Assembly: GCA_000004695.1 (NCBI GenBank) | Contig: CM000152.2 | Coordinates: forward strand, 1,952,001 to 2,016,000 | Direction of reading: 5' to 3' | DNA: 64,000 nucleotides | Source: Dictyostelium discoideum | Lineage: Eukaryota | Shown here: piece by piece, positions 1-64,000 of the stretch | How the letters are laid out: each line of letters begins with the position of its first letter | Numbering within the stretch: position 1 is the stretch's first letter | Notes under the pieces: generated by a model | Database searches by the model: none | Told to the model about the DNA's origin: nothing | What the model saw: the letters and a program-made list of their open reading frames with translations, nothing else | Made by a program: the position numbers and the translations under genes

Positions 1-1
1 C

Positions 2-165
2 TTTAAAGAATATGTTAAAAAAATGACAGATAATGGAAAAATTAAATTAAAAAATTTCAAATATGAAAATTGTAATTGCCAAATTTGTTTAAATGAACCA
101 CCTATAATTATTAAAGATAAAGATCCTCCAAAAAGTGCATCAACTTGGATAGATTATATAAGAAT
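2..165 (+). CDS. Terminal part of exon 1 (partial, gene starts upstream of window) of acidic/poly-Asn protein gene. Frame 2 is open from the window edge and reads ...FKEYVKKMTDNGKIKLKNFKYENCNCQICLNEPPIIIKDKDPPKSASTWIDYIR
   Basis: Open frame from base 2. GTATGA donor at 166. Joins in phase to the downstream exon; otherwise the next ATG would sit only 50 nt after the stop. Confidence 0.5.
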
Positions 166-248
166 GTATGATTTTTTCAAAATCAATAAAACAATTTTTT
201 AATAAATAAATATATATTGCTACTAATATTTCCCTCTCTCTCTCCCAG

Positions 249-334
249 ATCAATGTTTTGTTTAAATAAACAACAAAAATTAAAGATTGATCAAAAAGAA
301 CAACAATGTAGAAATAAAATAAAAGTAAATGAAA

Positions 335-397
<63 letters not shown>

Positions 398-957
398 GTA
401 ATGGTAATATAGGTGGATATATTGAAAATGGTAAAGAATATTTTATCAATACAAGAGATTTATATGAATATATGGAAGCACATAAAGGATTATTAGAAAT
501 AACTCAATCATTTCAAACTTTTCAACCAAGGGATATTAGATTAGCTCTTTGTCAATGTTTAAGTTATAATTCAAATATATTTAAAAGTGGTAAAGATTAT
601 TTAGGTGTTGGATTTTGGACTTTACATGATGTAGATGATGATCCTTGGTACGATATTGATATACCAGATGATATACCCACTCAACGTTTAGTAAATGGTA
701 AATTAATGCCAATTTGTTTAGCTCAAACTCCAAAAGGTTATTGTCAAAAAGTTGGTACTTGTCCACATCATCAAAAATGGAATAAATCAATGGCTGAATC
801 TGATAGTGAATCTGAAGATAATCATGAAAATAAAATAATTTTAAAAGGTAAAAATATAAAGAAAAATAAAGAACATGAACATGAAATAGAGGAAACAGAA
901 GAACAAGATGAAGGAGAAGAAGCAGAAGAACAAGATGAAGGAGAAGAAGAGGGAGAA

Positions 958-988
<31 letters not shown>

Positions 989-1986
989 GGGAAGAAGAGG
1001 GAGAAGAAGAGGGAGAAGAAGGAGAAGAATTTTCACAACTAACAATTATAGAACAAGAAGATGAAGAAGAGTATGAAGAAGTAGGAGAAGAGGAAGAAGA
1101 GGTAGAAAATGATGAACAAGAAGAAAATGAAGGAGAGGGAAACAAAGAATATGTAGATAGTGATTATGGTGATGAAAATGTTCAAACATACAACCAAGAT
1201 GAAGAGTGCGAATACGAAAATGATAATGATGACGAACAGTATGAAAAAGAACATTATTATAACGATGATGGCGATGATGATGAAGAATATGAATATTTAG
1301 ATGATTATGATGATGATGATGATGATGATAAAAATGATGATGATAAAAATGATGATGATGATGATGATGATGAAGTAGTTGATTGTTATAGTAATAGAAA
1401 TTATGATAGGGAAGAAATAGGTTTTGATATGTATTCATTAGGTGGAAAATGTAAAAATTTAGAACCAACTAAAATAGAGAAAGAAATAATGCACTCTTTC
1501 TCATTTGCACCAATTTTAAAAAAAGTTTTGGAAGAATATACAAATGAAACTCAAAAAGAGATACCAACGGAATTACATTTATTACCAAGAGAATACACAA
1601 GATTTATGATTTTAAAATTCATAGATAACGATATGAAAGTTAAAGATATAACACTTGTTAGTTTACAATCACCAACTTTAATAACAAAATTTTGGTATCA
1701 TCATCTATCCTTCACTCAAATGTATAATCAATTTTGTAAATTACTAAAAACTAAAATTTATAGTTATCCCAATATCTATAATGATCCATTACCAATTCAA
1801 AGGAAAAGGTATCTTAGAACTTTGAAACTTTATAGACACTATTTCATCTCTAATAAATATAATAATAATGACTCTGTTTTTACATTCACTAAAAAATTAA
1901 AAAAAAACTCAATCCCAATTAATAATCTTGTTTCTCATCAAAATTTACCATCAATTATATGGCCATTAGATTTATTCACACCTTAA
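249..1986 (+). CDS. Exon 2 of the same gene. Acidic protein with a 20xAsn run, Glu/Gly-rich repeats (EEGEEEE) and an Asp-rich tract. Unknown function
   Basis: Intron 166..248 (83 nt, GTATGA...CTCTCTCCCAG) joins codon AT|A. ORF 217..1986 in the six-frame track. Poly-N tract at 343..402. Confidence 0.55.
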
Positions 1987-2713
1987 ATAAATAAATAAAT
2001 AAATAAAAAATATAAATTATTAATAAAAAAAAACAATTGTATTATTATCATTATTTATTAATCTGAAAAGTGGAGAAATAAAAATAAAAATAAAAATAAA
2101 AATAAAATTAAATAAAATTAAAAAAATAAATGTATTTTTACATTCTATTTTTAAACTTTACACACACCCCTTTAACTTTTTTTTTTTTTTTTTCTCACAT
2201 ATTATTTTTAAATGTTAACCTATTTTTGTTTCACCCTTTTTTTTTGTCATTTGTTTTATTATTCTTTTTTTTTTTTTAATTTCAAACTGTTGTGAATGCA
2301 ACATTATTTTATTTTTTTTAACACTATTAGCTCCAAAATGCCATAAATCATCACACTTCAACAATTATTTTCGTACATGTCATTTCCAAAAATGACTAAA
2401 GTGAGAAATTCAACCACTCTCATTACAATTATTATAATTTTTTTTTTTTTTTTTATAATAATAAGATTTAATTTCGATTTAAATTTAATTTCACAAGCAA
2501 TAAAAAAAAAAGAATAAAAATAAATTTTATAAACAAAAAAAATAAAAAAAAAAAAAGTATAAAAAAAAATTATTTCAAACATTAATTATTAAAAAGATAA
2601 AATAAAAAAAAAAAAGTTAAGACCAACAACTTTTTTTTCTTTATTTTTTTTTTTTATTTTAAAAATTAATTTTTCCTATCTTATTATTAAAAAAAAACTC
2701 TGTTTAATTAAAA

Positions 2714-3838
2714 ATGGCAAGAACGGATAATGTTCAATTACCTTTGGAAAATACAAGTATTGAATTTGAAGAAGAGATTATTGATTCCCAAAATGACATA
2801 TCACAACAAAAAAATTATCAAGATTTTTTAAAAAATATTCCAACTGATTTAAATGAAAGAAAAGAGTATATTTCATCTTTGAAGAAATTAATCAAACTTG
2901 AAAAAAGAAATCATCAACAAATTCAGGGTGAGCAACCAAATCAACAAGAAGGTCTCAATAGTGATCGTCCACCACCAAACCATCATGGTGACCATCACCA
3001 TTCTCTACCTCCTCCAAATCATCATGGTGACCATCATCACCATTCTCAACCCCCACCAAATCATCATGGTGATCATCATCACCATTCTCCACCTCCACCA
3101 CACCATCATGGTGGTCATCACCATTGTCCACCACCACATCATGGTGGCCATCACCATTGTCCACCCCCTCCACCACACCATCATGGAGGCCATCATCACC
3201 ATTGTCCACCCCCACCACACCATCATGGAGGTCATCATCACCATTGTCCACCACCTCCACCACCACACCATCATAGTCATCATCACCATTGTCCACCACC
3301 TCCACCACCACATCATCATGGAGGCCATCATCACCATACTCCACCACATCCTCCACCACATCACCATGGAGGCCATCACCACCATTGTCCACCATCGCCA
3401 CACCATCATGGAGGCCATCATCACCATAGTCCACCACCTCCACCACCACATCACCATGGGGGCCATCATCACCATTGTCCACCTCCACCACATGATGGCA
3501 ATGAATATCTACCACAATCTCAAACTAATATTGAACAATGTATCTGTCGTTTAAATAGAAAGAAAGAATTATTAATTGCAAAGATTCAATCTATTGATTC
3601 AATAATTTACAATTTGGAATGTTTAAACAAACAAAATTACCAAAACAATTATTTACCATCAATTCAACTACAACCAACCCAACAACCACAACAACCACAA
3701 CAAACATCAATTAAACCACAACAAATGTGTCAACAATTTTTTATTCCCCAAACTCCAAATTTCCCCCAAATGAACAATTCTGCACCACTAATGTATGTCT
3801 CTCAAATTCCAGTCCAACAATCATTCAACAATAATTAA
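2714..3838 (+). CDS. Histidine/proline-rich tandem-repeat protein, single exon. Unique N-terminal 75 aa, about 17 copies of PPP(P)HHHGGHHHH(C/S), then a Q/P-rich C-terminus. Putative metal-binding protein
   Basis: ATG in A-rich context. Uninterrupted 374-codon ORF. GC-rich 39-nt imperfect repeats. Spurious ORFs in the other frames and on the opposite strand are typical of repeat DNA. Confidence 0.75.
   Translation: MARTDNVQLPLENTSIEFEEEIIDSQNDISQQKNYQDFLKNIPTDLNERKEYISSLKKLIKLEKRNHQQIQGEQPNQQEGLNSDRPPPNHHGDHHHSLPPPNHHGDHHHHSQPPPNHHGDHHHHSPPPPHHHGGHHHCPPPHHGGHHHCPPPPPHHHGGHHHHCPPPPHHHGGHHHHCPPPPPPHHHSHHHHCPPPPPPHHHGGHHHHTPPHPPPHHHGGHHHHCPPSPHHHGGHHHHSPPPPPPHHHGGHHHHCPPPPHDGNEYLPQSQTNIEQCICRLNRKKELLIAKIQSIDSIIYNLECLNKQNYQNNYLPSIQLQPTQQPQQPQQTSIKPQQMCQQFFIPQTPNFPQMNNSAPLMYVSQIPVQQSFNNN
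2965..3492 (+). repeat. Imperfect tandem array of about 39-nt units (ccaccaccacaccatcatggaggccatcatcaccattgtcca), roughly 14-17 copies, coding
   Basis: Direct visual periodicity. Each unit encodes PPPHHHGGHHHHC. Confidence 0.85.
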
Positions 3839-3943
3839 ATGTACACAATAATCTTAAATAAAATTATTATTTTTATTCTTTACATTTAAATAAAAAAAAG
3901 TGATTTGTGTAAATTCTTTTTTTTTTAAAAAAAATAATTTAAT

Positions 3944-4294
3944 TCAATCACAGACTGTGTAAATTGTTTGACATTGTTTTAAAACATTAACTGTCTCTTC
4001 TCCACATTTTTTCATTGAACATGAATTTTCACCAAAGTAAGGGTAATCATAAAATTCATTTGAAAAACTACATTTATTTGAAATGATACAAATATCTCTA
4101 ACTCTTTCAGCATATTTACATTCATTAGTGTTTTTCTTTTTTGGATGACAAGTATTTGTTACACCATTACAAATTCCATAATCACCACATCCATCTTCTG
4201 TACAATTTGTTGTGTTTGGAATTTCAATTTCAATACATTTTTTAAACTCTTGATAACTTTCATCTTCATTAAAAAATTCATTAAATGTTTGACA
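3944..4294 (-). CDS. Exon 2 of secreted cysteine-rich protein (116 aa, CQTFNEFFNED...QTIYTVCD*)
   Basis: AAAATAG acceptor. Phase 0 continuity. The Cys-rich composition continues. TGA stop at 3944-3946. Confidence 0.65.
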   Translation of the reverse strand, partial: CQTFNEFFNEDESYQEFKKCIEIEIPNTTNCTEDGCGDYGICNGVTNTCHPKKKNTNECKYAERVRDICIISNKCSFSNEFYDYPYFGENSCSMKKCGEETVNVLKQCQTIYTVCD

Positions 4295-4344
4295 CTATTT
4301 TAATGTTATTATAAATGAGTATTTAAATTAATATTTTTAATTTT

Positions 4345-4397
<53 letters not shown>

Positions 4398-4399
4398 AC

Positions 4400-5080
4400 A
4401 CCTAATCCTAAATCACATTCATTATTAGTACTACAAGAATCATTTATTTTTTTTGAATATCTTGAAAGACAAATTCCATCTTTTGAACAAACACCACCAA
4501 TAAAGCAATCGGAATCATATGAACAATTTCCTCCTAATGATGATAATTGTGTACATGATGAACTACAATTAGTAATATCGTCTTCACAATTGTTAAGATT
4601 ACATGCTTGTGTTCCTGGACATGTGAAATAACCTAAACAATTAATTTTATCATATTGTAAAGTTTCATTAAACCAAAATGTGCATTTTGAATTTATACAC
4701 TTAAGATTAAATTGACCCATTCCAAAACAATCAAAATCCGAATCACAATCTTCACCAAGTCCAGCATAATTTGCAGCCTTACAAGTATATGGAGAACCTA
4801 CTTCAAAATCCAATGGAAGACATTCAAGACCAATTTCACATGGACCCAAGTATTTCTCTTTACACTTTTCCCCAAGTTTTAATTTTGGTTTACAAACATA
4901 CTCTGATTGTTCATTATCATCATCAATTGGTAAACATGCTAAACCATAACCACATGAAATATCAATGCCATAAGATTGTACACATGGATGGCCTAATGAA
5001 AAACATTTGCTCTCATTAAAGCAATGTGAAGAATTTATTAATGAAACTATTACAAATATTAATGATAATATTAATTTCAT
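4400..5080 (-). CDS. Exon 1 of secreted cysteine-rich protein. Signal peptide MKLILSLIFVIVSLINSSHC, then repeated 6-Cys modules (CxxGLxCLP, CDSDxDC)
   Basis: ORF 4343..5080 minus. GTAAGT donor immediately after ...CDLGLG. The poly-K tail of the raw ORF is intron read-through. Confidence 0.7.
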
Positions 5081-5410
5081 ATTTTTTTTAATTTTTTTTT
5101 ACTTTTATAATTATTAAATCTTATAAATATTTAATTTTAAATTGAAATAAAAAATAAATAAAAAAAATCCATATTTATATCTTTTTTTTCTAAATAATTT
5201 TAATTTTATTTAATTAAAATTTAATTTAATACATCTTTATTTTTAAAGAAAACAAGCAAAAAAATTTTTTTTTTTTTTTTTATTCATTTTTGTGTTTCCC
5301 ACATGGATAAGAATATTCCCAAAAATTAAAAAAAAAAAAAAAAATTCTTCTTAACAAGATTAAACCCAAATAAATGAGAATATATACCAAATAACAATTT
5401 CTTTTTTAAT

Positions 5411-5555
5411 CATTTTTTGAAAAAATTTTTTGTTCTCTTAAAAAACTTTTTATCTTTTTTTTTTTTTTTTTTTTCCTTTCTGTTTTTTTTTTTTCTCTTA
5501 AAAAAACTTTTTATCATTTTTCTTTTTTTTTCCTTTCTGTTTTTTTTTTTATGAA
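5411..5555. repeat. Local tandem duplication of about 60 bp (ctcttaaaaaa(a)ctttttatc...tcctttctgttttttttttt), 2 copies
   Basis: Direct repeat seen in sequence. Confidence 0.7.
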
Positions 5556-5559
5556 ATGA

Positions 5560-6694
5560 TCGAAATATATAAAATTAAGTTATAACTATGAAAATATTCC
5601 AGATATACAAATTACTAATGGTGAAAATGATGTTATTTTTAAATATGTTTTTAAAAATGGTAGGGACAAGAATAAACAACCTTCAAATTTATCTTTAGTT
5701 TGTTGGAATTGGTTTCAATTAAATTCAAAGCTATTCTATAAAATAGGAAAAATAAAAATTAAACAGAAAACATTTAATAATATTTTATTTTATCACGAAT
5801 ATCTTCCATATAATAGAAACATTAGAAACAAGACCACCTTTTACTCTCCAATCAAATCTCAATTTCAAGGAAAAAAAGAAGAAATTGATTCAACCAAATT
5901 TTCAAAATATAAATTATTAAATTTTAATTATGTTCAAAGTGTAAATTCATATCTACTTCCATTAGAATCAATATTTAAAACTTTTAAAAATATTAAACAA
6001 ATAAAATTATCACTATTCTTACTTCCAATTGAAATTGTATTAGATAGTATAAAAACAATTTTAAAATATCAAACAAAAAATGAACTTTCATTTTATTTAG
6101 AATATGAAACTAAAAAACTACCAGATTCAGTGGATTCATTAATTATGGAGGAATCCACTAGTAAAGAATTTTATTATTGTGATTATTTACTATTTAAAGC
6201 ACCAAACATTTATAAACAAAAAATGTTTAGACAATTGAAATTTATCGAGTTAATGAATCCAATAAAATTACATCTAAAATCATCACATCATTCTTTTACA
6301 AAAGAATTTTTCAATGGTTGCAATACATTGAAAAGCTTTATTTTTGGTGGTGATTTTTTGGAATTACAATCTTTAAATATGGCAATTGAATCATCAAGTT
6401 TAATAGAAACCATTAAAGCAAAGTTCTTATTTCATGATTTACATTATCATTTAGAAGATCCAACGTTTGTTAATGGAACTCAATTAGAACCACTATATCG
6501 ATTCATTTCCATGTAGTTACTATAAACCTGAAGTACCTTATGATTATTCATTTACAAACTATTTCAATCATTTTAAACGACTTTGTGAAAATCTTAAAAA
6601 TACTAAAACTTTAAAACATTTGAATTTAAATAATTATTGTTATAAACCAATTTCAAGATGTAAAATTAGATCCAAACCAAATAATAATAATAGA

Positions 6695-6763
<69 letters not shown>

Positions 6764-7219
6764 TTATGTAATTCAAATTTATATTCAAGTTTTTTTAATT
6801 CACTTGAATTAAATAGTTCATTAACAAAGTTAGTAATTTCAAATTGGAGTTTTGAAAATGAAACACCAGGATTAATAGATTCACTTTGTAATAATAAATC
6901 AATTATAAACCTATCACTAACTAATGGTGCATTAAGAGGTGATATAGATTTACCATTAGTTTCTAAATTATTAATATCATCAAGTACAAATAGAATTTTT
7001 ATATTAAATATATCATTTAATTATTTCACTGATATTGATAATTTAATTAAAATTATTAATGATTCAGAACCAAATTTAAATAGATTATTAATTTTAAAAA
7101 TTAATGGTTTTTGTCAATATTCAATGCTTGATAATTTAACAATAGTACGACCACAGGTTAAAACAAAAAATGATATCAATAAAACTTGTCAATTTGAATT
7201 AAAAATTGTCAAAAATTAA
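5560..7219 (+). pseudogene. LRR-like, Asn-rich ORF family member. It has no ATG for the first 190 codons and a +1 frameshift in the 6488..6516 overlap; probable pseudogene or mis-assembled gene. Frame 1 is open 5560..6516; frame 2 is open 6488..7219 and contains a 24xAsn tract
   Basis: The two long open frames overlap by 29 nt. The intron alternative was rejected (see noticed_but_rejected). Leu-rich xLxxLxL periodicity (LKINGFC, LSLTNGAL). Confidence 0.45.
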
Positions 7220-7524
7220 TTCAAATATTAAAAATAGAAATGTTAAAATAAGAAATTATGAACCCTTTGATTATATAGGTATTAAAAGATTTAAAATAAA
7301 AGAGTATTTTTAAAAAAAAAAAAAAAAAAAATTATAAATTATAATTTCTTTTATTTATTTATTTTATTTATTTATTTATTTTATTTATATACATATTTAT
7401 TTAATTTTAAGTATTTAAATTTTTTTTTTTTTTTTTTTTTTTCTTTGTTCTTTGTTCTTTTATCACACCAATAGTTCAATTATTTGTTGGAAGTTGTGAG
7501 TATATTACAAATATAATCACACAT

Positions 7525-7551
<27 letters not shown>

Positions 7552-7557
<6 letters not shown>

Positions 7558-7689
7558 AGTCATTTGAGATGGTAATGGAAGACCCAATTTTGTTGGCTCG
7601 AGTGATTTTGGATGAGCATGTTTTTTAATCCATGGATGGTTAATAACATCTTTTAATGTAATTCTTTGATGTGGATCTGATACAAGTAA
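7552..7689 (-). CDS. aurK: Aurora kinase exon 5 LLVSDPHQRITLKDVINHPWIKKHAHPKSLEPTKLGLPLPSQMTY*
   Basis: TTTTTAG acceptor. Conserved HPWI motif. Total protein 384 aa. Confidence 0.8.
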
Positions 7690-7780
7690 CTAAAAATTAT
7701 TTTGAAAGAAAAAAAAGAAAATTATATTAGTATCCTTTAAAATGAATAATTAATAATAAAAATTAAATTAAATTAAATAC

Positions 7781-8065
7781 TCTTGAAATTAAATCTTTTG
7801 CTTCAGGTGATATTGAAGATGGATAATAAACATCATTCTCTTGTATATTGTGGAAAATATTTTTCTCTTCATCAGAGGTGAAAGGTGAACGACCAACTAA
7901 AAACTCAAATATGAGAATACCTAAACTCCAAACATCAGCTGTTTGATCATAACCTTTCTTTTCAATAACTTCTGGTGGTAAATATTCTAATGTACCACAA
8001 AATGTACTTCTCTTTGTATTTGGTGCATGAACTGACCATCCAAAATCTGCAATTTTAATTTCACC
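7781..8065 (-). CDS. aurK: Aurora kinase exon 4 GEIKIADFGWSVH...SISPEAKDLISR (DFG, APE-like PPE, activation loop)
   Basis: Homology. Donor is the non-canonical GTATTT. Confidence 0.8.
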
Positions 8066-8173
8066 CTTTTAATAAATAAATAAATAAATAAAAAAAAATA
8101 AAAAAAATAAAAAATAAAAAGGTTAATAACTAAAATGTATATAAAAAAAAAAAAAAAAAAAGGAAAAACTTAC

Positions 8174-8269
8174 ACCAACACCAATTAAAAGATTTTCTGG
8201 TTTAATATCTCTATGAATAACATGTTTTGAATGACAATATCTCAAAGCATCTGCAATTTGTAATGTATA
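8174..8269 (-). CDS. aurK: Aurora kinase exon 3 [32 protein letters not shown] (catalytic loop HRDIKPEN)
   Basis: GTAAGT donor. Homology. Confidence 0.85.
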
Positions 8270-8302
<33 letters not shown>

Positions 8303-8394
8303 ATTAATATAAAATATTATGAATATTGTGGTAGTAGGTTATTTTTAAAATAGAAAATAGAAAATAAAAACAAAAAAAAAATATTAATACTTAC

Positions 8395-8533
8395 AGTAGC
8401 AGCAGTTTGTTCATTAAAAGATCCGACTTTTTGTAACTCTTTAAAACATTCACCACCTTTGGCAAATTCAATAATTAAGAAAACTCTTTTATCATCATAA
8501 AAATATCCAAATAATCTTAAAATATTTGGATGT
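8395..8533 (-). CDS. aurK: Aurora kinase exon 2 (R)[46 protein letters not shown]
   Basis: Acceptor AAAAAAG. Phase-2 join completes the Arg codon. GTAAGT donor. Confidence 0.85.
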
Positions 8534-8667
8534 CTTTTTTTAGTAAAAAAAAAAAATTATTATTATTATTATTTTTATTATTAAAAAATTAAATTAGTAA
8601 ATTTGTTTTTATTTTTATTTTATTTTTATTTTTATTTTGAAAATATTTTCACTAAAATTTATATTAC

Positions 8668-9164
8668 CTTAAATGAGATTGAATTTCAATTTCCCTTCTT
8701 AATTGATGCTCTATATTATGTGTTTGTAATTGATTTTTAAATAAAACTTTGAGTGCAACAATGAATTGACTCTTTTTCTCCCTTGCTAAATAAACGTGAC
8801 CAAATCTACCCATTCCTAATAATTTACCAATATCAAAATCATCAATACACCATTTTTTCTTTGGTACTGATTGAGATGATGAAGATGAAGATGAAGATGA
8901 GGATGAAGATGAAGATGAAGATGAAGATGAAGATGAAGATGAAGATGATGCTGTTGTTGTTGGTGGTATTGTTGAAGTATTAGTTGATGTAGTGGCCCCA
9001 GTTGTTGTTGGTTTTGTAATTGTTGATTTAACAGTCGATGTTGTTTGATGATTATTTATATTTGTATTTTGTTGTTGAAGTACTCTTTGTGGTTGTTTAC
9101 TTGGTACTGAGAATGAACCACCACCAATATTGTTACTATTTTCTTTATTATTTGGATAACTCAT
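8668..9164 (-). CDS. aurK: Aurora kinase exon 1. N-terminal Asn/Thr-rich region, a 28-Ser homopolymer, and the kinase N-lobe [61 protein letters not shown](R)
   Basis: Near-identity to the Aurora GxGxFG and [27 protein letters not shown] motifs. GTAATA donor at 8667. Confidence 0.9.
8878..8945. repeat. (GAAGAT)n imperfect hexanucleotide repeat. On the coding (minus) strand it is (TCTTCA)n and encodes the poly-Ser tract of Aurora
   Basis: Seen in sequence. Confidence 0.9.
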
Positions 9165-9179
9165 TTCTTTAATTTAAAT

Positions 9180-9215
<36 letters not shown>

Positions 9216-9528
9216 AACCAAAAAAAAAAATAAAAAGTTTTAATTTTAATTTATTTTATTTATTTGTTATTATTGGATTATATTTTATTATTATATTGAA
9301 ATATTAAAAACAATAAAGAAAAAAAAAAAAAGAAAATTTGTTTTTTTTTTTTCACAAAAATTAAAAAAAAAAAAAAAAGTGGAAAAAAAGGAGCTTAACG
9401 ACAAATTAAGGCGCAAATTTTAAATTTTTCAAATTTTTAATTTAAAAACAAAAAAAAAAAAAAAATGGAAATAAAAAAATAAAAATAAAAATCTATTTTT
9501 AGAATTAAAAAAAAAATAAAGTTTTTTA

Positions 9529-9826
9529 TTAATCGGTTTTAAATTCACTCATAGTTTCTAAGAATTGTTTTCTTGAAGCTTCCAACATTGATTTTTTTCT
9601 TTGTTGTAAACTCGTATATCTTTCTTGTGATGTCGATTTAAATGAATCTGAAAACTTTTCCAATGGTTTAATTGGTAAAATTGAAGATTTATCTTCATTT
9701 TGATTATTATTATTATTATTATTATTATTATCATTATTATTATCACCATTATCATTATTATTATTATTAATATTATTATTGCTATCTACAGGTTCATCCA
9801 ATTTAGAATGATTACTTTTATCTTTA

Positions 9827-9892
<66 letters not shown>

Positions 9893-10570
9893 TTACTTCC
9901 ACTACTGCCACTTCCATCCATACTTTGATCTTTTTTGTTTGGATCTTTAAAGTGGGTTTGTTTTGAAGGAGACATAGCTTCGCCACTGTCAGTACCATTA
10001 GTACTATTACTGTAATCACTGCTATTATCATTGTTATCATTATTATTATTATTATTATTATTAACAACATTGTTGTTATTATTATTATTATTGTTATTAT
10101 TGCTATTATCTTGAGCTAAAGTTGAAGGTTCGACCAATCTACCCTCTAAAATGTTATCTATAGTTCTATTTACATTATTTGTTTGCAATAAATCATTTTG
10201 GATGGTTTGAGTTGAAATATTTTCAAATAAACCATGAATATAGTTTGCATTGTACACCAAATTATTATATTGTGATGCTGTTAATGATTGCCTTGATAAG
10301 GTTCTTGGTATACCATTTGAATATTCTGGTCCTGTTGGTGATGAGGAAGATGAAGATGGTGATGTAATTGATAATGGATCTATTGCTGTCGATGCTGATG
10401 TTGATCCTGTACCACCATTTATAGTTGTTGTTGTTGTTACCCCTGATGCTCCTGCTATTGTTGCTGTTGCTGTACCATTATTACCTAAATGATGTTGATG
10501 TTCATCAATTAATGATCTTCTACAAGTTGGACATGAGTGATGTTGTTCTAACCATGCTCTTAAACAAGAA
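9529..10570 (-). CDS. hrd1: Hrd1 exon 6. Rest of the RING-H2 (HSCLRAWLEQHHSCPTCRRSLI), then a long Asn/Ser-rich low-complexity tail
   Basis: TTTTTTAAAG acceptor restores CGHIFH-H-SCLRAW. ORF 9529..10260 is its in-frame 3' part. Confidence 0.8.
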
Positions 10571-10703
10571 CTTTAAAAAATTAATAATAATAATAATAAT
10601 AAATAAAAAAATAAAAGAGAGAGTTAATTTCAAATAACATATATTTTTTCTTTTCTTTTTTTTCTTTCAAAAAAAAAAAAAAAAAAAAAAACACTATACA
10701 TAC

Positions 10704-10968
10704 TGATGAAATATATGACCACATGGTAATTTTTTAGCGGTAACCATTCTATCTCTACAAATTGCACAATCATCATTATAATTCTCTAAATCTTTTTCAC
10801 CTACATTTGGATAACAATTATCCATATCTGAAGTTAATTTACAATAGTTTCTATATGCTGTAATCTTTCTATTTAAATTTCCAAACACCATCTTAAAGTA
10901 GAAAAACATTACAACATGTAATAAAGTTGGTGTAAACCCTTGAATAATAATAATATGAATTAAATGTG
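10704..10968 (-). CDS. hrd1: Hrd1 exon 5, includes the first half of the RING-H2: DDCAICRDRMVTAKKLPCGHIFH
   Basis: T10AG acceptor. GTATGT donor, phase 2. Matches Hrd1 CIICREEMVTGAKRLPCGHIFH. Confidence 0.8.
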
Positions 10969-11064
10969 CTAAAAAAAAAATAAAAAATAAAAAATAAAAA
11001 ATAAAAAAATTAGTGAATTAAATTATAAAAGTATATAATAAAAATAAAAATAACAATAACATAC

Positions 11065-11218
11065 CACAAGTTCCTGCTAAAATTACTGAATCTGTTGAAA
11101 ACTCTGTATAATAAATATATTGTCCTCTTTTATCCCAAACATCTTCTGATGATAAATCGAATAAATGAATTGAATATTTAATCAATGTTTGAACAGTTTC
11201 AAAAAATATTGTAAAACA
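11065..11218 (-). CDS. hrd1: Hrd1 exon 4 CFTIFFETVQTLIKYSIHLFDLSSEDVWDKRGQYIYYTEFSTDSVILAGTC
   Basis: TTTAAAG acceptor. GTATGT donor (phase 1). Homology. Confidence 0.7.
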
Positions 11219-11225
11219 CTTTAAA

Positions 11226-11320
<95 letters not shown>

Positions 11321-11412
11321 TTAATAATAATAATAATAATAATAATAATTAAAGTTAGTAAAACAAAATGAAATTATAATAATTTTTAATTAATTAATTA
11401 ATATCAACTTAC

Positions 11413-11568
11413 TTCAAAATTTAATAACATTAAATTTGATAGACCCTCACCAAAGAAATAAGTAATTGAGAAATAAAACCAAATTAAATCACTAATTAAA
11501 ATACCAACTAATAACATCAATAACTTTAAATGAATTTTTGCATGGGTATTTGGTAAAAATGTATTCAA
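11413..11568 (-). CDS. hrd1: Hrd1 exon 3 LNTFLPNTHAKIHLKLLMLLVGILISDLIWFYFSITYFFGEGLSNLMLLNFE
   Basis: TTATAG acceptor. GTAAGT donor. Aligns with human NISWLFHCRIVSLMFLLGILDF. Confidence 0.7.
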
Positions 11569-11833
11569 CTATAATAATATTATTATTATTATTTGATATT
11601 ATTATTATTATTATTTGATATTATTATTATTTATTTATTATTTATTATTTATTTTAAAATTTCAATAAAAATAAAGTAAATAATGGATTTTGTATTTTGT
11701 TTTTTTTTTTTTTTATTTTATTTTATTTTATAAAATTATGGTGATGAAAAGATTAAACAATATTAATATTAGATGTAAAAAATTATAATATATAAAGTCA
11801 TACCTGTTGTTGTTGTTTATTCCTAACACTTAC

Positions 11834-11995
11834 ATAATCAAATCTGTCTCTTGATAATAGGGAAAATAATTTTAAGCAACATAAAATTGAAAACCAAAAT
11901 CCCCAAACTAATAATGATCCTAATTCTGGTTCTTTAGCTGCAAATATAAAAATTAATTTTGAAACTACATATGTCCATAATCTATCATTAAAATT
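11834..11995 (-). CDS. hrd1: Hrd1 exon 2 NFNDRLWTYVVSKLIFIFAAKEPELGSLLVWGFWFSILCCLKLFSLLSRDRFDY
   Basis: AAATAG acceptor. GTAAGT donor. Homology to human LAEDRVDFM. Confidence 0.7.
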
Positions 11996-12000
11996 CTATT

Positions 12001-12032
<32 letters not shown>

Positions 12033-12196
12033 TTAAAAAAAAATTAAAAAAAAAAGGTATGGTGTTAATAATATAGAATGGTGAATATGTGTGTGTGTGT
12101 GTGTGTGCAATTTAAACTGTGATAAAAAATAAAAAAAGATAAAAAAAAGATAAAAAAAAAAAAAAAAAGATAAAAAAATAATAATATAAAACTTAC

Positions 12197-12457
12197 TCTT
12201 GCTTCAATGTCTCTAAGTTGTCCAAAAAATAAGTATTGTATAAATTTACCAAAAACTATTAAAAGAGTGAAAATTGTATTGATTATTATAACTAAATTTA
12301 TATAATTATCAAAGAATAACTCTTTTATTCCAATTGGTTGCCTTAATTCACCCTGTATATTTTGAATATTTGTATTTACAATGATATTGGCAATGCATGC
12401 TGAAAATAACAACACGCTTAATGTGACATAAACCGGTATCGGTATATAAATATTCAT
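12197..12457 (-). CDS. hrd1: Hrd1/synoviolin-type ERAD E3 ligase exon 1. TM helices and the conserved FGQLRDIEAR motif
   Basis: Match to the Hrd1 N-terminal motif (human VFFGQLRAAEMEHL). GTAAGT donor at 12196. Confidence 0.8.
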
Positions 12458-12493
12458 ATGGTCTTGATGATATTTACAAAAAATATATAGTTT

Positions 12494-12528
<35 letters not shown>

Positions 12529-13097
12529 CAAAATAAAAAAAAAAACTGCATATAAAGATTTAATCTATTTTGATTATTACTATTACTATTACTATTAATT
12601 ATAAGATTGATTTTGATACTATTATTATTATTATACTATTATTATAATGATTTGATATTGATATTTGTTAGAATAGTTATAACTTTTGAATATTTTTTTT
12701 TTTTTATTTGTTCTAAAATAATTTTATTCTGTTAATGTTTTTTCTTTTTTTTTTTTTTTTTTTTTTATAAATTCTTTAATTTTTTTTTTTTTTTTTAAAA
12801 AAAAATAATAAAATTATTACTATTATAATAATAATATTGTAATATTGTAAATTAAAAAAAAAAAAAAAAATAATAAAAAAAAAAAATGAAAATTTTAAAT
12901 TAAATTGAAAAAAAAAAAAAATAAAAAATAAAAAAAAAAAAAATAAAAATAAAAATAAAAAAATTAAAAAAATTGGGTTGGTCCAATGATTTTGAAACCA
13001 CCATCAAATTAATTTTATCAAGTGATTCATTGAATGAAAAATCATTTTCTTTACCAAAATAATAATTTTTAATAAAAAAAATAATAAAAATAAAAAT

Positions 13098-13129
<32 letters not shown>

Positions 13130-13449
13130 CCAAAATAAAAAAAAACAATATAAATATATATAAGATTCTATTTATATATATTTTACTATATTTAAATAAG
13201 ATCTTATTTAATATGTATACATACATAATACAATGAAAGTTTGATTGATAATTTGAATTTATCATGATTTTTTTTTTTTTTTTTTTTTTTTCTTAGAATG
13301 ATAATTCTTTTTTGAAATTTTAATTTTAGTTTTAATTTTAATTTTTTTTTTATGTTTATTTTTTTTTTTTTTTTTTTCGATTTTTTTTTTTTTTAACATA
13401 AAAACTAAATTTTTTTCTATTTTTTATTTTTATTTTTTCTCAAAACAAA

Positions 13450-16400
13450 ATGGATGGTAATAATAATAATAATATTAATAATTATTGTAATAATGAAAAA
13501 CTTTTTTTCAGAGTTTTTCATAATGTTTATATTAGAAATTTAATATTTCATCACCTAAGAACAATGGAGATTGAATTTAAAGAAAATAAAAATTATATTG
13601 GTAATAGAGTCCCATTCAAATTTATGTGTTTAGGAAAAATATCAAAAACAAATCAATGGCCATTATTAATATATAAATTAAATTCAATTAAAAATAATGA
13701 ATCACAACAAGAACAACAAGAACAAGAACAACAAGAACAACTAGAACAACAACAATCACAAGAAGAAGAAAATAAATTTGAAGAATTAATAATTTCAAAA
13801 AAGTGTTTTTATTCATTTATTAAAAATGTAAATGATGAAACAATAATTGAACTATTATTTGAAAAGAGATTAAATCAAATTTTAAAACAATATCAACTCT
13901 ATTCAAATAAATTCTTGGAAATGTTATTTAAAAACTATCTTCCAAATAATGATTGTACATTTATGAGATATTATTTAAATGATGGTATATTATATAATGG
14001 TAATGGTAATGGTAGTGGTAATGGTAGTGGTGGTGGTAGTAGTAGTACTAGCAATTATAAACAAGAGAAGGAATTAATAAAATCACAAATTCTTAATAGG
14101 AGAAAGGAAGCCTTACTTCGTTACTTTATTTTACATTCAAAGAGTATCAAAGATATCGAGTTTTTAGATAATTTATTAAAAGATCAACAATTTAAAGATT
14201 CATTTTTAGTAGAAATTCAAAAATTAGTTAAAGAAATAACATATAATCTTGAAAGAAATCCATTGAAATATGGAGGTTTAGGATTGGATTATATTATTGA
14301 AAATGATTATATCAATTCACAAAATATCAATGAAATAGACCTAAGATCATTATTAATTTATTTAATTAAATGGTCATCAGTACACATTAATAAAAATAAA
14401 ATCAGTCATTCAAGATCTTTAAAAAATTTAAAATCAATTTTAAATAAATTTGGTGAATCAAAAGGTATAAATGAGTCAGTATTAAAAACAACAATTTTAG
14501 AAAACTGTGTAACTTATAATAATCTTCAAGTTGCTAAAAGTTTAATTGAACAATCTTCAACAACAACAACACCATCAACAACAATAACTATTTCACCAAA
14601 TATTGATGATTTAGTATTTCTAATTAAGTTTAGTAAAAACTGTTCAGTGGATACCACTTCATTTTTAAGTTTATTCTTATCAAATAAAAGTCAATTAATT
14701 GATAAACCGATGGATGTATATGAAAGTTTATTTGAAATTTCAATTAATTCAATTGGAAAAAGAACTCTTTTACTTCAAATACTTTTAGATTCAAATATCT
14801 ATAGATGTAATGAACCAATAATTAAATTTCAATCATTTATTGACCACTTTAATGAAGATCAAAAAATTGAAATCGCAACTAAAAAATTAATTCAAATAAT
14901 TGATGAACAAACTATGAATAATCATATTAAAGAAATTTTAAACAATGGTGGTTATTATCAAGATCAATTATTCTCAAAAAGTTTTGAAATTTATTTAAAT
15001 TATCATTTCAATGAATCAAATTATATTGGTGTCAATACATTTAATGAAAAAGATTTCAATTATAATAATAATAATAATAATAATGATAATAATGAAATTA
15101 AATCTGAAGAAGATACAAATTTCATTAGACAATTATTTTTAATTAAAATGTTGGAAAGAGATGATTTTGAAACTATTAAATTAAAATTAACAAATGTTAA
15201 ACCAGGTTCAATAGTAGCATCAACAATAGTTAATTTAATATTTGATTTACTTAAAGTAAAGAAAAGTTTTACAAAAAATTTAAAACCAATCTTATCAAAT
15301 TACCAACAATTGAAATGGTTAATTGATTTTGATCTACATTCAAATAAAATCATAACATTATCAACAACATGTTTTGAATCAATAGATTGTCATTTATTTA
15401 CAATGGACGAAAAAATGGATTTAATTAATAGAATTTTGAAATTAAAGAAATCAACAACTATTACAACTTATAATTATGAAGTTTTACCAATACCAGATAC
15501 AAACACTACTACCACCACTGTCACCACCACTGCCACCACTGATATTGCAAATGATGAAACTTCAAATAAGATTACCACTGGTGATGATACTTCAGCAGCA
15601 ACAACCAATAAAACAACTGGTATTCCTTGTAAAACAAAGAATGAACCAATTCTTCCAATTTCAATTAAATCGGGAGCAGTTTTAGCATCTACAACTACTA
15701 AAGAAATTCAATTGATAAGTGGAGATTCAATAATTCCTATTTTATATCCATTTGAATTTAATGATTATGAAAATGATTGTATGCAATTCTTTAATAGATT
15801 TCAAAGTATTTCAACTAGTCCAAGTAATTTAGCATTGATTGTAAAGAGTTTTATTCATTTAAATGCAACACCAAATTGTGATATAAGTTACTTTCAACAA
15901 ATTAAAAATGAAATAATTAAAAACCCAAATTTAACATCTTGTTTTCATACAATGAGAGTTAATGGTAAATGTTTATGTTGTAATGAGCCTGGAAACATTA
16001 GATTTAAAAAAGTACTCAATCCAAATATTACAATTGACAAAATTAATTCATTCATTAAAGATTTAAAAGAAATAATACTTGAATTGATTTCTTTTGAAAT
16101 TTATGGTAACTTTAATCAATTAAATAATAATAGCAATAATGTTATTCCAGAGAAATATAAATTCACATTATTAGAAGCAATGTTTGTATTTATAAATGAT
16201 CAATCAATTTTAAAAACAGCCTTATTAGAAGATTCAACATCAATTCATTTAAATGCTTCAATTTTATCAAGTTATATTTCAAAATTAACTTGGGAAACTC
16301 ATTGGGATCTATTTGAACTTATCATTAAAAATCATAAAGAATTTAATTTAGATTTAAAGAAAATTAATCCATTTTCAATTTTAGAACAAACTATTAAATT

Positions 16401-17859
16401 AGATTCACCATTTAAAATCATTCAACTTTTAATTGATTTTATAAATGATTCAATTTATAATAATAATAATAATAATAACAATAATAATAATAATTTTGGT
16501 AATGATAATATTAATAATAATAATGGATTATTTAAACAACTTTCATATCAATCAGTTGATACTTTATTAAAAAAGAAACCAATTAACTCAATAAGAAATG
16601 CATTTAAATTATTATTATTAAATTATAAGTTATTCGATTGGAAAGATGAATTAATTTCACCATTATCATTCTCGACAATAATAAATGATCTAGAAAGTGG
16701 CAATGAAATTCAAGATGAAACTTTAAAAAGTTTATTTAGAAATTATAAAAAAAATTTATTTTCTCGAAACCCAAAAAAATCTAAATTTATGAATGATCTT
16801 GAAATGCAAGAATTAACTGAAGATTTAGGAAAAATGAAAATGGATCCATCTTTAATTGGAGGTATTGCTGATAAAAATATTCAAACCACTACCACCACCA
16901 ATAATAATAATAATAACAGTAATATTAATAATAATCACAATGATAACAGTGGTAATAATAATAATAATAATAATATAAAGATTGCAAGTTTATTTGATAA
17001 TAGTGCCAATAGTAGTACTAGCAGTACCATTTCAAAAAATAAATCTTCACCATTATCAAATAAGAAGAAAATTCCAACAAAAACTAATTCAAATTCTCAA
17101 AATTTTAATTTTAATTTTAATTCTTCACCAACAACAACAACATCAACAACAGCATCTTTCACTTTTTCTCCATTCTCTTCCAATTCTCCTATTTCCTCCC
17201 CTTTTTCTACTCCCTCATCTCCATTTGATTTCAATAAATCAACAACATCTGCAACTTCGACAGAAGCAACTTCATCTACATTTAATTTCAATTTATTACC
17301 AGCAACAACAACAACAATATCACCAAATAAAACAACAACAACAACAACATCGCCATTTAATTTCAATTTATTATCAACACCAGAAAAATCCAACTCTCCT
17401 TTTAAAAGTACTTTGACTTTTTCACCATCACCATCATCACCCTCGCTATTACTTTCAAATTCATCAGCTCCATTAATTTCATCCACAGTTCAACCACCAC
17501 CTCCAATATCATCACCATCATCAATTACTAACATAAATGAATCACCTTTAAAAATAACAAAAAATATTCCAAAAGAAAGATTTGATTTATTAATTAACAA
17601 TTTAATAACTAAAGGAAAATTATTTAAAGCAAGGGAATATATTTTAAAATACAGTGATCATAAGTTTGATTTAGTTAAAATTAGTTATGAACATGCAAAA
17701 AAAATAGTCAAATATTGTGAAAAAGACATTGTGGAAATCTTTAAGAAATATTTCAGTCTATCTAAATACCAAAAAACCATCTTGGTCGATATTACCAAAG
17801 AAAGAAGAAAGGATTTAATTCCTCTTTTTGTTGATTTCGCTCAAGAAAAAAAAAAATAG
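13450..17859 (+). CDS. Large (1469 aa) protein of unknown function, apparently single exon. Poly-N/Q tracts and a Ser/Thr/Pro-rich tail
   Basis: Uninterrupted ORF. ATG in AAAATGG context. No recognisable catalytic motif. Confidence 0.6.
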   Translation: MDGNNNNNINNYCNNEKLFFRVFHNVYIRNLIFHHLRTMEIEFKENKNYIGNRVPFKFMCLGKISKTNQWPLLIYKLNSIKNNESQQEQQEQEQQEQLEQQQSQEEENKFEELIISKKCFYSFIKNVNDETIIELLFEKRLNQILKQYQLYSNKFLEMLFKNYLPNNDCTFMRYYLNDGILYNGNGNGSGNGSGGGSSSTSNYKQEKELIKSQILNRRKEALLRYFILHSKSIKDIEFLDNLLKDQQFKDSFLVEIQKLVKEITYNLERNPLKYGGLGLDYIIENDYINSQNINEIDLRSLLIYLIKWSSVHINKNKISHSRSLKNLKSILNKFGESKGINESVLKTTILENCVTYNNLQVAKSLIEQSSTTTTPSTTITISPNIDDLVFLIKFSKNCSVDTTSFLSLFLSNKSQLIDKPMDVYESLFEISINSIGKRTLLLQILLDSNIYRCNEPIIKFQSFIDHFNEDQKIEIATKKLIQIIDEQTMNNHIKEILNNGGYYQDQLFSKSFEIYLNYHFNESNYIGVNTFNEKDFNYNNNNNNNDNNEIKSEEDTNFIRQLFLIKMLERDDFETIKLKLTNVKPGSIVASTIVNLIFDLLKVKKSFTKNLKPILSNYQQLKWLIDFDLHSNKIITLSTTCFESIDCHLFTMDEKMDLINRILKLKKSTTITTYNYEVLPIPDTNTTTTTVTTTATTDIANDETSNKITTGDDTSAATTNKTTGIPCKTKNEPILPISIKSGAVLASTTTKEIQLISGDSIIPILYPFEFNDYENDCMQFFNRFQSISTSPSNLALIVKSFIHLNATPNCDISYFQQIKNEIIKNPNLTSCFHTMRVNGKCLCCNEPGNIRFKKVLNPNITIDKINSFIKDLKEIILELISFEIYGNFNQLNNNSNNVIPEKYKFTLLEAMFVFINDQSILKTALLEDSTSIHLNASILSSYISKLTWETHWDLFELIIKNHKEFNLDLKKINPFSILEQTIKLDSPFKIIQLLIDFINDSIYNNNNNNNNNNNNFGNDNINNNNGLFKQLSYQSVDTLLKKKPINSIRNAFKLLLLNYKLFDWKDELISPLSFSTIINDLESGNEIQDETLKSLFRNYKKNLFSRNPKKSKFMNDLEMQELTEDLGKMKMDPSLIGGIADKNIQTTTTTNNNNNNSNINNNHNDNSGNNNNNNNIKIASLFDNSANSSTSSTISKNKSSPLSNKKKIPTKTNSNSQNFNFNFNSSPTTTTSTTASFTFSPFSSNSPISSPFSTPSSPFDFNKSTTSATSTEATSSTFNFNLLPATTTTISPNKTTTTTTSPFNFNLLSTPEKSNSPFKSTLTFSPSPSSPSLLLSNSSAPLISSTVQPPPPISSPSSITNINESPLKITKNIPKERFDLLINNLITKGKLFKAREYILKYSDHKFDLVKISYEHAKKIVKYCEKDIVEIFKKYFSLSKYQKTILVDITKERRKDLIPLFVDFAQEKKK

Positions 17860-17950
17860 TAAAAAAATAAAAAAAAAAATAATAAATAAAAACACAATAA
17901 TAAAGATAAACAAATAAAGATAGAGATAAAATTAAAAATAAATATAAAAA

Positions 17951-17984
<34 letters not shown>

Positions 17985-18489
17985 AAATCAAATTGGTATG
18001 TTCAATTATTTTGGGGAATATTAAGAAAAGAATCAAATGATAAAGATTTTATTTTTTTCTTTTTTTTTTTTTTTTTTTTATTTTTTCTTTTTTTTTTTTT
18101 TTTAAAATGATTTCTTCATTGAGTTTAATAATACTATTGAAAATGCAAAAACGATGGATTGGAAAATTTAATGATTTTTAGTGTGTGTGATGATTTCAGC
18201 GCAAAAAAAAACAAAACCACCAATCACCAAAAAAGATTTTTAAAAAAAAAAAAACAATGTTTTTTTATTTTCACTTTTTTTTTTATTTTTATTTTATTTT
18301 ATTTTTATTTTTATTTTTTTTTTTTTTGTGATTTTTTTTTTTTTTTCAAACCATTCGTTTCAAATAAAAAGCACGCTCAAAAACAATCAATTTTTTTTTT
18401 TTTTTTTAGTTAATCATTCATATTTGTACTTTTATTAAAAAAAAATAATAAACAAATAATTACTAAAAAAAAAAAAAAACAATTAAAAA

Positions 18490-18549
18490 ATGATTGGAAC
18501 AATTGCAGTTTTAGTAATTGCTATTTTAGTAATTTTTGCTTTCAAAAAG
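18490..18549 (+). CDS. cyp51: CYP51 (sterol 14-alpha-demethylase) exon 1 MIGTIAVLVIAILVIFAFKK (membrane anchor)
   Basis: GTATGA donor. TTTTTTTTAG acceptor at 18654. Confidence 0.75.
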
Positions 18550-18654
18550 GTATGACCATTTATTTTTTTTTTTTTTTTTTATTTTTTTTTTTTTTTATTT
18601 TAAAATGTCTTCCAAAAACTAATATTTTTAATATATTTTTAATTTTTTTTTTAG

Positions 18655-19995
18655 AGTCCAAGTAATATTCCACCAATTGTTGAAACCATTCCATTCATCG
18701 GATGTTTTTATCAATTTGCAAAGAATCCATTACAATTAGTTCGTAATAGTTATGATAGATTAGGTGAAATTTTCACACTCCATTTAATGGGATTCAAAAT
18801 GACATTTGTTCTTGGACCAGAGGCACAAGCATTATTTTTCCGTGGTACCGATGAAGAACTCTCACCAAAGGAAGCTTATAGATTTGTAACACCAGTATTT
18901 GGTAAAGGTGTTGTCTATGATAGTGAAACAGAGATTATGTATGAACAACTTCGTTTCGTAAAGAATGGTTTAGTTTTATCACAATTGAAGAAAGCAGTTG
19001 GTATCATTCAAGAAGAGACTGAAAAATATTTCGAAACTAAATGGGGTGATTCAGGTGAAATCGATCTTTTATATGAAATGAATAAACTTACCATTCTCAC
19101 TGCATCTCGTTGTCTTATGGGTAAATCAATCAATAAATCATTGGGTCAATCAGGTCAACTCGCTGACTTGTACCACGAATTGGAAGAAGGTCTCAATCCA
19201 ATTTCATTCTTTTTCCCAAATCTCCCATTACCATCATTCAAAAAGAGAGACGCTGCCCGTGCTAAAGTCGCCGCCATTTTCCACTCTATCATTCAAGAAC
19301 GTAGACGTTCAACTGACGATAGTGTCGATGATGTCCTCTACACCCTCATGAACTCCAAATACAAAGATGGTTCAGTCCTCGAAGATGAACAAATCGTTGG
19401 TCTCATGATTGGTTTATTATTCGCCGGTCAACATACCTCTTCAATCACCCTTACTTACACCATTTTCTACCTCCTCAACAATTTAGAATATTTCGATGAA
19501 ACTCAAAAGGATATCAATGATATCGTTCAAAAAGAGAATCAAGGCGAAATCAATTTCGATGGTCTCAAGAGAATGAATCGTTTGGAAACTGTAATTCGTG
19601 AAGTTCTTCGTCTTCATCCACCTTTAATTTTCCTCATGAGAAAAGTTATGACTCCAATGGAATACAAAGGTAAAACTATCCCAGCCGGTCACATCCTTGC
19701 TGTTTCACCACAAGTAGGTATGCGTTTACCAACTGTCTACAAGAACCCAGATAGTTTTGAACCAAAACGTTTCGATGTTGAAGATAAAACTCCATTCAGT
19801 TTCATTGCTTTCGGTGGTGGTAAACATGGTTGTCCAGGTGAAAATTTCGGTATCCTCCAAATTAAAACCATTTGGACTGTTCTCTCCACTAAATATAATT
19901 TAGAAGTTGGTCCAGTTCCACCAACTGATTTCACTTCTTTAGTTGCTGGTCCAAAAGGTCCATGTATGGTTAAATATTCAAAGAAACAAAAATAA
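18655..19995 (+). CDS. cyp51: CYP51 exon 2. Contains the conserved [20 protein letters not shown]-helix, ETLRLHPP and the heme-binding [14 protein letters not shown]
   Basis: Strong collinear similarity to human or fungal CYP51 across the whole exon. Confidence 0.9.
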
Positions 19996-20183
19996 AATTT
20001 TTAAAAAACTTATAATTTAAATTATTAAAAAAAAAAAAAAAAAAAAAAATTATTTATTTTGATCATCTTTTTTTTTTTTTTTTTGATTGTGATCACCATT
20101 TTTTTTTTATTTTTTTTATTTTTTTATTTTTTTATTTTTTATTTTTTAATTGAAAATTGTGATCATACACATAATCAAAAGTT

Positions 20184-20537
20184 ATGTCATCAAAGAGAAA
20201 AAGTCAAATTACCAATACCAATGGTAATGGTAGTGATAGTAAAAAAAAAATTGAAACAGAATATATAACTAGAAATAAAAGAATAAATGATACATATAAA
20301 TCAACAATTTTTGTATTTTCATTATTTTTCATTAGTTCAATTTTATCAGCAATTTATAATAGAATTTTAGATTGTGATGAATATATGAATTATTGGGAAC
20401 CAACTCATTATTTATTATATAATAAAGGTTTACAAACATGGGAATACAGTCCAACTTATTCATTAAGATCATATGCATATTTATTACTTCATGCTTTTAT
20501 GGGAAGATTATTAAACCCTTTTTCAAATGGAAATAAA
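20184..20537 (+). CDS. alg9: ALG9 alpha-1,2-mannosyltransferase exon 1 (DCDEYMNYWEPTHYLLYNKGLQTWEYSPTYSLRSYAYLLLHA)
   Basis: Signature DCDE(T/V)FNYWEP motif of ALG9. GTAAAT donor. Confidence 0.85.
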
Positions 20538-20559
20538 GTAAATAAAATCAATATATTTA

Positions 20560-20619
<60 letters not shown>

Positions 20620-20657
20620 TAAATCATATATATATATATTAATAATTATATTTTTAG

Positions 20658-20817
20658 ATAATATTATTTTATTTAATTAAAATTGGAATTGGATTTTTTA
20701 CATCAATTGCTCAAACTATATTCTATAGAGGTGTTAAAAATATGTTTGGTAGAGAAATTTCAAGATATACTTTAATATTTATGTTATTTTCACCAGCTTT
20801 CTTTTTATCAGGTTCAA
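20658..20817 (+). CDS. alg9: ALG9 exon 2
   Basis: TTTTTAG acceptor. GTAAGT donor (phase 1). Confidence 0.7.
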
Positions 20818-20898
20818 GTAAGTAAAGGTGGAAAAATAATAAAAATAAAAATAATAAATAATATTAATTTTTTTTTTATTTTTTTTTTTTATTAAAAG

Positions 20899-21365
20899 AC
20901 TTTTTACCAACAAGTTTTTCAATGACAACATTTATGGCAGCATATGGATTTTGGATGTTATATCAATCATCATCAACACCATTATCAGCATTATCACCAA
21001 ATGAATCATCTAATGAAGCTATTTATTCAGTATTTTTAAGTGCAACATCAGTATTCATGGGATGGCCATTTGTAATTGTATTGGTTATACCAATTGCATT
21101 GAATTTAATGATTAGAAATGGTTTTTTAAAAGTTTTCATGTGGGCATTGTTACCAGTTATTGCAGTTTTTATACCAATGATTTTAATTGATTATCAATAT
21201 TATGGAAAATGGGTAATTGCAATTTATAATATTATTGCCTATAATTTCACTTCAAATCATAGTGGTGGTTCTCAATTATATGGTATTGAAGATTGGCCAT
21301 TCTATTTCATAAATTCATTTGTTAATTATAATATTGTATTTTTATTTTCATTATTAACCATTCCA
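20899..21365 (+). CDS. alg9: ALG9 exon 3 (NFLPTSFSMTTFMAAYGFW...LLTIP)
   Basis: AAAAG acceptor. GTAAGT donor. Collinear with human ALG9. Confidence 0.75.
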
Positions 21366-21447
21366 GTAAGTAAACAATTGTTTTTAAACACATACACACA
21401 CATATAAATTAATTAAATTATTAATAACTTTTTATTATTTTATAAAG

Positions 21448-21991
21448 TTATTAATAATTTTTAGAAAATGGAGTGGTAGTTTAAAAAATTTAACAATGGT
21501 TTCAATAATTTATACATTATGTCCATATTATATTTGGTTTGGATTTATGACATATTTACCACATAAAGAAGAAAGATTCCTTTTCGTAATTTATCCATTC
21601 ATTGCATTGGCAGGTTCAATCTCATTTTATATTGGTTTAAATATTTTAAATGCAATAATTTTAAAAATTAGTGGTGGTGGTGCTGGTGGTAGTGATATTA
21701 AAAATAAGAAAAAAAATGATGATTTTAAATTAAAAAGTAAACAACAACAACATTATAATGTTAATATTTATCATGGTTTTGTTAATTTCATTAAATATTT
21801 AATTATCATCTGTTTCATTTTATTATCAGTCTCTAGAATTTATTCAACTTATGTAAATTATACTGCTCCATTCAATACATTAACTCATTTAAATAATAAT
21901 GTATTATTAAATGGTAATATTTCAATTTCAAATTTTTCAAAAAATAATAATATTTTAAAATCAAATAATAATAATAATAATAATAAAAGTG
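21448..21991 (+). CDS. alg9: ALG9 exon 4 (LLIIFRKWSGSLKNLTMVSIIYTLCPYYIWFGFMTYLPHKEERFLF...)
   Basis: Acceptor TATAAAG at 21447 chosen because it keeps frame and alignment length to human HPYWLTLAPMYIWF...PHKEERFLF. GTAAGT donor (phase 1). Confidence 0.65.
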
Positions 21992-22082
21992 GTAAGTTTA
22001 TAATTATTTTATTTTTTATTTTATTTTTTTATTTTTATTAATTACTAATTTAATTACTAATTTAATTTTTTTTAATATTTAG

Positions 22083-22288
22083 TAAATATTTGTATTGGTA
22101 AAGAATGGCATAGATATCCATCAAATTTCTTTTTACCAAATGATAATAATGAAATTGAATTTAATCTTAAATTTATAGAATCTGATTTTAAGGGTCATTT
22201 ACCAAAACCATTTTCAACATTACCAAATGGAACTGCAATTATTCCAACAAATATGAATGATCAAAACAAACAAGAATTTGATAGATAT
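22083..22288 (+). CDS. alg9: ALG9 exon 5 VNICIGKEWHRYPSNFFLPNDNNEIEFNLKFIESDFKGHLPKPF...
   Basis: Matches human VNVCVGKEWYRFPSSFLLP...RGQLPKPF. GTAAGC donor. Confidence 0.8.
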
Positions 22289-22386
22289 GTAAGCAAAAAA
22301 AAAAAAATTAAAATAACAATAACATAATAAAATAATTAACAATTCTTTTTTTTTTTATTTTTTTTTTTTTTATTTTTATTTTTTAG

Positions 22387-22605
22387 ATTAAACCAAATGA
22401 ATGTAGTTATATTATCGATTTTGATTCACCAACACAAAATGAAGAACATTATGTTAATGATACTTCAAATTGGAAAGTAATTTATTCTACAAAGTTTTTA
22501 GATGCAGCAGCTTCGACTAGCTCGTTGTATCGTGCTTTTTGGATTCCAAAATTGTCAAACCAAAAAAATGTCTATAATAACTATTACATTTTAGAAAAAA
22601 TATAA
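22387..22605 (+). CDS. alg9: ALG9 exon 6, C-terminus ...SSLYRAFWIPKLSNQKNVYNNYYILEKI*
   Basis: TTTTTTAG acceptor. Matches human SKLLRAFYVPFLSDQYTVYVNYTILKP. Confidence 0.8.
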   Translation: MKPNECSYIIDFDSPTQNEEHYVNDTSNWKVIYSTKFLDAAASTSSLYRAFWIPKLSNQKNVYNNYYILEKI

Positions 22606-22663
22606 AATAAAATAATTTGAAGTAGAAAATAGAGAGAGGGAGAGAGAATAATTTGAACCAATT

Positions 22664-22700
<37 letters not shown>

Positions 22701-22709
22701 TGTATATGT

Positions 22710-22748
<39 letters not shown>

Positions 22749-22767
22749 TTTTTTTTTTTAATATTTT

Positions 22768-23241
22768 TTAATTATCTTCATCATCTTCATCTTCTTCAAA
22801 TTCTTCAAATTCTTCATCTCCCTCCATTGTAATTTCAATACCTTCACCACCATTGATAGTATTTATTTGTTTTTGTTCCTCTTCTAATTCTTTTTGTACA
22901 GATTCATCATTTGGATCTAATGTCATAACATACTCCATTTGAATTCTAATATTATTCTCGAAAATATTTGGTATCATTGCTCTTTCTTCTTTTGATAACA
23001 TTTTGTCGACACTAATAACAATTAATGGTATCACTGGATTATTATTACTACCCTTGGTAATTAATTCGTGGTGTTCCAATTCCCATTTATATTGAAATGT
23101 TAAATTTAATGACTCTATAAATGATTTAATTCTTATTTCCTCATCTGTCAAAATTTTTGGTGGTGGCGGAGCTGTTGTTGTGTTAATAATTAAAGAAGGT
23201 TGTTTTTGCTCCTCCGAGGTGGTCACTGGGATTTGTGACAT
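22768..23241 (-). CDS. Small (157 aa) protein of unknown function with an acidic C-terminal tail (EEFEEFEEDEDDEDN)
   Basis: Clean ORF with ATG. No motif I can name. Confidence 0.5.
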   Translation of the reverse strand: MSQIPVTTSEEQKQPSLIINTTTAPPPPKILTDEEIRIKSFIESLNLTFQYKWELEHHELITKGSNNNPVIPLIVISVDKMLSKEERAMIPNIFENNIRIQMEYVMTLDPNDESVQKELEEEQKQINTINGGEGIEITMEGDEEFEEFEEDEDDEDN

Positions 23242-23812
23242 TTCGATTATTTTTTTAAAAAAAAAAAAAAAAATAAAAATTATTTAATTTTTTTTTTTTT
23301 TTATTTTTACCTGGATAATTGGTTTTTAAGTGGTAATTTTTTTTTTTAATTTTTTTTTAATTTTTTTTTTATTTTTGTTTTTTTTTTTTAATTTTTTTTT
23401 TTATTTTTTCCAATTTTCAATTGTTAGATTTGGCAAAGATTTCAATTTTTTTTAATTTAATTTTTTAAATTTTTTTTGTTTTTTTGTTTTTTGTTTTATT
23501 TTTTTTTTTTTTTATTTTTTTTATTATTTTTTTATTTTTTTTTTTCAACTCTTATTATTTTATAATTTATTATTATTATTAATATTATTATTATTATTAT
23601 TATTTTTTTTTTTTTATGATCGGAATTAAAATCAATTTAACAACAAAAATAAATAAATCAACACATATTAAATCAGTTTATAAAAAAATTAAAAGATAGA
23701 CACACGTTTTTTATTGTAAATTTCAAAATTTTATATAACTTTCCTCATCCATTCCTTTTTTAATAAAAAAAAAAAAAAAACAAAAAAAAAAAAAAACAAA
23801 TTAATTAATCTT

Positions 23813-24493
23813 ATGGGTTGTATTTTCACCAAACCTTCTCCTGAACAACAGAAATTTGATGGAGAAGATTATGAATGTGAAAATAAAAAGAATTTAAATT
23901 TAATTAGTTATATTAGAAATTTATTATTTGGAAATAATAGTCATCAACAACTATACAATGAAATAATACCAACAACAACCTCAACAACCTCAACAACAAC
24001 AAATTCAGTGTACCAAAATATTGGTCTAGATGGATACAATAATAATAACAATAACAATAACAATAATAACAACAACAATAATATAATGAATAATTACGGC
24101 TATGACGATTATGGTTATAGCTATGAAGAAGATGAGGATTATTATGATGAAATGCCAATACCAACAATAGTGGCACAACCACAACCACAACCACAACCAC
24201 AACCACAACCACAACCACAACCACAACAACCAATAAGAATAGTATCACAAAATCAACAAATACCAACAACACCACCACAACAAATATCACAATTTAATAT
24301 TACTGGAAATAAATCACCATCTTCAATAGGAAGTAGACATAGAAGTAAACCCAAAGAAACTTTAAGAGCACATAAAAAGAGACATAAAGATGGACATAAA
24401 ATGGTTAATGAATATGTTTTCGTAAGAAAATTAGGTAAAGGTACTTTTGGAAAAGTAAAATTAGCCTATCATCATGATACACATCATTTATAT
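23813..24493 (+). CDS. Ser/Thr protein kinase (CAMKL group, LKB1/CaMKK-like) exon 1. N-terminal MGCIFTK myristoylation/palmitoylation signal, poly-N, (PQ)n, start of the kinase domain (LGKGTFGKVKLAYH)
   Basis: GxGxFGxV glycine loop. GTAAGT donor after HHLY. Confidence 0.8.
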
Positions 24494-24582
24494 GTAAGTT
24501 TAATTATTATTATTAATTATTATTATATTTTAATTATATATTAATTTAATTTTTTTTTAATTTTTATTTTAATTATAATTAG

Positions 24583-25989
24583 GCAATTAAAATTTTTAAT
24601 AAAATTAGATTAAAGAAACAAACAATGGGTATTGGTAGACCAAATGCATTTGATGATGTATTAAAAGAGATTGCAATTATGAAAAAGATGAATCATATAA
24701 ATGTTGTAAAACTTTATGAAGTTATCAATGATCCACAAGAAGAGTATATTTACATTGTGATGGAGTATATTGAAGGTGGTAGTATAATGTCTGCCAATGA
24801 GACATCTGAAGATTTAGCTAGAAAATACTTTAGAGATATTGTATTTGGTCTTGAATATCTTCATGAACAAAAAGTCATTCACAAAGATCTAAAGCCAGAG
24901 AATCTATTGGTCAATAGTGAAGGTGTTGTAAAGATCACTGATTTCGGTGTCTCACATATTTTCGATGACGATGACGTTGTAAGATGCTCAAGAGGAAGTC
25001 CAGCATTCTTGGCACCCGAATTATGTAGAAACGAATCTCAACCAATCTCTGGCAAAGGAGTGGATGTTTGGGCATTGGGTGTTAGTTTGTATTGTTTAAT
25101 CTTTGCAAGAACTCCATTCATCTCAAAAACAAACTCCCTATTGGATATCTATGATCAAATTGTTAATCATGAACCAACCTATCCAAGAGAGATCTCAAAT
25201 GATCTAATGGATCTATTCAAAAGATTATTGGATAAAAATCCATTGACCAGAATTCAAATAGCAGAGATTAAATCACACAAATGGACCACAATCTCTGGTA
25301 CATGGCCAATGAATGAGTTGGACCATTTGATCTTATCAGTAACTGATCAAGAAATGATCGATGCCATTAGTACCGATCATACAATTAAACCATCCGATAA
25401 TACTACAACTGATGAAGATGATTCAGATTTAAGTAGTAGTAGTGGTGGTGAAAGTAGTGGTATAATAGGTTCAAGTAATGAAAGTAAATCAATGTATAAT
25501 AATGTAAATAGTAAACAAAAAATTCAAAATCAAAATCAAAATCAAAATCAAAATCAAAATCAAAATCAAAATCAAAATCAAAATCAAAATCATAATCAAA
25601 ATCAAAATCAAAATCAAAATCAAAACAATAATAACAATTCATTAATTGAAAAATCAAATATCTCAATACCAGCATCATCATCATCGATTAGTAATAATGA
25701 TAGTTGCTATGAAAATAGAAATGTATATATAAAAGATGAAGAAATGAATATGATATGTAACGACAGTGTAATTATGGATCCAATTAAAGAATTAAACAAA
25801 ATTGATGGATTAAATTATGGTTGTGATTTCCAAATTGGAAAAGAATATTCAGATTTTCAATATAACAGTGGCCATTTTATTTATGATTTGGTCGATGAAA
25901 ATGAATCTCAAATATCAAGAGAATCTGCAAATGATTACTATTTACCTTTTAAAACAAATAAATATCTAAACAATAAATCAATTGTTTAA
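24583..25989 (+). CDS. Kinase exon 2: AIKIF (VAIK lysine), HKDLKPENLL, DFG, GSPAFLAPE, then a C-terminal tail with a (QN)17 repeat
   Basis: AATTAG acceptor. Motifs collinear with LKB1 (GSPAFQPPE) and CaMKK. Confidence 0.85.
   Translation, partial: AIKIFNKIRLKKQTMGIGRPNAFDDVLKEIAIMKKMNHINVVKLYEVINDPQEEYIYIVMEYIEGGSIMSANETSEDLARKYFRDIVFGLEYLHEQKVIHKDLKPENLLVNSEGVVKITDFGVSHIFDDDDVVRCSRGSPAFLAPELCRNESQPISGKGVDVWALGVSLYCLIFARTPFISKTNSLLDIYDQIVNHEPTYPREISNDLMDLFKRLLDKNPLTRIQIAEIKSHKWTTISGTWPMNELDHLILSVTDQEMIDAISTDHTIKPSDNTTTDEDDSDLSSSSGGESSGIIGSSNESKSMYNNVNSKQKIQNQNQNQNQNQNQNQNQNQNQNHNQNQNQNQNQNNNNNSLIEKSNISIPASSSSISNNDSCYENRNVYIKDEEMNMICNDSVIMDPIKELNKIDGLNYGCDFQIGKEYSDFQYNSGHFIYDLVDENESQISRESANDYYLPFKTNKYLNNKSIV
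25521..25622 (+). repeat. (CAAAAT)n hexanucleotide microsatellite, about 17 units, coding for (QN)n
   Basis: Seen in sequence. Confidence 0.9.
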
Positions 25990-26170
25990 TTTTCATTGTA
26001 AATTAAAATTAAAAATAAAAATAAAAATAAAATAAAAAAAAAAAATAAAAAAAAAATAAAAAATTACAAAGATAAATTTGAAAATTAAATACCTGTATTA
26101 CATTTTTAAAATAATAAATATTCATTTCATTTTATTTAAATACTAAAATAAATTTAGTAAAAGCAAATCA

Positions 26171-26209
<39 letters not shown>

Positions 26210-26480
26210 ATTTATTTGGGTTTTCATTCCACGTTGCTTTTTTTAAAAAATCTTTTGAAATCTTGTTTTGGATTGTTTCGTTGCTTTTATAATAAAAATT
26301 TTTGGAAATAAACACGTTATATTATTATCATAAAGTTAGATTTGCTAATCAAAAAATGTCATCGTAAAATTATAATCGAAAATTGGAAAATGTAAAATTG
26401 GTTGTTATAAAAAAAAAAAAAATAATAAAACACCTTTTTTTCAACACCTAATTTTTTACTTTTCACAAATTTTTCTAAAC

Positions 26481-26513
<33 letters not shown>

Positions 26514-26759
26514 CAATATTACTATTTTATTTTAGTTAATATTTCCTTATATGGTTGTTTTTTTTATTTTATATTTTATTTTTTATTTATTTTTTATTTT
26601 TTTTTCAAAAATTCGGGTTGTGCCACATTAATTGTTTAATTATTTAAATTATAATAAATAAAATTGTTTATGTGGCATTTTTTTTTTATTATTTTTATTA
26701 TTAGTATAAAAAGAAATGGAATATTGTGAATTAGTAATCAAAAATTTAGTAAAATAAAA

Positions 26760-26928
26760 ATGAAATTAAAAATAAAATTTTCCATTATTTCACTTTTTAT
26801 TTTAAAATTGGTAATTTCAAAACCAATTTTAAAATTTAATAATAATAATCAATTTAAAATTATTCAATTTACAGATTTACACTATGGAAGTGAACCAGTT
26901 GATGATATTGATACTATTTTCTCTCAAG
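26760..26928 (+). CDS. Metallophosphoesterase paralog 1, exon 1 (signal peptide + FKIIQFTDLHYG metal-binding motif I)
   Basis: ATG. GTGATT donor, phase 1. Confidence 0.7.
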
Positions 26929-26932
26929 GTGA

Positions 26933-26965
<33 letters not shown>

Positions 26966-27022
26966 ATTTTTATTTTTAAAATAATTATATAAAATATTTT
27001 GATTTATTAATTTATTTTAAAG

Positions 27023-27874
27023 TAAATATATTGGATTATGAGAAACCAGATTTAGTAATTTTAAGTGGTGATATGGTTACAGGATATGAAGAACAATTTG
27101 AAGATGATGATAGAAATTATTGGAAGTATTGGAATGTATTCACAAGGCCATTTGTAGAAAGAAATATTCCATGGGCAATTACATTTGGTAATCATGATGG
27201 TGAAGGTGCACTTAGTACAAATGAAATTTTGAAAATTGACCAAACTTTTAATTTAAGTCTTTCTCAATCAAATCCGGTGGAAATGCATGGGATTGCAAAT
27301 TATGTATTAAAAATTTCAAGTTCGAATAGTTTAAAAAGTGAACCGGCTTCATTGGTATACATTTTCGATAGTTCCACCAAAGGTTGCTCAAAATTAGATT
27401 GGGGTTGTGTTCATCAAGATCAAGTGGATTGGTTTAAAAATACTTCAAAAAGTTTTAACAAAACTGATTCAATAGCATTTGTTCATATTCCTCCAGTTGA
27501 GATTATTGACTTATGGAATAATTATCCAGTTTATGGAAATTATTCAGAAACTTCTTGTTGCTTTGATAATGATTATGGTGACTTTGTCTCGAGCCTTGTT
27601 GAATCAGGAGATGTTCACGGTTTATATTTTGGTCATGATCATGAAAATGATTTCCATGGAGATTATAAAGGTGTTGATTTAGGATATGGCAGAAAATCAG
27701 GTGCTGGTTCATATAGTTCTAAAAAGCCATTAGGTGCAAGAGTATTCCAATTAACCGAATCACCTTTTACTCTTTCAACATGGATAAGAGAAGAAGATGG
27801 TAATATTGTATCCCAAGTAATTCATCCACCATCAGAATTCGATCGAAAACCACTTCAATGTAAAATGAAAGATA
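27023..27874 (+). CDS. Metallophosphoesterase paralog 1, exon 2 (DLVILSGDM, GNHD, VHIPP, GHDH motifs of calcineurin-like / Dcr2-like phosphoesterases)
   Basis: TTTTAAAG acceptor. Conserved MPP motifs GDxxY...GNHD...GHxH. GTATGT donor, phase 1. Confidence 0.75.
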
Positions 27875-27966
27875 GTATGTATTAATTAATTAAAAAATCA
27901 TAATTATAAAAAATAAAAAAAATAAATTAACAATTGATTTTTCATTTATTTAAAATATTTAATTAG

Positions 27967-28136
27967 AGTATAGTAAAAAAGAATTAATAGCAATTAAAGT
28001 TATTGGAGGTTTTTTAATTTTCTTAGGAATAGTAGTTGTTGGTTTAATTGGATTTTTTGGGTTTAAACATTATAAAAAGTATGAATTTAAAAAACAATAC
28101 CAAGAATTTAAAAAATACTCAAATTGTATTTTATAA
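27967..28136 (+). CDS. Metallophosphoesterase paralog 1, exon 3: KYSKKELIAIKVIGGFLIFLGIVVVGLIGFFGFKHYKKYEFKKQYQEFKKYSNCIL* (single TM helix + basic tail)
   Basis: AATTAG acceptor. The exon is conserved in length and sequence with the paralog. Confidence 0.65.
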
Positions 28137-29122
28137 ATTCAATCATAAACACACCCTAATTAAACACACTTACATCACAACACACACACACACACATACA
28201 CATAACACACCCATTTATAATAACTGTAATATACAGAGAAATGAACGAATAATATAAATAAAAATGTATAATAAATTAAAATTGATTACATTTTATTTTT
28301 ATTATAATCCAATCTCGATATCTCTTTTTTTATAGATCACATCAAAAAATATTTAACTTCACCATTTTTAATTTATTTTGTTGTTTTGAATATCCCTTCT
28401 TTTTTTTATTTATTTATTTTTTTTGAAATTATGTCAAAGACTTTTCTTTTCAATCACTAACCTTTCAAATATTAATATTATTATTTAGATTCAAAAAGCA
28501 AACATTAGAAATGCAAAATCTTGTTTAATGAAAGTGAAGTTTATGGTTTTCCAAATTATATATAGATAATATCTAATCTTTTATATATATTTTTTATCTA
28601 AAATGCTAAATAAAATAGTGTGGTGCCATAGTTTGTTCTCAAAAAAAAATAAATAAAAAATAAACTTGATCAAGTTCTCTCAGAGATACTGGTTCTCATT
28701 GGTGGGTTATATTATCATTTTTTTTTATTTCTCAAATTTAATTGTTCAAATAATTTTATTTTATTTTTTTTTTTTTTTTTCATTTTAAAATAAATAAATA
28801 ATTAAAATAAATAATTAAATTATCTTTTTTATTTTTAAAAAATATTTTCAAAAAAAAAAAAAAAAAAAAGATTTATTTTTCAAAAACAATTTGGGAGGGA
28901 AAACAAAAAATAAAAGTCCCCAACAGAGCAAAAATAAAAAACCTATTTTTTTGAGTAAAAATTTGTCAAAAAATCCAATGCCAAAAAAAAAACATTGGAC
29001 CCATTTTTTCGAGTTCTCATTTTTCGATAACCTTTAGATTAATCCATCGCAACGTTGTAGTTTCAGAAAACATTTTAATATAAACCTTTCATAAATATAT
29101 TAAATGCACCTGTTTTGGAGAG

Positions 29123-29166
<44 letters not shown>

Positions 29167-29592
29167 AAACATTTTGCTACGTTTTATTTTATAATAATAT
29201 TTTCCGATTTGAATAGAAAAAAAAAAATTTAATGAAAAATTAAGTTTGAGTCTTTAACAAAAAATTTTAATGTTTTTCCTTTGAAAATTATATTAAATAA
29301 TATACAATTTTTTTTTTTTTTTTTAATGATTCGTGTCAAGTGCTACCTATGTTTTCTGTTTTTTTTTTTTTTTTTTTTAAATCCAAATATTTCCAAATTT
29401 GGAATTTAAATCAAAATTATTTCGTGTAGCATTATACAAAAAAAAAAAGGTTATAAATTATTATTTTTTTTTATAATTTATATATGTGGCTTTTTTTTAT
29501 TATTTTAAAAAAAAAATACTATAAAAAGGAAATGAAAAAAAAAAAATAATTCATTCAAACAATAAAAGAAACAATTTCGGAAAAAAAAAAAA

Positions 29593-29758
29593 ATGAAAGT
29601 AATAAATAAATTCATTATTATTTCAATATTATTAAAAATGGTAAACTCTAAACCAATTTTAAAATTTAATAATAATAATCAATTTAAAATTGTTCAATTT
29701 ACTGATTTACATTATGGTAGTGATCCAGAGTCAGATGTAGATTCAGTTTATTCTCAAA
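29593..29758 (+). CDS. Metallophosphoesterase paralog 2, exon 1
   Basis: ATG. GTAATT donor, phase 1. Paralogous to 26760..26928. Confidence 0.7.
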
Positions 29759-29857
29759 GTAATTATTAATAATTTAAAATAAATAAAACCAAAAAATAAA
29801 AATAAAAATAAAAATAAAAAATAAAGAGATTACTAATTTAATAAAAATTTAAAAAAG

Positions 29858-30712
29858 TTACAATCTTAGATTATGAGAAACCAGATTTAGTAGTTTTTAG
29901 TGGTGATATGATTTCAGGTTACCTTGATCCATTTGAAGATAATGATAAAAATTATTGGAAGTATTGGAATTTATTCACTGAACCTTTAATTGAAAGAAAT
30001 ATTCCATGGGCTATTACATTTGGTAATCATGATGGTGAAGGTGCACTCAGTACAAATGAAATTTTGAAACTTGACCAAACTTTTAATTTAAGTCTTTCCC
30101 AATCAAATTCAGTGGAAATGCATGGGATTGCAAATTATGTATTAAAAATTTCAAGTTCAAATAGTTCAAAAGAGGAACCTGCATCTTTAATTTATATTTT
30201 TGACAGTTCCACCAAAGGTTGTTCAAAATTAGATTGGGGTTGTGTTCATCAAGATCAAGTGGATTGGTTTAAAAATACTTCAAAAAGTTTTAACAAAACT
30301 AATTCAATTGCATTTGTTCATATTCCTCCAATTGAAGTTATTGACTTATGGAACAAATATCCAGTTCATGGTAATTTTTCAGAAACTCCATGTTGTTTTG
30401 ATAATGAATTTGGTAACTTTGTCCCAAGCCTTGTTGAATCAGGAGATGTTCACGGTTTATATTTTGGTCATGATCATGAAAATGATTTCCATGGAGATTA
30501 TAAAGGTGTTGATTTAGGATATGGCAGAAAATCAGGTGAAGGTTCATATAGTTCCAAAAAGCCATTAGGTGCAAGAGTATTCCAATTAACCGAATCACCT
30601 TTTACTCTTTCAACATGGATAAGAGAAGTAAATGGTAATATTGTATCTCAAGATGTTCATGTACAATCTGAAATAGATCAAAAACCACTTCAATGTAAAA
30701 GAAAGATAGTAA
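29858..30712 (+). CDS. Metallophosphoesterase paralog 2, exon 2
   Basis: AAAAAAG acceptor. About 85% aa identity to paralog 1. The 3' end is set at a GTATTT donor (30713) to keep the downstream TM exon in frame. The alternative GTAAGT at 30709 gives a stop. Confidence 0.6.
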
Positions 30713-30713
30713 G

Positions 30714-30771
<58 letters not shown>

Positions 30772-30810
30772 AATTAATATTTATTAATTTTTATTTTTTT
30801 ATAAAATTAG

Positions 30811-30980
30811 AATATAGTAAAAGACAATTGTTAATTTATAAAATTGTTGGAAGTTTTTCAATTTTTTTGGCAGTAGTACTCGTTGGTTTGGCTGGATTTT
30901 TTGGATATAAATTTTATAAAAAGTATGAATTTAAAAAACATTACCAAGAATTAAAAAAATTCTCAAATTGTATTTTATAA
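30811..30980 (+). CDS. Metallophosphoesterase paralog 2, exon 3: KYSKRQLLIYKIVGSFSIFLAVVLVGLAGFFGYKFYKKYEFKKHYQELKKFSNCIL*
   Basis: Conserved with 27967..28136. Confidence 0.6.
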
Positions 30981-31259
30981 AATACAACCATAAACATACC
31001 CTAAACACTCACATCACACAAACAAACACAAACACTCACACAAACACAACATACACGATAATAACACACCCATTTATAATAACTGTAATATAGAGATGAA
31101 TGCTTGATATTTAATAATAAAATGTATAATATAAATTAAAATTTAATACATTTTATTTTATTATCATCCTATTTCTATATTTCTATTTTATAGATCACTT
31201 TCAACAAAAATCACATTTTACCAACATTCAAAAAGATGATGGTATTTTAAATTATTTTC

Positions 31260-31296
<37 letters not shown>

Positions 31297-31572
31297 TTTT
31301 TTTTCATAACAATTTTTTATAATAATAATAATATTCAAAAATATAATATTTAAATATTAACATTTTAATTTTATAATTTTATAGGAGACAAGTTCAAAAA
31401 TAAACAAAGTAACCATCAAACAAGATTTTCCAAAGTTAATTATGTAAATCACCCCACATAATGTAAACAAAACACCCATTCATTGTATTATAGTAAAATA
31501 AAAATAAAATAAATAAAAATAATTTAAAATAAGTTAAATAGATTAAAGATCTATTAAAGTTGTTTTTTTTTT

Positions 31573-32613
31573 TTATTTATAAATTGAAACATTGATAATA
31601 TCATTTTGATCATTTTCACAATTATTATCAATTATTACATAACCACGATACATACCTTCAGTGTTGAAAGGCATTTCAACATTTCCATATTTATCAACAC
31701 AAATTACACCACCATCACCAACTGTTATTAATTTTTCCATTACAACTTTATTGGATGCATCTTTTAAAGATAAAGAACCATATTCCATCATTGCAGCAAT
31801 ATCAAAAGCGGCCACTGTTCTCATAAATGCTTCACCAGTTCCAGTTGAACTAACAGCAACATTTTTATTTGCATAAACACCAGCACCAATAATTGGAGTA
31901 TCACCAACTCTACCATGCATTTTATTTGTCATACCACCAGTTGAAGTTGCAGCGGCTAAATTACCAAAGGAATCTAAACAAACAGCACCAACAGTTCCCA
32001 TTTTATACTTTGGATCAATTGGATCAACTCCAACTGAAATAGTTGTCGTTGTTGTTGATGTTTCATTATTCTTTTCTTTTTCTTTTTCTTTTTCTAATAA
32101 ATTTTCACCATCATGATCTAAAATTAATTTCTTTTCATCTTTTGCTCTTAATAATTGATCATATCTATTTTGAGTAAAAAAGAAAGAAGGTTCAACGATT
32201 TCTAAATTCTTTGATTTTGCAAATTCTTCAGCACCTTTTCCAACTAATAAACAATGGTTTGTATGTTCCATAACAGCTCTAGCGGCAATAATAGGATTTC
32301 TAATGATTGAAACGCCACCAACTGCTCCTGCTTTTAAATTTGTACCATCCATAATGGCTGCATCCATTTCATTTGTACCAAGTTCAGTGAATACAGAACC
32401 TTTACCTGCATTATAAATTGGATCTTCTTCTAAAAGTCTAACTGCTTCTTGAACAACATCCAATGATGTACCACCTTGTTTCAATATAATTTTACCTGCT
32501 AATAATATATTCTTTAATGAATTTAAAAATATTTCTTCTCTCTCTTTTGATATTGTTGATTTTGAAATAACTCCTGCACCACCATGAATTACTAAAACTG
32601 ATTTCTTATTCAT
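31573..32613 (-). CDS. Plant-type L-asparaginase / isoaspartyl peptidase (Ntn hydrolase), single exon. GGAG...autoproteolytic G|TVGAV threonine
   Basis: VLVIHGGAG, MGTVGAVCLD, STGTGE motifs. Confidence 0.85.
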   Translation of the reverse strand: MNKKSVLVIHGGAGVISKSTISKEREEIFLNSLKNILLAGKIILKQGGTSLDVVQEAVRLLEEDPIYNAGKGSVFTELGTNEMDAAIMDGTNLKAGAVGGVSIIRNPIIAARAVMEHTNHCLLVGKGAEEFAKSKNLEIVEPSFFFTQNRYDQLLRAKDEKKLILDHDGENLLEKEKEKEKNNETSTTTTTISVGVDPIDPKYKMGTVGAVCLDSFGNLAAATSTGGMTNKMHGRVGDTPIIGAGVYANKNVAVSSTGTGEAFMRTVAAFDIAAMMEYGSLSLKDASNKVVMEKLITVGDGGVICVDKYGNVEMPFNTEGMYRGYVIIDNNCENDQNDIINVSIYK

Positions 32614-32932
32614 TTTATTTATTTATATATTTAATTTTATAAGATTTTATTATACAAAAAATATTTGAAATTATAAATGAATTTTTCTTTTTTTATGTTT
32701 ATGTTAAAGAAAAATTGAAAAAAAAAAAAAAAATAAATTAAAGCATAATTTCTTTGAAAAATAAAAAAATTGAAACAAAACGCTTAATGAAATTTTAAAA
32801 AAAAAAATCTAAAACTGAAAAAATAAAAAAAAAAAAAGTCAAAACGAAAAAAAAAAAAAAAAAAAATCAAACAAAACTCTGTGTGAAAAAAAAAAAAAAA
32901 AAAAAAAATACACAACCCCTTTGTTTTAAATA

Positions 32933-32935
32933 ATG
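32933..32935 (+). CDS. AP-1 complex sigma subunit, exon 1 = ATG only
   Basis: ATG|GTATTG donor. Splicing to 33019 yields MIHFLLCFNRQSKVRLSKFY, the canonical sigma-adaptin N-terminus. Confidence 0.65.
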
Positions 32936-33018
32936 GTATTGATCATATAGATATCATCATTCTTTTATAAAATAATAAATTAATTGTTATTTTTTCTTTT
33001 CATACATATATAATATAG

Positions 33019-33277
33019 ATTCATTTTTTATTATGTTTTAATAGACAGAGTAAAGTTAGATTAAGTAAATTCTATTCAACATATACACCAACGGAAAAAA
33101 ATAGGGCAACAAGGGAGGTAATGAATCAAGTATTATCTAGGAGTCCTAAATTTTGTAATTTTGTTCAATGGAGAGAATTTACAATTGTTTATCAAAGATT
33201 TGCTTCTTTATTTTTTGTTATGGTAACTGATTCTACTGATAATGAATTAGTAACTTTAGAATCAATTCAAAGATTTG
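33019..33277 (+). CDS. AP-1 sigma exon 2 IHFLLCFNRQSKVRLSKFYSTYTPTEKNRATREVMNQVLSRSPKFCNFVQWREFTIVYQRFASLFFVMVTDSTDNELVTLESIQRF
   Basis: Collinear with human AP1S1 (RQGKLRLQKWY...[29 protein letters not shown]). Confidence 0.85.
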
Positions 33278-33376
33278 GTATGTAAATTTACTTTTTATTT
33301 TTTTCATTAACTAATTATTATTTTACACTAACTTGTAATTACCTATCATTATATATATATAAATATATATATATAG

Positions 33377-33585
33377 TTGTAGTTTTAGATATAGTATTTG
33401 GTAATATTTGTGAATTGGATTTAATATATGAATTTCAAAGAGCATATCAAGTTTTAGATGAATTTTTATTAACAGGTCATTTACAAGAATCAAGCTCTAA
33501 AGAAATACTGAGAGCTATCAATGATGCTGAAGGTATGGAGAAATCACTATTAGTTGCTGAAGTATTAGATCAACACTTTTTATAA
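33377..33585 (+). CDS. AP-1 sigma exon 3 VVVLDIVFGNICELDLIYEFQRAYQVLDEFLLTGHLQESSSKEILRAINDAEGMEKSLLVAEVLDQHFL*
   Basis: TATATAG acceptor. Matches [24 protein letters not shown]. Confidence 0.85.
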
Positions 33586-33870
33586 ATATAAAAAATTAAT
33601 AATAATCAAAAAAATATATATATATAATAAATCAAATATTATTCTGTACAAATCAATTCATTTTTTTTTCTTAAAAAATCAAAATAATTATAATAATAAT
33701 AATGGTAATTTGAGGTTTTATTATTATAATTATTATTATTATTTTTATTATTATTATTTATTAATTTTCTTTATAAATTAATATTTATAAAAAAATGGAG
33801 TAATAATTGGTTTCAGTAGGACAAAGAAATTTTAATATTTAATTTAATTTTAAAATTAAATTATTTTTAA

Positions 33871-33919
<49 letters not shown>

Positions 33920-34160
33920 TTGTAATTATCTAAAATGAATAAAAATAAAAATTAAAAAATTAATATCAACAAATAAACTAACACAAAGAAATATTTAATA
34001 TTTTTTAAAAAAAAAAAAATAAAAAAAATAGTGATAAAAAATTAAAATAAAAAAATTATTTACCACTAATATACACAATCAAATGAAAATCTATTTAATG
34101 TGGTTTTTGTTTATATAATGTTTTTATTTTTTTTTATTTTTCACTATGGATTATTAATTA

Positions 34161-34168
34161 ATAATAAC

Positions 34169-34250
<82 letters not shown>
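34161..34250. repeat. Pure (AAT)n microsatellite, about 29 units, intergenic
   Basis: Seen in sequence. Confidence 0.95.
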
Positions 34251-34252
<2 letters not shown>

Positions 34253-34516
34253 TCGCTATTTAAAAAAAATGAATAATCAATCAGTTATTTATTATTTTAA
34301 TTTTAATTTTTTTTTTTGGTTTTAATAATATTTAATTTAAAATAACAAGAAAAAAAATTATTCGTGGTAATTAAAAAAATAATTAATACACATTTAGAAA
34401 ATTATATTTATTTAAAATAAAAATTTAAAAATACCACCAAAAATTTATTTATTTCCCTTTATTATATATTTAAAAAAAAAAAATATTATTAAAAAAATAA
34501 AAAAAAAAAAAAAAAA

Positions 34517-35341
34517 ATGAAAATAAAATATTTGGTAACAATATTTTTACTCTTTTCAATTTTAATAACAAATATAAATTGTTTAGAAGGTATTGATACA
34601 GTTGTTGATTCAGGAGATGCAATTGAAAAAGCACCACCACCACCAACAACAACAACAACAACTCCACCAACAAAGGAAAGTTCTGCACCAACAAAGGAAA
34701 GTTCTGCACCAGTTATTATTGATACAGCAACTTTAACACCAACAAAATCAACAACTGATATAAATACTCCAACACTTGGACCAAGACAAACAGTTGCACC
34801 AAATGATGTCCCAACATATAAACCAACATATAATACAAAACCACCAAAATTCGAACCATTAACATCATTACCACCAACACAACCACCTCCAAAAAGTGCA
34901 GCACCAACAACTATTAATACTAAAGCACCAACTGTAACTGCTCCACCACCAATAACAACACCACCAACAACTCAACCACCAGAGACAGAGGCACCAGTAA
35001 CTGAAGCACCTGAAGAAACAATAACTCCTTCTAAAACTTCATCACCAAGTAAAACAAAAAATCCTTCTAAAACTTCATCACCAACAAAAACATCTGCTCC
35101 TTCAAAAACTGAAGCACCTGAGGAGGAAGAATCAACATCCTATCAATTAGAAACTACAACCAAAGCACCAGTAACAGAAGCACCAAAATCAACACCTGAA
35201 ACCAATTCAATTCCAACTTTTTCAGAGTCATCATATGGACTAAGTCTTGAATTTGATTCAGATTCTTCAAATTCAAATCAATTAACAATTTTATATTCTT
35301 TACTTTTTATCACAATCATTTCTACAATTTTAATTTTTTAA
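34517..35341 (+). CDS. Secreted Pro/Thr-rich mucin-like protein: signal peptide, PT-rich repeats (TKESSAP x2, SKTSSP repeats), C-terminal hydrophobic stretch compatible with a GPI signal
   Basis: Clean ORF. Compositional features. Confidence 0.65.
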   Translation: MKIKYLVTIFLLFSILITNINCLEGIDTVVDSGDAIEKAPPPPTTTTTTPPTKESSAPTKESSAPVIIDTATLTPTKSTTDINTPTLGPRQTVAPNDVPTYKPTYNTKPPKFEPLTSLPPTQPPPKSAAPTTINTKAPTVTAPPPITTPPTTQPPETEAPVTEAPEETITPSKTSSPSKTKNPSKTSSPTKTSAPSKTEAPEEEESTSYQLETTTKAPVTEAPKSTPETNSIPTFSESSYGLSLEFDSDSSNSNQLTILYSLLFITIISTILIF

Positions 35342-35446
35342 AAATTAAAAAAATAAACTATTCACTTTTTTTATTATTTAATTAATTTTAATTTTATTTA
35401 TTTTTTTGAATTAAAAAATATTTTATTTTTTTTATAATAATTGTTT

Positions 35447-35670
35447 TTAATCAGTTTTTTCTTTTTTTGATAATTGATCAAATGGTTCTAAAATTCTAAT
35501 TAATTGATCCAATAAATCTGATCTTGTAATTATACCTTTTAATTGTTCATCTTCATCAACAACTGGTAATCCACTTATATGTAAATGTAACATTTCTTTA
35601 CTTGCTTGAGTTATTTTTTCCCCAACATGAGCTTTTTTAAAAAAAGTTGCATCTGGTAAAATATCTGATA
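35447..35670 (-). CDS. CBS-domain pair protein, exon 2 (second CBS domain: ...EMLHLHISGLPVVDEDEQLKGIITRSDLLDQL...)
   Basis: T8AG acceptor. Typical CBS motif hhGhPVVDxxxxLxGIIT. Confidence 0.65.
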
Positions 35671-35780
35671 CTAAAAAAAAAAAAAAAAAAAAAAGAAAAT
35701 TTATTAATATATTTTATTTTATTTTATAGTCGAATTTAAACTTTTTTTTTTAAAAAAAAATATTTAAAAAACATTTATAA

Positions 35781-35821
<41 letters not shown>

Positions 35822-35822
35822 C

Positions 35823-36114
35823 CTTTATATGATTCTAAACTATCTAAAATATCTTTTAAATTATGTTCAAAGTAACTTTTTGAATAAACTCTAATATCTT
35901 TATCAGTTACAACACCTAATAATTTCATTTTATCACCCTTTTGTTCAATAACTGGTAAACGTTTATGACCTTCCAAAAGCATTACTTCTAAACAATGTTT
36001 TAAAGTATCTGTTGGTTTTATTGACACAACTTTATCACATTTGGTCATAATGTCTTCAACTCTTGGATTATATTGAATCTTTTGTTCATTATTTAAAATA
36101 TTTAAATTTTCCAT
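35823..36114 (-). CDS. CBS-domain pair protein, exon 1 (first CBS domain)
   Basis: ORF 35764..36114. Donor GTATTT after ...ESYKG, phase 1. The raw ORF tail of tyrosines is (AAT)n intron read-through. Confidence 0.65.
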
Positions 36115-36780
36115 TGTTTTTTTTTTTTTTTTTTTTTTTTTTTTTCAATATTATTATTATTATTTTTTTGTTATTGTGAAGTTAATTAAATAAGTTTAAG
36201 TGAGTGTGGGAATTATTTCAAAAAAAAAAAAAAAAAAAACATTTACATTTTTTTTATTTTTTTTTTTATTCATACAAAAAAAATAAAACAAAATTAAATA
36301 AATTGTAAAAATAAATTAAAATAAATAAATTGTGAAAATAAAATTATATTAAAATAAATAAATTGTAAAAATAACCCACACACTTTTTAAAAATCTGAAT
36401 CGATTTATTTTTAAAATGTTTTTTAATATCTTATATTTGGTTTCTGTTTTTTTAATTTTTTTTTTTTTTTTGTTATTATTATTGGTTTATTGTTGAAGTT
36501 CTCATTTACTATATTATTATTATTTTTTTTTTTTTTTTTTTTTTTTATATATTATCAAGTATTTTTAAATCAAGATGGAATTTTTCTTTCCATAATGCAG
36601 AAATTGTTGAAACCATTGTATCACATTCTATACTATTACCAGTAATTAAATTCCATTCAATTAATGGTTTATTATTAACTTCATTTTCAAATGCAATTGT
36701 AAAATAATTTGGTTTAAATCTTGAATATTTCTAAAATAATAAAAAAAAAAAAAAAAAAAGTTAATATTATTATTAATTAA

Positions 36781-39135
<2,355 letters not shown>

Positions 39136-39210
39136 CAAAATAAAAAATAAATTTATAAGTATATATATTAATATTTATATATATATATATACAAATATAT
39201 TAATACATAC

Positions 39211-39597
39211 AATAATATTATCACTATTTAAAAAGTTTGAAATTATAATATTTCTATAATCTTTTAAATCACAAAATGGATTTTCATCAATAAATAAATA
39301 TTGTAAATTTGGTAATGTATTTAATTTGAAAATCTCTTGAATATCTTTAATGTTATTCTTACTAATATCTAAACATTCCAAAGCATATAATCTATTTAAA
39401 GATTCAACTCTTTCAATTTGATTACCTCTTAATGATAAATGTGTAATCATACCCAATTCTTGATTTATATTCTCCATATCTTTAATCATATTAAATGATA
39501 AATTTAAAGTTCTTAAAAATAAACATTCTTGTAAATTATTAACTTTACTAATTAAATTACCTTCAAAACATAATTTTTCAATTGATAATAATGAATA
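39211..39597 (-). CDS. LRR protein exon 3 (LRRs: LNLSFNMIKDMENI, LSLRGNQIERVESL, LDISKNNIKDIQEI)
   Basis: TAATAG acceptor. GTATGT donor. Frame verified against ORF 39175..39489. Confidence 0.65.
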
Positions 39598-39695
39598 CTA
39601 TTATTATAAAATAATAATAATAATAATAATAATTATATATATTAATAATTATATATATTAAGGAAATAATAATAAAATAATAAAAGTATACTTAC

Positions 39696-40085
39696 AGCAG
39701 ATTGATCAATTTCAGGTATACTATTAAATGATAAATCTAATTCTTTTAATTTTAACCAAATTTTATTTTTTTTATATAAATATTGGAATCGTTTATTTGA
39801 TAATTCTTGTTGTGATAATGGTTGACCATCTTCATGTTGTTCAAATACTATTGAACCAATTGATTGATAATATGGTAATCTAACTTCATCCTCTACAATC
39901 AATAATTCATCCAATGAATTTAATGAACCACTAACTGTCAATTGTTCAATATTTTGTGATAATTCAAATAAATTTGTAATTAATCCTGGTTTAACATATG
40001 AAATCTCTAAAAATTTAATTGAATCAAATAATTTTAAATTTAAATCTCTATTCTTTTCTAATAATCCTTGTTCATTTGGATCAAT
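39696..40085 (-). CDS. LRR protein exon 2
   Basis: TATATAG acceptor. GTAAGT donor. LRR periodicity (LxxLxLSxNxI). Confidence 0.6.
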
Positions 40086-40199
40086 CTATATATATATATA
40101 TTTATATATATAAAAATATATATATATATTTTTTTTTTTTTTAGTAATTTGATGTGATGATTTGATTTGTATAGATATATATAGATATTAAATAATTAC

Positions 40200-40433
40200 T
40201 CTTAAATGTTTAATTAAAGAAATTATAAATTGTAAATCTAATAATTCACTCTTTGATATTTTAAATGAAATTCTTTTACCATTTAAATATAAATTTAATT
40301 GTTCAATACAAATTGGATTCAATGTTAAACATGTATTTCCACTCTTTAAATCTTTTTCATTTGATTTTATAAAATCATTTAATGTTATTAATAATTCATC
40401 TGAATCATGAAATTGTTTCTCTTTTTCTTTCAT
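40200..40433 (-). CDS. LRR protein (STK11IP-like architecture) exon 1
   Basis: ATG. GTAATT donor. Confidence 0.55.
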
Positions 40434-40602
40434 TCTTGAGAGATATGTCTCTTTTTTCGTTTATTTTTTTTTTTTTTTTTGTTTTGTTTTTTTTTTTGTT
40501 TTTTTTTTTTTTTTTTGTTTTTAATGTGTTGAATAATTTTATTTTGGTTTTGTTTTTTTTATTTTTTTGTTTTTTCCTTTTTTTGATTATTATTATTATT
40601 AT

Positions 40603-40645
<43 letters not shown>

Positions 40646-40859
40646 TTAGTGTTTGATTTTATGTATTTGTGTGTAAAAATATAATAATAAAAATATAAAT
40701 ATAAAATAAAAACAATAAAAAAAAAAACAAAAAAAAAAAAATTTTTTTTTGGATATTTTCAAAAAAAAAAAAAAAATAAAAAAAAAACATTTCTATGACA
40801 AAGTCATCGACTGTCTTAAAAATTTGATAAAAAAAAAAAAATTATTATAATAATTTTTT

Positions 40860-41246
40860 ATTGTAATTTACAGATTTCCATTTATTTATTTATTTATTTA
40901 TTTGTTTTATCTTATTTTATTTTTAAATAAAAAAAAACTTTTTTTTTCTTTTTTTTTTTTTTTTTCCAGGTTTTTATTTTATTCTATTTTTAGCAAAGAT
41001 ATTAAAAATCCCAATTGATGGACAATTTTTTGTTTGTTGGTTGGTTACTTTTTTTAAACTATTGTTATGGTTATTATAACCATTTTTATAGTCATTGATA
41101 TTATTTTTATTATTATCGTTATTACCATAAAACTACCATATGGCCTATTATTTCTATTATTACATGGAACGATTTCTTCAGAATGTTCATAATCTTCACC
41201 AAATTCAATTGAGTCATCTTCATAAATTTGATTATTATTATTATTA

Positions 41247-41298
<52 letters not shown>

Positions 41299-41390
41299 AC
41301 TACCCTTTGAATAAGATAATGATGATAGTATACTTGAATTATCTTTTTCCATAACATTATCAACTAAACTATTAATTGATTTGTTTTATT
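40860..41390. repeat. Truncated, internally deleted duplicate of the 3' end of the gene at 43959..46148 and its 3' flank (gene-fragment pseudogene)
   Basis: >90% identity of 41130..41240 with 44105..44215 and 41295..41385 with 44505..44600. The flank 40968..41080 resembles 43925..44050. Confidence 0.75.
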
Positions 41391-41463
41391 TTTTTTTTTT
41401 TTTTTTCCTGTTAAAAAAAAAAAATAAAAAAATAAAAAAATAAAAAAAAAAAAGGTAAAGAGG

Positions 41464-41506
<43 letters not shown>

Positions 41507-41528
41507 TCCAAAGATATTGTTTTTTGTT

Positions 41529-41620
41529 TTAAATTATTTCACCATATTCAGTAGCACCAAATATAGGTTCACCTATTCTAATTAAACCAACTTTTGAATC
41601 TGTTGATGCTGTTACTAAAT
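41529..41620 (-). CDS. WD40-repeat protein exon 3 (Y)LVTASTDSKVGLIRIGEPIFGATEYGEII*
   Basis: TTTTTTTCAG acceptor. LVTASxDxxVxLW-like WD signature. Confidence 0.5.
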
Positions 41621-41674
41621 CTGAAAAAAATAAAAATATTAAAAAAACTATATTTTATAAAAATAAAAAAAAAA

Positions 41675-41706
<32 letters not shown>

Positions 41707-41711
41707 CTTAC

Positions 41712-42419
41712 ATTCATCATTTTTAGAAATTGATAAATCTTGAATTTCTCTTGAATGTTTAAAAACTGTACCATAATGATCATGTTTTAAATTTGATCTA
41801 TTTAATACTCTTAGACTACCATCATTACAAGATAAAAACAGTCTTGTACCATTATTTGTATAATGTAATTTCATGATTGATTTCGATTGAGGTATAAAGA
41901 AAACATTTGAAATGGAACCATCGATTTGGAAAACCGTTAATCTATCGCCACCGACCAACAAACAACTACTATTATTGGTTGGAGGTGACTCTGGTGAAAC
42001 TGTTATTGAATTTTGATGAGAAGAGAAATCAAATTGTTTAAAAGTGTTCTTTTGAGAATCCAATATCTTTGCAGAGGAATCCGATGATGCAGTCATTATC
42101 AAATTGGTGCCACCAAAATGTCTTGACCATTGCTGATTTAGTATTTGAATATCGTTGATTGTATTCTGATGAATTTGGTCAATATTTTTAATGGGTGTCG
42201 CTGATCTTATATCTATATGTGACAATCCTTTCCCCGTTATATTCGGTGTTACCAATAGATTGTTATTACTTGGATCTATCGCTATCGATGTTCTAAATGG
42301 TCCTGAAAAACAACACCTATCAAATGATTGCACTACTGCTGCTTTCTCTACATCAAAAATTAATAATTTATTTGAACTTGTTGATAATGCTATTTTATTA
42401 CCACCATTTAAAAATTTTA
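41712..42419 (-). CDS. WD40-repeat protein exon 2
   Basis: T10AAAG acceptor. Frame verified against ORF 41578..42444. GTAAGT donor, phase 1. Confidence 0.65.
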
Positions 42420-42463
42420 CTTTAAAAAAAAAAAAAAACAACATTAATTATACGGGGGGGTAT

Positions 42464-42499
<36 letters not shown>

Positions 42500-42520
42500 A
42501 AAAAAAAAGAATATACTTAC

Positions 42521-43110
42521 AACCACTAAAATTAACAGTACCTTGATAAGATATAATTGAACTTGATTTCAATTTACCAAATCTTGCATCATATATATTA
42601 CATTTACCATCCAATCCTGCAGAACAAAATATGTGGTGATCATTTGGTGAAAAATCAACACCTTTAACAGCACGTTGATGTGTTTCAAAAAATGTTGCAT
42701 TACCAAACACCCCTTTTGATATAGTTGTAGTTGTTGGGAAATTTGATAATATAGAATGTGTAAGTAATTCATTGATTTCACTAGGATGAATTGTTAAACT
42801 ACCTATATTTGAATGTCCACTACTACCACCACCACCACTATTATTATTATTATTATTACTATTATTACTATTACTATTACTATTACTATTTGAATTATTA
42901 TGTATATTATTTTCATTTAATGTTCCATTTAATAAATCTTGAAGATTGGCTTGAGATGTTAATCTAAGCAATGAAAAAAATGGCGACGTTCTTGTTGTAT
43001 TACCACCACCTAATTGAGATAGTAATGGATGAGTACCAGAGGATGAATTATTATTATTATTATTATTATTTTGGTTATTATTATTATTATTGTTATTATT
43101 ATTATTATTA

Positions 43111-43145
<35 letters not shown>

Positions 43146-43216
43146 GTTATTGTTATTATTATTATTATTTTGGTTATTATTTTGGTTATTATTTTGGTAA
43201 TTCATAAAATAACCAT

Positions 43217-43220
<4 letters not shown>
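42521..43220 (-). CDS. WD40-repeat protein exon 1 (about 120-residue Asn/Gln-rich N-terminus, then WD repeats)
   Basis: ORF 42492..43220. GTAAGT donor, phase 1. Confidence 0.65.
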
Positions 43221-43247
<27 letters not shown>

Positions 43248-43696
43248 ATTATTTCTTTTCTTTTTTTTATTTATTTATTTTTATTTTCTCAAAATATTTA
43301 AATAATACCTTTTGGGTTTTTTTTTTTTTTTTTTTTTTTTTGTTATTATTATTTTATTATTATGTTTTTTTTTTTTTTTTTTCTTTAGAAATAAAAAAAA
43401 TTTTATTTATATTTAATTTACAACAATTTATTAATATATATTTATATTATTTTTTTTTTTTTTAGTTTCTTTCCTTCTCTATCTATATCTCTATCTATCT
43501 CTATTCCTTTTCTTTTAAAAAAAAAACTATTAATTCAATTTACGCATAGAATTTTAAAATATGTGCTATTGTATCAATTATTTTTTAATTTATATATTTT
43601 TTTTATTTTATTTTATTGTGATATTACTTTGAAAAAAGTTTGTTGTTGGGTATCAATAAGTGAATTTGTGTGAAAAAAAAAGAAAAAAAAAAAAAG

Positions 43697-43727
<31 letters not shown>

Positions 43728-43743
43728 AGGTAAAAATTAAATT

Positions 43744-43775
<32 letters not shown>

Positions 43776-43958
43776 TTTTAATTTAATTAAATTTAATTTT
43801 TTTTTTTTTTTTTGGGTAAAAATTTTAAGTGATAGGGTTTTCAAATTCAGTGAAAAAAATTTACAGACTTATTTTTATTTTTAGATTTTTTTTTTTTTTT
43901 TTTTTTCCAGGACTTATTTTTTTTTTTCCAGATTTTTATTTTTTTTTTTTATTTTATT

Positions 43959-44369
43959 TTATGCACATATATTAAAAATACTCATTGATGGACGATTTTG
44001 TGTTTGTTGGTTTGGTTTCTTTCTTTTTAAACTATTGTTATGGTTATTTGGGTTATTGCTATTGTTTTTATTATTATTATAATTATTACCAATAAAATTA
44101 CCAATAAAATTACCATATGGTCTATTATTTCTATTATTACATGGAACGATTTCTTCAGAATGTTCATAATCTTCACCGAATTCAATTGAGTCATCTTCAT
44201 AAATTTGATTATTATTACTATTAGTATTATTATTCTTTGAAGAGACATTACAATTTTTCTTTGATGGTTGATGATGATGATCTAATTCTTCAAAAGAAGC
44301 AGCAGTCATTGCTAATGCATCAAGTAAATCCAAACCAGATGGTGATGATTGTACAATTTTTGAATTTGA

Positions 44370-44453
<84 letters not shown>

Positions 44454-46148
44454 GGTTGGTTTATTATTCATATTTACATTTTTGTTATTGTTATTATTAT
44501 TATTAATTAAACTACCCTTTGAATAAGATAATGATGATAGTATATTTGAATTATTATCTTTTTTCATAACATTATCAATTAAACTATTAATTGATTGAAC
44601 AAAACTATTATTACTATTTACAGATGATGGTGATGATGTAGATGTGGTGGTTGTGGTGGTTGTAGTTGTGATTTGTTTTTTATTACAGTTGTTGTTTTGA
44701 TTTAAGAAATGAGATGATGATGATGAGGAAGATAATAATGAAGAGGATGACAATGATGAAGATGATTCAAAATCATAAGCACTATTAAAATTTAAAACTG
44801 GTGAAGAATGAGCACTACCATTAATAACACTATTATGCAAATCTCTTTTTGGAGAGTTTATTGGTGAAATGGATGGAACGTCATCAGAAATAATACTTGA
44901 AACTGATGGTGATGAATAAGAAGCATAAGATGTTTTTGGTGTATTTTGTTGGGATGGTGATGGTGATTGAGATTGAGTATGGAAATGATCTTTTTTAAAT
45001 CTTTTATTATTTTGATTAATATTGGTATAATTATTATTATTATTATAATTTATTGGTTGTTCATCATCTACAATCTCGACATCTTCTTGTTCATCATCAG
45101 ATTCATAATAATAATTTTGATGTTGTTTAATTTGTTGTTTTTGTTGTTGTAGTTGTTTAACTTGTTGATGAGATTGAGATTGGGATTGGGATTGTTGTTG
45201 TTGTTGTTGTTGTAATTTATATTGTTGTAATTGTTGTTGTTGATTATTATTCATAATTTTTTGATATTGTTTTGAATTTGATAATGATTGGAAAACCAAA
45301 ACATTTGATTGTGGATAATGAAATTCATTTTTTAAATGACCCATTTCAATTAGGAAACCAATGGCAGAAAAGAAAATTGTTATAAGATTTAAATTTCCAA
45401 TTGGATTTTCAATCCATTTACCAACGATAGTTTGATAATCTGGTGTTTTAAAGTAACCACTTGATGAAGGTTCATTGATATTATTCAATTGTTGTTGTTG
45501 TGAAAATAATGGAAACATTAAACAAGTTTGCCAAATTCTCTTTTTTTGTTGTTTTGATAATTTAATAATAGTTGGTAACCAATAATTAATCAATGCCAAT
45601 TGTTGAATAGTTGAAGAATATGAGTATCCCCATAATGATGATGTTATCATTATATTTGATAAAATTGAATTATTATTATTATTATTTTCAGATGATGATG
45701 ATGATGTATCTGGTGAAGTATTTTTTAAAATATTTTCATTTTTTTTAATTAATTTTGAAATTGATTTTTCTAATAATTGAATACTGTGATAATTTATGAA
45801 ATCTTTATTTATTATTAATGATTGGAAAAATGGTGTAAATTTATTTGTACAATTTTGTTGGTCGGTTGGATTATTTATATTATTATTATTATTTATATTT
45901 ATATTTATATTATTATTTATATTTAAATTTGCTTTTTTAATTGATTGTCTATAATATTCTTTCCAAATTAAATTTCTTACAGATGGAGAGCATTGGTCAA
46001 TTTGTTCAACTAATGTTTCAACATTCTCAATCATTTTTAAATTATCTTTGAAAGATTCCTCTTTTTCAAAATCATATTCTTCATCAACTTCATCAACTAA
46101 TGAATTTGAATTTAAGGATGGAACATTATCTTCAAAATTATTATTCAT
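43959..46148 (-). CDS. Large (729 aa) Gln/Asn-rich protein of unknown function, single exon
   Basis: Uninterrupted ORF with ATG. Its 3' end is the source of the duplicated fragment at 40860..41390. Confidence 0.6.
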
Positions 46149-46459
46149 TTTATTTTTATTTATTTTTATTTATTTATTTTTATTTATTTATTTAATAATT
46201 TGTATTTATTGTATTTGTCGGATTTAGTTATTACTATTTAAAATAATTTGTTTTTTTTTTTTTTTTTTTTTTTTTAATTATATATGTAAAATTTTGAGTT
46301 AGTATTTTATGATTTTAATTTAATAAAATTTTAAAAAGAATGATTCTTTTTTTTTTTTAATTTATATTTTTTTTTTTTTAATTTATATTTTTTTTTTTAA
46401 TTTTTTAATTTAATTTCACAAAAAAAAAAAAAGTGTAAAAAAGAAAAAAATATTTTTTT

Positions 46460-46502
<43 letters not shown>

Positions 46503-46947
46503 CTTTAAAAAAAAATCTAATTCGTGTTCTTCGGGTGAAACCCTAATTAATTTAAAATGAAAGCGTAGAAATCAACAATTTTTCTTTTTTCTTTTTTCTT
46601 TTTTTGTGATTTTTTTTTTTTTTTTAAAATAATTTTTTTTAAAACATCAATTTTGATTTAATTTTTATTTTAATTTGATTTTATTTTAATTTTATTTATT
46701 TTTTTATTTTTTATTTTAAAAACAAAATGATTACCTTATTTTCAAGCAAATAAATTTATTTGAAATAAAAAAAAGAAAAAAAAAAAAAAAAATAATTTAA
46801 AGAAAAAAGAAAAAAATAAAAAAATAAAAAATAAAAAATAAAAAATAAAAAAAAAAACCTTTTTTATAACAACACCAAAAAATTGATATTTTTTTTTTTT
46901 TCTTCTTGATTTAAATTATATTTTGTTAGCAAAATCAAATAAAAAAA

Positions 46948-46969
46948 CAGTGTGCTGGAATTCGCCCTT
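46948..46969 (+). other. 22-nt exact match (CAGTGTGCTGGAATTCGCCCTT) to the pCR-TOPO/pCR2.1 cloning-site flank
   Basis: A GC-rich 22-mer inside a >90% AT intergenic region. Identical to the vector sequence ...CCAGTGTGCTGGAATTCGCCCTT|insert. Confidence 0.7.
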
Positions 46970-48408
46970 ACAAAAAACTTTTAACCTCCATTTTTTTTTT
47001 TTTCTTTACATGAAAAAAAAAATAATATAAATAAAAATAAAAAAAAAACAGATATTTTAAAAAAAAGAGAGAAAAAAAAAAAAAAAGAAAAAACATTGTG
47101 AGTTAAATAATTAACTCTACATATGGGCAATGAAAAAATAAAAATTAAATAAAAATTATTTTTTCAACTTACAATTTACTTTTTTTTTGATATTTTTATT
47201 ATTTAATTAATTTTTTTTTTTTTTTTTTTTTATTTTTTATGAGATTTAAAAATATATTTATATATTTATTATTTATTTATTTATTTTTTAAAAAATGTAT
47301 TTATACAAGGAACTATTTTACTTTCTTTATTAAATTAAAAAAGAATTGATTTTTTTTTTTTTACAAAGTTTATTTTATATTAAAAAAATTTAATATGGAA
47401 AAAATAATATAAAAAAAAAAAAAAATTAAATAAGAATTTATTTTTATTTTTTTTTTATTTTTTTTTTTAATATATTTTTCTATATTCGAGATGTGATACT
47501 AAAATCATTAAATATTTGAAGTATTTTTGTGATGTTTTTTTTTTTTTTTTTTTTCCTCAAAGGATTCAATAATTACACATCAAAATATATATCAAACACA
47601 CAAACACTGTGTGTTTTATTAATTTCAAAGTTTTGTTTTATTTTTTTTTCTTTTTCCATTAGGAAAAGGGAGTAGTTGATTTTAAAGTGTGGGTAATTAA
47701 AGTAACAAAACAAAAAGATTGTGTTAAAAATAGGGGGTAATTAACATTGAGATTTTAATCCCATTTAAAATAATTTGTGATTATTTCCAGATTTTCTGAA
47801 AAAAAAAAAAAAAAAAAAAATACACAAAATATCAAAAAATATCTATTAATTTTTTTTTTTCATCCAATTTTTTTTTTTATTTATATAAAATCAACAAATT
47901 TCTTTTAATTTTATTTTTTATTTATTTTTTTTTATTTTTTAAAAAAGTTTGTTTATTTTAAGTATTTCCATTTTTGTTAATTTTTTTATCATCTCCTAAA
48001 ATTATTATAATATATTATTATTAAAAGAAAAAAAAAAAAAAAAAAATCAAAAATTATATTTTTAACATCACATCTGAAAATTGATATTTTTAGAACCAAC
48101 ACATGAAAATATAATAATAAAAAAAAATTAAAAAAAAAATGATTGATTTTATAAATTATTATTATTATTAATATTTTTGATTTTTTTCTTTTTCTTTGAT
48201 TTTATTTTTTTTTCTTTTAAAAAAAAAAAAATATACTTATTATTTTTATTATTTATTGACCCTTTTTTTTTTTTTCATTGATCGTCACCCCTTTATCTAT
48301 CATTTATTTTAATCTTTTTTTTTCCTGTTTTTTATTTTTTTTTTTTTATTTTTTTTTTTTATTTTTTTTTAACAATGAACAGTTGGTATCAAGAAAAAAA
48401 AAAAAATT

Positions 48409-48478
48409 TTAAAAAAATAATAAAAATAATAAAAATAATAAAAATAATAAGAATAATAAAAATAATAAAAATAAAAAA
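48409..48478. repeat. 12-bp tandem repeat (AATAATAAAAAT)n, about 6 units, intergenic
   Basis: Seen in sequence. Confidence 0.8.
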
Positions 48479-48721
48479 TTTGTAAAATGTAAAATGTAAA
48501 AAAAAAAAAAAAATAAAAAATTAATCTCATTGTTGTTTTGTGTTTAAAGTTTTGTGTTTTTTTTTTTTTTTTAATAATTTTTTATTATTATTATTATTTT
48601 TCTTATTATTTTCTTTTTGAAAAAGAGTTTATAAAATCTAATTTTAATTATTTTTTTTTTTTTATTTTTTTTTTTATCTTTTTTTTTTTATTTTTTAATT
48701 TATAATATTTTTGATTTAAAT

Positions 48722-48826
48722 TTATTTTTTTGATTTTTTTTTAGATTCTTCTTTCTTTTTCATTATAAAATCTTGTTTATCTTTAATTGAAACTGGTTTG
48801 ATAAAAGTACCTGGCATAACAGAAAC
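48722..48826 (-). CDS. utp14: UTP14 exon 3 VSVMPGTFIKPVSIKDKQDFIMKKKEESKKKSKK*
   Basis: TAATAAAAG acceptor. Matches yeast ...RIMTKPGQVIDPLKAPFK C-terminus. Confidence 0.7.
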   Translation of the reverse strand, partial: VSVMPGTFIKPVSIKDKQDFIMKKKEESKKKSKK

Positions 48827-49202
48827 CTTTTATTATAAAATAAAGAAAAAAAAAAGAATAAAGTAAAAGTTTTGTTAATAAAAATGATATATCACAACCA
48901 ACATCTTAAAAAGTGTCGCTCCATTGTTTTTTTTTTTTTTTTTTTTTGAGAATTTTATTTTTTTTTTTTTTTTTTTTCCTTTTTACATGAGGGAGGGGTG
49001 AATAAATCACTCTCACTCTCACTCTCAAATAATTACAAAAAAAAAAAAAATAAAAAATAATAAAAAATAAAATATCTGGAAATGAAAAATGTTTGTAAAA
49101 ATGAAAAAAATAAAAAAAATATCTGGAAATGAAAAATGATTGTAAAAATAAAAATAAAATAAAAAAATATAAATTAAATAAATATAATAAATTTATACAT
49201 AC

Positions 49203-51710
49203 TTTTGGTTCAATTAATTTTCTGAATGCAGTTGAAGAATTCCAATCTTTACCATGAGCAATTGATAAAGTACTTTCATATTGTTCTTTATTTGAATAAT
49301 GTTGAGGAAGTTGATTTAATACATATTTAGAAACACCATCCAATGGAGCTTTTTCATCGATAATGACTCTACTATTCTTTGAATCTGCTCTTTTTTGAGC
49401 CAATTCTTTAATTTTCTGATCACGTTTTCTCTTTATTATTGCCTCTTTCTTTGAGTTATCTCTTTCTTGAATACCATCGCCAACCCAAGAACCCCAACCT
49501 GGTAAAAAGTTTGATTTCTCTTCTGGTACATCCTCCTCAACCAATTGTTTCTTTTCTTCCATAAATTCATCTTCAATATTATCTTTTGCAAATGCTTCTA
49601 ATAATAATTCTTTTTGTTTATTTGATGTAATTAAACTCATACCCATTGTTTTAGTTTTCTTTTCACTCTTTTCATCAGATTCTTTATTATTATTATCGTT
49701 ATTATTAATATTATTATTTTCAAATTTTCTCTTGTTATCTTTTTTATTTGATGTAGTGTTGACAACATTATTTGATAAATCATTACCTTTTACAACTTCT
49801 TTACCATTATTATTTTTATTATTATTATTATTATTATCATTTGAAATTTTACTACCATTATTTAAATTATTTAAACTAATTAAAAATTCATCAGATTGTT
49901 TCTTTTTATCTTTTTTACTTTTCTTTTTTGATTTTTTAACATCTAACCATGGATTTTCTTCATCTAATTCTTCTTCTTCTTCTTGTTGTTCTTGTTGTTG
50001 TTCTTTTTTATTATTTAATTTTTTAATATTATCATTATTTTCATTTGTATTGCTGTTATTATTGTTATTATTATTTTTAATTTGAATTGATGAACCTGAA
50101 ACAACTTTATGACCATTACCAAAACCAGCTTTTTCAACTAATAAACCTGAAGACATAATTTTATTTGAAGGATTTTGTTTATTTGAAGCGAGTTGTTTAT
50201 GAAGGATGATTCTATTTGATTCTTCAATCTCTCTTTCTTGATCATCTAATTCGGCTTGTTCATAATCATCTACACCATTTTGTAATTTAATTGCATTATC
50301 TAATTCTCTTTCCATTGATTTTTGCATAAATTTCATTGCATTAATACCTTTATCTGGTAAAGCAGTTGGTCTACCTAATTTTTGTAATTTCATTTGAATT
50401 CTTTCTTTATCACTTAATGATTTTTGATCAACATCTGATAAATCAATTTTTTTATTATTTTTATTATCATCATCATCACCACTTTCTTCATCATCATCAC
50501 TTTCATCATCATCATCATCTTCATCACTATTTTCATTATTAACATTTGAATTATTAATTTTATTAATTAATAATAATTCCTTTGCTAATTTTTGATGTTC
50601 ATTAATATCTCTTCTATCTTCAGTTGTTAAACCACGATTATTTAAAATATTTTTCATAAATTTACTATTATTTTTATGTCTTTGAGTCATACGTTCTAAA
50701 ACACGTCTTTCTTCAAGTTTTTCAGCTTTATGTTTTGCAAATTCTGGATCTAATTTCATGAGTTCTTCTTCTCTCTTTGCTAATGCTTTTTCTTTTTTCT
50801 TCTTTTCAACCTTTCTAAATGATTTACTCTTTATTTTCTTCTTTCTTTTATCTTTAATCTCTTGATAGTACATGATACTACGTAACTTTATGATTTCACG
50901 TAAACGTCTTTTCTCTTCAATTGGGTCGACTACTTTCTTACCTGTTGTTGGATCGATTGCACCTTGTGGTGGTCTGGTAATTGATGCACCTGAATCCATT
51001 ATTGCTTTTGAAATCTCATCATTTAAATCGGTCTTACTGAATGAACTTGCAAGTGTTGATGATGTACTTGGAACTACAACTTTTGATTCAAATTTTAAAT
51101 TCTTTTCTCTTTGCTCTCTAACGAATGGTACCCATTGTGTTAGAATTTTATGTGCTTGTTCAGTTGTAATTCTACGTTGAATCGTATCACGTTCATACTT
51201 TGAAACTGGTGTTGAAATTGGTGCTTTATCTGCAATCTCATCTAATTGACTCTTTACTTTATCAAATTCATCTGGAATAAATGACATTAAATCATTGATA
51301 TCGATTGTACCATTTTCATCAACATTTGGAAATATATTAAATTGTGATTCATTTCCAATAACCTCTGTCATATCTGGTAATTTAGTTTTACTTTTATTTT
51401 CATCTTTAATACTTCTTTTAGTTTTTTCTAAATTTTTAACAATTGAAATTAAATTTGATGAATTTGAATTTTCTTCATCATCTTCTTGTTCTGATGGTTC
51501 TTCATCATCATCATCATCATCATTCTCACTGAATAATGAATCATCTGATAATCCCTCTTCTTCATCATCATCTTCTTTTTCTTCTTCATCTTCTTCTTCA
51601 TCATGTTTTGTTGATTTTGAAGAAACTGATGAAGTTTCTTCTTTTTCATCTAAAAGTTCATCGAGATCAACAAAATCTTCACCTTCAAATTCATCATCAT
51701 AATTTTTATT
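49203..51710 (-). CDS. utp14: UTP14 exon 2. Contains the conserved LPGWGSWVG and KEQYESTLSIAHGKDWNSSTAFRKLIEPK motifs
   Basis: CTTTAAAG acceptor, in frame with the ORF starting at 51371. Matches yeast Utp14 LPGWGEWAG / REQYERSLRMPIGQEWTSRASHQELIKP. GTATGT donor. Confidence 0.85.
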
Positions 51711-51820
51711 CTTTAAAGAAAAAGTAAAATAAAATTAATATTTAATAATTAAAATAAAAAAAATTATATTATGTATGTATGTGTGATAAAAAAAATTAAA
51801 ATAAAAAAAATAATATTTAC

Positions 51821-52171
51821 TGCTTTTGATTTAATTAAATCTTCATCAGCATCGTCAAATGCATCTTCTTCTTCAATTTCCTCATCTTCAAATCTATTTG
51901 GTAATTTGTATGTATCTAATTCACTTTCACCATTATCTTCTTCATCACCATATTGAAATTGATCATCCTCATCTTCATTTTCAACTACTTTTTTTGATTT
52001 TTTATTTGTTCTAACAAATTGTTTTTTAAGCATTGAATTTTTTCTATTACCACCACCATTCGATTTAATTGTTGTTGGTTTTGTTGATTTTGGAATGAAT
52101 GGTTTGGCAGTACCATCAATAATTGCTTTAACTCTTTTGAATTTCTCTAAATCTTTATCATTTTTATTCAT
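51821..52171 (-). CDS. utp14: UTP14 (U3 snoRNP / SSU processome) exon 1
   Basis: ORF 51764..52171. GTAAAT donor after ...LIKSKA. Confidence 0.7.
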
Positions 52172-52875
52172 TTTATTAATTATACTAAATATTACGGTTT
52201 AATATAAAAAAATATTAAAAACGAATATTGTTGTTGTTAATAAAATCGTGAGAAAAATAATTAAAATGAAAAAAAAAAAAAAAAAAGTTTTTTTTTTTGT
52301 CGGCTTTTTTTTCTTTCGTTTTTCAATTTTCATCAAATCTTTTTTTTTTTTATTTTTATTTTATTTTATTTTATTTTATTTTTTATTTTTATTTTTGTTT
52401 TTGTTTTTTTTTAAAAAATTTCAGACACAATATAATCATGTTTAAGTATGAGTTTAAAACTGAGAATAATTATAACTTTTTTTTTTTTTTTTTTTATTAT
52501 TTAAATGTTATTTTTATTTTATTCTATTTTTTTTTTTAATTATTTTATTTTTTTTTTTTTTAATTATTATTTTATTTTATTTTTTTATATGGAATAGTAT
52601 TTTAAAACCAGAACTATTTATAAATATTATTTTATTTATTCCCTATATTCGGTTATGTGGAAAAACCCAATTAGTCGTTAGATAAAATTTTTTTTTTTAT
52701 GAAATTTTGATAAAAAATTGAATTTTATTTTTTTTTTTTTTATTTTTTATTTTTCAACAATTTCAAAATTTTCATTACCTATTTTTATATTAAAAAAAAA
52801 ATAAAAATAAAAATAAAAAAAAAAGCATCAGAGTTGGGGAGAAAAAAAAAAAAAAAAAAAACATATTTTCAAAAA

Positions 52876-53991
52876 ATGCAAGATATAAGTGATAGTAATG
52901 ATGAAGATATAAATAAAAATAATACCACAACAACCACTACTACCTCTTCAACTAATATACAATCAAATTTAACACCATTATCAAGTAGAAGGAGAAGAAC
53001 TCCAACAGTAACAACACCACCCACCAAACAAAAAGGTGGATATCCTAAAGAAGAGCAAGATGAAGAATTTGATGAAGATGTAGATATTGAAGAGGAAGAA
53101 GAGGAGGAAGATATATCATCAGAACCATCCGAGGACGATGACGATGATGAAGATTATGACGATGGTGGTAGTAAAAGGAAGAGAAAATCAAAGAAACAAA
53201 AACAACAAGAGGAAGAAGAAGAAGCAGCAGTAGCAGCAGCATCAGCAGCAACGTCTAATCGAAATATCATATTTGATGAAAACGGTAACGAGATATACGA
53301 AGACGAGGGTGACGACGAGGGCGACGAAGAGGAGGACGAGGAGGAGGACGAAGAAATGGACGAGGAGGGCGACGAAGAGGAGGATGAGGAGGATGATGAA
53401 GACGAGGGGGAAGAGAGGTTGGAGGATTTAGACAGCAGCGACAGCAGCGACGTCGAGGACACCACACTATTAGACCAATCTCAACAAACTCAGCAAACTC
53501 AACACCAGCAATTACAGCAACAATTATTATTACAACAAACTCAACAACAATTACAACAGCACCATCACCAAATACAAGATGGTGATAAACTATTCCAAAG
53601 TGGGGACCCAGGTGACGACTTTTTAATTCCAATCAGATTAGATATTCAAAGTAGTGTTTACAAAATCGGTGATTACCTATTATGGAATTTAAACGAACGT
53701 GACATCTCACCAGAATACTATTCAAAACGTTTATGCATCGAATTGGATTACCCTGAATGGTTTGAATTTATGATCACCAATTCAATAGCAAATCAAATCA
53801 TCTATGGTAAAAGCATCATTAAAGAATTTCGTAAAATCTTACCAAAATTAAAACAAATATTTAAAGAATGTATAGTAACAATTAGTTTAGATTTAAATGT
53901 AAATGGTCTTTACTTAAAAGATAGATTCGAATGGGATATCATTGGTCCAAATTTACCTGAATCATTTGCAAAATCAATTTCAATGGATTTA
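52876..53991 (+). CDS. snf5: SNF5/INI1 (SWI/SNF core subunit) exon 1: acidic/poly-Q N-terminus, SNF5 repeat 1 and start of repeat 2 (LIPIRLDIQ..., DRFEWDI...)
   Basis: ATG at 52876. The raw ORF start at 52834 is TTG/poly-A. GTAAGT donor. Confidence 0.8.
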
Positions 53992-54050
53992 GTAAGTAGT
54001 GTATTTATACATATTTAATTAAATATATATTAATTTGTTTTATTTTATAG

Positions 54051-54425
54051 GGTTTATCAAGAGAATTTGAAAATATTATTGTTTATTCAATTAGAGAACA
54101 AATTCAAACTCATTATAGTCAAATTACACAACAATATAATTTAAATCCAAATGGATTTAGATATTATTCATCAATGAGAAATCAACCAATTCATCATGAT
54201 CAAATATTAAGAAATGACTATCAATTAACTTATTTCACACCAACCATTAGTTATAGACAACCTCCAAAGGTGGGGGGATATGATCCACCAACAGCTTATT
54301 TCATTCAACAAAATCATCTTAGACAACAAACTCTTCAACAACAACAACAATTAAAATATCAATTAAGAACTTCAACTATACAACAACAACAACATCAACA
54401 ACATCCACAACAATTTGTTCGTTAA
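54051..54425 (+). CDS. snf5: SNF5 exon 2 GLSREFENIIVYSIREQIQTH... + Q-rich tail
   Basis: TTTTATAG acceptor. Matches human [22 protein letters not shown]. Confidence 0.8.
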   Translation, partial: GLSREFENIIVYSIREQIQTHYSQITQQYNLNPNGFRYYSSMRNQPIHHDQILRNDYQLTYFTPTISYRQPPKVGGYDPPTAYFIQQNHLRQQTLQQQQQLKYQLRTSTIQQQQHQQHPQQFVR

Positions 54426-54605
54426 AAAACTAAAAAAAAAAAGACAGCTAAAAAAAAAAAAAAAAAAAACTAAAAAAAAAAAACAATAATAAATAAAATA
54501 TAAAAAAAATAAATAACTTAAATTTATATATTACTTTATTATTATTATTTATTATTATTATTATATATTTTTTTAATTTTTTTTAATTTTTTTTTTTAAT
54601 TTTTT

Positions 54606-55028
54606 TTAATTTGAAATTGGTATAGCACTATTATAATGTTCACCTAAAGTGAAAGCATGTCTATGATAAGTTAAATAAATTGGATTTGTAAATTCTTCAC
54701 CAATTATGATATCATTTGAATAGGCATTAAAGATAGTGATAACTTTTTTCAAAGATTGTGATAATGCTTTTAATTCAATATGACCACCCCATTTACCAAT
54801 GGTTAAAACTTGTTCTTGACAATACTCTTGAATTGGATCTTCAGCAGTGGAATATTCATCTTCTGATATAATGAATGGTAAAAATTCATCTCTATTATTC
54901 TTTATATAATCTGATGCTATTGTTCTTAATTTCTTTGCATAACTTTTACTCTCTTCTTCATTAATATCTTTATTAATTAATAATTGGTTTGTAATTGCTT
55001 GATATAAACAATCACCATCTGGTGGAAT
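54606..55028 (-). CDS. OTUD6B-like exon 2: OTU catalytic domain IPPDGDCLYQAI...KWGGHIELKALSQSL...YHRHAFTLGEHYNS
   Basis: AAAAATAG acceptor. Cys-box DGxCL(Y/F) and His-box H(Y)NS of the OTU family. Confidence 0.8.
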   Translation of the reverse strand: MPPDGDCLYQAITNQLLINKDINEEESKSYAKKLRTIASDYIKNNRDEFLPFIISEDEYSTAEDPIQEYCQEQVLTIGKWGGHIELKALSQSLKKVITIFNAYSNDIIIGEEFTNPIYLTYHRHAFTLGEHYNSAIPISN

Positions 55029-55098
55029 CTATTTTTATAGTTTAGTTTAATATTAGTTTTATTTTAAGATTATCTTTATATGTATATATTATACATAC

Positions 55099-55698
55099 AA
55101 ATTTAACAGTTTTATTTAATGGTTTAAGTTTTGCTAAGAAATCATTCATTTCAATTACACCTTTTGAAACATGATTTTTTCTATCTTCTTCTAATTGTTT
55201 CATTCTTTCTTCTTCTTGTTTTAATTTTTGTGCTTTTTTAAGGTATGCTTTTGATGGTTGTTTTTGTTGTAATTGTTGTTGTTCAAGATTTAATTCTTCA
55301 ATTGATTGTGTAGTTTTATTTAGTTTTTCACATTGTTCCAATTCTTGTTGATGCTTTTTCTTTAAATCATCTTCCATCTTTTTAGTTTTCTCTAAAAGGT
55401 CAGATTTGGCTTTTTTATCTTTTTTTGGGATTGCATGATTTAATTTATCAATTTGTTGTTGTAATTTCTTTATTTCCATTTTATGTCTTTGTACCATTTT
55501 ACCTTTAGTTTCAACTTTTTCAGTATTATCACCATCATCATCATCGTCATCATCACTATTATCACTATTATTATCATTATTATCATTATTTTCTTCTGAT
55601 TTTTCATCATCTTTTTTTATATTTTCTTCATTTTTAATTTCATTTTCTTCATCATCTGAGAGATTTACAACTAATTTATTTGTTTTCTTTTTACCCAT
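55099..55698 (-). CDS. OTU-domain deubiquitinase (OTUD6B-like) exon 1: acidic N-terminus + coiled coil
   Basis: ORF 55042..55698. GTATGT donor after ...KTVKF. Confidence 0.7.
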
Positions 55699-56023
55699 AT
55701 TATTAAAAATTATAGTTCTCTATCTGTATTTATTTTAATGGTTGTGATGTGTTAAATTTAAAAATATAAAATAAAAAAAAAAAAAAAAAAAAAAAAAGGT
55801 CGATTTTAAAGTTTTATTTTTTTATTTTTTATTTTATTTTTATTTTTATTTTTTTTTTTTTATTTATTTTTTTTTTTTTTCAAAATTCTCAAAAATTTTT
55901 TTTTTTTTCATTAATTTAAAAAATCACTCTTCAATACAATTCACATTAATTTGTTTTTTGTATCGTTTTTTTTTTAAATTAATCAATTTTTATTTTTATT
56001 TTTAATAATTAAATATTTAAATA

Positions 56024-56061
<38 letters not shown>

Positions 56062-56108
56062 AATATTTTATATATTTTTACATAATTTTTAATAATAATA
56101 ATTAATCA

Positions 56109-56747
56109 ATGAGTGAATCAACAAATAATCCAAATGAAAAAACATATAAAATCAATCTAGTTAAAGGTACAAAGAAATGGAATATAGCAAAATTTTCAAA
56201 TAAGATTGATTTATCAAGCTTTTCAAAGCCTGTAAGAATGTATAAATTCAATCCAATAGCAAATATGATAAATAATGAAAGTAATAATTTTGGTCAACCA
56301 ACAACAAGTACCTATACAAATAATCATTACAGTTATAAGAATATTCAACCAACAATGACATCAGCCCCTAATGGTACAAATTCAACTGGTACTACACCAA
56401 ATACTACAACCACTACCACAACCACTACTACAACAACTACAACAACTACAACTGCAGCAGGAACACCAGGCGCACCAAATCCTGCCGCAGCAACTCAACC
56501 ATTTGTAAGAAAGAAAAGATATGAAGCAAAACCAGTTAATCCAAAAACTATCCCTTGGAAATTAGAAGATAGTGAAGGTAATAATACATATCAAGGTAAT
56601 GTTGAAGGTAATCAGGCCTCTTCAAATTACTTTTTATTTATGTTTCAAAGTGATGGTTCAATTAAAGCTGTACCATGTAATGATTGGTATAATTTTAGAC
56701 CAAAAAAAGAATTTCAATCTTTAACAACTGAAGAAGCTGAAGATTTT
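56109..56747 (+). CDS. gtf2f1: TFIIF alpha subunit (RAP74) exon 1
   Basis: NDWYNFRPKKEFQSLTTEEAEDF matches RAP74 NWYNFTPLARHRTLTAEEAEEEWERR. GTAAGT donor. Confidence 0.75.
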
Positions 56748-56820
56748 GTAAGTATTATTATTATTATCTTTTATTATCTTTTATTATTATTATTAATAAA
56801 ATTTATTATTATTATTATAG

Positions 56821-57852
56821 ATGAAAAAAAAGAATCAAGAATGGGATGTTTTTACATCTAGATTACAAAAGAAAACTGATCCATCAGGTAGTGGAAGTGG
56901 TGGTAGTGAATCAAGTGGTAAAAAGAGTATTGAAGAATTAGAAGAAGCAGAACATAGAAATAGAAATGAAGATCCAAATAGATATAAAACAACCAATGAA
57001 GAGAAAAAGAAAAAGAAAGCACCTGCAAGAAGAAGAGAGAGAGAGGATGAAGGTAATGGTGAAGATGGTGATGCACCAGATTTTGAGAGTAAATTCGATG
57101 ATGACGATGATGATACCTATATGGATGGTGATGGTTTAACAGGTGAAGATGAAAATCAAATTGAAGAGGATGAAGAAGAGGAAGACGTTGATTTAACAGA
57201 AGGTGGTTTAGAAATGAAAAAAATGATTAAAAAACAACAACAACAAAATGATTCAGAGGATGATCTTGCTGATGATGACGATAAAAAAGATAACAATGGT
57301 GGTACTGGTGGTGGTGATGATGAGGATGATGATGAAGATGATGAAGATCCAGATCAAGATGATCTTTCAAATCTTCCAAAAGTATTTGGAAAATCCAATG
57401 CAGATGGTACAACCAATTCTTCGGTTAAAAAGGAGGATGACGGTGGTAAAGATTCAAAATCCTCTAAAAAGAGTAAGAAAAAGGATAAAGATAGCTCACC
57501 AAAATCAAAGGAAAAGAAATCTAAAAAGAATAAATCCGATTCATCAGTCGATAATAGAGAATCTAAAAAGATTAAAAAAGAACCATCTTCACCTCAAGCA
57601 GTCCAGCCAAATTCTCCATCACAACAACAACAACAACAACAACAAAATATCGATCCAAATGATCCTCCATTCACTGAAGAATATATTAAAATCGTCTTAC
57701 AAAAAAGTAAAAAGGTTAAATCCTTAGATTTAATCAATATCTTTAAAGGTCCACTAAAAAATCCAGATAACAAACCAATTTTCCTTGCAATGGTTCATAA
57801 TGTTGCTCGTGTTGTTGAAGAAAATGGTGTAAAATATTTAATTCCAAAATAA
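56821..57852 (+). CDS. gtf2f1: TFIIF alpha exon 2: charged central region and the C-terminal winged-helix domain
   Basis: TTATAG acceptor. C-terminal similarity to RAP74 (YLTRKPMTTKDLLKKF...). Confidence 0.75.
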   Translation: MKKKNQEWDVFTSRLQKKTDPSGSGSGGSESSGKKSIEELEEAEHRNRNEDPNRYKTTNEEKKKKKAPARRREREDEGNGEDGDAPDFESKFDDDDDDTYMDGDGLTGEDENQIEEDEEEEDVDLTEGGLEMKKMIKKQQQQNDSEDDLADDDDKKDNNGGTGGGDDEDDDEDDEDPDQDDLSNLPKVFGKSNADGTTNSSVKKEDDGGKDSKSSKKSKKKDKDSSPKSKEKKSKKNKSDSSVDNRESKKIKKEPSSPQAVQPNSPSQQQQQQQQNIDPNDPPFTEEYIKIVLQKSKKVKSLDLINIFKGPLKNPDNKPIFLAMVHNVARVVEENGVKYLIPK

Positions 57853-58239
57853 ATAATAAATTATAAAAATAACACAAAATAAAAATAAAAATAAAAAATA
57901 TTATAATGGTGGTAGCAAATAAATTTATACAAAAGAGTAATCATCTCCTAAATATTTTAAAAAAAGATAAAGATCTTTATCTTGATCTAATTTGGTTTTT
58001 TTTAATAAATAAAAATAAATGAAAAAAATTAATACATTTGATTTTGAAATTGTTTTTGTAGAAATATTTGTGTTTGTATGATTTTTCCTTAATTTTCTAC
58101 TTTTTCTCAAAAAAGTATTAAAAATTGAAATCTAAAAAAAAATTGGTTCATATTAAATCTAAAAAAAAAAGTTTTTTGGAAAATATTTTGATATTTTTTT
58201 TTATTATTTTATTTATATTTTATATTATTTTTAGATTAA

Positions 58240-59919
58240 TTAATCATCAACATTTAATTGTTCTAAACCTGGCAATGGTTTATCATTATTATTAAAATTT
58301 ACAAAAGAGGATGGAGAAGTTGAAGCTGATGAAGATGCACTATTATTATTATTATTATTATTATTACTACTACTATTTGTTGATGTTGTATTGGTACTTC
58401 CACCAAGGGGAGAATTACCATTACTATTTGATTTTCTTTGACTTAGTAAAAATTTAGATTGATTTGATGATGGTTTTTGTTGATGGTCACCAAAAGACCA
58501 TTTACTATCACCACTACTACTTGAGATTGCTCTTTTATGTGAACCAATACTTGCTCCACTACTATTATTATTGTTATTGTTATTATTTATACCTCCACCA
58601 ACGAAATTTGTAATATCTAAATGTTTCCAATTATCAACAACAGTTCTCATTTCATTTTCTAATCTATGAACTCTACCAAATACTAAACCAGTGATAGTTA
58701 CAATATCTAAACGTTTTTCTTGAGGTACATTTTCAAGTTGTTTCATTTCTATGCAATAATGAATATCTTTTAATAATTTCTCCAATTGAGAAGCTTTACT
58801 TTTCTCTAAAGTATCTTTTTTCTTTAAAACCAAATTTTTAACAAATTCCAATTGTAAACAACCTTTTTCTTCCAATTCTGTGATTTTAGCTGTTGTAAAC
58901 ATATCAAAACTATCTAAAATAACTAAATAACTCTTTAAAACGAAATCATCAATCATTGGATAAATTGTTTCTGCTAATTTAATTACAACCCTTTTGAATT
59001 CTCTTTGAGATGGTGATTCATTTGGTAATTCATTTTGTTGTTGTAGTAATTGTTGTTGTTGTTGTTGTTGATTATTTGATAATTGTTTACTTGATGATGG
59101 TATATAAATTAAAGTTGGAATTTCTAATAATTGATGAAGAATTTCTAAATTATGTTTAACAGCCATTAAATTTTGAGGTGGTTTATCTAAATAATCTTGT
59201 GGTACAGCATTAAAATCGAAACCAATCTTTGTGAGAAAAGAATTTAAATTTTCTTTAATTAAAGCTAACCACCATTGTGAAAGTTTTCCTTTTGCAGTAC
59301 TATCTAATATTTCCTTTTTTTCATTATGAACTTTATAGAAAGAAGTATCCAAAGAGATGAAAGCCGTTTGAACCATTGATCTAAGTTCAGTCTCTCTTAT
59401 AGTTTCAATATTTTTAACGATTTCTTCCATTTTTGCATATAATGGTATATAGAAACAAGTTTTTCTAGCATTCTCCAAGAATGGTTTAGCTTCTTGTCTC
59501 GCCAATTTAATTACACTTGAGAATAAAGTTGAGGTTTGAATATTCTTATCTAATTCACCAATGATTTGAATTGAATTTTTTAAAGTTGGTAAATCTAAAA
59601 TTGACACAGTATTATTCTTACATTTATCCAAGATTTGATTATCTAAACCTTTCTTTTCAACATAATCATTAAATAAATTCTTCTCTTTAAATGTTAACAT
59701 ATGAGAGAATGGTTTAGATGGATCACTAACTAAATCTATAAATCTTTCATTCTTTAATGTTTCTAAAATTTCATTTGATAATTTATAAACATTATTAACA
59801 TTTACTGATAATAATTGTTTACCATCTTCAGTTGGTATTATATAAACTTTACATGTTCTATTAACTTCTTCTTCAAATCTTGCAAAAACATAATTATTAT
59901 TTCTATTATTATTATTAAA

Positions 59920-60011
<92 letters not shown>

Positions 60012-61235
60012 AAATTATTTCTTCATTTAATTGTTGATTAGAATTTATTTGATGTTGTAAACTTGTATTTTGTTGATTATTTGTAACTAAAAGTAATGGA
60101 TCAATTGGGGATAATGATCTAATTATTGGTGATATTGTATTATTATTATTATTGTTATTATTATTTATATTGGATAATTCATCGTCTTTTGTATTAAAAT
60201 CAAATTCAAATTCATCATCATCATTACTAATATTAATATTATTACTATTACTATTATTATTATTATTATTATTATTATTGTTATTGTTATTATTGTTATT
60301 GTTATTGTTATTGTTATTGTTATTGTTATTGATATTAATATTATTTTGAGATAAATTTGATTGATCTTGATATTCAATTATAACTAATTCACCTTTTTTA
60401 AAATCTAAATTATTTAAAGAAATTGAAGTTTTTCTAACTTCTTTAATAAGATAATCATCTTTTAATGTTGCCCAAGATTTAATTAATTTAATTAATGAAC
60501 GTTTACTAAATGAATTTTGAGAACGTAATTTAAAGATACTATCTAAATAGATTGGATTAACATCACAACCTATTAAAGAGTTATCAGCATCAATTTGATG
60601 AGTGGTTAAATAATCTAATAATTCTTTTGCAACTTTCATCTCTTGAGTTTGATATTGACCTTGATTCAATGTTGTTGGAGTTGGTGATGATGATAATGGT
60701 GATAATTGTGAAACAACATTCATACTACCAATAGTTGGTGTTGATTGTAAAATTGGTGATGATTGTAATGCTGGTGATGATATTTGAATTGATGGTGATG
60801 ATGGATTTGAAAAATATTGTGGAGTAGTTGATGTTGATTGGTAGGAGGGTGTTGTTGTTGTTGAATAATGGTGATGGTTATGATTATGGTAATGATCTTG
60901 TTTTGATTTTTCACTTGTTAAAATATTTGAAACTTCATTATCATCATTTTGGTTACTATTATTATTTCTATTGAAATTTAAAATTTGTTCATGTAATTTT
61001 GATATTGGAGAGAATGCAACGCTTGATCCAAAACTATGTTGGATTTGAAGACTACTTCCACTTGAGTTTGAATTATCATTATTATTATTCTCACCATCTG
61101 AATCAACTAAATTACCAATATTACCACTTGATAATGATTGTAGTGGTACAGTAACTAAACAAGTACTACTACTCGATAAATTTGGACTGCTTGTTGAATG
61201 ATTATTATTATTAGAATTAATAAATGGTGTTATAC

Positions 61236-61311
<76 letters not shown>

Positions 61312-61683
61312 GGTATTATTATTGGTATTGATATTGATATTGGTATTATATGATGGAGTTGAATGATGATCATTATATGATTTATTTGATAATCTAATAT
61401 ATTCATGAATGATGGCGATTAATTTTGGTATTCTTGATCTTTTAGTATGAACATTTGAATGAATAAATCTAAGGTGAAATATATGAACCATTGATCTACC
61501 ATCTTTATATTCAATTAAACTCTTTAAGATTTGATTAAATTTTATTAAAAATAATTTTTCTTCTTTCTCACTCTTTCTCTTTTTAACTTTACTATAATTT
61601 GCTTTAAAATCTGAATCATTATTAATTAGATCTTCGATTTTATGTAGTAAAGTTTCTAAATTTAAATTTTCCATAAAACTCAT
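58240..61683 (-). CDS. Large (1147 aa) protein of unknown function. Very long poly-Asn tracts, helical C-terminal half
   Basis: Uninterrupted ORF with ATG. Confidence 0.55.
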
Positions 61684-61691
61684 TTCTTTAG

Positions 61692-61722
<31 letters not shown>

Positions 61723-61896
61723 ACAACAAAATATAAATAGTGTACAACAACAATTATTTTTTTTTTTTTTATTTTTTTTTTTTTTTTCAAAAAATATAAA
61801 TAGTGTACTATAAAATATAAAAACAAATTAATAAATAAATAAATAAAATTAAATAAATAAATAAAATTAATAAAAAGTTAATAAAAAATGTGATTG

Positions 61897-61937
<41 letters not shown>

Positions 61938-62572
61938 AAATGTTGTTATTATTTATCCTTTCGTTTTTTTTTTTATTATTATTATTATTTTTAATTGATT
62001 TTATTATTGAAATCTTAAGTTTTGAGGTAATATCTACACAAAAAACAAGATGTGATTTAAATTGTATGTGTGTGTCTGTGTCTGTGTGATTTGAATATGG
62101 AGTGGTTTTCAATGTGATTTTTTAGAAGAATGTAAATGTTGCAGTGGGTGGTTGATGAAAAATAAAATAAAAAATAACCATTAAAAAAAAATTTTTTTTT
62201 TTTTTTTTTTTTCAACAATCGAGATTGGTTTGAAAAAAAAATAAAAAAATTAAAAACCAAAAAAAAATAAAAATAAAAATAAAAAAGAGGTTATTTATAT
62301 AAATATAGAAACATTATTGGTGTTTGAAATTTTCTGTGTGTTTTTTGTGGTTGTTTGTATTTGTAATTAATTAATTTATTTATTTATTAATATATACACT
62401 TACCTTTTTATTATTTTTTTATTTTTTATTTTTATTTTTATTTTTTTTTATTTTTTTTTTTTTTCACGCAAACAGTTTTCATAATTTCATAAAATTTTCA
62501 AATAAAACGAATGATTTAACCCTATCGTTTTTTTTTAATTTTTCAATAAATTTCATTACCTATTCACACGCA

Positions 62573-63292
62573 ATGGATGGTGATGATATTGGCGATTATG
62601 GATGGAGTTTATCAAGTTTAATGGATTATTATAATCCGGGTACTTCAAAATCACAACAAAGTAATGTCGAAGAAGAAGATAATAATAATGATAAAAATAA
62701 CGACAATCATAATTATTATGGTGGTGATGGCGATAGTTATAGCGATGAAGAGGAAATTCAAGTATCAGATAACGAAGTTAATAATAGCTATAATTTTAAT
62801 TCACAAATTAAATTTCCGACAATATTTAGTAAATCACCCTCTCCTTTTTCATCTCAATTTGAATTACCTCAACCAACTGTAAATTCACCAACAACCAACA
62901 CTACTCCAACAACAACAACTACTACAACTACTACAATAAATACACCAACTAAATCACCATCAAAGAAAAGAAATTTAGAAAAAGAAAAAGAAAAAGAAAA
63001 AGAAAAAGAAAAATCAAAATCAAAATCAAAATCAAAATCTAAAAAAGAAATTTTAAAATCACCACCATCATCAATTAAAAATAAAGAAAAACAATTAAAT
63101 GTAAATATTAAAAATAAATATAACTCAAATATTATTGAACAAATTAAAAGGAATTTCCCAATATATGATTCAAGGTATGAAGGTCAATTTTCAGATTCAA
63201 AGATATTACCTCACAATTTCACTGATGAATATTTAGATCACACTGAAGATCAAATTGAATCATTATGGAGTATAATTAAACCAAAAGATACT
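62573..63292 (+). CDS. Unknown protein exon 1 (acidic N-terminus, Thr run, (EK)n/(SK)n repeats)
   Basis: ORF 62573..63316. GTATGT donor after ...KPKDT. Confidence 0.55.
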
Positions 63293-63411
63293 GTATGTTA
63301 TTTTTTTAAATTTTAAAATTTATAATAATTTTTTTATATTTTTTTTTTTATTAATATTAATTATATTTTATATATATATATATATTTTTTATTATTTCTA
63401 AAATATAATAG

Positions 63412-64000
<589 letters not shown>

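Follow-up and report, generated by a model that had tools for sequence, protein, structure and literature searches.

Is the open reading frame (ORF) at positions 2714..3838 (+) of a 64,000-nt stretch of Dictyostelium discoideum DNA, referred to below as the window (contig CM000152.2, positions 1,952,001 to 2,016,000), a genuine gene, and if so, what might a protein built around tandem histidine- and proline-rich units do in the cell? The window has a GC content of 22.1% and carries poly-N and poly-Q coding tracts, as is typical of Dictyostelium. The ORF list and its translation gave an uninterrupted frame of 374 aa from ATG to TAA, and we found no published description of this gene in the literature. 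The features on which the account below depends are as follows, all on the plus strand.

2398..2435 (+), a 38-nt block located ~280 bp upstream of the ATG and showing 100% identity among three taxa (intergenic alignment); a candidate promoter or 5'-UTR element
2714..3838 (+), full CDS in a single exon, encoding 374 aa and ending in TAA (ORF list, translation, orthologous single-exon models)
2714..2968 (+), N-terminal unique flank, aa 1-85, with an acidic start (AlphaFold, three-orthologue alignment, hydropathy)
2789..2833 and 2849..2929 (+), predicted N-terminal helices, aa 26-40 and 46-72 (AlphaFold, pLDDT 56-68)
2969..3478 (+), twelve tandem units, aa 86-255 (protein- and DNA-level unit parsing)
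3479..3493 (+), incomplete 13th unit 'PPPPH', aa 256-260, at the junction between the array and the C-terminal flank (unit parsing, three-way alignment)
3521..3649 (+), conserved C-terminal helix, aa 270-312 (AlphaFold, pLDDT about 70, higher than anywhere else in the protein)
3650..3835 (+), Q/P-rich tail, aa 313-374, predicted to be disordered (pLDDT 28-38)

The start context of the ORF is aaaaATGg. The repeat array is also open in another plus-strand frame (2898..3554 +) and in two minus-strand frames (2955..3515 - and 3005..3493 -). Only the ATG frame, however, runs stop-free for ~255 nt and ~345 nt into the AT-rich unique flanks, and the other open frames are spurious by-products of a stop-free array. 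From base composition, we estimate the chance that the ~199 flank codons stay free of stops at ~28% GC to be of the order of 1e-9; the composition of the 374-aa protein is likewise far beyond chance expectation. CAT accounts for 75% of the His codons and CCA for 78% of the Pro codons, resembling what we take to be the preference of Dictyostelium genes for A/T-ending codons.

A whole-protein search of a collection of 5.8 billion sequences returned two matches, P0001 (356 aa, labelled D. discoideum) and P0002 (294 aa, D. cf. discoideum), both 'hypothetical proteins' from Dictyostelium assemblies. Both are encoded in synteny with the window, between the same upstream plus-strand gene and the same downstream minus-strand gene, on contigs of 2.9 and 6.8 Mb. 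An acidic-repeat gene and a Cys-rich gene bound this syntenic interval. The orthologous models consist of a single exon and start at the same ATG (L001 10001-11071 and L002 10001-10885). Positions 1..5401 of the window are 87% identical to L001 at the nucleotide level, and in the intergenic DNA the three taxa diverge by about 13-15% and many indels are not multiples of three, the gaps in the adjacent intergenic alignment being 2, 5, 11, 19, 22 nt and similar in length. In the three-way CDS alignment, all gap lengths are divisible by three save at the very 3' end, where a 2-nt indel puts the final ~12 codons of L001 in a different frame from those of the window; judging from this alignment, these codons are unconstrained. 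The Q/P-rich tail is partly deleted in L002. The dN/dS values for the non-repeat flanks (Nei-Gojobori) were 0.44-0.78, and about 0.58-0.61 when pooled (one-sided Fisher test, p = 0.02-0.06). Because the orthologues are syntenic, the indels in frame and the flank dN/dS ~0.6, we conclude that 2714..3838 is a genuine, fast-evolving, single-exon protein-coding gene under only moderate to weak constraint.

The whole array spans aa 86-260 (175 aa; nt 2969..3493). Tandem Repeats Finder detected it at nt 2972..3492 with a period of 42-48 nt and 74-82% matches, in agreement with the tandem His/Pro repeat reported by the first-pass annotation, the details of which need to be revised. Instead of about 17 repeats, we count twelve full units and the truncated thirteenth, and unit length varies from 11 to 16 aa around the 13 residues given earlier. 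The three 5' units read 'PPPNHHGDHHH(H)S', and the other nine 'P3-6 HHH GG HHH(H) C/S/T'. Each unit contains 5-7 His rather than 7-8, one of them having an eighth His inside its Pro spacer, and Cys, formerly assigned to every unit, ends 7 of the 12, the remaining units ending in S, T, SL or SQ. The Pro spacers range from 3 to 6 residues with interruptions by H or S, and thus vary by more than the one-Pro indel first described. A His content of 45% had been attributed to the entire protein; this figure (45.1%) applies only within the 175-aa array, and the protein as a whole has 80 His in 374 residues (21.4%). Pro makes up 18.4% of the protein and 31.4% of the array, and Cys 2.9% of the protein (11/374). 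The array accordingly holds about 79 imidazoles and 7 thiols, laid out as His runs of 3-4 residues with Gly hinges and Cys. The other early observations stand. The repeat DNA is locally GC-rich: its GC content of 53.3% compares with 22.1% for the whole window, the two coding flanks having 27.5% and 29.6%. The excess arises because the array is built of codons for His (CAY), Pro (CCN) and Gly (GGN). By tblastn, neither flank has a second match in the window, and the composition of the tail agrees with a Q/P-rich C-terminus.

The codons also bear on how the array arose. GGC accounts for 7 of the 22 Gly codons, all of them in the repeat core GGAGGCCAT/GGTGGCCAT. If Dictyostelium seldom uses GGC for Gly, as we presume, its reuse among the units suggests that they descend from DNA duplication. 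The protein contains 14 Pro runs, of which three are 6 residues long, and its overlapping PPP motifs number 26. Since such motifs make translation dependent on eIF5A (PMC4218817), translation of this protein should depend on that factor.

The number of units differs among the three genomes (window 12, L001 10, L002 8), and the equivalent of the truncated 'PPPPH' unit is PPQPH in L001 and PPQH in L002. For many units, the best-matching DNA is the unit at the equivalent position in another taxon (W_u11/L001_u9, 98%; W_u9/L001_u7, 96%; W_u5/L001_u4, 92%), and lineage-specific neighbour units are seen at W_u1-u3 and L002_u6-u7. The positional matches indicate that most of the array predates the split of the taxa and that its turnover has been moderate, not a rapid homogenisation. 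The ongoing unequal crossing-over proposed at first is therefore borne out in part: unit number does change, in frame, but most of the array is older than the split. As compared across the three genomes, the array evolves via the in-frame gain and loss of whole units. The unit-final Cys swaps with Ser or Thr at orthologous positions through single-base changes, and is thus not a conserved ligand. Metallothioneins are small proteins with about 30% Cys in CxC/CC/CxxC clusters; we rejected a metallothionein as an identity for this protein, in which Cys amounts to 2.9% and occurs singly at unit ends, toggling with Ser/Thr.

How widely is the gene distributed? For the 374-aa protein, no Pfam family was found at E <= 10 and a sequence search of the PDB gave no match. 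Looking up the exact sequences of the protein and of 8 neighbouring ORFs likewise yielded nothing. A search with the flanks only recovered one of the two Dictyostelium proteins and missed P0001, so that its sensitivity is doubtful. When the C-terminal 114 aa were searched with HMMER against 1.84 billion representatives clustered at 50% identity, only P0002 and a leucine-rich-repeat (LRR) protein, P0003, were among the matches listed, and the latter (E = 6e-5, over five repeated stretches) was judged to be spurious as a homologue. A control search with the Utp14 gene of the window demonstrated that the target proteomes are present in the database, the identities being 86% for D. citrinum, 86% for D. 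dimigraforme, 82% for D. firmibasis and 61% for D. purpureum. In these searches of proteomes, no homologue from D. citrinum, D. dimigraforme, D. firmibasis or D. purpureum was detected among the matches listed. As far as the databases show, the gene looks restricted to D. discoideum and its nearest relatives (the D. discoideum complex).

AlphaFold2, run on the alignment of the three sequences, gave a mean pLDDT of 48 over the protein. The array received no secondary structure, with pLDDT mostly below 50, and neither did the Q/P-rich tail. The helices are the best-conserved parts of the protein among the three orthologues (74-87% invariant), the invariant columns being 41 of 47 for aa 20-66 and 32 of 43 for aa 270-312. 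As read from the sequence, I and L residues in the C-terminal helix (I273, I277, L280, L287, I291, I294, I298 and L301) follow the 3-4 spacing of hydrophobics that is typical of coiled coils, and this helix is probably a coiled-coil oligomerisation module. The predicted architecture is a conserved helical N-terminal flank, a disordered 12-unit array, and a heptad-patterned helix followed by the Q/P-rich tail. The N-terminus, MARTDNVQLPLENTSIEFEEE, is polar and acidic. Over its first 25 aa the Kyte-Doolittle hydropathy averages -0.49, and no signal peptide was detectable by hydropathy, as the N-terminus lacks a hydrophobic stretch; similarly, no membrane segment was detectable, the maximum 19-residue hydropathy of 1.1 being too low for a membrane helix. 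Because both are missing, the protein is most likely located in the cytosol or the nucleus. A secreted or extracellular-matrix protein was discarded as a candidate for want of a signal peptide. The calculated net charge rises from -2.4 at pH 7.4 to +24 at pH 6.5 and +47 at pH 6.0.

As to function, the reading we favour, tentatively and with a probability of roughly 0.4, is that of a high-capacity cytosolic, probably oligomeric Zn/Ni/Cu-binding polypeptide whose charge switches with pH, a reading drawn from composition only. HHHH and HxH clusters are established Zn, Ni and Cu ligands in HRG, Hpn and His-tags. Across the array, rigid polyproline spacers (3-6 Pro) alternate with HHH-GG-HHHH, often with a Cys. 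If the flanking helices oligomerise the protein, the array may form a flexible multivalent ligand field, made up of the imidazoles and thiols counted above, that would reversibly bind many Zn2+, Ni2+ or Cu ions per chain and serve as a cytosolic metal buffer or store. The same histidines would constitute a steep pH switch, so that acidification would free the metal and leave the chain polycationic. In HPRG, Zn is bound by the His-Pro region, likewise a tandem repeat that varies between species and holds 32-51 His (PMC4101493), and low-complexity domains of the HG and HS types are associated with zinc handling and transport in eukaryotes and bacteria (PMC11132505). Nevertheless, in the same proteome-wide survey the class of His-Pro low-complexity domains is statistically tied to transcription, not to metal transport, so that metal sequestration cannot be singled out on composition alone. 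In Dictyostelium, classical metallothionein activity was reported not to be detected, yet high Zn and Cu are tolerated (10.1101/356949), which leaves room for a different kind of buffer.

In its expected workings, the protein would resemble the His-Pro region of HRG/HPRG, or Hpn, by analogy, being a member of neither family. What it has in common with HRG/HPRG is composition and organisation, not sequence: a tandem His-Pro-Gly repeat whose unit number varies among species (here 12, 10 and 8), tens of His per chain (32-51 in HPRG (PMC4101493) versus about 79 here) and Pro-rich sequence flanking the repeat, with Zn binding and pH dependence as the chemistry that might be expected. On the other hand, HRG/HPRG, a glycoprotein of vertebrate plasma in the cystatin superfamily (type 3), is secreted and has disulfides and two N-terminal cystatin-like domains, whereas the Dictyostelium protein has neither a signal peptide nor a cystatin domain (Pfam is empty and AlphaFold gives three helices), and differs in its unit of 11-16 aa, its true polyproline spacer, its two His blocks split by GG and its helical flanks. 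No sequence homology to HRG/HPRG was found in Pfam, PDB or whole-protein searches. With Hpn and Hpn-like, which store nickel in Helicobacter pylori, the protein shares an extreme His content (about 45% in the array here), few Cys and a presumed cytosolic location; the Helicobacter proteins, however, are bacterial, only 60-72 aa long and devoid of Pro spacers or regular tandem units, and no homology to them was detected in whole-protein, Pfam and PDB searches. Hpn-like also has a Gln-rich part, to be compared with the Q/P-rich tail here.

Two further His-rich systems invite comparison. HRP2 of Plasmodium falciparum, which binds metal and haem, is likewise a lineage-restricted His-rich tandem repeat of variable copy number in an AT-rich genome, but it is exported, its AHHAHHAAD repeats contain neither Pro nor Gly, and the two are unrelated in sequence. 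The mussel glue protein mefp-12 also combines His richness with coiled-coil segments; it is secreted and carries its His inside the helices, whereas in the apparently intracellular Dictyostelium protein the His lie in an array between helices. By its sequence, then, the protein is a non-homologous addition to the histidine-rich repeat proteins, with orthologues annotated only as 'hypothetical' in related genomes.

Several observations speak against the metal-binding reading, namely a weak flank omega of about 0.6, the presence of only 8 units in one taxon and the toggling of Cys with Ser/Thr. Such weak constraint, together with the variation in unit number and Cys, is not as expected of a tuned metal site, and since no homologue was found in the four related Dictyostelium proteomes, a core role in metal homeostasis is unlikely. 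A bolder version of metal binding, which we hold to be rather unlikely, would make the protein a lineage-invented cytosolic Zn/Cu/Ni buffer based on His and not on Cys, oligomerised by its coiled coil, loaded and unloaded by pH, and encoded by a recently born gene that has taken on part of metal 'muffling'. Such a buffer might also condense with metal, for instance during starvation, development or bacterial killing.

The protonation of His may itself be the function. The protein would then be a pH-switched electrostatic scaffold or condensate former, not a metal store: neutral at the resting cytosolic pH and strongly cationic when acidified, it would bind reversibly to membranes, actin, nucleic acids or polyphosphate, or phase-separate, with the coiled-coil flanks providing multivalency. 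We regard this as somewhat unlikely. It agrees with the calculated charge swing described above and with a predicted disordered array placed between helices, and its functional analogue would be Dictyostelium hisactophilin, a small folded myristoylated beta-trefoil. Hisactophilin is a His-rich, pH-dependent binder of actin and membranes from the same organism, in which His protonation near physiological pH drives function (PMC13405390). Q/H-rich low-complexity domains act as pH sensors (PMC11132505), and His-rich coiled-coil peptides of a mussel protein phase-separate depending on Zn and pH (PMC13022425). However, hisactophilin is a folded domain of ~118 aa with an MG start, unlike the protein here, which starts with MA, has its His in a predicted disordered array and lacks a folded domain; neither sequence similarity to hisactophilin nor a Pfam family match was found. 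A scaffold of this kind has no known partner, and weak conservation together with the narrow taxonomic range speaks against a core role. A pH-dependent scaffold is compatible with metal binding.

Alternatively, the gene may be a young, near-neutral orphan, that is, a coding minisatellite grown by slippage or unequal exchange, with little or no selected function and tolerated in a proteome already rich in low-complexity tracts. This is unlikely in our view, although much of the comparative evidence is what such an origin would leave behind: detection within the D. discoideum complex only, an omega of about 0.6 at borderline significance, copy numbers of 12, 10 and 8, a tolerated terminal frameshift, and a presumably rare GGC shared among the units, which points to amplification at the DNA level and not to convergent selection. 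What argues for selection is that the frame has been kept through about 1.1 kb in three taxa despite an intergenic divergence of about 13-15%, that the helices are 74-87% invariant, that many units are kept at orthologous positions, and that a tract of 53% GC is maintained in a genome of 22% GC.

A nuclear or transcription-associated low-complexity protein, in which the array and the Q/P-rich tail would target speckles or condensates or act as activation-type regions while the helices dimerise, appears quite unlikely. His-Pro low-complexity domains are enriched in transcription-related proteins of many eukaryotes, and HQ domains are abundant in D. discoideum and linked to transcription (PMC11132505); the Q/P-rich tail and the heptad pattern in the C-terminal helix would suit such a role. 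Nevertheless, neither a DNA-binding nor any other recognisable domain was found with Pfam, and no clear nuclear localisation signal was seen on inspection by eye. The tail is, moreover, poorly conserved: L002 has lost part of it, and in L001 its end is out of frame.

We consider it very improbable that the polyproline matters most and the His are secondary, with 12-13 Pro tracts recruiting profilin or SH3, WW or EVH1 proteins. The Pro runs enumerated above favour such a ligand scaffold, and the spacing of the tracts recalls formin FH1 regions. Most of the tracts, however, have only 3-4 Pro, below the typical profilin-binding length, Pfam detected no FH2 (which would lie downstream in a formin), WH2 or other actin-related domain, and the 45% His of the array would be left unexplained. 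Finally, that the locus is not a gene, but a chance ORF over a stop-free GC-rich minisatellite or an artefact, is scarcely credible, for although the repeat is open in three other frames, the ATG frame alone continues into the AT-rich flanks and has been kept in three genomes, whose indels there come in triplets outside the last ~12 codons. An assembly artefact was dropped as an explanation, similar arrays being present in two other, independent assemblies.

Regardless of which function applies, the locus offers a case of gene birth, an orphan gene dated to within one species complex, and a case of repeat evolution, in which an array can be traced unit by unit across three genomes. If the gene is near-neutral, it adds one further low-complexity curiosity to a genome already rich in repeats. 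On practical grounds, a protein with ~80 His would presumably co-purify on Ni or Co affinity resins from Dictyostelium lysates. If the protein does bind metal, it would be an intracellular equivalent of HRG and Hpn, non-homologous to both, from a model phagocyte, an organism whose Zn and Cu handling is actively studied and for which no metallothionein-type buffer is known (10.1101/356949).

Three additional ORFs of 162-218 aa, one in another forward frame and two in reverse frames, overlap the tandem repeat of the His/Pro-repeat gene:

2898..3554, + strand, repeat-derived ORF, stop-free repeat read in another + frame
2955..3515, - strand, repeat-derived ORF, stop-free repeat
3005..3493, - strand, repeat-derived ORF, stop-free repeat

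We rejected these ORFs as genes and regard them as by-products of the stop-free repeat; the ATG frame alone is conserved and runs on into the AT-rich sequence on either side. Even in this frame, a 2-nt indel between the window (3790..3838) and L001, the syntenic locus in a related assembly labelled D. discoideum (~11020..11071), puts the final ~12 codons out of frame, and the proteins end in ...MYVSQIPVQQSFNNN and ...MYVSNSSPTTISTINKCTQ, respectively. The extreme C-terminus of the His/Pro-repeat protein is therefore unconstrained.

The gene is flanked by the following two ORFs, taken from the ORF list, neither of which found a match in the Pfam search:

217..1986, + strand, upstream neighbour
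4343..5080, - strand, downstream neighbour

The upstream neighbour carries, besides a poly-N tract, low-complexity tracts that are rich in Glu/Asp and very long, and its orthologues in L001 and in L002 (the syntenic locus in a D. cf. discoideum assembly) comprise 650-693 aa. The downstream neighbour is Cys-rich, with an N-terminus (MKLILSLIFVIVSLINSSHC) resembling a signal peptide, and its ORF closes with a poly-K run, which is probably read-through into an intron; the orthologues in L001 and L002 are 342-343 aa in length. Among the five other recognised genes at 18787..61683 of the window, listed here, none has an obvious tie to metal handling:

18787..19995, + strand, cytochrome P450
24625..25989, + strand, protein kinase
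36781..39138, - strand, protein with a PLEKHM2-like PH domain
48906..51371, - strand, Utp14
52834..54018, + strand, SNF5-domain protein

Collinearity is lost between ~5400..11330 of the window (~5.9 kb) and ~12570..16970 of L001 (~4.4 kb), where only short matches were found and L001 carries a protein-kinase gene. This break and the unequal interval lengths suggest an indel or a rearrangement between the two taxa. GCA_054859355.1, labelled 'D. discoideum', is only 95% identical to the window in the Utp14 protein and ~87% in local DNA; one or other of the two falls outside D. discoideum in the strict sense. The reference D. discoideum AX4 entry was absent from the Utp14 search results; other dictyostelid proteomes are represented in the database.

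A 38-nt block, AAAGTGAGAAATTCAACCACTCTCATTACAATTATTAT (window 2398..2435), lies ~280 bp 5' of the ATG of the His/Pro-repeat gene within AT-rich intergenic sequence rich in indels among the window, L001 and L002. In the alignment of the intergenic regions, the block is 100% identical across the three taxa, and it could represent an element of the promoter or of the 5'-UTR.

Follow-up and report, generated by a model that had tools for sequence, protein, structure and literature searches.

A probable, recently inactivated unitary pseudogene beside aurK in Dictyostelium discoideum

The locus and its open reading frames

The window under study is a stretch of 64,000 nucleotides of the Dictyostelium discoideum genome (GenBank assembly GCA_000004695.1, contig CM000152.2, forward-strand positions 1,952,001 to 2,016,000), and all positions below are counted from its first nucleotide. 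The window is very AT-rich with a GC content per kb of 13-39%. DDB_G0279357 of D. discoideum AX4 is matched exactly by a minus-strand ORF at 31576-32613, the only one of ten further window ORFs for which an exact look-up succeeded; this match fixes the species. Published guide RNAs for aurK (DDB_G0279343) map to 7633-9101, also on the minus strand, and a CRISPR-library supplement gives aurK and amfr as neighbors. The locus of interest is located directly upstream of aurK and is flanked on its other side by a gene for a Cys-rich secreted protein. It comprises a remnant on the plus strand at 5556-7313 in which homology to a former coding sequence passes through frames 0, 1, 2, and 0 in succession. 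The extent of 5560-7219 assigned in the preliminary description was too small, as the remnant spans 5556-7313 and includes three disabling lesions. No paralog was detected within the 64-kb window when both translated pieces were used as tblastn queries, and no exact match to the AX4 sub-ORFs of 123, 128, and 199 aa was recorded in public assemblies.

The open stretch of frame 1 covers 318 codons (5560-6513) and terminates at TAG 6514-6516. Frame 2 is open from 6488 to 7216, preceded by TAG at 6485-6487 and followed by TAA at 7217-7219, and the two frames overlap by 29 nt. This arrangement agrees with that described initially, except that frame 1 has its first in-frame ATG at codon 196 (6145-6147) and not at codon 191. 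The other frames of the region are open for just 30-60 codons, and ~7% of single-base changes within the two long frames would create a stop. As their open stretches extend far beyond those expected by chance, frames 1 and 2 constitute former coding sequence. Three further elements at the edges of the region had been overlooked: the sequence ATG-AAA-TGA at 5551-5559 in frame 1; the ATG at 5556 in frame 0 which is the ancestral start; and the third homologous segment, which lies in frame 0 at 7203-7310 beyond the end reported originally.

Positional orthologs and changes of reading frame

A protein search with the conceptual fusion of the two frames produced only two matches, which were ACTA71_003012 of D. 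dimigraforme (P0001; 598 aa, 53% identity, E 6e-136) and RB653_004222 of D. firmibasis (P0002; 584 aa, 47% identity, E 1e-114). These identities extend over ~95% of the fused translation. In D. dimigraforme the gene is a single ORF without interruption; in D. firmibasis it keeps one frame throughout the homology, and its model has only a short 86-nt intron that is predicted at the extreme 3′ end. When the first 20 kb of the window were compared with both loci by tblastx, gene order was preserved on either side in each species, with the Cys-rich gene upstream followed by aurK and then by the genes beyond aurK. Thus, the genes of D. dimigraforme and D. firmibasis are positional orthologs. When the family profile was run exhaustively with HMMER against 1.84 billion representatives, only four proteins were recovered: the D. 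firmibasis ortholog, a fragment of 82 aa (P0004), and PPL_01544 of Heterostelium album and DFA_08699 of Cavenderia fasciculata, the last two with lengths of 571 and 575 aa. The family therefore is small and spread over distant dictyostelids. No annotated D. discoideum protein was among the matches of the fusion search or of the exhaustive HMMER search. A word-indexed search with the family alignment revealed nothing new besides the two orthologs, and a word-indexed search with the C-terminal 151 aa gave no match and also missed the known orthologs.

The two long frames correspond to consecutive portions of the D. dimigraforme protein. The frame-1 segment (5560-6513) is homologous to residues 13-342, which tblastn aligned to 5563-6498 with 49% identity. 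The frame-2 segment (6488-7216) is homologous to residues 359-567, aligned to 6503-7171 with 56% identity, and holds the clearest leucine-rich repeat (LRR) units. The lesions that separate these portions were read from a three-way DNA alignment (A2) of the window with both orthologs in which the gaps were tabulated, and from tblastn. All gaps in the window row of this alignment are multiples of three, except for one of 29 nt and a pair of 39 and 5 nt. A tract of (AAT)28 at 6680-6763, identified by Tandem Repeats Finder as 28 copies with a period of 3, encodes an in-frame poly-asparagine run that is missing from both orthologs, and the ortholog gaps at the tract also total multiples of three.

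The 5′ end of the remnant retains the ancestral start. In the window, ATGATCGAAATATATAAAATTAA can be aligned with the start codon and initial codons of the D. dimigraforme gene (MNDINKSN), as well as with a D. firmibasis ATG that lies upstream and in frame (MFEIIKNN). The remnant of this start at 5556-5578 on the plus strand, in frame 0, comprises the first seven to eight codons (MIEIYKI). Lesion 1 is a deletion of 29 nt relative to both orthologs at 5578-5579, after codon 8, and the frame that begins at ATG 5556 stops at TAA 5583-5585. Frame 1 has no start codon because the deletion shifts the body of the gene out of the frame of ATG 5556, and the only nearby frame-1 ATG (5551) runs into AAA TGA. 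The absence of a start from frame 1 that had been remarked upon therefore is real, and its cause is a separate 29-nt deletion after 5578.

Lesion 2 at 6488-6503 is a net deletion of 44 nt, apparent in the alignment as gaps of 39 nt after 6488 and of 5 nt after 6503. It removes 16 ortholog codons (ISEMMFSDQPQPIPFK, residues 343-358 of the D. dimigraforme protein) and moves reading into frame 2. The tblastn matches in frame 1 end at 6498 and those in frame 2 resume at 6503, so that 4 nt in the window stand opposite 16 codons in both orthologs. A single missing or extra base within the 29-nt overlap had been proposed as the link between the two frames, but the orthologs reveal the net 44-nt deletion instead.

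Lesion 3 maps to 7142-7208 and has a net effect of +1 modulo 3, its exact site being within a stretch of variable length. Between conserved anchors at ~7113 and ~7210 the window is longer by 37 nt than D. dimigraforme and by 19 nt than D. firmibasis, and both excesses are +1 modulo 3 by the gap arithmetic of the alignment. This lesion is read from the AX4 sequence only, in a stretch whose length also differs between the orthologs. In tblastn, frame-2 homology ends by ~7171-7204 and frame-0 homology begins at 7203-7209. The C-terminal tail that follows on the plus strand in frame 0 (KLSKINSNIKNRNVKIRNYEPFDYIGIKRFKIKEYF, 7203-7313) ends with the ancestral stop TAA at 7311-7313, and its coding part at 7203-7310 (SKINSNIKNRNV...FKIKEYF) aligns with the C-terminal 34-37 residues of the orthologs. 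Residues 562-598 of the D. dimigraforme protein match 7203-7310 with 51% identity, and residues 558-575 of the D. firmibasis protein match 7209-7262 with 78% identity. The frame-2 stop at 7217-7219 thus severs the conserved C-terminal 34 codons, which now are located at 7209-7310 in a third frame.

The ancestral protein and its evolution in D. discoideum

The two translated window pieces and four family members produced no domain above threshold in a Pfam scan. One family member (P0006) showed sub-threshold matches only to LRR_8, LRR_1, and LRR_6 (E 0.1-3), and none were found for the two orthologs or for the window pieces. The fold was examined with an AF2 model of the D. dimigraforme ortholog, and not of the window translation, that was built with a six-sequence alignment (A3); this model replaced an earlier AlphaFold model from four sequences that was too poor (pLDDT 43). 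The six-sequence model (pTM 0.63) displays alternating strand/helix repeats over residues 146-541 with moderate confidence, block-mean pLDDT values in this region being mostly 55 to 93, and the N-terminal 140 residues have pLDDT <50. Every one of the 19 Foldseek matches in the PDB with E ≤ 0.001 was an LRR horseshoe of the NLR family (NLRC4, NLRPs). The next matches (E 0.002-0.01) were ribonuclease inhibitor, COI1, TIR1, FBXL17, and SKP2, and the TM-scores were only 0.25-0.38. The family profile also gave weak matches to LRR chains among PDB sequences (E 0.001-0.05). Thus, the characterization of the locus as LRR-like stands by fold, for the orthologs only, but not by the Pfam LRR models, none of which reaches threshold.

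Overall the modeled fold supports a view of the ancestral protein as a putative RNI-type LRR solenoid. Comparison of the family profile with the F-box regions of COI1 and TIR1 was non-significant (E 0.59 and 1.3, respectively), and the only Pfam F-box match, to residues 66-88 of PPL_01544 of H. album (P0005), scored 13 bits (E 0.09), below the cut-off of 24.3. The ancestral protein possibly possessed an N-terminal F-box, and a faint but plausible suggestion from the sequences is that it might have acted as an SCF substrate receptor.

The tempo of change at the locus was assessed with D. firmibasis as the outgroup because most unique changes in neighboring genes are found in that species, and the clade ordering in PMC12745789 agrees with this placement. 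At the locus, unique residues number 91 in D. discoideum vs. 45 in D. dimigraforme (binomial p = 1e-4), whereas a neighboring control ORF with 1000 columns has 95 and 90 unique residues, respectively; the contrast between locus and control is significant by Fisher tests (p = 0.0007-0.006). Nei-Gojobori distances resolved on the three-taxon tree gave a branch omega of ~0.95 (0.196/0.207) for D. discoideum compared with 0.38 for D. dimigraforme and 0.41 for D. firmibasis, and amino-acid change on the D. discoideum branch has been ~2-fold faster. These values indicate that selective constraint probably was relaxed on the D. discoideum lineage.

The long frames in AX4 contain no in-frame stops in ~560 codons. 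In simulations, the probability of observing no stop fell below 0.05 beyond ~0.03 neutral substitutions per site, a value much smaller than the branch length of ~0.2. The inactivation appears to be recent as neither long frame has gained a stop, and the frame breaks may be placed within roughly the last 15% of the D. discoideum branch. As there are no in-frame stops, the approximately twofold excess of amino-acid change would not all be due to decay after inactivation. Much of the additional change probably accumulated while the ORF was intact, under relaxed or positive selection, and alignment noise could have contributed. The stop-free frames fit a recent death of the gene, and are compatible as well with selection that continues to act on them. 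The tension between stop-free frames and rapid change does not affect the overall verdict on the locus.

Loss of the gene, alternative readings, and comparison with known systems

A second haplotype was traced through P0004, the fragment of 82 aa, and P0007 from the same cluster, which led to Logan contigs L003-L009 from seven different SRA runs (SRR26869246/57/67/68 and SRR28564541-43). The seven contigs are collinear with 5508-6715 of the window and represent one common haplotype; they end inside the (AAT)28 tract, short of lesion 3. The contigs match AX4 base for base across 6480-6520 and the 5′ lesion, with the junction at 5578 identical in L004-L009 and the sequence of lesion 2 identical in all seven, which excludes, for these two lesions, the assembly error that had been considered as one explanation of the locus. 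Lesions 1 and 2 are common to AX4 and the second haplotype, and so are real and predate the split between the two. Relative to AX4, the second haplotype bears ten point substitutions and a 4-nt insertion at 6361. None of the eight substitutions that lie inside the frames and clear of the insertion is synonymous: A>T at 5761 creates an in-frame TAA, and the remaining seven are missense. When changes were polarized with the orthologs, derived changes were present on both haplotypes. The locus keeps gathering disabling mutations.

Two alternatives would preserve a functional gene behind the broken frames. In one, the frame would be restored by splicing of a newly intronized segment at 6513-6657 on the plus strand, combined with an upstream exon that provides the ATG. 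The GT at 6513-6514 and the AG at 6656-6657 do unite frame 1 with frame 2 in phase, at the junction AT|A, and the 145 nt between them are a typical length for a Dictyostelium intron. However, this interval is ancestral coding sequence: translated in frame 2 (SYYKPEVPYDYSFTNYFNHFKRLCENLKNTKTLKHLNLNNYCYKPIS), it is homologous to a stretch that both orthologs encode without interruption, and in D. dimigraforme the whole gene is a single exon. Its GC content of 20.7% resembles the 22 and 17% of the flanking coding sequence, whereas three neighboring aurK introns have 8-10%, and its donor GTAGTT differs from the local aurK donors GTAAGT/GTATTT. Furthermore, no GT..AG pair of usable length is present between the ancestral ATG at 5556 and the start of frame 1, splicing would leave lesion 3 and the missing start unrepaired, and the supposed first exon contains, in the second haplotype, a TAA as well as a 4-nt insertion. 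The coding homology in the orthologs and the coding-like GC content uphold the earlier rejection of the intron and make the splicing alternative very unlikely. The other alternative, that the gene is intact and that one or a few bases in the overlap at 6488-6516 were miscalled in the AX4 reference, is extremely unlikely. In its favor, both frames could be joined arithmetically by changing one base of the 29-nt overlap, the sequence is AT-rich and has homopolymer runs, and lesion 3, close to an A5 run, is seen in the AX4 sequence alone. Nevertheless, deletions of 44 and 29 nt relative to the orthologs are not base-call slips, contigs from seven other SRA runs are the same as AX4 at both junctions, and the error would have to have struck at three separate lesions.

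It may also be envisaged that the locus functions through unconventional decoding, either by three programmed +1 ribosomal frameshifts at stops or by production of LRR fragments from internal starts such as ATG 6145. All three shifts indeed are +1, although by chance alone all three would share one direction with a probability of 1/4. The next frame is already open wherever a stop is reached, so that skipping the T of TAA 5583, TAG 6514, and TAA 7217 continues the homologous frame, and both long frames have remained stop-free although ~7% of mutations create stops. Against this, the orthologs are single-frame genes and hence have no conserved shift site; frame-0 homology at lesion 3 (SKINS at 7209) starts upstream of the frame-2 stop; and the in-frame TAA at 5761 of the second haplotype cannot be bypassed by +1 slippage. 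The 4-nt insertion of the same haplotype alters the product of the ORF that begins at ATG 6145 which argues against internal starts. Such decoding is not known in Dictyostelium, and this interpretation is close to untenable. It is exceedingly improbable as well that the AX4 allele is alive, through stop-associated +1 frameshifting or through fragments that are translated and selected, with the second haplotype truly null, or, in a milder version, that an intact allele segregates in wild D. discoideum. Were an intact allele to segregate, the locus would be polymorphic for the presence or absence of a fast-evolving LRR receptor.

The region at 5556-7313 on the plus strand instead is best interpreted as a unitary, non-processed pseudogene of D. 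discoideum that was inactivated recently, to which a probability of approximately 0.93 is attached. A pseudogene had been one of the two options offered in the preliminary description, and it is this option that is borne out by syntenic intact orthologs, by three frame-breaking length changes, and by homology in frames 0, 1, 2, and 0. The ancestor was a single-exon gene of ~590 codons whose position has been kept in D. dimigraforme and D. firmibasis, and which has distant homologs of similar length in H. album and C. fasciculata. Three length changes, none a multiple of three, broke the reading frame in D. discoideum, so that the start codon is in frame 0, the N-terminal two thirds are in frame 1, the C-terminal third is in frame 2, and the final 34 codons are again in frame 0. 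A ribosome that initiates at the ancestral ATG would halt after 9 codons; there would therefore be no full-length product, and any transcript would be non-coding.

The pseudogene interpretation implies that 5556-7313 should be annotated as a pseudogene, and neither as a spliced gene model nor as a sequencing error to be corrected. It also would represent the lineage-specific loss, in a model species, of a family that at least four other dictyostelid species have retained, and study of the family therefore would require another species; for other dictyostelids, editing protocols have been reported (PMC13046832). The three-species comparison additionally points to corrections in the gene model of D. 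firmibasis. The burst of amino-acid change that may have preceded inactivation is a minor evolutionary curiosity.

The locus and its relatives can be set beside several known systems. The modeled ortholog resembles RNI-type LRR proteins (SKP2, FBXL17, TIR1, COI1, and the LRR domains of NLRs) in forming a predicted strand/helix solenoid of ~12 repeats. It differs from NLR proteins in that the NACHT or other NLR module is missing, and from F-box/LRR receptors in that no Pfam LRR or F-box model passes threshold on the ortholog family. The window shares with the positional orthologs the same neighbors, orientation, and single-exon body. The orthologs are intact ORFs. Relative to them, the window has lost 29 nt and 44 nt, carries a net change of +1 close to the 3′ end of the locus, is missing a block of 10 conserved codons (30 nt at 6281), and has gained the (AAT)28 tract. 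Unitary pseudogenes show the same combination of features as the locus: a syntenic intact counterpart, multiple frame-breaking indels, a start codon that is out of frame, a raised non-synonymous rate, and a second haplotype with further disabling mutations. In comparison with other unitary pseudogenes the locus is unusually fresh, with ~560 codons that are free of stops, but is alike in everything essential.

Protein change and in-frame indels in the pseudogene

Amino-acid change on the D. discoideum branch was ~2-fold that on the sister branch when window positions 5560–7216 were compared with the intact orthologs of D. dimigraforme (L001) and D. firmibasis (L002), and no in-frame stop codon was found in the D. 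discoideum frames across this interval. Taken together, the sequence comparisons would imply that the protein evolved rapidly ahead of the recent frame breaks in D. discoideum. The pseudogene also harbors several in-frame indels that are specific to this species, among them a 30-nt gap relative to the orthologs at window position 6281 which corresponds to the in-frame loss of 10 codons. The missing block (SGIH...SF.P), which precedes HHYFTKEFF, is conserved between the D. dimigraforme and D. firmibasis orthologs.

Repeats flanking and within the dead ORF

A 57-nt unit is repeated in tandem (2.1 copies, 88% match) at window 5426–5550, within a T-rich stretch directly 5′ of the ancestral ATG. 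Contigs L004–L009, which represent the second D. discoideum haplotype, begin within this duplication. The independent contigs of this haplotype (L003–L009) all end, seven of seven, within or ahead of an (AAT)28 microsatellite at window 6680–6763. The tract encodes ~27 consecutive asparagines within the dead ORF, and is absent from both orthologs.

Genes upstream of the pseudogene

The 374-codon ORF on the forward strand at window 2714–3838 (GC about 39%) is composed mostly of HHHGGHHHH(C/S)PPPP repeats, and because of this makeup all six frames are open across the interval. Exact look-up of the protein in the public collection found no match, and thus the actual gene is probably interrupted by introns or uses a different start. 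The upstream neighbor on the reverse strand (window 4343–5080), which is conserved in both sister species, looks like a cysteine-rich protein with a signal peptide. Its mechanical ORF continues into a poly-lysine tail that an A-run encodes, and therefore either the actual 3′ end of the gene or an intron falls ahead of the tail.

The orthologous loci in the sister species

Judged from sequence, the deposited model of the D. firmibasis ortholog RB653_004222 (L002 10001–11841) looks slightly wrong at both the 5′ and 3′ ends. The D. dimigraforme N-terminus aligns with an in-frame ATG located 14 codons 5′ of the model start (MFEIIKNNLIIKKI). At the 3′ end, the model predicts a terminal intron of 86 nt (L002 11748–11833); when read through unspliced, the sequence removed by this intron yields the conserved tail KNFKIKEF. 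In D. dimigraforme, ~4 kb with three extra called genes (L001 5649–9442) separates the upstream neighbor from the intact ortholog; locus comparison revealed no counterpart of this segment in D. discoideum or D. firmibasis. One of the three genes possesses DDE transposase domains (PF01609/PF13359).

Follow-up and report, generated by a model that had tools for sequence, protein, structure and literature searches.

Probable old tandem duplication of a predicted membrane metallophosphoesterase gene in Dictyostelium discoideum, with gene conversion in the exon 2 core

In Saccharomyces cerevisiae, the metallophosphoesterase (MPP) Dcr2 is a Golgi remodelase of GPI anchors that cleaves ethanolamine-phosphate off mannose 2 (PMC11584325, PMC12478125), and its function is redundant with that of Ted1 (PMC11584325). 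Dcr2 is membrane-anchored and its catalytic domain faces the lumen of the secretory pathway, as is predicted for the products of two Dictyostelium discoideum genes, g1 and g2, that lie in the 64 kb of DNA analysed here (the window). The topology is opposite, however. Yeast Dcr2 has an N-terminal anchor and a cytoplasmic N-terminus that is bound by Vps74 for retention, whereas the g1 and g2 proteins are predicted to have a signal-peptide-like N-terminus, a C-terminal TM helix and a cytosolic tail. The pattern DxH / GD (without a Tyr) / GNHD / H / GHDH is common to g1/g2 and to Dcr2 and the MPP_Dcr2 subfamily; the likeness to yeast Dcr2 is drawn from this pattern and from published descriptions. 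Similarly, yeast Ted1 and human PGAP5 (MPPE1), luminal membrane-bound MPPs acting on the ethanolamine-phosphate of GPI anchors, are likened to g1/g2 by description only.

The motif set of g1/g2 is also that of the plant 'probable inactive purple acid phosphatase' 28/29 group. Plant PAP29 proteins with this pattern carry the CDD domain MPP_Dcr2, and tea PAP29a-c (motifs ADMH, GDNIF, GNHD, VYFH and GHDH) are classed accordingly (PMC6515233). An algal 'putative inactive purple acid phosphatase 28' (P0308) was 31% identical to g1 over 370 aa (E 3e-51), with the alignment covering the catalytic domain only. MPPs of Paenibacillus and Clostridium, 34-37% identical, are as close as the named eukaryotic relatives, and among the matches listed in the database searches with these MPPs there was no Dcr2-named protein. 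From the motif pattern and the match to the algal protein, the label 'Dcr2-like' given by an earlier, sequence-only reading of the locus is plausible. The true purple acid phosphatases (mammalian ACP5, plant PAPs) have the dinuclear MPP fold in common with g1/g2, and the best fold matches of Foldseek in the PDB were 5uq6, 1war and 1ute (E about 1e-10, TM 0.5-0.65). However, they are only 13-18% identical, and their GDxG and GDxxY motifs, the latter with the tyrosinate-Fe ligand, are missing in g1/g2; an assignment to the true purple acid phosphatases was rejected on these grounds.

The closest evolutionary parallel is the concerted evolution of tandem duplicates, with globin and opsin pairs as the classic cases. 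As in these, g1 and g2 are adjacent paralogues in the same orientation with a mosaic gene tree, the paralogue dS is lower than the orthologue dS within a bounded tract, and the flanks keep the true age. Compared with the classic cases nothing is unusual; the tract is ~640 bp long, patchy and recurrent in three sister species.

Both genes are already in the public annotation as hypothetical proteins. The sequence-only reading had described two 3-exon genes 2833 bp apart with matching introns, and this was borne out: the genes are on the same strand with ATGs at 26760 and 29593, and their introns lie at homologous sites, all in phase 1 (Table 1). In a database comparison, the g1 product was identical to KAM9949284.1. 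The AX4 record has an alternative acceptor of g1 intron 1 (27049/27050) and an alternative g1 intron, 28079-28488, whose splicing deprives the product of its canonical tail and the transcript of the 3' block; the alternative last exon is without conservation in D. citrinum. For g2, the AX4 model begins at 29638, 15 codons downstream of our start, and is therefore without the signal-peptide-like segment, whereas the longer N-terminus is kept in all orthologues. The spacer between the copies was searched for between-species conservation and none was found.

Table 1. Features of the g1 and g2 genes in the window
Feature	Position	Strand	Details
g1 gene (DDB_G0279353; 'type 1', dis1)	26760-28136	+	3 exons, 396 aa
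g1 promoter CArG box	26545..26554	+	CCTTATATGG; -215 from ATG
g1 promoter inverted repeat	26621..26677	+	TGCCACAT (26621-26628) and ATGTGGCA (26670-26677), then T-run
g1 TATA-like element	26705..26713	+	TATAAAAAG; -55 from ATG; aligns with g2 and other species
g1 exon 1	26760..26928	+	169 nt; signal-peptide-like N-terminus and motif I (DLH)
g1 intron 1	26929..27022	+	phase 1; gene model
g1 exon 2	27023..27874	+	852 nt; MPP catalytic core: GD, GNHD, H211, GHDH
g1 side of proposed conversion tract	27150..27793	+	93% identical to g2
g1 intron 2	27875..27966	+	phase 1; gene model
g1 exon 3 and stop codon	27967..28136	+	170 nt; predicted TM helix (~aa 346-374), cytosolic tail KHYKKYEFKKQYQEFKKYSNCIL
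g1 C/A-rich stretch	28137..28210	+	directly 3' of stop codon
g1 3' block/hairpin	28205..28350 (core 28211-28339)	+	110 bits, z -1.73; includes AATAAA
Alternative last exon of g1 (AX4)	28489..28528	+	isoform XP_002649163, tail FKKQTLEMQNLV
Spacer between copies	28366..29330	.	without ORF; unlike either flank
g2 gene (DDB_G0279355; 'type 2', dis2)	29593-30980	+	3 exons, 396 aa
g2 promoter CArG box	29393..29402	+	CCAAATTTGG; -200 from ATG
g2 promoter motif	29484-29490 onward	+	ATGTGGC, then T-run; within 29484..29528
g2 TATA-like element	29520-29528	+	TATAAAAAG; aligned to g1 26705..26713
g2 exon 1	29593..29758	+	166 nt; gene model
g2 intron 1	29759..29857	+	phase 1; gene model
g2 exon 2	29858..30712	+	855 nt; MPP catalytic core
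g2 side of proposed conversion tract	29985..30628	+	644 nt, 93% identical to g1
g2 intron 2	30713..30810	+	phase 1; gene model; holds A49 run
g2 exon 3 and stop codon	30811..30980	+	170 nt; predicted TM helix, tail KFYKKYEFKKHYQELKKFSNCIL
g2 C/A-rich stretch	30981..31069	+	3' of stop codon
g2 3' block/hairpin	31064..31208 (core 31070-31197)	+	113.6 bits

The Pfam Metallophos domain was recognised with 47.8 bits in g1 and 46.2 bits in g2 (cutoff 21.5 bits). The full MPP motif set is present, with D39-x-H41, G72-D73, G112-N-H-D115, H211 and G260-H-D-H263 in g1 and the same set offset by one residue in g2, and its residues are invariant over 70 homologues. From these motifs, D39, H41, D73, N113, H211, H261 and H263 are the predicted ligands of a dinuclear metal centre and H114 is the predicted catalytic histidine. 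Both proteins begin with a hydrophobic stretch and have a single hydrophobic helix near the C-terminus, in line with the signal peptide and the single TM helix noticed before, both of which are called solely from hydropathy and the AF2 model. This model (pLDDT 93) has helices at residues 2-16 and 344-395, and every Foldseek match in the PDB was an MPP. Inspection of g1 exon 2 revealed 4 N-glycosylation sequons and conserved Cys. Both tails follow KKYEFKK..YQE[FL]KK.SNCIL, again as noticed before, and contain a YxxPhi-type motif (YQEF in g1, YQEL in g2), presumably of the type typical of endolysosomal sorting. As modelled, g1 and g2 would be type I membrane glycoproteins with a cleavable signal peptide, a luminal or extracellular MPP domain and, after a single TM helix, a short cytosolic tail.

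The tandem duplication of such a gene is upheld, but several details of the sequence-only reading changed. The protein identity is 80% (319/397) and not about 85%. The similarity extends beyond exon 2: the identity is 81% for exon 1 (z 20 against shuffles) and 83% for exon 3 (z 24). The intron sequences, which had been called conserved, are at chance level against shuffled DNA (z -0.2 for intron 1 and 0.2 for intron 2), and only their position and phase are kept. The N-terminal part is diverged as had been stated, but so is the C-terminal coding end (~80% at the nucleotide level), against 93% in the central 644 nt. Over the three parts of the CDS, the nucleotide identity is 80%, 93% and 79% for the paralogues and 88-91%, 85-88% and 85-88% for the orthologues. 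In the 5' regions, the reported conservation holds for short motif islands (z 3-4.5 against shuffles) and not beyond them; TGTGGCATTTTTTTT, assigned to both copies, is exact in g1, whereas g2 reads TGTGGCTTTTTTTT. The 3' flanks are alike far above chance over ~230 bp (z 18). Here the C/A-rich ACACACACACACAT is exact in g1 and the C/A-rich stretch of g2 differs, but the shared sequence behind it was confirmed: the 64 kb contain exactly two copies of the 24-mer CCCATTTATAATAACTGTAATATA, at 28210 (g1) and 31069 (g2).

The order kinase - MPP copies - asparaginase was found in D. firmibasis with 1 copy, D. citrinum with 2, D. dimigraforme with 3 and D. discoideum with 2, and the 3-exon structure and the canonical tail are common to 8/8 genes. 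Type-1 and type-2 orthologues stand in the same order between the protein-kinase gene and the asparaginase-like gene in D. citrinum and D. dimigraforme. NJ trees of short segments were calculated for the genes of the four species. Codons 1-105 grouped (dis2,cit2,dim3) with 91% and (dis1,cit1) with 97% bootstrap, and codons 311-398 grouped (dis2,cit2,dim3) with 98%. In contrast, codons 106-310 grouped by species, with (dis1,dis2), (cit1,cit2) and (dim1,dim2,dim3) at 100% each. Since orthologues of both types exist in D. citrinum and D. dimigraforme and the gene ends group by orthology, the duplication predates the split of these species from D. discoideum and, contrary to what had been claimed, is not recent. 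Accordingly, alignment columns 300-943 have 50 species-pattern and 8 orthology-pattern sites, against 4 and 38 elsewhere (Fisher p = 4.8e-15). Islands of the orthology pattern within the tract (columns 487-507, 682 and 854-855) mean that conversion was either patchy or locally selected against.

We favour, with a probability of roughly 0.8, an old tandem duplication of a membrane MPP gene of the Dcr2/PAP28-29 type, with an exon 2 core that gene conversion has homogenised in each species. The single duplication of a ~1.9-kb unit, from ~260 bp 5' of the ATG to ~230 bp 3' of the stop codon, would date to the time between the branching of the D. firmibasis lineage and the split of D. discoideum, D. 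citrinum and D. dimigraforme, although the lone copy in D. firmibasis might in principle stem from a loss. The CDS ends would then have diverged and been held distinct, at aa 1-100 (including the loops that directly follow the metal-binding motifs I and II) and at aa 311-396 with the stalk, the TM helix and the tail. In between, the central ~640 bp of exon 2 would have undergone repeated interlocus conversion, independently in each species, and the pair would look young because this centre was overwritten. Since the duplication is old and annotated already and the near-identical middle is attributed to conversion, the finding is an ordinary one.

The sequence-only reading, a recent D. discoideum-specific duplication with a merely faster diverging exon 1 and N-terminus, would account for the 93% identity of the central 644 nt, where g1 27592-27793 has 3 differences in 202 nt, and for a whole-CDS dS that is lower between paralogues than between orthologues (0.31 against 0.50-0.58). 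It is refuted by the type-1/type-2 orthology between species, and the 91-98% bootstrap for the gene ends, the 38 orthology-pattern sites beyond the tract and the randomised intron sequences likewise make it very unlikely. Young pairs that arose in parallel in each species, without conversion, are just as unlikely: they would fit the species grouping of the centre and the younger extra copy in D. dimigraforme (dim1-dim2 dS 0.13), but not the ends that cluster by type, the identical gene order and neighbours, or 16 fixed type-1/type-2 amino-acid differences common to the three species. As the centre groups by species and the ends by type, one gene holds two histories and recombination or conversion is needed. 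D. firmibasis carries one type's residue at 16/16 of the fixed differences (9 type 1, 7 type 2), and at the few outgroup-resolved sites its residues are the ancestral states.

We give equally little credence to the view that the centre is similar only because the catalytic core is under strong purifying selection. The core does contain the catalytic motifs, and dN is lowest there (0.03-0.05), but its dS is 2- to 8-fold lower between paralogues (0.08-0.27) than between orthologues (0.54-0.77), and the 50 sites have species-specific states common to both paralogues. Therefore purifying selection cannot explain the core similarity, and a parallel origin of the 50 shared states by codon-usage constraint is implausible. 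That one copy is a decaying pseudogene is similarly improbable. The g1 3' hairpin is the most degraded copy (z -1.73) and the AX4 record has aberrant-looking g1 isoforms, but both ORFs are intact with every catalytic residue, and each type is under purifying selection between species (omega 0.12-0.15). The dN/dS comparison of the paralogues that had been proposed gave, for the whole CDS of dis1 and dis2, dN 0.105, dS 0.311 and omega 0.34; between orthologues omega was 0.12-0.13.

Concerning function, g1 and g2 would probably hydrolyse phosphoester or phosphodiester bonds of luminal substrates, in the Golgi-endolysosomal system. The removal of ethanolamine-phosphate from GPI-anchor mannose 2 by yeast Dcr2 is a possible analogy. 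Alternatively, they may be acid phosphatases or phosphodiesterases of endolysosomes or the cell surface that scavenge phosphate from phagocytosed prey and not GPI-anchor remodelases, which we consider a real but lesser possibility. The YxxPhi motif, the close relatives in soil bacteria and the top structural matches (purple acid phosphatases, Rv0805 and GpdQ) point in this direction. So does the expansion of the MPP family in dictyostelids: a database search gave at least 5 paralogue groups for D. discoideum, and another of these, P0025, seems to be the orthologue that is conserved more widely in eukaryotes. However, g1/g2 lack the GDxG and GDxxY (Tyr ligand) motifs that define PAPs, and their motif pattern fits the MPP_Dcr2 type, both of which argue against scavenging.

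The flanks contain several short elements. A consensus CArG box was found at -127 to -215 upstream of 8/8 genes of this MPP lineage in the 4 species, and CC(W)6GG occurs only 3 times in the 64 kb. TGTGGC occurs only twice in the window, one per gene, at -89 from the ATG of g1 and -108 from that of g2, and is kept in dis1, dis2, cit1, cit2, dim3 and fir. The C/A-rich stretch is present in dis1, dis2, fir, cit2 and dim3 and deleted in cit1, dim1 and dim2. The g2 3' hairpin had z -4.97 on the sense strand against -0.90 on the antisense strand. A conserved 3' block of ~130 nt with a sense-strand hairpin fold is kept in every copy of the four species.

The two tandem metallophosphoesterase (MPP) genes of the window, DDB_G0279353 (g1, type 1) and DDB_G0279355 (g2, type 2), were modelled by enumerating all GT..AG combinations with an open frame, which left one sensible model for each. 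The window has a G+C content of 20-25% and the introns are short and AT-rich. Both genes have three exons and lie on the plus strand with an ATG-to-ATG distance of 2833 bp, and both introns are in phase 1 at homologous sites, as had been noticed from the sequence alone. The g1 product was exactly KAM9949284.1 and fell into the DDB_G0279353 cluster in an exact-sequence look-up, and the AX4 model of DDB_G0279355 (Q54WW5, 381 aa) was an exact suffix of the g2 product. Both genes thus already have entries in dictyBase and NCBI, as hypothetical or uncharacterised proteins on a 6.36-Mb contig, and form a real but ordinary tandem pair. A literature search with the gene and UniProt identifiers of g1 and g2 found no paper. 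The sequence-only reading, a recent tandem duplication of a membrane-anchored Dcr2-like metallophosphoesterase gene, was mostly right in its description but wrong in its dating. What is new is the evolutionary detail, a case of concerted evolution, and two conserved non-coding elements. Beyond annotation this has little import, gene-converted tandem duplicates being commonplace.

The AX4 start of DDB_G0279355 is an internal methionine that omits a signal-peptide-like segment. The in-frame ATG at 29593 adds this segment, MKVINKFIIISILLK (29593-29637), which is kept in all orthologues. Since MKVINKFIIISILLK is conserved upstream of the AX4 start, the public model looks N-terminally truncated, and our results support the longer start. 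For g1, AX4 lists two isoforms. One uses an acceptor at 27050 and drops VNILDYEKP (27023-27049). The other uses a donor after 28078 inside exon 3 and continues at 28489-28528, its tail becoming FKKQTLEMQNLV; this splicing (28079-28528) takes out the 3' hairpin described below. The alternative last exon showed no conservation in D. citrinum. A tRNA scan of the whole window found none.

Coordinates of the genes, of the central tract and of the conserved non-coding elements. L001, two-copy locus of D. citrinum; L002, locus of D. dimigraforme; L003, one-copy locus of D. firmibasis; L004, locus with a distant MPP paralogue.
Feature	Locus	Coordinates	Strand	Remarks
Upstream neighbour, protein-kinase gene	window	23813-25989	+	two exons; syntenic in 4/4 species
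g1 exons	window	26760-26928, 27023-27874, 27967-28136	+	396 aa
g2 exons	window	29593-29758, 29858-30712, 30811-30980	+	396 aa
Downstream neighbour, asparaginase-2-like gene	window	31573-32613	-	convergent, single exon, 346 aa; syntenic in 4/4 species
D. dimigraforme tandem copies	L002	7001-8330, 10376-11707, 13135-14520		
Central tract	window	27150-27793 (g1), 29985-30628 (g2)		codon-alignment columns 300-943
C/A-rich stretch	window	28137-28210 (g1), 30981-31069 (g2)		between stop codon and 3' block
3' block	window	28205-28350, 31064-31208		
3' block	L001	8370-8510, 11091-11233		
3' block	L002	8346-8486, 11721-11863, 14587-14727		
3' block	L003	8431-8569		
CArG boxes	window	26545-26554, 29393-29402, also 53676-53685		
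CArG boxes	L001	6817, 9518		
CArG boxes	L002	6717, 6867, 10249, 12961		
CArG box	L003	6822		
CArG box	L004	3629		
TGTGGC elements	window	26621-26628 / 26670-26677 (g1), 29484-29490 (g2)		

The similarity between the two copies was judged by segment-wise alignment against shuffled sequence, which was used instead of a relaxed blastn dot-plot of the pair because A/T low-complexity matches drowned the signal. Naive dot-plots are dominated by homopolymers, an A47 in the spacer (29123-29169) and an A49 in g2 intron 2 (30720-30768). The proteins were identical at 319/397 positions, or 80%, and not about 85% as estimated at first. At the nucleotide level, exons 1, 2 and 3 were 81%, 91% and 83% identical (z 20, 101 and 24), whereas introns 1 and 2 were at chance (z -0.2 and 0.2). 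The upstream 400 nt were weakly similar (z 4.5) and the downstream 400 nt strongly so (z 18), the latter over roughly the first 230 bp behind the stop codon. The similarity is thus not confined to exon 2. The conservation that the sequence-only reading had seen in the introns holds for their position and phase but not for their sequence; in the 5' regions it is weak, and in the 3' region it is borne out. The two strings that it quotes, TGTGGCATTTTTTTT and ACACACACACACAT, occur in exact form in g1 alone. The 24-mer CCCATTTATAATAACTGTAATATA has two exact occurrences in the window, one behind each gene. Outside about -260 upstream and +230 downstream only homopolymer matches were left. The spacer of about 1 kb (28366-29330) is without an ORF and unconserved in the other species, candidate ORFs between the copies being low-complexity artefacts only. 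Over the N-terminal, central and C-terminal parts, the D. discoideum paralogues were 80, 93 and 79% identical in nucleotides, and the D. discoideum-D. citrinum orthologues 88-91, 85-88 and 85-88%. The first exon and N-terminus are indeed more diverged than the centre, but the C-terminal part is equally diverged. Just 3 differences between g1 and g2 were found in the 202 nt from 27592 to 27793.

To date the duplication, the syntenic locus was taken from three relatives, and the D. discoideum copy count was checked by tblastn. Between the protein-kinase and asparaginase-like genes, D. firmibasis has one copy, D. citrinum two (cit1, cit2), D. dimigraforme three (dim1 to dim3) and D. discoideum two (dis1 = g1, dis2 = g2). 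All eight genes share the 3-exon structure and the canonical tail, and a mosaic was visible in the protein alignment of the copies. For codons 1-105, NJ bootstrap values were 91% for (dis2,cit2,dim3) and 97% for (dis1,cit1); for codons 311-398, (dis2,cit2,dim3) reached 98%. For codons 106-310, (dis1,dis2), (cit1,cit2) and (dim1,dim2,dim3) were each recovered at 100%. The flanks therefore group by orthology and the tract by species, which is the mosaic phylogeny of concerted evolution. Informative sites were distributed in the same way, with 50 'species' and 8 'orthology' sites in columns 300-943 and 4 and 38 outside (Fisher p = 4.8e-15). By the Nei-Gojobori method, the dS of the central tract was 0.08-0.27 for paralogues versus 0.54-0.77 for orthologues, and a tract dS lower between paralogues than between orthologues is a second mark of concerted evolution. 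Over the whole CDS, dis1-dis2 gave dN 0.105, dS 0.311 and omega 0.34, and orthologues gave dS 0.50-0.67 and omega 0.12-0.15 (Nei-Gojobori). In the N-terminal part, the paralogue dN of 0.16-0.18 exceeded the orthologue dN of 0.04-0.11.

In the simplest history, a single tandem duplication would have occurred between the split of D. firmibasis and the divergence of the other three species. Both ends of the coding region would then have diverged, the exon-2 core would have undergone recurrent interlocus gene conversion in each species, and a younger extra duplication of the type-1 copy would have followed in D. dimigraforme. Because this history sets the duplication before speciation, the word 'recent' is not supported: the ends group by type across species, and only the exon-2 core groups by species. 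Had the copies arisen instead by parallel duplications in separate species, one gene could not carry two histories. Likewise, purifying selection alone, as the source of the central similarity, cannot yield the shared synonymous states. D. firmibasis was the most distant species by dS (0.86-0.99), and at 16 fixed type-1/type-2 differences its gene has the type-1 residue at 9 and the type-2 residue at 7; where outgroups are informative, these residues are the ancestral states. The locus is a worked example that paralogue similarity is no measure of age in the D. discoideum genome.

Some smaller traces of exchange were also seen. The younger duplicates dim1 and dim2 differ by a dS of 0.13, and dim1 has a type-2-like or ancestral appearance over codons 58-105, a hint of an additional exchange. 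The C/A-rich stretch behind the stop codon is present in dis1, dis2, cit2, dim3 and the D. firmibasis gene and deleted in cit1, dim1 and dim2. Within it, CATAAACAYACCCTAA is common to dis1 and dis2 and may be the mark of a second conversion tract.

We then considered what keeps the copies distinct. Among the residues fixed by type, one cluster directly follows motif I (aa 47-54) and another motif II (76-81 and 95). The others are scattered (19, 69, 227, 284, 315, 348 and 373), with 348 and 373 in the TM/tail region. In MPPs, the residues beside motifs I and II line the rim of the active site. Specificity for substrates or partners, along with sorting, may be what has kept the copies apart. Small islands with an orthology pattern also occur within the tract, namely SLKSEP/SSKEEP and a GAG/GEG residue, and would fit local selection against homogenisation.

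The MPP domain was recognised by Pfam PF00149 (Metallophos) with 47.8 bits for g1 and 46.2 bits for g2 (cutoff 21.5), whereas NCBIfam gave sub-threshold generic MPP matches only. As first read, the motif set is complete, with D39xH41, G72D73, G112NHD115, H211 and G260HDH263 in g1 and a shift of one residue in g2, and across 70 homologues each of these positions was invariant or conserved to at least 90%. In an AF2 model with the homologue alignment as input (pLDDT 93), a hydrophobic helix at the N-terminus (2-16) is followed by the MPP sandwich and by a C-terminal helix (344-395) that spans the hydrophobic stretch at about 346-374. All of the 50 PDB matches listed for the fold were MPPs (best E 1.3e-10), among them PAP, Rv0805, GpdQ, Mre11 and SMPDL3; the best were mammalian purple acid phosphatases, Rv0805, Lmo2642 and GpdQ at 13-18% identity. 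By sequence, the PDB has no close relative, with matches only at E 0.016. Hydropathy and the AF2 model agree with the proposed signal peptide and single TM helix. Each protein has four or five N-x-S/T sequons, and the domain has conserved cysteines. The 22-residue tail, K(H/F)YKKYEFKK(Q/H)YQE(F/L)KK(Y/F)SNCIL, is predicted to be cytosolic and carries a YxxPhi-type motif. Because of the N-terminal helix, the C-terminal hydrophobic helix, the sequons and cysteines and the tail, a type I topology is predicted, with the catalytic domain luminal or extracellular. Other readings of the tail were rejected: for CaaX, the cysteine sits third from the end, and for a di-lysine signal, KK is not at -3/-4.

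The likeness to Dcr2 was examined by motifs. Both proteins carry TDLH, GDMVT (GDMIS in g2), GNHD, FVHI and GHDH, which is the Dcr2/PAP28-29 pattern of DxH in place of GDxG, a motif II without Tyr, GNHD and GHDH. Plant PAP29 proteins with the CDD domain MPP_Dcr2 (cd07383) have the same pattern in ADMH, GDNIF, GNHD, VYFH and GHDH (PMC6515233). True purple acid phosphatases need GDxG, GDxxY with the Tyr ligand, GNH[DE], VxxH and GHVH; with DLH as motif I, a motif II without Tyr and the weak PDB sequence matches, this class was rejected for g1 and g2. An algal 'putative inactive purple acid phosphatase 28' aligned with g1 over 370 aa (31% identity, E 3e-51), although bacterial MPPs scored equally. 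The listed relatives were dictyostelid, other protist, algal and chytrid proteins and many Firmicute MPPs; no Dcr2-named protein was among the listed matches of g1, of a chytrid protein and of P0025 in successive database searches. P0025, a different D. discoideum MPP paralogue, appears by sequence to be the broadly conserved eukaryotic form. Yeast Dcr2 is a Golgi GPI-anchor remodelase that removes ethanolamine-phosphate from mannose 2 and is redundant with the ER protein Ted1 (PMC11584325; PMC12478125; PMC7530903). It is a client of Vps74 and retained by it, and the same source describes Vps74 as binding the short cytoplasmic N-termini of its clients (PMC12478125). The predicted luminal orientation of g1 and g2 is shared with yeast Dcr2, but its N-terminal anchoring of the Vps74/GOLPH3 client type is not, since g1 and g2 would be anchored at the opposite, C-terminal end. 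From the motif pattern and the PAP28 alignment, together with the literature on Dcr2, our best guess is that g1 and g2 would act in the manner of luminal phosphoesterases of the Dcr2/PAP28 type. A serious competing reading is an endolysosomal phosphatase or phosphodiesterase that serves in scavenging. Drosophila Dicer-2, also called 'Dcr2' in the literature, is irrelevant here.

A non-coding block of about 130 nt follows every copy (8/8 genes in 4 species). Its pairwise identity was 77-90% among all eight copies, whereas intron identity was 49-74% for pairs across species and for the D. discoideum pair (up to 0.82 in the young dim1-dim2 pair) and synonymous sites were near saturation (pS between species 0.4-0.55). 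The conservation of the block thus exceeds the neutral level. The sense strand of each of the eight copies forms the same end-to-end four-helix hairpin with z from -1.7 to -5.0 (mean about -3.3), more stable than the antisense strand at 0.0 to -2.5 (mean about -1.0). Pairing was 93.5% versus 35-58% in slid controls. Covariation was not significant, with 1 compensatory pair and 163/500 shuffles doing as well. With its AATAAA, its UGUA and its U-rich tract, the block may represent the region of polyadenylation and termination. No Rfam match was found for the window at the gathering threshold or for the block at E <= 10, so it belongs to no described RNA family, SECIS included; further grounds for rejecting SECIS are that the CDS has TAA as its stop codon and that AUGA is unconserved. 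A reading of ACCCATTTATAA as a DUSE or a class-I RNA promoter was rejected too. It differs from the consensus [AT]CCCA[CT]AA, and its CCCA varies (CCTA in cit1, TCCA in dim2). Over 142 kb, a covariance model of the block recovered the eight copies already known and no others, with none near distant paralogues, and the block core, sought as an exact pattern in metagenome contigs, gave 0 matches. It is possible, although rather doubtful (a probability of roughly 0.3), that the block is a functional sense-strand RNA hairpin which, with the CArG box, could form a dedicated regulatory module. The hairpin may act, for example, in 3'-end formation, termination or mRNA fate.

In the promoters, a consensus CArG box, ATTTCC(A/T)6GG, was found 127-215 bp upstream of the ATG in all eight genes. 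Of the 13 CC(A/T)6GG boxes in the 142 kb covered, ten are upstream of MPP genes, counting the one at -372 of the distant paralogue in L004. In promoters known to depend on SrfA or SrfB, Galardi-Castilla et al. 2008 (PMC3819988) reported no consensus CArG box, which makes the box of the MPP genes a candidate direct MADS-box (SRF-type) site. If the regulatory module were real, this would be the first case of a consensus SRF-type site linked to one particular gene family of Dictyostelium, and hairpin and CArG box together could give a handle on the regulation of this secretory-pathway phosphoesterase family. TGTGGC occurs twice in the window, at -89 and -108 from the two ATGs. An inverted repeat, TGCCACAT / ATGTGGCA, and a TATAAAAAG box are also conserved, and about 45 bp upstream of TGTGGC the type-1 copies and D. 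firmibasis carry TGCCACAT as its inverted partner.

Follow-up and report, generated by a model that had tools for sequence, protein, structure and literature searches.

A probable non-functional, DNA-level partial duplicate of the 3′ end of an N/Q-rich protein gene in an intergenic spacer of Dictyostelium discoideum

The window considered here (the whole stretch of 64,000 nucleotides of Dictyostelium discoideum DNA, with positions counted from its first letter) has a GC content of 10-30% and contains (AAT)n tracts and poly(A)/poly(T) spacers. It matches the chromosome-level record CM142509.1 (6.43 Mb, GCA_054883475.1) at 99.58% identity across 22 kb, and the annotation of GCA_054883475.1 was carried over by mapping to give the gene coordinates used throughout. 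The locus comprises three genes and a copied fragment of one of them, hereafter the parent:

36545..40433, minus strand: LRR and PLEKHM2-like PH-domain gene (1164 aa, with introns; Pfam and mapped annotation), the downstream neighbour of the fragment
40863..41383, minus strand: the whole fragment, a 5′-truncated and internally collapsed copy of 43856..44598 (alignment and BLAST)
41529..43220, minus strand: WD40-repeat gene (499 aa, with introns; Pfam and mapped annotation), lying between the parent and the fragment, and upstream of the latter in the minus-strand sense
43959..46148, minus strand: the parent gene, a single-exon gene for a 729-aa N/Q-rich protein

Utp14, SNF5 and otubain-like genes are placed by the mapped annotation upstream of these three genes, and a query of the protein collection with the WD40 protein returned D. 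purpureum alone, at 55%. The fragment starts 145 bp downstream of the WD40 stop (41529) and ends 430 bp upstream of the LRR ATG (40433), thus filling 48% of the 1095-bp spacer between these two landmarks, which corresponds to the 5′ intergenic region of the LRR gene. No gene model is present at the fragment site in either of the two independently annotated assemblies.

Other repeated or conserved sequences occur in the window. Direct copies at 26751-28424 and 29584-31304 (81% identity over 1.7 kb) correspond to a tandem duplication of adjacent Metallophos (PF00149) genes, encoding 396 and 381 aa in the L005 annotation, and masked self-BLAST detects an internal tandem repeat at 2969-3492, with copies ~80% identical at an offset of ~80-160 nt. 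In the spacer itself, a 47-nt element at 40795-40841 (ATGACAAAGTCATCGACTGTCTTAAAAATTTGAT), followed by an A-run, is 100% identical between the window and the corresponding locus of a diverged isolate (L002, presented below), while the spacer around it is indel-rich. This element, which opens with the palindrome ATGAC-AAA-GTCAT and is found ~360-400 bp before the LRR ATG, is a candidate promoter element.

The fragment is a colinear, same-strand copy of the last ~211 codons of the parent (S519 to A729) together with ~100 nt of its 3′ flank. A preliminary description of the window had located a gene fragment at 40860-41390, between the start of the LRR gene and the end of the WD40 gene, which alignment bears out and refines to 40863..41383. 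BLASTN of 40600..41700 against the window without low-complexity filter returns two informative alignments, 40939-41260 against 43894-44237 (82.3% over 344 columns, E 9e-95) and 41231-41381 against 44433-44596 (86.0%, E 3e-49), the remaining matches being (ATT)n or poly(A) noise. An independent repeat search recovers an ungapped 134-nt pair at 95% identity with a spacing of 2977 bp. Block by block, identity reaches 101/104 in gapped alignment for 41127-41230 against 44104-44207 (the core), 43/44 for 41294-41337 against 44506-44549, 42/44 for 41338-41381 against 44553-44596, and 25/25 for 41051-41075 against 44024-44048, and falls to 54/64 for 40977-41040 against 43947-44010. The identity of over 90% initially proposed thus holds for the 5′ two thirds of the fragment (95-97%); it does not hold for the last ~47 codons and the 3′ flank (~85%, with many small indels), nor for the gapped alignment overall (82-86%).

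Could such a resemblance arise by chance between low-complexity, N-rich or AT-rich sequences, or reflect an assembly artefact? The genome is 78-90% AT, (AAT)n is ubiquitous, and the fragment's own ATT tract aligns to dozens of positions in the window. However, the non-repetitive blocks are 95-100% identical to the parent and have no other match above 54%, the fragment-parent matches persist after DUST masking, where they still count among the top non-self alignments of the 64 kb, and the fragment is present in three independent assemblies. When the 104-nt core is compared without gaps to all positions on both strands of the window, it scores 101 at 44104 and at most 56/104 elsewhere (background 32.4 +/- 5.3), which indicates that the similarity is not an AAT-repeat effect; a resemblance limited to simple AAT repeats, which the preliminary description had named as the outcome that would overturn it, is not what is found. 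As another assembly from the same lineage also contains this sequence, at 100% identity, the fragment does not result from an assembly error. Chance or artefact, whose probability is negligible, is already refuted as an explanation.

The fragment can be divided into successive pieces, to which two open reading frames should be added:

41294..41383, minus strand: 5′ block, copy of 44506..44597 (S519-I548, SINSLIDNVMKKDNNSNILSSLSYSKGSL), with 43/44 and 42/44 identities
41231..41293, minus strand: once-interrupted (ATT)21 tract, to which 44208..44505 (298 nt, residues ~549-647) has collapsed
41127..41230, minus strand: core, copy of 44104..44207 (Q648-I682, QIYEDDSIEFGEDYEHSEEIVPCNNRNNRPYG) in a second reading frame, with 101/104 identities
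40990..41126, minus strand: tail, copy at ~85% identity of the final ~47 parental codons (43959..44103), lying in a third frame
40863..40989, minus strand: 3′ flank copy, a degenerate T-rich copy of ~100 nt (43856..43958), with a boundary uncertain by ~20 nt owing to low complexity
41122..41352, minus strand: spurious ORF of 76 aa (MEKDNSS...poly-I...), starting at the copy of the internal methionine M528 and then crossing the ATT tract and the core in the wrong frame
44027..44248, minus strand: spurious ORF of 73 aa, in an alternative frame nested in the parent CDS, which reads the duplicated core out of frame

Homology begins abruptly within codon Q518, after an A-rich spacer that precedes the breakpoint, and the 5′ block, translated in its own frame, reads SINSLVDNVMEKDNSSILSSLSYSKGSL (S519-L547 of the parent). 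The ATT tract that follows stands for a much longer stretch of the parent, since 298 nt (44208-44505) are represented by 63 nt in the fragment. The net loss of 235 nt agrees with the internal deletion announced in the preliminary description, is not a multiple of 3, and removes the LLDALAMTAASFEEL motif. It also changes the account of what was copied: the duplicated span covers the last ~211 codons rather than the last 110, of which ~112 codon-equivalents remain, ~99 codons having been reduced to the tract. The deletion endpoints are situated in TTTGA(A)TTATTATTA direct repeats. Because the missing stretch holds the LLDALAMTAASFEEL motif, which is conserved in Cavenderia and D. purpureum, the gap is a deletion in the copy, and not an insertion in the parent.

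The core, translated in its frame, corresponds to Q648-G679 of the parent. Beyond it, the segment 40977-41126 aligns to 43947-44103 at ~85% with several small indels, those of the tail including a 13-nt insertion and a 13-nt deletion. The tail reads GNN..NHNNSLKKVTNQQTKNCPSIGIFNIFAKNRIK before its stop where the parent ends in ..NHNNSLKRKKPNQQTQNRPSMSIFNICA, and the parental stop is lost, the terminal ICA of the parent becoming IFAKNRIK followed by a new stop. In the flank copy, the landmarks TTTTTCCAG(G/A)TTTTTA and AATTTACAGA are common to the fragment and the parent flank, and only the fragment shows an (ATTT)n expansion; this flank copy is conserved in L002. At the junction between tail and core, both fragments (window, at 41120-41130, and L002) carry a single GGTAATTTTATT unit, while both parents (window, at 44079-44103, and L002) carry it as a 12-nt tandem duplication (two units, encoding GNFIGNFIG), which was either gained in the parent after copying or lost early in the copy.

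The surviving pieces therefore lie in three different minus-strand frames, with the parental TAA replaced, in line with the disrupted frame already suspected, and translation of the three minus-strand frames reveals neither the parental start codon nor the parental stop. Introns bridging the frame changes were considered and rejected, as no GTAAGT-type donor or acceptor is found between the pieces and the junction is the ATT tract. Both mirrored ORFs (41122..41352 and 44027..44248) are out-of-frame readings of the duplicated core, which accounts for them as the preliminary description had supposed. A scan of 40000..46500 with Rfam covariance models gave no match overlapping the fragment at E <= 1, and a sigma-70 promoter and intrinsic-terminator scan, inapplicable to a eukaryote, was disregarded. 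Exact look-ups of the parent, of the 76-aa ORF and of a neighbouring 274-aa protein returned nothing from the protein collection, which seemingly holds no D. discoideum reference proteins.

The 729-aa parent protein belongs to no Pfam family, and its conserved parts are an N-terminal domain (aa ~39-296) and C-terminal motifs. Orthologs are detected in D. purpureum, Cavenderia, Acytostelium and Synstelium by exhaustive HMMER search, and the N-terminal domain (window 45260-46030, residues ~39-296) forms an uncharacterised family across these Dictyostelia, without Pfam model. At aa ~165-300, weaker matches extend to ~40 other proteins, among them an IPT/TIG-domain protein of D. purpureum (P0025). 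When the whole parent is used as a protein query, poly-N/Q words swamp the search and Cavenderia fasciculata DFA_05308 is the sole match; a query stripped of its repeats gives no match. DFA_05308 is 34% identical to the parent over 258 aa in the N-terminal domain and shares with it the motifs LDALAMTA..FEEL and a C-terminal ..NI(I)C(A/S) immediately before the stop. The D. purpureum ortholog (L004 ORF 1404..3188) also has SVQSINSLID, LLDALALTATAFSEM, EIVP and a terminal ..ICI. With an intact 729-aa ORF and a dN/dS of 0.25 relative to its L002 ortholog, the parent appears, from these sequence comparisons, to be a functional protein-coding gene under purifying selection.

In L002 the exhaustive protein search finds P0003, a 118-aa protein 97% identical to the parent C-terminus, whose contig is that of the locus itself. 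The parent ortholog is there split at 9860-9880 into ORFs of 591 and 160 aa (annotated as 591 and 118 aa) by a frame shift at an A-run in the N-repeat (..NNNKM followed by a stop, then MNNKPT..). This is either a real, recent truncation removing the C-terminal region, or a homopolymer assembly error; the C-terminal part of the split ortholog still has a dN/dS of 0.28.

How did the fragment reach the WD40-LRR spacer? One route would be the insertion of a 5′-truncated reverse transcript of the parent mRNA by the machinery of a non-LTR retrotransposon (TRE5/TRE3-type), giving a processed pseudogene. The copy is indeed truncated at its 5′ end and continues beyond the stop codon for ~100 nt of 3′ flank, roughly as long as a 3′ UTR would be; the co-copied flank may even equal the 3′ UTR entirely, which fits an RNA intermediate too, and as the parent has no introns, their absence from the copy is no counter-argument. 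On the other hand, no A-rich tail follows the end of the homology on the sense strand, either in the window, which reads ...TCTGTAAATTACAATAAAAAATTATTATAATAATTTTTTTTTT, or in L002, and there is no convincing target-site duplication, since the only 7-mer found on both sides, TTTTATT, is expected by chance at 85-90% AT. Dictyostelium TRE elements target tRNA genes, and no tRNA gene is present in the 64-kb window, nor in L001 or L002. In a ~34-Mb genome, moreover, an insertion at random would fall less than 3 kb from the parent and on its strand with a probability of the order of 1e-4. A retrocopy is accordingly rated as highly improbable. The distance of 3 kb, the common strand, the tandem metallophosphatase paralogs, the lack of an A-run and the lack of a tRNA gene together favour a local origin at the DNA level, and the paralogs (81% over 1.7 kb) indicate that local duplication does operate in this region.

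Further information comes from L002 (GCA_054859355.1, labelled Dictyostelium discoideum). This assembly and related ones, named Dictyostelium discoideum or Dictyostelium cf. discoideum, were most probably produced in the ten-genome study by Holland et al. 2025 (PMC12745789). L002 is fully syntenic with the window (SNF5, Utp14, parent, WD40, LRR, CBS), with a DNA identity of ~89-90%, and comparison of three local genes gives a dS of 0.10-0.11 and a dN/dS of 0.07-0.25. A fragment is present at ~13066-13594, between the WD40 and LRR genes of the isolate, with a 5′ breakpoint and a large deletion identical to those of the window fragment and many derived substitutions in common with it, which indicates that the duplication and the main deletion predate the split between these two lineages. 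Between the two genomes, the fragment is 86.7% identical with 13 gap openings, similar to the flanking spacer (81-85%). The locus of D. purpureum keeps the parent-WD40 adjacency, and a different, convergent gene occurs 193 bp after WD40, so that it offers no empty site for comparison.

The tempo of decay can be followed in a four-way comparison of the window and L002 fragments and parents, over 355 non-repeat columns, in which variable sites fall into the following patterns:

Both fragments differ from both parents: 28 sites
Unique to one fragment: 7 + 18 sites
Unique to one parent: 3 + 6 sites
Grouping by genome: 0 sites

The 28 sites separating fragments from parents, against none grouping sequences by genome, leave no sign of independent origin or of recent conversion. 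Lineage-specific substitutions amount to 25 in the fragments versus 9 in the parents (binomial p = 0.009), and in the same columns the window-L002 divergence is 7.3% for the fragment versus 2.8% for the parent, i.e. the fragment evolves ~2.6-2.8x faster; its 7.3% is somewhat below dS (Poisson p 0.02-0.06). Among the indels that distinguish the two fragments, 5/8 are not multiples of 3; the L002 copy has a 1-nt deletion in the core, a 4-nt deletion and substitutions in the 5′ block, and repeat-length changes, and the 76-aa ORF meets a stop after 17 codons in L002 and is not conserved. The truncation within codon 518, the three frames, the net loss of 235 nt and the replaced stop show that the coding capacity of the fragment is destroyed, and the substitution counts, the divergence and the L002 indels that its constraint is relaxed relative to the parent. 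The initial proposal of a dead gene fragment is supported by the three frames, the lost stop, the motif missing from the copy, the additional L002 indels, the faster evolution and the absence of a called gene; its creation by segmental duplication is supported as a local event at the DNA level.

Divergence is nevertheless not uniform along the fragment. A max-chi-square scan places a breakpoint at ~41134, and the fragment-parent differences that predate the split number 24/173 on its 3′ side versus 4/182 on its 5′ side (permutation p = 0.0024; Fisher 4e-5). An N-rich stretch that aligns poorly contributes some of the 3′ excess, yet a divergence of ~8% persists over the last 85 nt, where the alignment is good. 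As the parent keeps an outgroup-like C-terminal motif, the excess changes lie on the side of the fragment. Changes posterior to the split (window versus L002) follow the same direction, 16/173 in the 3′ half versus 9/182 in the 5′ half, without being significant. Such a mosaic is not predicted by a single duplication followed by uniform neutral decay, and needs either later conversion, error-prone synthesis or local constraint. The cause regarded as most likely is a parent-to-fragment gene-conversion tract that predates the split, in preference to error-prone synthesis near one junction or to weak constraint on the 5′ half.

An alternative is that the fragment, or its 5′ half (41134..41383), has been kept similar to the parent for a function, as a cis-element of the LRR promoter, as part of a read-through 3′ UTR of WD40, or as an RNA (non-coding or antisense) that has sequence in common with the parent mRNA. 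The low pre-split divergence of the 5′ half (4/182 against 24/173) is compatible with this reading, as are the 9/182 sites changed in this half since the split, which is below the dS of ~0.10, and the persistence of the fragment in both lineages 430 bp upstream of the LRR ATG. Against it, there is no Rfam match and no conserved ORF, the L002 copy carries the core deletion, the 4-nt deletion and substitutions in the 5′ block and the changes in repeat length mentioned above, the post-split rate difference between the halves (16/173 versus 9/182) is not significant, and the identity of the fragment between genomes (86.7%, 13 gap openings) resembles that of the flanking spacer (81-85%). Moreover, one gene-conversion tract predating the split accounts for the mosaic without function. 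Retention for a function is therefore considered very unlikely.

No further copy of the fragment is found elsewhere in the 64-kb window, by masked BLAST or both-strand scan. Another isolate nevertheless contains a second, independent partial copy of the parent, at L003:10006-10281 (GCA_054859235.1, JBTAPI010000089.1, Dictyostelium cf. discoideum). This copy of ~270 nt is ~99% identical to codons ~60-157 of the parent (window 45971..45680), has sharp boundaries on both sides, and forms the first ~90 codons of an annotated 145-aa hypothetical protein (P0005, KAM9982967.1). The locus is non-syntenic, with genes for glutamine synthetase III (GSIII), an old-yellow-enzyme-type Oxidored_FMN protein and an aspartic protease, and the copy is situated 1.9 kb from a tRNA-Gly (8028-8099). 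With the 3′ fragment of the window and this internal 5′ piece, parts of the parent have thus been copied at least twice.

This internal piece of ~270 nt at an unlinked locus could suggest that gene fragments are captured and moved by a DNA transposon, in a Pack-MULE- or Helitron-like manner. However, the "inverted repeats" flanking the window fragment are poly(A)/poly(T) low complexity only, no transposon-like ORF or repeat is found in the vicinity, and the spacer on either side is ordinary and conserved in L002, making transposon capture scarcely plausible. The existence of at least two independent short copies (0.3-0.8 kb) could otherwise reflect a general, undescribed process of templated insertion in Dictyostelium, in which break repair or template switching would copy transcribed genes, a proposal that remains speculative and on balance unlikely. 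If it were true, the mosaic could be due to error-prone synthesis, or to exchanges of sequence that went on between fragment and parent.

Taken together, 40863..41383 is very probably a non-functional partial duplicate of the 3′ end of the parent, generated at the DNA level, i.e. a duplicated pseudogene fragment without a role as coding sequence, as far as can be judged from sequence comparison. A local duplication probably placed roughly the last ~211 codons of the parent and ~100 nt of its 3′ flank in the WD40-LRR spacer, at a distance of 2,977 bp downstream and on the same strand, and the copy never had the parental start codon or promoter. A net 235 nt was then lost between and within (AAT)n tracts, before the AX4/AX2-like lineage, to which the window probably belongs, split from the diverged isolate (dS ~0.10), the deletions, both bounded by (AAT)n, presumably occurring by slippage or recombination (unequal exchange) between (AAT)n direct repeats. 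After the split, the fragment drifted in both lineages, accumulating substitutions faster than the parent as well as frame-breaking indels.

Two routes may be envisaged for the duplication itself. The first would be a tandem duplication of ~3 kb, comprising the parent 3′ end, the spacer and the WD40 gene, with the second WD40 copy deleted afterwards. The second would be the one-step templated insertion of ~0.74 kb, by a replication template switch or by break repair copying a nearby template. Both routes yield an identical final structure. A comparison of 40434..40862 with 43221..43855 for traces of a larger tandem duplication gave only reverse-oriented poly(A)/poly(T) matches and is uninformative.

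The fragment as described here is an ordinary duplicated pseudogene fragment, of a well-known kind that will not surprise the specialist. It resembles the local duplicated (non-processed) pseudogenes of eukaryotes in its high homology to a nearby functional parent, with the same orientation and a distance in the kb range, as well as in its truncation at one end, co-copied non-coding flank, frameshifts, lost stop and evolution faster than that of the parent. It differs from them in its very small size (0.5 kb), in the fact that the intervening WD40 gene is not duplicated, so that simple tandem duplication would have to be followed by a deletion, and in the dominant role of (AAT)n microsatellite-mediated collapse, which is typical of Dictyostelium and unlike most genomes. 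Numerous partial fragments of tgr genes, probably pseudogenes under neutral drift, have been reported in Dictyostelium genomes (Holland et al. 2025, PMC12745789). These concern the same group of genomes and are likewise partial pseudogene fragments, but they derive from a large, rapidly duplicating family at a hypermutable locus, whereas the parent considered here is single-copy and conserved, in a syntenic and stable region with one local fragment only.

Processed pseudogenes of the LINE type share with the fragment the 5′ truncation and the inclusion of the stop codon region and of a 3′ flank of UTR length, but the fragment has no poly(A) and no convincing target-site duplication, lies near its parent and has no tRNA gene nearby. 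Templated insertions or filler DNA (FoSTeS/MMBIR-type) offer another parallel, with a short (0.3-0.8 kb), sharply bounded piece of nearby sequence placed in an intergenic spacer, another independent piece of the parent in a related isolate, and a cluster of changes near one end that could reflect error-prone synthesis; this is a resemblance only.

For genome annotation, these results mean that the stretch should be labelled as a pseudogene fragment and that the ORFs 41122..41352 and 44027..44248 are not genes. Together with the L003 copy, the fragment offers a basis for surveying the new Dictyostelium assemblies genome-wide for inserted gene fragments. Being common to two lineages separated by a dS of ~0.10, it could also serve as a local marker of the neutral rate, although full neutrality is not proven (its divergence of 7.3% is somewhat below dS). 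More generally, it represents a small and datable example of the way Dictyostelium erases duplicated coding DNA, with an early (AAT)n collapse of 235 nt, followed by substitutions and small indels near the synonymous rate.

Follow-up and report, generated by a model that had tools for sequence, protein, structure and literature searches.

How does a 22-nt sequence of 59% GC come to lie in an intergenic stretch of Dictyostelium discoideum DNA that is otherwise about 90% AT? The sequence in question, CAGTGTGCTGGAATTCGCCCTT, is present as a single copy on the plus strand of the 64,000 nt that we analysed as one window (assembly GCA_000004695.1, contig CM000152.2, positions 1,952,001 to 2,016,000), as follows both from direct reading and from a pattern search of both strands that allowed up to three mismatches. 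The DNA of this window is nuclear and extremely AT-rich, and its ORFs are rich in poly-Asn/Gln. The site itself falls in an intergenic stretch of 2.6 kb with about 90% AT and T runs of 23-38 nt, and the repeats around it belong to low-complexity A/T families only. While 13 of the 22 nucleotides are G or C, the GC content of 200-bp windows around positions 46948-46969 is 7.5-18%, and that of positions 46201-47500 is 10.5% once the 22-mer is left out. At the base composition of the window, the probability of an exact CAGTGTGCTGGAATTCGCCCTT is 2.7e-16 per position, and about 1e-8 to 2e-8 chance copies are expected per 34-Mb genome, counting both strands (2 x 34 Mb); at local composition, the probability per position is as low as 1.9e-19. 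Furthermore, a pattern search with up to three mismatches returned no copy in 100 dinucleotide-preserving shuffles. A preliminary description of this locus, which was made from the letters alone, had drawn attention to the GC-rich string within very AT-rich DNA and had dismissed a chance match, and these figures bear out both points.

The genes on either side of the site, together with the features discussed below, are listed in Table 1. The 729-aa ORF encodes a low-complexity protein for which the sole homologue returned was a 34%-identical protein of Cavenderia fasciculata, the candidate list being swamped by poly-Asn words. No tRNAs were found in the window, there was no match to Rfam within 46100-48950, and three proteins of the window were absent from the protein-cluster collection that we searched. 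For the 729-aa and 1147-aa ORFs, records exist in two contigs, each longer than 1 Mb, while the 1469-aa product of a single ORF (13450-17859, plus strand) is recorded as a called product for the new assembly alone (one contig); presumably, the older annotation models the gene of this ORF differently. In addition, two segments of about 290 nt each in neighbouring genes, 40971-41257 and 43941-44234, are about 85% similar. Both are AAT-rich parts that code for poly-Asn. The similarity most likely reflects low-complexity codon repeats instead of a duplication.

Table 1. Features at and around the 22-mer, in coordinates of the window
Feature	Position	Strand	Remarks
729-aa ORF	43959-46148	-	remnant lies about 800 bp upstream of the ORF start
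Seven-substitution cluster	46678..46792	.	at 46678, 46707, 46716, 46746, 46755, 46760 and 46792, relative to the independent assembly
Vector-derived 22-mer CAGTGTGCTGGAATTCGCCCTT	46948..46969	+	left polylinker arm; overwrites native TAAAATAAAATAAAAAATATCA
Spurious EcoRI site GAATTC	46958..46963	.	due to the vector remnant in the reference; direct reading
Start of cloned PCR insert, presumed primer ACAAAAAACTTTTAACCTCCATTTTT...	46970..46995	+	end coordinate is a guess; primer is our interpretation
Utp14-family gene, 3' end	stop near 48720	-	projected from the independent assembly; on the other side of the remnant

So what is this 22-mer? Judged by its letters, CAGTGTGCTGGAATTCGCCCTT is the left (M13-reverse/SP6) polylinker arm beside the insertion site of the pCR2.1/pCRII/Blunt-II-TOPO vectors, and its parts are a partial BstXI site, an EcoRI site and the CCCTT end used by topoisomerase. 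We take this arm to be common to pCR2.1-TOPO, pCRII-TOPO, pCR-Blunt II-TOPO and pCR-XL-TOPO, and we excluded pCR4-TOPO as a source on the basis that it presumably carries GTTTAAACGAATTCGCCCTT instead. The arm of the older, non-TOPO TA vectors ends in GAATTCGGCTT, which makes GCCCTT diagnostic for the TOPO versions, and non-TOPO pCRII/pCR2.1 was excluded as the source for the same reason. One such non-TOPO relative is found in the Vibrio plasmid record NC_020451.1, where an SP6 promoter is accompanied by a polylinker ending in ...GAATTCGGCTT. In the window, the left context reads ...aaataaaaaaa, followed by CAGTGTGCTGGAATTCGCCCTT and then by acaaaaaactttt... Directly 5' of the 22-mer there is an A where the vector has a C, and the identity with the vector is therefore exactly 22 nt. 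The right junction reads ...GAATTCGCCCTT and continues with acaaaaaac..., such that the CCCTT junction marks the end of the match and non-vector DNA follows directly.

Both published primers and engineered genomes agree with this assignment. A primer described as "with homology to pCRII-TOPO" starts with GTAACGGCCGCCAGTGTGCTGGAATTCGCCCTT (PMC12366255), and in Gibson assembly of a TOPO-derived plasmid, ccgccagtgtgctggaattcgccctt has served as homology arm, with aagggcgaattccagcacac as the reverse (PMC6279351). Among 5,426 complete E. coli genomes, which we searched with a 43-mer of the vector arm, five chromosomes, those of LY180 and four other strains, contain a 100% identical 42-mer, GATCCACTAGTAACGGCCGCCAGTGTGCTGGAATTCGCCCTT, that includes the 22-mer. 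In LY180, the one that we inspected, this 42-mer is located at the engineered frd locus, adjoining a foreign glycosyl hydrolase gene, and the cloned fragment starts directly after CCCTT. Conversely, a search of 596 Gb of bacterial and archaeal sequence, in which each of 185,579 species was represented by a single genome, returned no exact match to the 22-mer, and the 2.9 million viral contigs of IMG/VR contain none either. As such, the 22-mer is a synthetic sequence and not a natural one, and the earlier identification of it as the pCR2.1/pCRII-TOPO sequence next to the insert agrees with both publications and with the 42-mer of the LY180 type.

Our searches of the Vibrio plasmids touched on a related matter. 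In NC_020451.1, a plasmid of Vibrio coralliilyticus, the SP6 promoter and the pCRII non-TOPO polylinker occupy positions of about 19016-19111 (2440-2535 of the extracted locus L002), in the order HindIII-KpnI-SacI-BamHI-SpeI-BstXI-EcoRI-GGCTT, and no feature is annotated there. This record, although deposited as natural, represents either an engineered construct or vector contamination. A similar match to this polylinker is present in the V. anguillarum plasmid NZ_CP034674.1.

Whether the vector bases belong to the genome of the organism can be judged from an independent assembly of the same locus. For this comparison we used the chromosome-scale assembly GCA_054883475.1, in which the locus (L001) was found on the 6.43-Mb chromosome record CM142509.1 by means of the neighbouring 729-aa protein. 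The 22-mer has no match in L001, even when up to three mismatches are allowed. The unique flanks TTGTTAGCAAAATCAAATAAAAAAA and ACAAAAAACTTTTAACC each occur once in the window and once in L001, and between these identical flanks the window has the vector 22-mer, whereas L001 has TAAAATAAAATAAAAAATATCA, which is also exactly 22 nt long (9188-9209 of L001, at about 2084974-2084995 of CM142509.1). Vector and native sequence agree by chance at four of the 22 positions, which leaves 18 wrong bases at 46948-46969, and from position 46970 onwards the native sequence resumes, identical to the independent assembly. The vector bases thus replace native bases in register, 22 for 22, and nothing is inserted. 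The flank followed by CAGTGTGCTGG is the version of the junction that bears the remnant, the native version having TAAAATAAAATAAAAAATATCA there, and GAATTC is absent from the native 22 nt. No displaced copy of the native 31-mer was found elsewhere in the window, and our repeat analysis around the site revealed no duplication at the junction. Furthermore, L001 as a whole (22,190 nt) aligns with positions 33915-56169 of the window in a single block of 22,258 alignment columns at 99.58% identity. Since the flanks are collinear over 22 kb, the clone boundary conceals neither a misjoin nor a gap.

This comparison sharpens the preliminary description in several respects. It had named the presence of the 22-mer at the same place in other assemblies as the observation that would speak against it; an independent chromosome-scale assembly lacks the 22-mer at this very locus and has 22 native nucleotides there, which favours an assembly artefact over genuine DNA, as had been proposed. 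The suspicion of an adjacent misjoin or gap, however, has to be given up in view of the single alignment over 22 kb. Residual vector embedded in an AT-rich desert was an apt description inasmuch as a vector remnant is concerned, but the remnant does not add bases to the desert, as it stands in the place of TAAAATAAAATAAAAAATATCA. As to the provenance of the independent assembly, Nanopore and Illumina de novo assemblies that include AX2-214 have been described (PMC12745789), which are a possible source of GCA_054883475.1, and our literature search found no mention of either GCA_054883475 or CM142509. Exact-product look-ups of the adjacent small ORFs (49 aa, 35 aa and 36 aa) did not provide a third sequence of the site.

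An integrated plasmid or transgene would bring extra vector sequence, be it the rest of the polylinker, the backbone or the second arm, and a net gain in length over the empty site. The window has neither of these, with 22 nt standing for 22 nt. The longer left arm, including the upstream GCCGC/SpeI/BamHI part, and the right-hand arm AAGGGCGAATTCTGCAG... were both without a match in the window at up to three mismatches, and GAATTCGCCCTT occurs only once when both strands of the window are counted. A scan for shared 11-mers with common polylinkers and primers returned just two isolated 12-nt matches besides the remnant. These matches, ATCCACTAGTAA and AGATATCCATCA, correspond to other parts of pCR polylinkers and are located at 6153-6164 and 22112-22123 in ordinary coding-like sequence; by our own estimate from base composition, we judge them to be at chance level. 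A single vector arm without further vector sequence anywhere in the window fits the clipped end of a read and not an integrated plasmid.

Given the identity with the vector, the single arm and its end at the cloning junction, the in-register replacement, the collinear flanks and the absence from the independent assembly, we put the probability at about 95% that the 22-mer is an unclipped remnant of a pCR-TOPO-type vector on one or more Sanger reads of a PCR clone, made during finishing of this AT-rich region, and not part of the genome of the organism. In TOPO vectors, the insert starts directly after CCCTT, as is also the case at the LY180 locus (L003). With the 22-mer in this orientation, the insert extends to the right from position 46970, 3' of the vector bases. 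The type of clone (finishing or gap-closure PCR), its clipping history and the primer are our interpretation. A PCR product with its left primer starting at 46970 would have been TOPO-cloned during finishing of a region hostile to shotgun sequencing, and the clone would then have been read from the M13-reverse/SP6 side of the vector. Quality clipping would have removed the poor first bases of this read and left 22 vector bases, possibly too short for the vector screen, which would have been stacked in register on the true sequence during assembly. For the vector bases to have stayed in register, both flanks must have been anchored by at least one further read across the junction, and the consensus caller may have preferred the higher-quality or more numerous bases of the clone read over those of a weaker shotgun read. 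In VecScreen, an internal exact match of 22 nt scores 22, and the weakest internal category covers scores of 23-24. The VecScreen check proposed in the preliminary description would thus probably miss the remnant, by a single point, which would account for its persistence in the deposited sequence. Our literature search returned no report of gap closure or of vector contamination for the D. discoideum genome. The earlier proposal of residual vector from a gap-closing PCR clone is thus upheld for the vector remnant, which GCA_054883475.1 lacks, while the gap-closing purpose is a matter of interpretation.

The remaining differences between the two assemblies are informative about the surroundings of the remnant. 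Apart from the 22-mer, they are of two kinds, namely changes in homopolymer length and 11 single-base substitutions in 22,255 aligned bases. Eight of these 11 substitutions fall within the 310 bp of 46678-46987, for which a binomial test against the 22 kb of L001 as the baseline gives P = 2e-13, or 3e-10 when only sequence below 18% GC is counted. Because this interval was chosen post hoc these P values overstate the significance, but the excess is still clear. The other substitutions in the 22 kb are those at 43291, 43294 and 47657 only, which indicates that the strains behind the two sequences are identical or very close relatives. The local excess suggests, short of proof, a low-confidence, thinly covered and hand-finished patch. 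The left-hand cluster of seven differences (Table 1) possibly represents low-quality sequence of the reference next to the finished patch and would fit a poor read tail, although it may also reflect true polymorphism or mistakes in the other assembly. These differences are densest at a distance of 150-270 bp from the remnant instead of directly next to it, which a simple model leaves unexplained. At position 46987, which is base 18 of the presumed insert, the window has T where the independent assembly has A; this would fit a primer designed from imperfect draft sequence, or a polymerase error that became fixed in the clone. With regard to homopolymers, the window is the longer of the two in 68 of the 71 indel columns, with runs that differ by 1-8 nt (for example, 40610-40617, 41464-41471, 46463-46468 and 56026-56032). 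Such length differences could stem from homopolymer compression by long reads in the other assembly, from slippage in the Sanger reads of the window, or from true variation in run length.

We must however take into account that a TOPO arm may have reached this position by other ways. An artefact of the same class could have arisen if another cloned PCR fragment had been incorporated into the assembly, for example one from the re-sequencing of a low-quality stretch, from inverse PCR or flank rescue, or from a genomic clone submitted by the community. The sequence is silent on why the PCR product was made, and the in-register replacement implies that another read spanned the junction, which leaves no room for a gap at precisely this point. 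On the other hand, 2.6 kb of about 90% AT with long T runs is typical of regions that have poor shotgun coverage and become finishing targets, and just one end of the clone is visible. We therefore consider these routes a less likely source of the clone than finishing, though one to be reckoned with. Far less probable is that the sequenced stock truly carries a patch of 22 bp from a TOPO clone, for instance through an unnoticed transformation or a gene-conversion-like event from a PCR clone. The comparison assembly may be of AX2-214 or another isolate, for which absence there does not amount to formal proof. Yet an integrating plasmid brings in kilobases and does not neatly exchange 22 bases up to the TOPO CCCTT junction. 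The exchange at this site is exactly 22 for 22 and leaves the length unchanged; there is neither a second arm nor any further vector sequence or target duplication, and the flanks are otherwise nearly identical in both assemblies. The preliminary description had likewise rated a genuine insertion as much less likely, and the lack of extra vector sequence and of any gain in length, along with the native 22 nt in the other assembly, argues in its favour.

Could the error instead lie with GCA_054883475.1, which would have lost or mis-polished 22 bases while the window is correct? That assembly does have its own error modes, as its homopolymers are systematically shorter (68 versus 3 indel columns). 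Nevertheless, its 22 nt are of the ordinary, local AT-rich type and of exactly the same length, long-read errors do not turn a vector string of 59% GC into TAAAATAAAATAAAAAATATCA, and the version in the window is a known synthetic sequence, which together make this explanation hardly credible. The least probable of all is a natural sequence that equals the vector arm by chance, or a conserved GC-rich regulatory element in an AT-rich promoter region. The position of the 22-mer upstream of the 729-aa ORF would suit such an element, since GC-rich promoter islands can be functional. However, its absence from the orthologous position in the independent assembly effectively refutes this idea, which is further opposed by an expectation of about 2e-8 per genome, by the lack of exact matches in the 596 Gb of prokaryotic genomes and in IMG/VR and of any Rfam match around the site, and by an end that coincides precisely with the engineered EcoRI-GCCCTT junction. 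A vector remnant from a finishing clone thus accounts best for what is seen here.

How does this remnant compare with known cases? Like the short vector and adaptor remnants in public assemblies at which UniVec/VecScreen and the FCS-adaptor tool of NCBI are aimed, it is synthetic polylinker in a deposited chromosome, and like these it represents an unclipped read end that begins or ends exactly at a cloning junction. In contrast to them, it is internal, has a length of only 22 nt and replaces native bases, instead of adding extra length or capping a contig. With the left arm of pCR2.1-TOPO, pCRII-TOPO and pCR-Blunt II-TOPO it shares 22/22 identity, the CCCTT end and the foreign DNA that comes next, but only the last 22 nt of that arm are present, the GCCGC/SpeI/BamHI part and the right arm being absent. 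The TOPO scars of engineered strains, such as that at the frd locus of E. coli LY180, have the same sequence and adjoin a cloned fragment as well. The LY180 scar, however, is physically part of the chromosome, includes at least 42 nt of polylinker and stems from deliberate construction, whereas the sequence described here exists in the assembly only.

The feature in the window is a sequencing or finishing artefact without a biological message, and its consequences are for those who use the reference. Positions 46948-46969 should be corrected to TAAAATAAAATAAAAAATATCA, and 46678-46987 needs re-examination, as some 300 bp may be of low confidence. Until then, every resequenced strain will show the site of the remnant as a shared "variant". 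Moreover, vector remnants below the detection threshold do survive in the assembly, and a genome-wide scan for strings anchored at the cloning junction (GAATTCGCCCTT, AAGGGCGAATTC) would be worthwhile. For the biology of the locus itself, the remnant places a false EcoRI site and a false "island" of 59% GC about 800 bp upstream of a gene in the reference, and in scans for motifs, promoters, primers or guide RNAs this island could pass for a regulatory element.
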